A stretch of DNA of 20,000 bases, from the IMG/VR virus record IMGVR_UViG_3300001525_000355; one strand, written 5' to 3'. Positions 1 to 20,000 of the stretch are shown here, in pieces; the first letter of the stretch is position 1; every line of letters begins with the position of its first letter. The translations under genes and the position numbers were made by a program. This DNA is from an uncultured virus (IMG/VR IMGVR_UViG_3300001525_000355) (lineage: Duplodnaviria > Heunggongvirae > Uroviricota > Caudoviricetes). The notes below the pieces were generated by a model. It was not told where the DNA came from, did not search any database, and saw only the letters and a list, made by a program, of their open reading frames with translations.

Positions 1-3
1 AAT

Positions 4-588
4 ATGGTAAATGATGCACTTATGAATGATTACTTCACTAAGTTTAGCGAAGGTGTTTTCAAATCGATATATAGAAGTGCAGCAAGAGGAATAATGGGTG
101 GTTTTAGAAAGGTTCTTGATAAGATCGGCATTTCTAAGTTCCTTCCTGATCCTGCTGATGAAATGTATAAACGGAAGGGTGACATTGTAAAACAAATGAT
201 TACAATGGCTCCCAGTAACTTTGTAAATGCTTCCGCCTTTAGAAGTAATCTTCATTCTGCTCCTGCTAACTATAAGTTCACTTCTTCTGTTGTTATGTTT
301 AACAAGGATGATATCGAAGAAGATGAAAGTATATTTATGAATAGATCAGCTATGAATAGATTATTCAAGATGGGTTGGACATCATTTGCCGTTCTTGATC
401 CTGTTAAAGAAGTTATGTTGTTCATTTCTAATCTTGATGGTGGTTTCTTACATGAACTTCCTTATAGTTACATGTTCAATGCATTAAATGCTTCTGATAT
501 CTATAAGAATGAATCTTCATTGAGAAATGGTGCAAGACCGTTTAGTATTAGAAAAGGTAATTTTGCTGCATTTGCAAGGTCTCTTTAA
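4..588 (+). CDS. Hypothetical phage protein, possibly the 3' end of a longer gene
   Basis: 194-aa ORF; the frame is open back to base 1 (aat), so the true start may lie upstream of the window. No recognised motif; a hairpin overlaps its stop. Confidence 0.7.
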   Translation: MVNDALMNDYFTKFSEGVFKSIYRSAARGIMGGFRKVLDKIGISKFLPDPADEMYKRKGDIVKQMITMAPSNFVNASAFRSNLHSAPANYKFTSSVVMFNKDDIEEDESIFMNRSAMNRLFKMGWTSFAVLDPVKEVMLFISNLDGGFLHELPYSYMFNALNASDIYKNESSLRNGARPFSIRKGNFAAFARSL

Positions 589-604
589 TTAGAGACCTTG
601 TTTA
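575..604 (+). terminator. Putative intrinsic terminator overlapping the ORF1 stop codon
   Basis: Perfect 10-bp stem CAAGGTCTCT (575-584) / AGAGACCTTG (591-600), loop TTAATT, followed by a short T run. Confidence 0.6.
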
Positions 605-633
605 AATACAATTGATATAACAGGAATTTCAAT

Positions 634-1365
634 ATGAGTGAACAGACAAACGAAACTAATGTGCTTCATTTAGAAAATAGTGAATTTGATTTGCATCTGA
701 GAATTGATCATTTTCAAGATGAAGGTGAAGAAATTAGATTCATTAAGTCTGTTGAGAAAATGGTAAGAAGAAGTTCAGAATATGCATTATGGAGAGATTA
801 CATAACCGATATTCTTGGACAAACAACATGTGAAATTACCAATGAAGATGCTTCTGATTGTAGTATAGAAATTCATCATCATCCTATAAATCTATATACA
901 ATAGTAAAGGCAGTAGTAGATGATTATATCAGAAAAAAAGTAGAATTTTCAACCTTTGATATTGCTACTAAAGTAATTGAACTTCATTTTCAAAATAAAG
1001 TTGGTTATGTAGTAATGATTTCTAATATGCATGAAAAGTTTCATAGGGGTAAACTTATGATTCCGATTGAGTATGTTAGAGGTGATTATAAATACATTCC
1101 TACTCATTTTGCATTAACTGAAGATGATTATACTAAATATCTTGAATATTGTAATATACACAAAGAAGAAGTAGCTGAACAATGGGGTAAGGGTAATTAT
1201 CCTGGGATAGAGAATGCAAGTGATCAGACTGCAAAATTAGATTCTACTATTTCAACAATAGATGATGATAAACAAGTAAAAGAATTGATATCAAAAGCAA
1301 CTGCCAATTTAGAACCTGATATTAAAGATATGATTACTGCTTCAGATTTATCAATAGAGCTTTAA
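634..1365 (+). CDS. HNH-like (beta-beta-alpha-Me) nuclease-fold protein
   Basis: C-x(8-9)-C...EIHHHP...NKVGYVVMISNMHEKFH resembles the HNH signature (HH...N...HxxxH); acidic C-terminal tail; AGGA Shine-Dalgarno upstream. Confidence 0.55.
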   Translation: MSEQTNETNVLHLENSEFDLHLRIDHFQDEGEEIRFIKSVEKMVRRSSEYALWRDYITDILGQTTCEITNEDASDCSIEIHHHPINLYTIVKAVVDDYIRKKVEFSTFDIATKVIELHFQNKVGYVVMISNMHEKFHRGKLMIPIEYVRGDYKYIPTHFALTEDDYTKYLEYCNIHKEEVAEQWGKGNYPGIENASDQTAKLDSTISTIDDDKQVKELISKATANLEPDIKDMITASDLSIEL

Positions 1366-1377
1366 GGATCATATATT

Positions 1378-2178
1378 ATGGCGTATACAACAATAGGCAC
1401 AGAAGCGAGAGTTAAATCTACGTTATCTAGTGACGTTGATAAGTTCAGGGGTAAATACAGAACTTATGAGGAACAAGTTGATTCTAGTAAGGTTGGTATT
1501 ACTTTTGTAAGTCCTATTGTTTCTTTATATGATAGATATAGATTTTTTATTTTACAAAATTCAGAAAAGAAAACATTGGCTTTAAATCATAAATATAGAC
1601 CAGATTATGTATCATATGAAGAATATGGTACTACTAACTGGTGGACTCTTATACTCTATATTAATGATATTAAGTGTATAGAAGAATTTGATAAAGATGA
1701 AATCTTAGTTCCGTCAATGGATTGTATAACTAAATTGATGGAAAAATCTACAGAAACATTACCAATTAAAGATTTAAACCAGGATGATCTTAAAGTATAT
1801 GATAATGCTTTATTATACAGTATACCATCAAATAATCTGAATGATACTTTATCTGAATTGACTTCTAAATCTACTACATCTTCTGGTGGTGATGAATTAG
1901 AGCTTGAAACCGATAGATTTAAAAGAGAAGAATTTACTTTGGATATTCCTACTTTACGTTTGAGATATATAGAATTAGAAAATGAACCTGTTGAAAATAC
2001 TATTAATTTGATAATCAGGGGTAAACCAACTTATACATATGGAAAACATTATGTTTTAACAGAAGGTTCTTCTGGTAGAAATAAAATTACATGGGATCCT
2101 GATATTGTAACAGGATCCGGTTTAGTATTTAGACTCAAAGAAAATGATATTGTACAGGTAACATATGTCTCAAAGTGA
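1378..2178 (+). CDS. Baseplate wedge protein, T4 gp53/LysM-like, with a C-terminal beta-rich domain
   Basis: YRPDYVSYEEYGTTNWWTLILYINDI matches the gp53/LysM-like 'RPD.lS...YG....WW.IL..N' motif of contractile-tail baseplates; AAGGA RBS; lies upstream of a gp5-like gene. Confidence 0.8.
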   Translation: MAYTTIGTEARVKSTLSSDVDKFRGKYRTYEEQVDSSKVGITFVSPIVSLYDRYRFFILQNSEKKTLALNHKYRPDYVSYEEYGTTNWWTLILYINDIKCIEEFDKDEILVPSMDCITKLMEKSTETLPIKDLNQDDLKVYDNALLYSIPSNNLNDTLSELTSKSTTSSGGDELELETDRFKREEFTLDIPTLRLRYIELENEPVENTINLIIRGKPTYTYGKHYVLTEGSSGRNKITWDPDIVTGSGLVFRLKENDIVQVTYVSK

Positions 2179-2632
2179 TACAACTTTATTAATTGGTGTT
2201 TTAGATACATATTATCTATCTGAATTTGATTATGGTACTTATTATTTTGAATTATCCAATTTACCTGTAAGTAATAGTATTAATATAACATTTGAGGATA
2301 ATAACAGTATTACAAGATCTGAAGTTGAAATAGTAGTTATTACAGATTCTGATGATTATACAGAAGATAATATTGATTATGTGAACTATAATTCATCAAA
2401 AACTGATTTATATGCAAAAGTTTTAATTGGTAGCACCTTTGCTGATAGTAGTGGAAAGACTACAGAAATTACAAAAGATAATTATCTTCTCTATAAAAAC
2501 AAATTAGTAGATAGATGTTTTATCGATTTTAGCGGATCGGAAAAAATTAAAAATATTCTTGATGAGATTGATGATACCAGTCAAAGGGTATGTGGTCATT
2601 TTACACTGAGTTATTTCAGTGAATTACTATAA
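2165..2632 (+). CDS. Hypothetical acidic beta-rich protein, probably structural
   Basis: 155-aa ORF overlapping the previous gene by 14 bp; shares the motif (Y/F)xEL(E/S)NxPVxN(T/S)INxx with the C-terminal domain of 1378..2178. Confidence 0.65.
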   Translation: MSQSDTTLLIGVLDTYYLSEFDYGTYYFELSNLPVSNSINITFEDNNSITRSEVEIVVITDSDDYTEDNIDYVNYNSSKTDLYAKVLIGSTFADSSGKTTEITKDNYLLYKNKLVDRCFIDFSGSEKIKNILDEIDDTSQRVCGHFTLSYFSELL

Positions 2633-2643
2633 GGATTTTGGTT

Positions 2644-3525
2644 ATGTTAAGCAAAAATTTAAGTCTTCTTTCTAATATACCCAATGTGGTATCTATGTCA
2701 CAGAATGATGTAGATTCATATAAATTGTCAGAAGAAGATATTCAGAATTTTTGTGATTCTGTCAAATTATTTTCAACAAGAGCTAAATCACATATTGGTT
2801 ATAAATATGTACAATTTCATATAGATAATCAATTTAAATATATTGATCTTGTAAAGATTCCAAAGTATCCTTTACTTGCTGTATATAACAGTAATACGAA
2901 AAAATGCTTGATTAATATTAGTGCTACTCTTAAAAGTAAGCCAAATAATATAGATGCAAGAGATTGTTATGCTATGACCTTATATGGTCATGTGTGTTCA
3001 TATCTTACTGGTAAAAATAATTTTGCAGATTATGAACCATTTTGCAATTATATATGTTTAATGTATCTTAAGATATTTGCAAAGAAATATGGTATTACTG
3101 GTTCATTTGCTGATTTGATTCCTCAGTTTAAGTTTATTGTATATATGTTTACTCTTATCAAATTCTTTGGAATGAATGGTGATAAGGCGTTACAAGTAGC
3201 ATCAGCAAATTGCAAATTTGATCCAAAAAAACTTAATATTCCAAGAATGAAAGACTATGATATGTTCAGTATAAAGGACATGATTAGACTTCTTTCTGAT
3301 ACCGGAACTTGTCCCGGTCTCGGAAGTTATAAGTTTGTTGAAACAATGATTAGATTGTTTAACGTTATGGGTCTTGCCATGTTTGAAGACCTTATGAGAT
3401 TTTCTTGTGCTTTATTTACATCAACTGTAAATTCAAATAGTTTCTTTCCTGTGTATCTCCAATTCTATAGTTCTAGTGATTATACTAAAATCAATGATAT
3501 CATTGAGCATAGTTTATCACGCTAA
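2644..3525 (+). CDS. Hypothetical helical protein in the structural module
   Basis: ORF track starts at TTG 2638, but ATG 2644 sits 8 nt downstream of AAGGA (2631-2635) and is the likelier start. No recognised motif. Confidence 0.7.
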   Translation: MLSKNLSLLSNIPNVVSMSQNDVDSYKLSEEDIQNFCDSVKLFSTRAKSHIGYKYVQFHIDNQFKYIDLVKIPKYPLLAVYNSNTKKCLINISATLKSKPNNIDARDCYAMTLYGHVCSYLTGKNNFADYEPFCNYICLMYLKIFAKKYGITGSFADLIPQFKFIVYMFTLIKFFGMNGDKALQVASANCKFDPKKLNIPRMKDYDMFSIKDMIRLLSDTGTCPGLGSYKFVETMIRLFNVMGLAMFEDLMRFSCALFTSTVNSNSFFPVYLQFYSSSDYTKINDIIEHSLSR

Positions 3526-3542
3526 TTTTAATTTGATTTTTT

Positions 3543-5279
3543 ATGGCTTATATTCCAAGAAATGATTACAGCGGTTTGTATCGCGCTTTAGTTATTGATG
3601 CGAATGATCCGGAATTTAAGGGAAGAGTAAAAGTAAGAATACCAGACTTGATGGTATCAGATTCTCAACATGTTGGAGAATGGACTAAAAATGGATTGTG
3701 GGCATATCCATTAAATAACATGATGGGTGGTAGAAATCTTAGAGATACAACATCTAGATTTCCAGATGGTAAAGATGCTCAATTTCAGGGACAATGTTTA
3801 CCATTTCCGAAAGGTTCTCATGTATTCGTAATGTTTGAGAAGAATGATGTTTCTCATCCGTTTGTAGTTGGTGCTGCGGAATATGGTGATTCTACAGTTC
3901 TTCCAGAAAATCAATTGGGTAGAGAACCATACAAAAAGTGGACATTATTTAAATCAAATGCTGGCAGAACTATTATAGTTTCTGATGATAAAGATGATGC
4001 TAGATTTGAAATAACAGGAAAGAAAAGAAAAATAAATAATGCCCCGTGGGGTGATTTAGAATCAGTATATGAGATTGATGATAACCAAACTGTATTTCTT
4101 ATTGATGAAAGAGCCAATCACGAAAAGGTTCTTTTAAAAGATTACAGGGGAAATTATATCAATCTTATACAGGATGAACAGGGTGTAAATGATCAATTAC
4201 ATGTGTATATGAAGAATGATATACATATGGAAACTTTAAAAGATTTTTATTTAACTGTTGCTGGAAATCTTCATATTAAAGTTGGTCAAAATATTTATAT
4301 TACAGCATTAGATAATATGTATTTATATGCTGTAAATAAACTTCAAGAATATGCCAATTCTATAGATAGAGTTTCTGAAACATATGATAATACCAAATGT
4401 AATGAAGTTAACATTAAAGCTACTGGTAATATCAATATAAAATCTGGTGGCACTATATTTAGAACATCTATTAATGATTTTAGAAGTGCTGCTCAGATCA
4501 ATGACTGTTCTTCTGGTAATATAACATTAAATGCATCAGGCAGTTTGGGTGTTAATGCTAGTGGTAATGTAGCCATAATGGGTGCTAAAACATTAATACA
4601 GACAAGTGCTATTACCGGAGAAGCCAAGGGTGAGGTAGCAGAAGCAGTTATTTCTTTAGTGTCTGAATTTGCACAACCAAATGGCGAACGAAATCAAGAT
4701 ATTATCAAATTGGATTATTCTCCGAAATTTATAGAAGATAAATCACCAGATTCATTAAAAGCTCATGAGTTTAAAGCACCAGAAATAATTTTAACGCAAA
4801 ATCCAGAATCTGGTGTTGGAACATCTGATTTCTTACCGCCAATTAAAGTCACAGTACCTGAAGTTCCTGAACAGAAAATAGTACCGCCACCACCAATTGT
4901 TGAGAATGAAAATCCTCCAGAAAAAATAGATCCTGTAGTATTAGTAACTAAAGCAATGGAAGAAGCATTTGTAAAAGTAAGAGATCTTAATTTGGCTTGT
5001 AATATTGCAACAGGAATATTGACAAATACAGTTACAGAAGGTACTCAAATCGCTCATGAGCAAATTGCCATAATTAAAGCAGTAGAAGCATCTGCTAAAG
5101 ATTGTGTAGAAGTTGTTGAAACTAATGCCAATGAAGCAGCTGATAAAGTTGAATCAAAAGTTACAACAGCAGCAGAACAAACAGAAGAAGAACTTGAAGT
5201 AGAGGCTCAAGAAGTTGAGCAAGAGAAAGAAAAATTTTGTATTGATAAAATGGATTCTGAAGTAGAATCATTGAAATAA
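3543..5279 (+). CDS. Baseplate central spike, T4 gp5/VgrG-like (OB fold + beta-helix) with C-terminal extension
   Basis: N-terminal YRALVIDANDPEFKGRVKVRIP...P.KGSHVFVMFE..D..HP.VVG is the gp5 OB-fold signature; repeats such as LTVAGNLHIKVG, IKATGNINIKSGG, LNASGSLGVNASGNV are typical of the triple beta-helix; PAAR gene downstream. Confidence 0.88.
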   Translation: MAYIPRNDYSGLYRALVIDANDPEFKGRVKVRIPDLMVSDSQHVGEWTKNGLWAYPLNNMMGGRNLRDTTSRFPDGKDAQFQGQCLPFPKGSHVFVMFEKNDVSHPFVVGAAEYGDSTVLPENQLGREPYKKWTLFKSNAGRTIIVSDDKDDARFEITGKKRKINNAPWGDLESVYEIDDNQTVFLIDERANHEKVLLKDYRGNYINLIQDEQGVNDQLHVYMKNDIHMETLKDFYLTVAGNLHIKVGQNIYITALDNMYLYAVNKLQEYANSIDRVSETYDNTKCNEVNIKATGNINIKSGGTIFRTSINDFRSAAQINDCSSGNITLNASGSLGVNASGNVAIMGAKTLIQTSAITGEAKGEVAEAVISLVSEFAQPNGERNQDIIKLDYSPKFIEDKSPDSLKAHEFKAPEIILTQNPESGVGTSDFLPPIKVTVPEVPEQKIVPPPPIVENENPPEKIDPVVLVTKAMEEAFVKVRDLNLACNIATGILTNTVTEGTQIAHEQIAIIKAVEASAKDCVEVVETNANEAADKVESKVTTAAEQTEEELEVEAQEVEQEKEKFCIDKMDSEVESLK

Positions 5280-5291
5280 GGATCAATCATA

Positions 5292-8200
5292 ATGAATTTA
5301 AATGAAGCTTTAGATAAAAGTTATATTACTTTTCTGGATAATTTCCATAAATTCATTGATAAAGAGACTAAGTTATATCTTGATGATGATCCTAAATCAT
5401 ATAATGTTGACAAAGATAGAAAAGATATTTGTAGCTGGTTTACTTATTATTGTACCGGTGATAATATGATAGCCTATATGACTTATGCTTTTAATGCAGT
5501 AAGTAGCGCTAAATTAAAATGGGGACTCGGAATAGATTTCCAAGACATTCTTTCTAATAATCATAAGATATTTAGTGATAATATTGTAGATACTTGTGAT
5601 CCAATTGCTTATGGTTTCATTGCAAAGATGAAAGAACAGGTAAAAGCTGAATCTTATTTTAAATCACTAATACAGGATTCAGTTAAGTTATTTAAATCAA
5701 GAATGAATGCAGCAATTGTGGATTATAAAACAGATAATCCACAAGCATATAATTGTGCACTCAATCCAGAATATCTTGCTGTTGCTGAACAGGCTTTATG
5801 CGATAGCATCACAGAAAAAATGAATGCATATTATAACAGTTTGGATGCTATGGGTAAAAATGAAGTAAATGCACTTAAATCAAGTGCAGCTTCAAGTCTT
5901 ACTAGTTTAAGAAGAGATCTTGTTTCAACTGCTCGAACTCAATGGATTGACCAACAAGATAAATGGAGACTTGATATAAGTAGTCCAATTCGAGATTGTC
6001 AAGATAAAATAAAAGCTATTATGAGTGATGAAGCAAATATCGCAGAATGGAATTCTCGATATGAAACTGAATTTAAAGCTCAAGTGGCAGCTGTTACTTT
6101 CTGGAGAGTAAAAGTAGAAGCTGTTTTATCAACATTAGTTAGTGATATATTACAAAATAGTGAAATTACTACTACTTTTAGTGAAGGTGTTGATAAGATT
6201 TATAATGGTTTAAAAGAATCAAAAGTTGGATATTTTAATTCTGAAACAGTAATCCATGGTGATAAAGTCAAATGTCTGAAGAGAATTAAAACTTTTGCTA
6301 TGGAAGGAATTAAAAGTGTTAAAAATGGTATTAAAACAGAAATAGCTTTCCATGTAGCCAATATTAATAAATATTTCGAGGGAGAATATAGAAAAGAAGA
6401 AGTTCATAGAATGGAAGTAAGAGGAAAGTATAGAAAAAGAGGTAGAAGATGTTATGATAATATCGAAGATAATATAATGGAAGGTTCTACTATAGGAAAA
6501 GCAAAAGATTGGTGTGAAGCTGCTGCTATAAAAGCAAAAGAGACAATTCAAGCAATTGTTAAAACTATAGTAAATGCAATACAATTAATGATTAAGGTTC
6601 TGACATTTGTATTAGAATTAATAACATTAATTTTGGAAGCTATATCTGAACCACTTCAGTATTTGACTGTTGATTTACCAAATAGTATTAAAGATGCTAT
6701 CGATAATACTATAAAAACAGTAATGGATAAAATGCTTCCAAAGTTTCCAGAAGCTCCAACTAGTGCTAGTAACGGCATCAGACAATTTTGTGCTGCTGGC
6801 AGAAAAACAGTTGGTGGCGCAATGAATGTGATGAATGGTTATTTGATTAACTTCATTAAGAAGCAAATAACTACTGTGATTTCAAAGAATATGGTTCAAG
6901 CAAAGAAAGTATTTAATCAGACAACAGAAAAGATTCAAGAAATAATAAAGAAAGTATCTACACCATTTATTGAAGATACTGCAGCACAAATGGCTCAAGA
7001 ATTAGATACTGAACTTGATTTGAATAATGATGATCTTAAAGCAGAAATAACAAACGATGTAGAACTTGAAGAACCAGATGATCCCTGGTTGATAGAAATG
7101 CAACAATTATCTAGAAACCTTTATGATAATACTTATGAACTTGAAGGTTATGCTGATAAACTTGAAAAGATTGAAGAATTTTTGAGTGGTAAGAGTACTC
7201 CAGAAGAAGCTGCTGCCAATCTTATAGCGAAGTTTATTGGATTTATGACCCGTGGCGCATTAGAAGAAAAAGATGTTGGAGATTTGATAAAAGCAGCACA
7301 ACAGATTGCAGCAGGAAACATGAAGGATGCTGTTGCTGGATTACTTAATAAAACACCACTTGGACCAAAAATAAAGGTCTTTATTTCATTGTTAATGGAA
7401 CTTCTTAATTTAATGATGAGTGGTTTACTTGGTCAGCTCTTTAGCGCATTTAGCAACATGTTTAATTCAATGGGTGATAGATATTCAAATTGTTGCTATA
7501 ATTACATGTTTGGTGAAGGCGGACCTTTACGTGAAAAACTTGAAATTATTTGTGAGAATGCAGATGATCCAGAAAAATATGATGAACAATTTGTAGAAGA
7601 GAAAATTAAAGAATTGTATGAAGATATGGATGAGATTATGACTGAACCAGGATTTCTTGATAAAGCCATCCCAGAAGAAGAAAGATATGTAGATGTTGAT
7701 ACATTTGTAGAAGATGTAAATTCTGCAGTAGATGATTTCAAGAAAGACGGCGAAGAAATGGCAAAAGAAAAGATTCTTGAATATTGTAAAGAAATTGAAG
7801 AAGACAGAAGAAACGAAATTTATGAAGTATTTGATATTACAGAAAGAGAAACAGATACATTTGATCAATATGATAGTACTGATTCTTTAGCAAATGATCT
7901 TGGTACAATACCTGATGCTCTTCCTGTCAACATTGGAAACGGTTATGAACTTCTTCTTTTGTTGAAAGATAAATACAGAAATACTGTTTTACCTCTTATT
8001 TCTAAGAGTGGTGGAAATCTTATTTCATTTACATTAATACCAAGTTCAGATATAATAGCAAATGAAAAATCGGAATTATTAGATAATGATGCCATTACAT
8101 CTTTGAGTTCTATCGTATCCAATGTATCTACTGATACTAAATATTGGGAAAATCTTAAAGAAATTCTTAGTCAGGCAACTATTCTCAATATGAGAGTTGT

Positions 8201-8909
8201 TATTACTTTATGGGATTTCAGAGATAAAGTCATAGCAAAGAAATTTAATAATCTTGATGATGATAAACTTTATACTGATGTTGCATGGAATGATACATAC
8301 AAAGAATTCTTTACTAGATTAAGTGGTGTATTAAGTAAATATGATTGTGATATTGTAGTAAATCTCGGATATCATAGTTATACTAATCCAAATGATATTG
8401 AACATAAGATTTATCCAATGTATCCAACTTGTGGTTTTATACGCAAGTTAATAATGTATACATCAAATGATAATAAATTGTTTACTACTAACTTAATGGG
8501 ATTGACTGCCAATGAAGAAGAAAATCTTTATTACTACAATCCTTATTGCGAATGGTATTCATTTGATGACGAAAAAGAACACAATCTTACTAATTGTCAA
8601 GTTGTAGTAAGAGATTGTGTTGATTCAGTATTTAATGATAATGGTCATATTATTACATATGATGATAAGGGTAAATGTAATGGTGGTTATATTAAGTATT
8701 ATATGAAGTGTTCAAAATATTCATTACCAATATTCTCTATGTATAATTTGAAAGAAAAGATTACCGAAGAGATGAATATTAATGATCCGAATATTATGAA
8801 TGATATCTTCTGTAAAAATTCAAGAGAAGCAATAAGAAGAGTTTATGGAAAAGATTATTTCTATAATACCGGAGTATTGGAATTTGACGAAAATGGAGAA
8901 GTAATATGA
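5292..8909 (+). CDS. Large acidic, mostly helical protein with a putative degenerate GH5/clan GH-A-like C-terminal barrel; probably virion-associated
   Basis: 1205-aa ORF between the spike and PAAR genes; AAGGA RBS; two long hydrophobic helices; C-terminal YWENLKEILSQATILNMRVVITLWD pattern is GH-A-like. Confidence 0.6.
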   Translation: MNLNEALDKSYITFLDNFHKFIDKETKLYLDDDPKSYNVDKDRKDICSWFTYYCTGDNMIAYMTYAFNAVSSAKLKWGLGIDFQDILSNNHKIFSDNIVDTCDPIAYGFIAKMKEQVKAESYFKSLIQDSVKLFKSRMNAAIVDYKTDNPQAYNCALNPEYLAVAEQALCDSITEKMNAYYNSLDAMGKNEVNALKSSAASSLTSLRRDLVSTARTQWIDQQDKWRLDISSPIRDCQDKIKAIMSDEANIAEWNSRYETEFKAQVAAVTFWRVKVEAVLSTLVSDILQNSEITTTFSEGVDKIYNGLKESKVGYFNSETVIHGDKVKCLKRIKTFAMEGIKSVKNGIKTEIAFHVANINKYFEGEYRKEEVHRMEVRGKYRKRGRRCYDNIEDNIMEGSTIGKAKDWCEAAAIKAKETIQAIVKTIVNAIQLMIKVLTFVLELITLILEAISEPLQYLTVDLPNSIKDAIDNTIKTVMDKMLPKFPEAPTSASNGIRQFCAAGRKTVGGAMNVMNGYLINFIKKQITTVISKNMVQAKKVFNQTTEKIQEIIKKVSTPFIEDTAAQMAQELDTELDLNNDDLKAEITNDVELEEPDDPWLIEMQQLSRNLYDNTYELEGYADKLEKIEEFLSGKSTPEEAAANLIAKFIGFMTRGALEEKDVGDLIKAAQQIAAGNMKDAVAGLLNKTPLGPKIKVFISLLMELLNLMMSGLLGQLFSAFSNMFNSMGDRYSNCCYNYMFGEGGPLREKLEIICENADDPEKYDEQFVEEKIKELYEDMDEIMTEPGFLDKAIPEEERYVDVDTFVEDVNSAVDDFKKDGEEMAKEKILEYCKEIEEDRRNEIYEVFDITERETDTFDQYDSTDSLANDLGTIPDALPVNIGNGYELLLLLKDKYRNTVLPLISKSGGNLISFTLIPSSDIIANEKSELLDNDAITSLSSIVSNVSTDTKYWENLKEILSQATILNMRVVITLWDFRDKVIAKKFNNLDDDKLYTDVAWNDTYKEFFTRLSGVLSKYDCDIVVNLGYHSYTNPNDIEHKIYPMYPTCGFIRKLIMYTSNDNKLFTTNLMGLTANEEENLYYYNPYCEWYSFDDEKEHNLTNCQVVVRDCVDSVFNDNGHIITYDDKGKCNGGYIKYYMKCSKYSLPIFSMYNLKEKITEEMNINDPNIMNDIFCKNSREAIRRVYGKDYFYNTGVLEFDENGEVI

Positions 8910-9508
8910 TCACATTAGAAAGTATGTTAGAATCCAAACGTCAACATATTATTGAACATGTTCCACCTTCTGAATTTGATGAAAACATTAAAGAGGGTTT
9001 AAAGAAAAAGGAAGAAAAGTTAAAGAATCTTAGTGTAGAAAGTATGCTTGAAGAAGATCCTGGATTATTAGAAAGAATAGAAGATTTGAATAATAAAGGA
9101 ATAAGTCAAGAAGAATATGAAAACTTCATGAATAATAGTAATGGTAATGCTGCTGATATGAATACTTATAAAACAGCAACTGATACTATTTACTATAGCA
9201 AAAATAGTGGTTCATGGGTTAAAATGAGTAGCGGAGAAGCTGTTCTAATAACAAAGAATGATAAATTAAAGGTTAAGATATCTCTTTCTGGTGATCTTGT
9301 AGATACATATCAGACTACTGTTAAATGGAATTCTTTCCCAGAAGGATCTAAATTACCAACACTTACTATATCAAATAATATAACAAATGAATTTTCATTG
9401 ACTGATGATGGATTCTATTCAATTGATTTTAACTTTAAGTCGAAAGACCATGATCAACTTCAGGGTTATGATAATATCACCATTCAAGTAGATAATGATG
9501 GAGTTTAA
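8906..9508 (+). CDS. Hypothetical protein with charged N-terminus and putative Ig-like C-terminal domain
   Basis: ATGA overlap with the previous stop (translational coupling); the C-terminal half has alternating beta-strand character (LKVKISLSG..TVKW..GFYSIDFNF..ITIQV). Confidence 0.65.
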   Translation: MITLESMLESKRQHIIEHVPPSEFDENIKEGLKKKEEKLKNLSVESMLEEDPGLLERIEDLNNKGISQEEYENFMNNSNGNAADMNTYKTATDTIYYSKNSGSWVKMSSGEAVLITKNDKLKVKISLSGDLVDTYQTTVKWNSFPEGSKLPTLTISNNITNEFSLTDDGFYSIDFNFKSKDHDQLQGYDNITIQVDNDGV

Positions 9509-9513
9509 TAAAA

Positions 9514-9807
9514 ATGGCAGCACAAGCAACATTAACACACCAGGTAGCAGGTTGTTGTGCTCCTCCTACAACAATTAATAGTGGTTCTGGAGATACTATA
9601 TGTGAAGGTAATGGAGCTGCAAGAATTGGTGATACTTGTATACCCCATGGTGCATCTATATCTTGCCCTACACATACACCTTCTGCAGCAACAGGAAATT
9701 TTTCACAAACAGTAATAATCAATGGAAAGAATGCTGTAAAAATGGGTACTGTTTGGAGTTGCGGATCTAATTCAGTACAGGGTTGCGGAACTGTAGATAT
9801 TGGTTAA
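9514..9807 (+). CDS. PAAR-repeat spike-tip protein (T4 gp5.4-like)
   Basis: 97 aa, Gly/Cys-rich; GAARIGD, PH..., TH, SQTVIINGKNAVKMG..CGS...G..TV.IG match PAAR family patterns, including His/His/Cys metal ligands. Confidence 0.9.
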   Translation: MAAQATLTHQVAGCCAPPTTINSGSGDTICEGNGAARIGDTCIPHGASISCPTHTPSAATGNFSQTVIINGKNAVKMGTVWSCGSNSVQGCGTVDIG

Positions 9808-9824
9808 CGGAACTAAATTAAGTT

Positions 9825-10358
9825 ATGAAAGTACCATATAAACAAGTATACCTCCCAAGAGGTCCCAAACGGTATAGATATATCGTTTTACATGATACAA
9901 ATTGTATGTGTCACAAGTTTAATGACTTTAAAAATGATACTGTTCAATTTCAAACTAATAAGTTAAGATATAGAATTCGTCAAGAAAAGAAATGGTTTGA
10001 ATTACCTTATCATTTTGTATGTGAAAAGATATTGGATGATTATGAAACCGTTAATGGAAGACCTTTGAAATATAGTTGTGAAGATTGTTATCCGGATTTA
10101 ACTACTAATTTTTCAAGATTTGCAGTACATATTTGTGTAATGGGTAACTTTAATGTAATGACTGGTGATACAAGAATGTATCAACAAATATGTTATAGAG
10201 CTATTACACCAGTAATGTCATTGTATAGAATACCGAAGGGTAATATCTTCTTTCATGGAGAACTCAATCCGGGTCAACTTGATTGCCCAGGATTTAATTT
10301 TAGTAAAAGTCATTTGAAGGCATATATTCAACCGTTTCTTGTTGCTCAACCTTCATGA
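9825..10358 (+). CDS. N-acetylmuramoyl-L-alanine amidase (Amidase_2, T7 lysozyme/PGRP fold)
   Basis: YIVLHDT, YHF, GR, ICVMGNF, FFHGEL, CPG motifs with the His/His/Cys Zn ligands and catalytic Tyr. Confidence 0.85.
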   Translation: MKVPYKQVYLPRGPKRYRYIVLHDTNCMCHKFNDFKNDTVQFQTNKLRYRIRQEKKWFELPYHFVCEKILDDYETVNGRPLKYSCEDCYPDLTTNFSRFAVHICVMGNFNVMTGDTRMYQQICYRAITPVMSLYRIPKGNIFFHGELNPGQLDCPGFNFSKSHLKAYIQPFLVAQPS

Positions 10359-10374
10359 TAACAAAAATTCGGTG

Positions 10375-10414
10375 AAGAAAAATGAGTGGGGTCTTTCGAT
10401 CCCACTCATCTTTA
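10375..10414. terminator. Bidirectional intrinsic terminator between convergent genes
   Basis: Stem ATGAGTGGGGTC (10382-10393) / GATCCCACTCAT (10398-10409) with one G-U pair and a TTTC loop; A tract on the left (U tract on the minus strand) and TTT on the right. Confidence 0.85.
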
Positions 10415-10427
10415 ACACACAATTTGA

Positions 10428-11969
10428 TTAGATCATAAGATCAATTCTTTCTCTCAAACTATCAAGCATATCATTCATACTATCAGAGAAGAAATCATTA
10501 TAGAAATTAGTAATCTCTTCTTCCATTTTCAATGCTGGGAAGTTTGGAACTGTATTACCGTTCATAAAATTCATATACTCATTCTTGTTGATTTTACCAA
10601 CAATAGAGCTATAGATATCATATGCTGCGGTAAGGTTTTTGAATCCCATAAAATTCTTAAACGATTGTGTAAATTGAGGAACATTCTTCAATTTATAAGT
10701 CGTTTTAGTAATCGGTTTCTGAATGTTATAATAAGTAAGTATCTTAATAAGATTAGGATACTTCTGTTCCCATTCAGAACCCCTGAACAGATCATACAAA
10801 AGAATATTCAACATATAAGTAATTGAAGTACTCAATGTATTGAAATGTCTATAAGGAATATCTGTAATCTTACTAAGAATTGGGAAAGTAAAGTACTTGG
10901 CAAATACAGAAGGTTCCTTGATAGTATCAATTATAGATTTGAAGTGCTCAACCTTCTCTTCGCTATCAAAGATATTTTCCAAACTCTGATAAGCAAGAAC
11001 AGTTAAAGCAGCAACTGTATTATTATGAGCATATGATTCAAGATTATCTTTACCTGAAACAGCTGCAACATCCTGGGTTGCAATTGTATCACTGTATATG
11101 ATACTCTCTTTATAGATGGACTTGAGAATCCATTTAATAGATTCATCAATGACACTAATCATATAAGGAATTGGATTCGAATCATATTCACAAGTAACTA
11201 TGATATAGTTAATGATGAAGTTAAAGATGTGAGTAATATGCATATCAGGAGTCTTACAACAAAGATTTCTGATATATTCCCACATATACTTATCAGTATG
11301 ATTATACTCATAAGTCTTTGAAGAAACAATCTTGTGAAGTTTAATAATGATTGCAGAATTAGTGAGATTCTTTACAAGATTCTGGAAAATTTCTCTATTG
11401 AAATTCTCACTAATCTTCATAGTCATATCTTTATAAAGACTATAATAAATCTTCAGATAACAAGCAGCTTTGATAATCTCCTTGATTTCAGAAGCATCAA
11501 AGAAGATGGAACTTTTAGATTTCTTTGATTCATCGATATAGTTATCAAAGTTAATATTCTGCTTTTCGATAAATTCATCACAGAATGAAATAATCTGAGG
11601 AATTGCATTCTGGATAATTTTGACATCCATTCCAGATTTCAAATAAGAATCAATGGTACCAATATAAAATTCATTAAACGGTTGACCAAGAACCTCTGAA
11701 CATTTTTCAACAAAATTAAGCATATTATCATACTTGTTAGAACCAGGAGCATAAACCAGCTCTATTTCTTTAACAGTACGAGGTTCACCATTCCAACCAG
11801 TAACTTCAGATGTAGTAACATCTTTAGTGACTTCTTTACCCTCTCTATTCTTTTCTTTAATCTGACGAGTAACTTGTCCTATTATAGGATCACCATACAA
11901 CAATGTATATTCACGTTTTTTGAACTGCCCATTTGCATCAAGTTTCTTTATGAACTTTATTAGTGCCAT
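10428..11969 (-). CDS. Putative sigma-like promoter-specificity subunit of the phage RNAP (phiKZ gp68 / AR9 gp226-like)
   Basis: 513 aa, helical; segments IFFDASEIKEIIKAACYLKIY, KLHKIVSSKT...TDKYMW and NPIPYMISVIDESIKW resemble, from recollection, conserved blocks of the gp68/gp226 family; similar size; adjacent to the RNAP genes; AAGGA RBS. Confidence 0.5.
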   Translation of the reverse strand: MALIKFIKKLDANGQFKKREYTLLYGDPIIGQVTRQIKEKNREGKEVTKDVTTSEVTGWNGEPRTVKEIELVYAPGSNKYDNMLNFVEKCSEVLGQPFNEFYIGTIDSYLKSGMDVKIIQNAIPQIISFCDEFIEKQNINFDNYIDESKKSKSSIFFDASEIKEIIKAACYLKIYYSLYKDMTMKISENFNREIFQNLVKNLTNSAIIIKLHKIVSSKTYEYNHTDKYMWEYIRNLCCKTPDMHITHIFNFIINYIIVTCEYDSNPIPYMISVIDESIKWILKSIYKESIIYSDTIATQDVAAVSGKDNLESYAHNNTVAALTVLAYQSLENIFDSEEKVEHFKSIIDTIKEPSVFAKYFTFPILSKITDIPYRHFNTLSTSITYMLNILLYDLFRGSEWEQKYPNLIKILTYYNIQKPITKTTYKLKNVPQFTQSFKNFMGFKNLTAAYDIYSSIVGKINKNEYMNFMNGNTVPNFPALKMEEEITNFYNDFFSDSMNDMLDSLRERIDLMI

Positions 11970-12211
11970 TTTATTGTCCTTTTCTACCTTTTCGTTGTAA
12001 ACAAAAACAAGTATAATTTTAGATTAGATATATATAGTTTTTAAAACCATATATATCTGAATCTTTTGAAACTGAAAATTCATATCAAAATAAAATATAT
12101 GTAGAAAGTGTTGATGATTTAAAGTTTTAACGATAGAATAGAATTTTTAAGTATTTGAACTAAATTCAAATAGGTTACAAGTATTTTTATATTAAAAAGG
12201 TTATTGTCATT
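11970..12211. promoter_or_regulatory. Divergent AT-rich control region containing two inverted repeats
   Basis: The only long intergenic gap in the window (242 bp), between divergent genes; near-perfect palindrome at 12021-12064 and hairpin TATTTGAA-ctaaa-TTCAAATA at 12152-12172. Confidence 0.65.
12021..12064. repeat. 44-bp imperfect palindrome
   Basis: AGATT.AGATATATAT.aGTTTT-t-AAAACc.ATATATATCT.g.AATCT: one mismatch and one bulge. Confidence 0.8.
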
Positions 12212-12601
12212 ATGGATTTCATTTTAGAGCAAGCAATGCTGACTGTTATCTATAATCAAAGCAATAATTCAAAACGAAAATGCGATTACGTTTGTGGAGA
12301 ACAAGTAAAACGTGATGCGAATTTCGATATTAATTTGAGAATTTGTAGAGCAACATGTGATGTGCAGTGGGATAAGATGTATCTTCAAGAGATACAAAAA
12401 CTTTTGCAAAAATATCCGGAAGATAATAAGTTGCAACAAGCTGGTGTATCCAAATTGAAGTATGCAAGAAAAAGACTTGATGGATCATTAAAAAGATTGG
12501 CAAGAGCAAAACAAGCTTTGCGAGTTAAAATGTCAACTCCCGCTGCTGATTTATCTACAAGAGTTGCCAAACCAATGGCAGCATTTACGACTCAAGATTA
12601 A
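12212..12601 (+). CDS. Small basic helical hypothetical protein with two CxxxC motifs
   Basis: 129 aa; CDYVC and CRATC; AAAGG RBS; 21 bp upstream of the beta' gene. Confidence 0.7.
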   Translation: MDFILEQAMLTVIYNQSNNSKRKCDYVCGEQVKRDANFDINLRICRATCDVQWDKMYLQEIQKLLQKYPEDNKLQQAGVSKLKYARKRLDGSLKRLARAKQALRVKMSTPAADLSTRVAKPMAAFTTQD

Positions 12602-12622
12602 TTTTTGATAAGAGGTTTTTGA

Positions 12623-15600
12623 ATGATTAATTTGCTTGATATGAATAAGATACAGGAGAAATTAACTCCTGTCACTTCATTTGAATATACTGTTGGAGCA
12701 AAGAGTAATCAGTTCCATCCAGAAGGTTTATTTAGTGAAATTATTTTTGGTAATAAGGAAACAAGAGAAAGAGCCAATACGTTTTCTTATATCAATTTAA
12801 ATTGTAAAGTTTTACATCCGGCACTGGTTAAACCCATTTATCGTTTAAATGGAAAGATTCTTGAAATTCTTCAATTAAAGCAGACATATAATCTTAATAA
12901 GAATAATATGTTAGAAGCTGCTGATGAAGGTGAACTTAATGGTGTAACTACTGTCATCAAACACTTTCCAGAACTTATATCAAAACAAGAGCAAGAAGGA
13001 ATTAGAAACGACATAAAGAATATGATTCTTTATCAGTTTAAGAATAATCTTGCTTTTATAGATAAATGTATTGTTATACCTGCAGCATATAGAGATGCTC
13101 AAATCGAAGATGATACCGGTTCATTGAGAATTCCGGTTGTTAATGAATATTATCAGAAAATCATTAAATTGAGTCTTCAAATTAAATCTCTTGGTATGCA
13201 AGAAGGATCTCCAATTTATGAGATTCATGCAGCAAGAATGTTTGGTTTAATTAATGAATTGTATGATTTTATATTAAATAAACTCTCCAAAAAGCAGGGA
13301 ATGGTTAGACAGGATATTCTTGGTAAGAGAGTTGATTTTTCCGGAAGAGCTGTTATTGTTGGCGGATCTACTAATATTAAAGCAGATGAAATTGGTATTC
13401 CGTATAAAATGTTAGTAAAGATATACGAACCATTCATTCTTTATTATTTGTATAATAGTGGAAAAGTAGATAGAAGTAATTTAAATGATTTAGTCAAAAA
13501 TTATAATAATACAACAGCATCAATTCTTTCATTACGTCAGTTATTAACTGATATTCAGAAAGGTCATACTTTACCAAAAGAACTTGATGAAGTTATAAGA
13601 GATGCTGTAAAGGAAGTTATTAAAGATAAAGCATTAATTGCGAAAAGGGATCCTGCACTTCATGCTGAATCAGTTAGAGGATTTAAACCCGTATTAGTAG
13701 ATGGTGATTCTATTGAGATTACTCCATCCTGCTGTGCAGCGTTTAATGCCGATTTTGATGGGGACGCAATGGCGCTCTATACTCCTTTAACAAAAGAATC
13801 AATAGAAGAGGTTAGAACAAAGATTGTTGATTCATCATCAAGAGATGGTATGAATCAAAACTGTGATGGAATTGATAAAGATTTTGTTATTGGTATATAT
13901 ACTCTTACTAAGAATTATCTAAAATTTAAAGATATTAAACCAAAGATTATTAAGAGTGAATCAGAATTAGATTCGTTACATCCAAATTATCCAATTATAG
14001 TAAATGGTGATGTAACTACAGTTGGTAGATATATCTTTAATAAGATACTTCCGGATAAGAAGTACAGAATTAATGTTCCTGTTACAAGTAAGGTTCTTTC
14101 TGGTATTAAAAATCAAATATTCATTGATTACGGAAATGGTAAAGAATATGTTGATTTTATATCCTCTGTAATGGAACTTGGTTCTAAGTATTATACATTA
14201 ATGCCATCTACATTCTCATTGGATGATCTTGAAATACCCCAGTCTATTCTTAAACTTAAACCATTACTCAAGACTGCTACTCCTGAACAAGCTCAGAAGA
14301 TCATTGATAAAATGAAAGCTTTACTCAAGGTATATCTTGAGGAAAATCAATTAAATCTTGGTATAATGGAGAGTGCTGGTGGCGTTAAAGGTTATGATCA
14401 ATTAATTCAGGTTTTAGTAACGAAGGGAATTATTCAAGCACCAAATGGTGAAGCACAAGTAGTACCAGATTCATTTGGTGATGGTATGAAGTCTTATGAT
14501 TTCTTTGCTTCTGGTTATGCATCAAGAAATGGTATTATTGCTCGTGTTATTAATACTACTGATACCGGTTATCTTTCTAGAAGACTTATTTATGCACTTC
14601 AAAGAGTAGAAGCAAATCCAAAACTTGAGGATTGCGGAACTAAACGTTTTGTTACTCTTAAAGTTACACCAGATATAGCTAAACGTTTAATCGGCAGATA
14701 CATATATGATGATAACAATAAGTTAATACAGTTTGATCCATCCAGGGATTCTGACAAGATTATAAGACTTAGATCTCCAATATATTGTCAATCTTCTAAA
14801 TTGTGCAGACATTGTTATGGTGAATTATTAACTAGAAATAATACGCCATATGTTGGTATTGTTTCTGCCCAAATATTGGGTGAAAAATTGAGTCAGGGTA
14901 CTATGAAACAGTTCCATTTGGGTGGTACCATTGAGATGAAGAAAATAAATCTTGCTCATGAATTATGCTCAATGTTTGATAACGGAACCAAGTTGTTATT
15001 CTCTAAAGATTTTACTATTGATGATAATAAGTTGTTATTAAAGAATGGTAAATGCAGAATTGTAATTAATAAAGAATTCTATAAAGATAAGAAAGATATC
15101 GTTATAGATGATAAGAAGATAATGCATTTATCATATGGTTATTTCACATTATCAACATCTAACTATTCTTCAGAACCGACAATTGATAATAAGATTGATA
15201 TTGATCTCAATTCTTGCAGTGATATAGTTGAAAATGATAAGGAATGGTCTTTGGTATTTGATAAACCAAATTCATTGATCTTTATCTGTGTTCCTACACC
15301 AAATGTATTCAGTAACCAAGTTAAATTGGTAGATTCATTATTTAGTGGTCATCAACCATATAAGAATTCAGATCACTTTTTAATGAAAGTTTATGATATC
15401 TATGCCAATGGATTTAAGTGTGGTGCTGATATGGTACACTTCGAAACATTAGTGAGTAATCTTTTGAGAGATAAGGGAAATCCATCATATCCAGCAAGAT
15501 TGAATCCAAAAACATATCAACCAACTTCTGTTTCATTAAATAGTATTCCCAAACTTGAATCTTGGTTACAGGCATTTGCTTTCCAAGATCCAAAAGAAGC

Positions 15601-15676
15601 AATCACTACTGGTCTTCTTTATAGTAGACCAAATGATGAAACAATTCTTGAGAAGCTTATAACGAATAATTTCTAA
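12623..15676 (+). CDS. rpoC: Phage multisubunit DNA-directed RNA polymerase beta' subunit (unsplit)
   Basis: GLFSEIIFG, LGKRVDFSGRAVI, RDPALH, catalytic FNADFDGD (NADFDGD at 13745-13765), bridge helix TTDTGYLSRRL, DCGT...RSPIYC...CRHCYG Zn site, trigger loop AQILGEKLSQGTMKQFHLGG, HFETLV and SWLQAFAF, all in one ORF. Confidence 0.97.
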   Translation: MINLLDMNKIQEKLTPVTSFEYTVGAKSNQFHPEGLFSEIIFGNKETRERANTFSYINLNCKVLHPALVKPIYRLNGKILEILQLKQTYNLNKNNMLEAADEGELNGVTTVIKHFPELISKQEQEGIRNDIKNMILYQFKNNLAFIDKCIVIPAAYRDAQIEDDTGSLRIPVVNEYYQKIIKLSLQIKSLGMQEGSPIYEIHAARMFGLINELYDFILNKLSKKQGMVRQDILGKRVDFSGRAVIVGGSTNIKADEIGIPYKMLVKIYEPFILYYLYNSGKVDRSNLNDLVKNYNNTTASILSLRQLLTDIQKGHTLPKELDEVIRDAVKEVIKDKALIAKRDPALHAESVRGFKPVLVDGDSIEITPSCCAAFNADFDGDAMALYTPLTKESIEEVRTKIVDSSSRDGMNQNCDGIDKDFVIGIYTLTKNYLKFKDIKPKIIKSESELDSLHPNYPIIVNGDVTTVGRYIFNKILPDKKYRINVPVTSKVLSGIKNQIFIDYGNGKEYVDFISSVMELGSKYYTLMPSTFSLDDLEIPQSILKLKPLLKTATPEQAQKIIDKMKALLKVYLEENQLNLGIMESAGGVKGYDQLIQVLVTKGIIQAPNGEAQVVPDSFGDGMKSYDFFASGYASRNGIIARVINTTDTGYLSRRLIYALQRVEANPKLEDCGTKRFVTLKVTPDIAKRLIGRYIYDDNNKLIQFDPSRDSDKIIRLRSPIYCQSSKLCRHCYGELLTRNNTPYVGIVSAQILGEKLSQGTMKQFHLGGTIEMKKINLAHELCSMFDNGTKLLFSKDFTIDDNKLLLKNGKCRIVINKEFYKDKKDIVIDDKKIMHLSYGYFTLSTSNYSSEPTIDNKIDIDLNSCSDIVENDKEWSLVFDKPNSLIFICVPTPNVFSNQVKLVDSLFSGHQPYKNSDHFLMKVYDIYANGFKCGADMVHFETLVSNLLRDKGNPSYPARLNPKTYQPTSVSLNSIPKLESWLQAFAFQDPKEAITTGLLYSRPNDETILEKLITNNF

Positions 15677-15689
15677 GAGGAAATATACA

Positions 15690-18600
15690 ATGATACGTCT
15701 TGATAAGTTCAAAATCTTTCCTTATAAAACCAGTGAGATTTTCTGGCCGGGTAATCAGAGTAATGAATCTCCTGTGAATTTTGTATTTTTCCCAGAGAAT
15801 TCAAATTTCAATCAAGCATACAGAAGAATAAAGATTCCTCGTCGTTTTTGTAAGTACGGAACTATTCTTCCAAGTAAGATTCCGAGAATTATTTATACAA
15901 GAGATTTGGTTACTCAATATTTACTTTTCAAACTTATTCCGGTTAGAAATGTAACACAAGCAGTTAAGAATATCTTTATTGATACTACACCATTTCTTAC
16001 TAAACTTGATGATAAGTATAAGAGGGGTTCATACAGAAGACCCACAGTTCTTGATAAAATTGATACTTATTTAAATCAGGTAAATACAAGTGATTCTTTG
16101 GTTGGTAGACATAATGTTTTACTTTATTATGTTGATTTGACTCAACCCCTTATTAATAGTCCAATGTATAAGAGAGGTTGGGCTATTGTTGATATGTTTA
16201 AGAGAGAAGAGTTTTATAATTACAGTCATATAATGATGTGTGTCTGGACTGGAGCCAAAACTCTTTATTATATGTTGAAGGGTAATGATAAAGCTTTATC
16301 ATGGGTTCGAGTATACAATATCATTGGATCATTAAAACAAAAGATCGATACTAAACAAATTGAGGATTCAAATGATGAATTGTGTAATGATATTCTTATT
16401 ACAAATGATATCAATGCATTAGATCATCATGATGAACCAGAATTATATAGTAATCCTCTTATCTCTAAAACTGAATATGATTTGGGATTAAAACCAGTAG
16501 TAAATAAAACACCCAATAAAATTGTTTCTGTTGATGAATATTCTTTGACAAATGATAATGATAAGAAAACCAAGGGTGCAATTAAGAGATTCTTACAAAC
16601 AAGACCGACTTTGACTGGATTACTTAAGAGTCAACCAATTACTCCATATACTTCACGTAAAGTTACTTTAGCATCAATCCTTTCAAGAAATCTTAGAAAT
16701 GATGAATTAGCAGCACAATCTATTAAGAAAATAGAACCAGAAAACTATCTTCAAACTATAGATAAACTTAAGAAAGATATAGTTCCAAATCTTTTAAGAC
16801 ATGATAGTTATGAGAATGAAGCAAGACAGCCAGTATTTGATAATGCTGGTTTAAATGCTGTGAATGATCACAAGAATCCCAGTGCCATTCTTAATAAGAG
16901 AAAAGTTGATTTCAAGAAATCATTGACAAGAGATTTGATTAATTCATTCTTAATTCTTAGTAAGAATGAAAAATATCCTCTCAAGTTAATAGATCTTTCT
17001 TATAAATCAATTCCGATTAAATCTGGTGATTTACAACCATCCAAGTTTGGTGAGTATAAGGCATTACTTCAGGATGATCAAGGTAAGATTCATGAAGTTA
17101 TAATTGAAGTACCAGAAATTCAGAATGATGGAACTTTCTTAATTAATGGTAATAAGAAATACATGATGTATCAGATTGTCATTGATCCTATTTTCTTTAT
17201 GAAAAAGAATCAAGGAACACTTCAGACAATGTATGCTCCTGTTACTGTCATTCTTAAAGAGACTAAACATAAGTCATATTTCAATTGTTATATTGCTGGT
17301 TACTTTATACCAATGTCTCTTCTTTTGACTTATTATCTTGGTCTTGATAAACTTGGTAAGTTATTTGGTTTTTCATACAGAACAGTTGATTCTGCTAATA
17401 AAGATTCAAAATTCTATTCACTTGACTTTTCTGATAAGAAATCAATTGAGTTTAGTTATGATACAAATAATAAGTTTGTAACTTATCTTCTTGATTCATT
17501 TAAGGAAAGTGTAGCCTTTTCCAAAATGCAATCAAGTGATCTTCTTGGTAAGACCAAATTGGCTGAAGCAATCATTAAAGAAACCAATAACAGAAATAGT
17601 ATTTTTAGAATTGATCAGGTTCTCAAGAATATAATGGAACCCATTTCTTTAGAAGTTCTCAAGAGTAAAATGCTTCCTACAACATTTGAAGATTGTATGA
17701 AGTATATATGTGAAAACATAGCAGCTGGAAGAGTTGATTCTAGAAATGATATTAGTAAACAAAGAATTAGATCTTCTGAAGTTATGTCTTATCAGATTCA
17801 GAAGCAGATTCTTGCATCTTATTCTCAATATTTGACAGATAGAGAACATGGTAATACTGATGCAAAGTATTTCTGTGATACTCGTCAAATTATCAAATCC
17901 ATTATTAATAGTAGTGAATCTAAGTTGATGAGAGAATTGGATAACATCAATCCATATGATGAACTTAGTTGTTTAACTGCTATATCTCCTGTTGGTGATG
18001 GCGGTGTTGCAAATGCTGATGCTATTACTAAAGAAGCAAGAAATATCAATGATAGTTACTATGGTAATATAGATTCAATGGATACACCAGAAAATGGTAA
18101 CATTGGTGTTTTGAATCATCTTACTATAGATGCAGCAATTGGTAATATCAAGGGTTCATTTGGTAAAGTTGATCCGAAGGATAATATCGGAGCTGGAGCA
18201 TTGTCAGTTTGTAGTGCTGTTGTACCTTTCGTTAATCATAATGATGGATGTCGTGTTATGTTCTCTGGTTCGCAGGGAAGACAGGCAATTCCGATTATTG
18301 GCAATCAGAAACCCTTGGTCCAAACAGGTTATGAAACCATTATGACATCAATGCTTGGTGAATCTTATATCAAGAAGACTTATCAAGATGGAATTGTTTC
18401 TAAAATAACCCCAAATGCCATATATATTAGAAATAAGGAAGGTTCTGAAGAAAAAGTTATCCTTGATAACCCTGTTCTGAAAACCAGTGTGGGTCAAATT
18501 AAGGGTGCTTTAAACAATTTCAGTCCAGTAGTTAAAATTGGTCAGAAAGTTAAAGCTGGTCAAATTCTTGCAGAAGGTAAGCACATTAAAGATGGTGTCA

Positions 18601-19964
18601 TTAGTGTTGGTACTAATCTTTTAGTTGCAATGATGGGTTGGAAGGGTTATACTTTTGAAGACGGTTATGTAGTTTCTGAAAGTGTGGCAAATAAGACCTT
18701 GACTAGTACATCATATGAAGAAAAAGAAGTATTAATTACTAAAGATGATAATGTCAAATATATAGCAGAATCTGGTAAATTTACTCAAAGTGGTGATTCA
18801 TTATTAGTCAGATCTTCCAAGAATATTGAACAGATTATTGGAATGGATGAAGATGAAATTGTTGAAGGTCAACAAGTCATTAAATCACCAGGTGGTAGAA
18901 TTTTGAGTATTGAGATTTATCCAAATATTTCAATTAAGAAATTCCCTGTTCTCATTCCAGAATATGAGAAGTTTAGAGAAAGATATATAGAATCCAACGG
19001 TTCTTTCCCTGAAAAATTCTTTAATAGTAGTAGTGATAATGGTATTCCGTTTAGCGGTATTAAGATTGTATTTAAGATAGAAAGATACGATACTTGTATA
19101 TTGGGTGACAAGATCAGTAATAATCATGGCGGTAAGGGTACTATTACTTATATAGAAAAAGATAAGAATATGCCTGTGACTCCGTGGGGTGAAAAGATTG
19201 ATATCTTATTCAATCCGATTGCTGTAGTAAACAGAATGAATCCTGGTACCATTTATGAATTATATAGTGGTTTGATTGCCAAGACATTGGCAAGAAGAGT
19301 CTGTTCATTGGGTTATAATAAGAATCAAAAAGCAATAGATTTAATGTCAATGGTTTATAAGACTATGGATAATACAAGAGATAAGGTATTATCTTCAAAT
19401 ATCATTAAATCATTGAACAGTCTCAATGACCAGCAATATGTAAGATTTATCAATCAGACTATTGATGATGGTTATGTGATGCCAATGTATGTACCACAAT
19501 TCCAAGAACCATCAAAGGAAATGATTCGTTCCACTATGAAGATTCTTGGTCTTCAGGATAAATACTATCTTACATTACCTGAATTTGGTAGTAAGACACT
19601 TGAACCGGTTGCTGTTGGTTATCTTTATTATAAGAAACTTGAACAACAGGCAGCGTATAAACAATCAGTAAGATCAACTGGTAAATATAATGTTTCTACT
19701 GGTCAGGCTACTGCTGGTAAAGCACAGGGTGGTGGTCAAAGAGTTGGCGAAATGGATTCTTATTGTATGATATCACATGGTTGTATCAATACATTGAGAG
19801 AATTGTTTGGTCCAATGTCTGATGATAAAGCAACCAAAGAAGAAATAATTTCAGAAATCATTAATAATGGTGAAGCATCATATCGTGAACCCAAAAATAA
19901 TAATGTCAGAAACAAATTAAAAGTTTGGATGTACGGTATGATGATTGCTTCTGATTTAAGTTAA
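15690..19964 (+). CDS. rpoB: Phage multisubunit DNA-directed RNA polymerase beta subunit (unsplit, long N-terminal extension)
   Basis: GTFLING, TPENGNIG, PFVNHNDGCR..SQGRQA, GYTFEDG, GDKISNNHGGKG, MP...IDILFNP...RMN, GYLYYKKL, RSTG, GGQRVGEMD; AGAGGA RBS. Confidence 0.97.
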   Translation: MIRLDKFKIFPYKTSEIFWPGNQSNESPVNFVFFPENSNFNQAYRRIKIPRRFCKYGTILPSKIPRIIYTRDLVTQYLLFKLIPVRNVTQAVKNIFIDTTPFLTKLDDKYKRGSYRRPTVLDKIDTYLNQVNTSDSLVGRHNVLLYYVDLTQPLINSPMYKRGWAIVDMFKREEFYNYSHIMMCVWTGAKTLYYMLKGNDKALSWVRVYNIIGSLKQKIDTKQIEDSNDELCNDILITNDINALDHHDEPELYSNPLISKTEYDLGLKPVVNKTPNKIVSVDEYSLTNDNDKKTKGAIKRFLQTRPTLTGLLKSQPITPYTSRKVTLASILSRNLRNDELAAQSIKKIEPENYLQTIDKLKKDIVPNLLRHDSYENEARQPVFDNAGLNAVNDHKNPSAILNKRKVDFKKSLTRDLINSFLILSKNEKYPLKLIDLSYKSIPIKSGDLQPSKFGEYKALLQDDQGKIHEVIIEVPEIQNDGTFLINGNKKYMMYQIVIDPIFFMKKNQGTLQTMYAPVTVILKETKHKSYFNCYIAGYFIPMSLLLTYYLGLDKLGKLFGFSYRTVDSANKDSKFYSLDFSDKKSIEFSYDTNNKFVTYLLDSFKESVAFSKMQSSDLLGKTKLAEAIIKETNNRNSIFRIDQVLKNIMEPISLEVLKSKMLPTTFEDCMKYICENIAAGRVDSRNDISKQRIRSSEVMSYQIQKQILASYSQYLTDREHGNTDAKYFCDTRQIIKSIINSSESKLMRELDNINPYDELSCLTAISPVGDGGVANADAITKEARNINDSYYGNIDSMDTPENGNIGVLNHLTIDAAIGNIKGSFGKVDPKDNIGAGALSVCSAVVPFVNHNDGCRVMFSGSQGRQAIPIIGNQKPLVQTGYETIMTSMLGESYIKKTYQDGIVSKITPNAIYIRNKEGSEEKVILDNPVLKTSVGQIKGALNNFSPVVKIGQKVKAGQILAEGKHIKDGVISVGTNLLVAMMGWKGYTFEDGYVVSESVANKTLTSTSYEEKEVLITKDDNVKYIAESGKFTQSGDSLLVRSSKNIEQIIGMDEDEIVEGQQVIKSPGGRILSIEIYPNISIKKFPVLIPEYEKFRERYIESNGSFPEKFFNSSSDNGIPFSGIKIVFKIERYDTCILGDKISNNHGGKGTITYIEKDKNMPVTPWGEKIDILFNPIAVVNRMNPGTIYELYSGLIAKTLARRVCSLGYNKNQKAIDLMSMVYKTMDNTRDKVLSSNIIKSLNSLNDQQYVRFINQTIDDGYVMPMYVPQFQEPSKEMIRSTMKILGLQDKYYLTLPEFGSKTLEPVAVGYLYYKKLEQQAAYKQSVRSTGKYNVSTGQATAGKAQGGGQRVGEMDSYCMISHGCINTLRELFGPMSDDKATKEEIISEIINNGEASYREPKNNNVRNKLKVWMYGMMIASDLS

Positions 19965-19982
19965 TTTAAACTACGAACAAAT

Positions 19983-20000
19983 TAAAAGATTAATCTTTTA
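19983..20000. repeat. Perfect 18-bp palindrome downstream of the beta gene
   Basis: TAAAAGATT|AATCTTTTA; reaches the window edge, so it may be longer. Confidence 0.6.

What the first reader, a model, noticed from the sequence alone, without database searches (positions are those of the whole stretch)
10428..19964. Compact phage transcription system: unsplit beta' + beta RNAP next to a sigma-like subunit
Seen: two full-length two-barrel RNAP subunits, each in a single ORF, in the order beta' then beta (the reverse of bacterial rpoB-rpoC), directly beside tail/baseplate genes and with no ribosomal-protein or alpha gene in the window. Established: phiKZ- and AR9-like phages encode two RNAPs (virion and non-virion) whose beta and beta' are each split over separate genes, and only the non-virion enzyme uses a gp68/gp226 sigma-like subunit; some uncultured Caudoviricetes with deep-branching unsplit beta/beta' have been reported. 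Inference: this enzyme combines virion-RNAP-type sequence features with unsplit subunits and a neighbouring candidate gp68/gp226-type factor. It could represent an ancestral-like or independent single-RNAP system in which one core does both early and sigma-switched late transcription.
Basis: partly seen in the sequence, partly recalled or inferred. Interest (0 to 1): 0.9.

Follow-up and report, generated by a model that had tools for sequence, protein, structure and literature searches.

The report
Unsplit phage RNA polymerase plus sigma-like subunit
This stretch of an uncultivated giant-phage genome encodes a bacterial-type RNA polymerase as two whole subunits, beside a distant relative of the sigma-like promoter factor of phages AR9 and phiKZ; the polymerase lineage was already described in 2020, and related phages carry a second polymerase as well.

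Summary
Window 12623-15676 encodes an unsplit beta' (1017 aa, NADFDGD at 375-381). Window 15690-19964 encodes an unsplit beta (1424 aa, GDK..HGGKG at 1139-1150). They lie in the order beta' then beta, downstream of baseplate, spike and amidase genes.

The divergently transcribed 513-aa protein (10428-11969, minus strand) is a remote homolog of the AR9 gp226 / phiKZ gp68 sigma-like subunit. Its predicted fold matches AR9 gp226 at Z 18.5 over 412 residues. hhalign matches the sigma2-like region. The family profile's only hit in the whole AR9 genome lies inside the gp226 gene.

The lineage is not new. It is the 'mReC' clade of Weinheimer & Aylward (2020), whose own table lists relatives of this window.

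The single-RNAP idea is not supported. Nine of ten related records, including three that are 100% complete, carry a second unsplit beta'/beta pair with a short beta.

The sigma-like gene occurs once per genome and always lies near the long-beta pair. It was found upstream of beta' in 35 of 51 loci, usually on the same strand.

Whether the long-beta enzyme corresponds to the virion or the non-virion RNAP of phiKZ/AR9 stays unresolved: three trees gave no answer.

I found no paper reporting a gp226-type factor in this clade or its linkage to an unsplit core.

The parts
10382..10409 (-). Hairpin (stem ATGAGTGGG / CCCACTCAT plus inner pairs) followed on the minus strand by a U-run. It is a likely intrinsic terminator of the sigma-like gene and lies between two convergent genes.
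   Evidence: Sequence read. RNA fold of 10365-10425 (-): -24.3 kcal/mol, z -5.4, 0 of 200 shuffles fold as well. The consensus scan did not list it.
10428..11969 (-). 513-aa sigma-like subunit, a remote homolog of AR9 gp226 / phiKZ gp68. In the model, residues 1-71 form a beta-hairpin extension, about 150-290 form the sigma2-like helices (the most conserved part), 287-314 form a low-confidence 'finger' linker, and about 310-513 form the C-terminal domain.
   Evidence: No Pfam hit and only a weak PHROG hit. 147 homologs, all unnamed. AF2 pLDDT 82. Foldseek top 3 are 7s01_A, 7um0_A and 8que_B. VIA Z 18.5 / 16.9 / 9.6 / 9.5. Chain identities checked. hhalign to gp226 residues 168-263. Sole profile hit in the AR9 genome lies inside the gp226 gene.
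11970..12211 (.). Divergent intergenic region between the sigma-like gene and the RNAP operon. It contains ATATATATAGT (12028-12038) followed by CCAT. These bases are invariant in an alignment of this region with those of two relatives whose sigma-like, beta' and beta proteins are 47-58% identical to the window's. It is a candidate promoter or operator.
   Evidence: Alignment of window, L001 and L002. The motif occurs only here in the window and is not enriched over shuffles.
12212..12601 (+). 129-aa protein directly upstream of beta', with four invariant cysteines (C24, C28, C45, C49; twin CX3C) and a predicted three-helix bundle. Role unknown.
   Evidence: Alignment of 6 sequences. AF2 pLDDT 84. 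No informative fold match. Only 4 relatives in 1.84 billion representatives. A small ORF holds this position in 38 of 59 loci, but the window's type is found only in L001, L002 and L011.
12623..15676 (+). Unsplit RNAP beta' subunit, 1017 aa ('set A', the partner of the long beta).
   Evidence: Pfam Rpb1_2/3/5. NADFDGD at 375-381. Family alignment A3. Co-linear matches to the three phiKZ-type virion beta' piece families: phrog_2986 (residues 2-252), phrog_2962 (464-779) and phrog_2926 (794-1013).
15690..19964 (+). Unsplit RNAP beta subunit, 1424 aa ('set A', long beta). About 530 N-terminal residues have no detectable relative outside the clade.
   Evidence: Pfam Rpb2_3/6/7. Family of about 73 clusters of 1350-1440 aa. 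hhalign to phiKZ gp178: window 534-1206 against gp178 760-1440, probability 99.7%, N-terminus not aligned.
1378..10358 (+). Context: a tail/baseplate block. It holds a wedge-like gene (1378-2178), a VgrG/gp5-type hub (3543-5279), a 1205-aa protein of unknown function (5292-8909), a PAAR spike (9514-9807) and an amidase_2-like gene (9825-10358).
   Evidence: Pfam and PHROG hits. The same hub/tail genes lie upstream of the module in the distant relative L013.

Best explanation
The region is the 'long-beta' RNA polymerase module of an uncultivated mReC-type jumbo phage (T4-type capsid lineage). It consists of:
- a gene for a gp226/gp68-type sigma-like promoter-specificity subunit;
- a small Cys4 helical protein;
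- an unsplit beta';
- an unsplit beta.

Most likely beta' and beta form a catalytic core without alpha or omega, as in the AR9 and phiKZ non-virion RNAPs. The 513-aa protein would dock on this core as a sigma factor does, through a sigma2-like helix bundle, a finger and a C-terminal domain, and would direct it to phage promoters.

The phage very probably has a second, short-beta RNAP core elsewhere in its genome, so transcription would be divided between two enzymes.

Shown here: gene identities, intact catalytic motifs, the fold homology of the sigma-like protein, the conserved gene linkage, and the second RNAP set in relatives.

Inferred: that the sigma-like protein binds this particular core, that the core needs no alpha or omega, and which enzyme acts early and which late.
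For: Identity of the core: Pfam hits and catalytic motifs.

Phage lineage apart from bacteria: 100/100 in the beta tree.

Sigma-like protein:
- Foldseek has only 3 matches at E <= 0.001: AR9 nvRNAP chain A twice and phiKZ nvRNAP chain B. The next match has E 0.21.
- VIA gives Z 18.5 with 412 residues aligned to the 464-aa AR9 chain. The next unrelated rows have Z <= 6.4 and are bacterial sigma factors aligned on model residues about 139-301.
- 7s01_A is the AR9 'non-virion RNAP subunit' and 7ogp_B/8que_B is PHIKZ068.
- hhalign puts window 192-286 against gp226 168-263: 28% identity, E 9e-5, probability 59%. That is the sigma2-like / 2.1bis region described in PMC9209446 (passages).
- The family profile finds one place in the 251-kb AR9 genome, inside the gp226 gene, at E 6.7e-4.

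Linkage:
- There is exactly one sigma-like gene in each of 5 large relatives. It lies roughly 1 to 11 kb from the long-beta pair and at least 37 kb from the short-beta pair.
- 35 of the 51 loci with set-A beta' have it upstream. 31 of these are on the same strand, with a median gap of 646 bp.

No alpha, omega or Sigma70_r2 was found in the 5 relatives. The controls rang in 14 of 14 genomes for alpha and omega and in 10 of 14 for Sigma70_r2.

Second RNAP set: 9 of 10 related records.
Against: The window's own genome is not held. The second RNAP is therefore inferred from relatives at 58% identity or less.

The sigma-like homology is remote:
- there is no PHROG or Pfam membership;
- a profile search of PDB sequences found nothing;
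- there is no sequence signal to phiKZ gp68;
- hhalign probability is only 59%;
- the global superposition is poor (rmsd about 26 A, pTM 0.52) because the domains are oriented differently.

In phiKZ and AR9 the sigma-like subunit belongs to the non-virion enzyme. Here the neighbouring core scores better against virion-type profiles.

16 of 51 loci lack the sigma-like gene in the flank held; 7 of those have under 4 kb of upstream sequence.

Gene linkage is not binding.
Confidence: 0.68

Rival explanations
1. The long-beta enzyme is the virion-packaged, early RNAP (functional counterpart of phiKZ gp178/gp149/gp180/gp80). The sigma-like protein serves the other, short-beta core, as gp226/gp68 serve the non-virion enzymes. 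On this reading the adjacency reflects gene order, not partnership.
For: - Virion-type PHROG profiles score best on beta' residues 2-252 (phrog_2986 = gp180 family, 157.6 bits) and on beta (phrog_3148 = gp178 family, 223 bits).
- The beta' C-terminus matches phrog_2926, 'virion structural protein'.
- The short-beta set of G001 scores better on non-virion profiles: 171 vs 93 bits for beta, 123 vs 65 for beta' C, 98 vs 58 for beta' N.
- The long beta has the overall length of gp178-type virion subunits, about 1400-1480 aa.
- The module sits beside baseplate genes.
- The AU test does not reject long-beta + virion (p 0.109) or short-beta + non-virion (p 0.301).
Against: - The sigma-like gene is kept next to the long-beta pair, mostly co-oriented like an operon, across relatives down to about 30% identity.
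- It is never near the short-beta pair in 5 genomes.
- None of three trees groups long-beta with the virion clade. The groups form an unresolved star.
- The competing PHROG profiles match different parts of the proteins, so the bit scores are not strictly comparable.
Confidence: 0.22
2. One reading: a single-RNAP phage in which this one unsplit core does both early and sigma-switched late transcription.
For: Only one beta'/beta pair lies in the 20-kb window. One related fragment (G006, 61 kb) shows one pair only. The cultured Cobetia phage Carin-5 (154 kb) has a single unsplit pair.
Against: 9 of 10 related records have two beta genes. These include all three records rated 100% complete and 3 of 4 in the window's own subclade. 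The exception is rated 19% complete. The mReC supplementary table also lists 'a' and 'b' RNAP sets on single contigs.
Confidence: 0.07
3. Cellular rpoC-rpoB from a misassigned bacterial contig.
For: Bacterial RpoB are the next-best matches after the phage family, at E about 1e-60. One family member is labelled as a Clostridiaceae MAG protein.
Against: - The phage clade separates from 9 bacterial RpoB at 100/100.
- The gene order is reversed relative to bacteria.
- Baseplate, PAAR and amidase genes lie alongside.
- Relatives are 250-320-kb viral records with a gp23-type capsid gene.
- No alpha or omega was found.
Confidence: 0.01

Closest known systems
mReC, multi-subunit-RNAP-encoding Caudovirales (Weinheimer & Aylward 2020, PMC7481178)
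   Same: Unsplit beta and beta' on metagenomic tailed-phage contigs, an RNAP branch apart from cellular ones, and a gp23-type capsid protein (PF07068). The records behind L016/G003, L011 and L019 carry the metagenome numbers found in the paper's supplementary files. Its RNAP table gives them the matching contig lengths (277,131, 141,546 and 57,485 bp) and beta/beta' lengths of 1365/1002, 1370/1016 and 1373/1004 aa, the window's type.
   Different: In the parts I searched by term, the paper's main text does not discuss two RNAP sets per genome, a sigma-like factor, or a link to phiKZ/AR9 enzymes. The 'a'/'b' sets appear only in the supplementary table.
AR9 non-virion RNAP holoenzyme with gp226 (PDB 7S01, 7UM0; PMC9209446)
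   Same: Two-barrel core without alpha or omega, plus a sigma-like subunit. The 513-aa model aligns with gp226 over both domains (Z 18.5). The sigma2-like / 2.1bis segment is the most conserved part of both families.
   Different: AR9 beta and beta' are each split into two genes; here each is one ORF. The residue aligned with gp226 V206, which excludes thymine according to PMC9209446, is Y228 here (my reading of the alignment). Uracil-specific recognition is therefore not expected. The window's protein has an extra N-terminal beta-hairpin of about 60 residues.
phiKZ non-virion RNAP with gp68 (PDB 7OGP, 8QUE)
   Same: The C-terminal domain of the 513-aa model matches the gp68 C-terminal domain: Z 9.6, 165 residues, rmsd 4.0.
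   Different: No sequence-level signal to gp68. The phiKZ subunits are split. phiKZ has a phiKZ-type capsid, and PF07068 found no match in it. No match to the phiKZ nuclear shell protein was found in 5 relatives, which is a weak test.
phiKZ-type virion RNAP (gp178, gp149, gp180, gp80 and a gp244-type piece)
   Same: It gives the best PHROG profile scores for the beta' N-terminus and for beta, and co-linear coverage of beta' by the three virion piece families. The long beta is of gp178-like length.
   Different: The subunits here are unsplit. Trees do not join the two groups. The N-terminal 530 residues of beta do not align with the gp178 N-terminus. Virion location is untested.
Cobetia phage Carin-5 (PV155638), a cultured phage with unsplit beta' then beta
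   Same: Same gene order, a gp23-type capsid protein, and a small gene annotated as 'RNA pol sigma factor' directly upstream of beta'. It is the best tblastn hit for the window's beta among 50,697 phage records.
   Different: Only 24.8% identity over 44% of beta. It has a single RNAP set, no match to the 513-aa family, and a long branch in all trees.

Membership tests
Multisubunit (two-barrel) RNAP beta' / beta | Rpb1 and Rpb2 domain architecture above Pfam cut-offs | tested here: met
   PF00623 94.1 bits, PF04998 60.4 bits, PF00562 137.1 bits, PF04565 39.5 bits. PF04983 and PF04560 fall just under their cut-offs.
Multisubunit (two-barrel) RNAP beta' / beta | Catalytic NADFDGD in beta' and the GDK..HG.KG lysines in beta | tested here: met
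   NADFDGD at 375-381, invariant in alignment A3. G1139 D1140 K1141 N1144 K1149 G1150 are invariant in A1. The motif names are recalled knowledge.
mReC (PMC7481178) | Unsplit beta and beta' on a tailed-phage contig | tested here: met
   Single ORFs of 1017 and 1424 aa beside baseplate, PAAR and amidase genes.
mReC (PMC7481178) | RNAP clusters apart from cellular homologs | tested here: met
   Phage sequences against 9 bacterial RpoB: 100/100 on 362 columns. No archaeal or eukaryotic sequences were included.
mReC (PMC7481178) | gp23-type major capsid protein (PF07068) | tested here: inconclusive
   Present in 5 of 5 large relatives and absent from phiKZ. The window itself holds no capsid gene and its genome is not held.
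mReC (PMC7481178) | Relatives listed in the authors' own dataset | tested here: met
   The metagenome numbers of the records behind L016/G003, L011 and L019 occur in the supplementary files.
gp226/gp68 sigma-like subunit of jumbo-phage RNAP | Two-domain fold (NTD with sigma2-like helices, finger, CTD) matching the solved subunits | tested here: met
   Z 18.5 with 412 residues aligned to 7s01_A. Z 9.6 to the gp68 CTD. Foldseek E 2e-6.
gp226/gp68 sigma-like subunit of jumbo-phage RNAP | Sequence-family membership (phrog_25005 = AR9 gp226, phrog_3209 = gp68) | tested here: not met
   No such PHROG hit. There are only an hhalign match to gp226 at E 9e-5 / 59% and a profile hit of E 6.7e-4 in the AR9 genome. 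Nothing to gp68.
gp226/gp68 sigma-like subunit of jumbo-phage RNAP | Physical subunit of the RNAP, needed for promoter-specific initiation | not testable with these tools
   Needs co-purification and in vitro transcription.
gp226/gp68 sigma-like subunit of jumbo-phage RNAP | Uracil-selective 2.1bis valine (AR9 V206) | tested here: not met
   The position aligned with V206 is Y228: TDKYMWEYI against SDVVIWTYL (my reading of the alignment, probability 59%).
phiKZ/AR9-type virion RNAP | beta and beta' split into several genes | tested here: not met
   Both are single ORFs.
phiKZ/AR9-type virion RNAP | Orthology with the virion clade rather than the non-virion clade | tested here: inconclusive
   Profile scores lean towards the virion type. 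Three trees are unresolved. AU p 0.109.
phiKZ/AR9-type virion RNAP | Packaged in the virion | not testable with these tools
   Needs particle proteomics.
Bacterial sigma-70 family | Sigma70_r2 / r4 Pfam domains | tested here: not met
   No Pfam family on the 513-aa protein. There is only structural resemblance of model residues about 139-301 to sigma factor chains, Z 4.6-6.4.

The most novel reading that the evidence does not exclude
This lineage keeps the undivided, ancestral-like form of the whole jumbo-phage transcription system. It would hold two unsplit alpha-less RNAP cores plus one gp226/gp68-type sigma-like subunit, inside phages with T4-type capsids.

The sigma-like factor would be wired to the long-beta core, the one most like virion RNAPs by profile. 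If so, the two-RNAP-plus-sigma-like design predates the gene splits and the phiKZ/AR9 lineages. The pairing of the sigma-like subunit with a 'non-virion' enzyme would then be a later or lineage-specific arrangement.
Probability: 0.25. Interest if true: 0.8.

Novelty: new variant of a known kind. Interest (0 to 1): 0.52.

Why it matters
The origin of the two RNAPs of jumbo phages is called unknown in a 2026 review (PMC13282480, passages), as is how their sigma-like subunit arose.

This clade has both RNAP cores unsplit and a recognisable gp226-type factor. It therefore links the mReC lineage (2020) with the phiKZ/AR9 enzymes. The mReC authors left those enzymes out of their trees, according to PMC7598289.

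It also offers a simpler system for biochemistry: a three-gene holoenzyme instead of five. Such a system could test how a minimal alpha-less RNAP assembles and finds promoters.

Tried and rejected
- Whole-genome search of the window's own genome: none is held.
- Megablast to 50,697 phage records: no match.
- Viral-contig scan with the single beta protein: no relative. The alignment-based scan worked.
- Profile of the 513-aa family against PDB sequences: best E 0.31, noise.
- hhalign of that family against phiKZ gp68 and against the Carin-5 'sigma factor': nothing.
- tblastn of the 513-aa protein against phages: only E 0.6-0.9 hits, on residues 210-286, to Staphylococcus jumbo-phage genes. Two of these are annotated as 'RNA polymerase specificity subunit'. 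Suggestive, not significant.
- Complex prediction of beta' 1-480 with the sigma-like protein 60-513: score 0.00, 'no answer', controls not run. This says nothing either way.
- Trees of beta (362 columns), beta' N (351 columns) and beta' C (293 columns): each group is monophyletic but the relations between groups are unresolved. AU tests reject neither pairing.
- hhalign of the beta family against gp178: the N-terminal 530 residues stay unaligned.
- phiKZ nuclear shell protein against 5 relatives: no match (single-sequence query, weak test).
- Sigma70_r2, alpha and omega Pfam searches in relatives: none over cut-off.
- Small 129-aa ORF: no Pfam or PHROG hit, no fold match at E <= 0.001, and no detectable homology to the 31-member family that holds the same position in distant relatives or to ORFs upstream of set-B beta'.
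- Motif ATATATATAGT: not repeated elsewhere in the window.
- The search of earlier findings: nothing.
- Literature searches for a prior description of a gp226/gp68-type factor or two RNAP sets in mReC: none found among the listings. I did not read every listed paper. bioRxiv supplements are closed.

Full report
**What is in the window.** The ORF map shows a tight plus-strand gene block from 634 to 10358. It is followed by one minus-strand gene (10428-11969, 513 aa) and then a plus-strand block: 12212-12601 (129 aa), 12623-15676 (1017 aa) and 15690-19964 (1424 aa).
- Pfam marks the 1017-aa protein as RNAP beta' (Rpb1 domains 2, 5 and, just under cut-off, 3).
- It marks the 1424-aa protein as RNAP beta (Rpb2 domains 6, 3 and, just under cut-off, 7).
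- The catalytic NADFDGD stands at beta' 375-381 and is invariant in 32 family members.
- The beta motif GDK..N..KG (1139-1150) is invariant in 27 members.
- Upstream genes are a baseplate-wedge-like protein, a VgrG/gp5-type hub, a PAAR spike and an amidase.

**Which lineage.** No DNA-level match exists among 50,697 phage records. By tblastn all 159 matching records are under 60% identical and none covers 80% of beta. The best is the cultured Cobetia phage Carin-5, at 24.8% over 44%.

In the large protein collection, beta has a family of about 73 clusters of 1350-1440 aa, down to about 28% identity, on contigs up to 330 kb. Bacterial RpoB follow only at E about 1e-60. An alignment-based scan of IMG/VR gave 59 loci.

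In a beta tree (41 rows, 362 columns, site-heterogeneous model) all phage sequences separate from 9 bacterial RpoB at 100/100. The 'nests inside a cellular clade' refutation does not apply.

Five large relatives all carry a gp23-type capsid gene (PF07068), which found no match in phiKZ. The records behind L016/G003, L011 and L019 carry metagenome numbers found in the supplementary files of Weinheimer & Aylward 2020 (PMC7481178). I read part 1 of 6 of that paper's text, several term searches, and supplementary files 4 and 5 by term search. The lineage is thus the published 'mReC' clade, and the unsplit RNAP as such is already known.

**One RNAP or two.** The window's genome is not held, so I searched the records behind related loci.
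- All five large ones (255-322 kb; three rated 100% complete, two with terminal repeats) contain two beta genes and two beta' genes.
- One pair has a long beta (1348-1445-aa frames), the window's type, which I call 'set A'.
- The other pair has a short beta (1004-1075 aa), 'set B'. It lies 30-50 kb away and is also in the order beta' then beta.
- In G001 the two sets are about 26% identical to each other.
- Four of five further fragments also have both. The exception is rated 19% complete.

That makes 9 of 10 records, and 3 of 4 in the window's own subclade. The mReC supplementary table likewise lists 'a' and 'b' sets on single contigs. The main text, in the term searches I ran, does not discuss this. 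The single-RNAP interpretation is therefore unlikely.

**The 513-aa protein.** It has no Pfam family and no meaningful PHROG hit. It has 147 homologs, all unnamed. Its family is at least as conserved as beta; the invariant residues are concentrated at 210-292. A profile search of PDB sequences found nothing.

The AlphaFold model (32-row alignment, pLDDT 82.1, pTM 0.52) has:
- an N-terminal beta-hairpin;
- a helical N-terminal domain;
- a low-confidence loop at 287-314;
- a C-terminal domain.

Foldseek gives only three matches at E <= 0.001: 7s01_A (2e-6), 7um0_A (1.2e-5) and 8que_B (1.6e-4). The next match has E 0.21. The second-look aligner gives Z 18.5 (412 residues aligned, model 1-493) and 16.9 to the AR9 chains. 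It gives Z 9.6 and 9.5 to the phiKZ chain's C-terminal domain. Below those come bacterial sigma factor chains at Z 4.6-6.4 on model residues about 139-301. Chain 7s01_A is the AR9 'non-virion RNAP subunit' (gp226 of the papers), and 7ogp_B/8que_B is PHIKZ068.

At the sequence level:
- hhalign aligns window 192-286 with gp226 168-263 (28% identity, E 9e-5, probability 59%).
- The family profile, run over the whole AR9 genome in six frames, hits one place only, inside the gp226 gene (E 6.7e-4). It hits nothing in phiKZ, SA1, Carin-5 or JD-Fnp6.

The aligned segment is the sigma2-like region with the '2.1bis' helix that PMC9209446 describes as the promoter-reading element (passages). By my reading of the alignment, the residue opposite the uracil-selective V206 is Y228, so the AR9 uracil pocket is not expected here. 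The homology is remote, and membership of the named PHROG families is not met.

**Which core does it serve?** Each of the five large relatives has exactly one such gene. It lies roughly 1 to 11 kb from set A and at least 37 kb from set B.

Of the 59 loci, 51 contain set-A beta', and 35 of those have the sigma-like gene upstream within the flank held. In 31 it is on the same strand as beta', with a median gap of 646 bp, room for one small ORF. In 4 it is on the opposite strand; these are L001, L002, L003 and L011, which belong to the window's subclade. Of the 16 loci without it, 7 have under 4 kb of upstream sequence.

An operon-like arrangement kept down to about 30% identity argues that the factor works with the long-beta core. 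That is an inference; binding was not shown.

No alpha, omega or Sigma70_r2 homolog was found in the five relatives. The controls rang in 14 of 14 genomes for alpha and omega and in 10 of 14 for Sigma70_r2. This fits an alpha-less core like those of AR9 and phiKZ.

**Virion-type or non-virion-type?** I mapped PHROG families onto phiKZ and AR9 genes:

| PHROG | Gene(s) | RNAP piece |
|---|---|---|
| 2986 | phiKZ gp180 | virion beta' N |
| 2987 | phiKZ gp55 | non-virion beta' N |
| 2962 | phiKZ gp80, AR9 virion beta' C | virion beta' C |
| 3015 | phiKZ gp74, AR9 non-virion beta' C | non-virion beta' C |
| 3148 | phiKZ gp178 | virion beta |
| 3295 | AR9 non-virion beta C, phiKZ gp71 + gp73 | non-virion beta C |

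The window's beta' scores 157.6 bits on 2986 (residues 2-252) against 90.4 on 2987 (residues 177-399). Its beta scores 223 bits on 3148 against 121 on 3295. Its beta' C-terminus matches phrog_2926, 'virion structural protein'.

Set B of G001 leans the other way: 171 vs 93 for beta, 123 vs 65 for beta' C, and 98 vs 58 for beta' N.

But the rival profiles cover different stretches of the proteins. Trees of beta, beta' N and beta' C each recover set A, set B and the virion group as clades. The non-virion group is a clade in two of the trees and splits in two in the beta' N tree. The relations between groups stay unresolved. AU tests reject neither set A + virion (p 0.109) nor set B + non-virion (p 0.301). 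The N-terminal 530 residues of beta do not align with the gp178 N-terminus. Orthology is open, and 'virion-type features' is only partly supported.

**Other anatomy.**
- A strong hairpin (10382-10409) followed by a U-run on the minus strand closes the sigma-like gene.
- In the divergent intergenic region, ATATATATAGT (12028-12038) and a CCAT ten bases downstream are invariant in the alignment of the window, L001 and L002. The motif occurs nowhere else in the window. It is a candidate promoter or operator, nothing more.
- The 129-aa ORF before beta' has four invariant cysteines and a confident three-helix model, without an informative fold match.
- A small ORF holds this position in 38 of 59 loci. 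The window's version is recognisable only in L001, L002 and L011 and is not detectably related to the 31-member family of the distant loci.
- Downstream of the module, relatives encode topoisomerase II, an ATPase and an HNH endonuclease; upstream lie baseplate genes. The module therefore sits at the border of the structural and DNA-metabolism blocks.

**Verdict.** The feature is real. It is a member of a published lineage and not a single-RNAP system.

What I did not find in print is a gp226/gp68-type sigma-like subunit in this clade, its conserved linkage to the long-beta unsplit core, or the reading that these phages hold a full two-RNAP-plus-sigma-like system in unsplit form. Among the papers holding both 'gp226' and 'gp68' and the one paper that cites the mReC title together with 'non-virion', none describes these points by listing or abstract. 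A 2026 review still calls the origin of the two RNAPs unknown (PMC13282480, passages).

I rate it a new variant of a known kind, of moderate interest.

Noticed in passing
L079/L113/L128 (Fusobacterium phage JD-Fnp6, record ON464763, about 117.5-120.3 kb): The virion-type beta' N (phrog_2986) and beta' C (phrog_2962) matches lie in one 935-aa open frame. In this record (flagged UNVERIFIED_ORG) the virion beta' therefore appears unsplit, unlike in phiKZ and AR9.
   Followed up: partly
Proteins P0103, P0104, P0106: Proteins of 1987-2409 aa carry both Rpb2 (beta) and Rpb1 (beta') Pfam domains. These are apparent beta-beta' fusions on metagenomic contigs up to 183 kb.
   Followed up: no
L003 (4458-8630), L039 (3681-8207), L051 (5624-9871); proteins P0305, P0306, P0309, P0070: Several set-A beta' genes are 1390-1508 aa instead of about 1010. 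One beta (P0070, 1717 aa) carries a LAGLIDADG domain (PF14528). These look like intein-like or other insertions in the RNAP genes of relatives.
   Followed up: no
Proteins P0109-P0114: Distant beta-like proteins of 1790-1950 aa are fused to GNAT acetyltransferase and peptidase M23 domains, on contigs up to 260 kb.
   Followed up: no
window 5292-8909 (+): A 1205-aa protein lies between the VgrG-like hub and the PAAR spike, with no Pfam hit over cut-off and no PHROG family. It is probably a large baseplate or tail component.
   Followed up: no
L061 14248-14898 (G001, just after set-B beta): A GTP cyclohydrolase I gene (PF01227, 226 bits) directly follows the short-beta RNAP pair, and an SbcC-like nuclease gene precedes it. 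GTP cyclohydrolase I in phages is often tied to 7-deazaguanine DNA modification (recalled).
   Followed up: no
L069 7050-7640 (Cobetia phage Carin-5): The gene annotated 'RNA pol sigma factor' directly upstream of the unsplit beta' has no Pfam family at E <= 0.01 and no similarity to the 513-aa family. Its nature is unverified.
   Followed up: partly
G007 (record behind L003, 193,518 bp): IMG/VR classes this relative as a 'provirus', although it carries both RNAP sets like the lytic-looking jumbo relatives. This may be a classification artefact.
   Followed up: no
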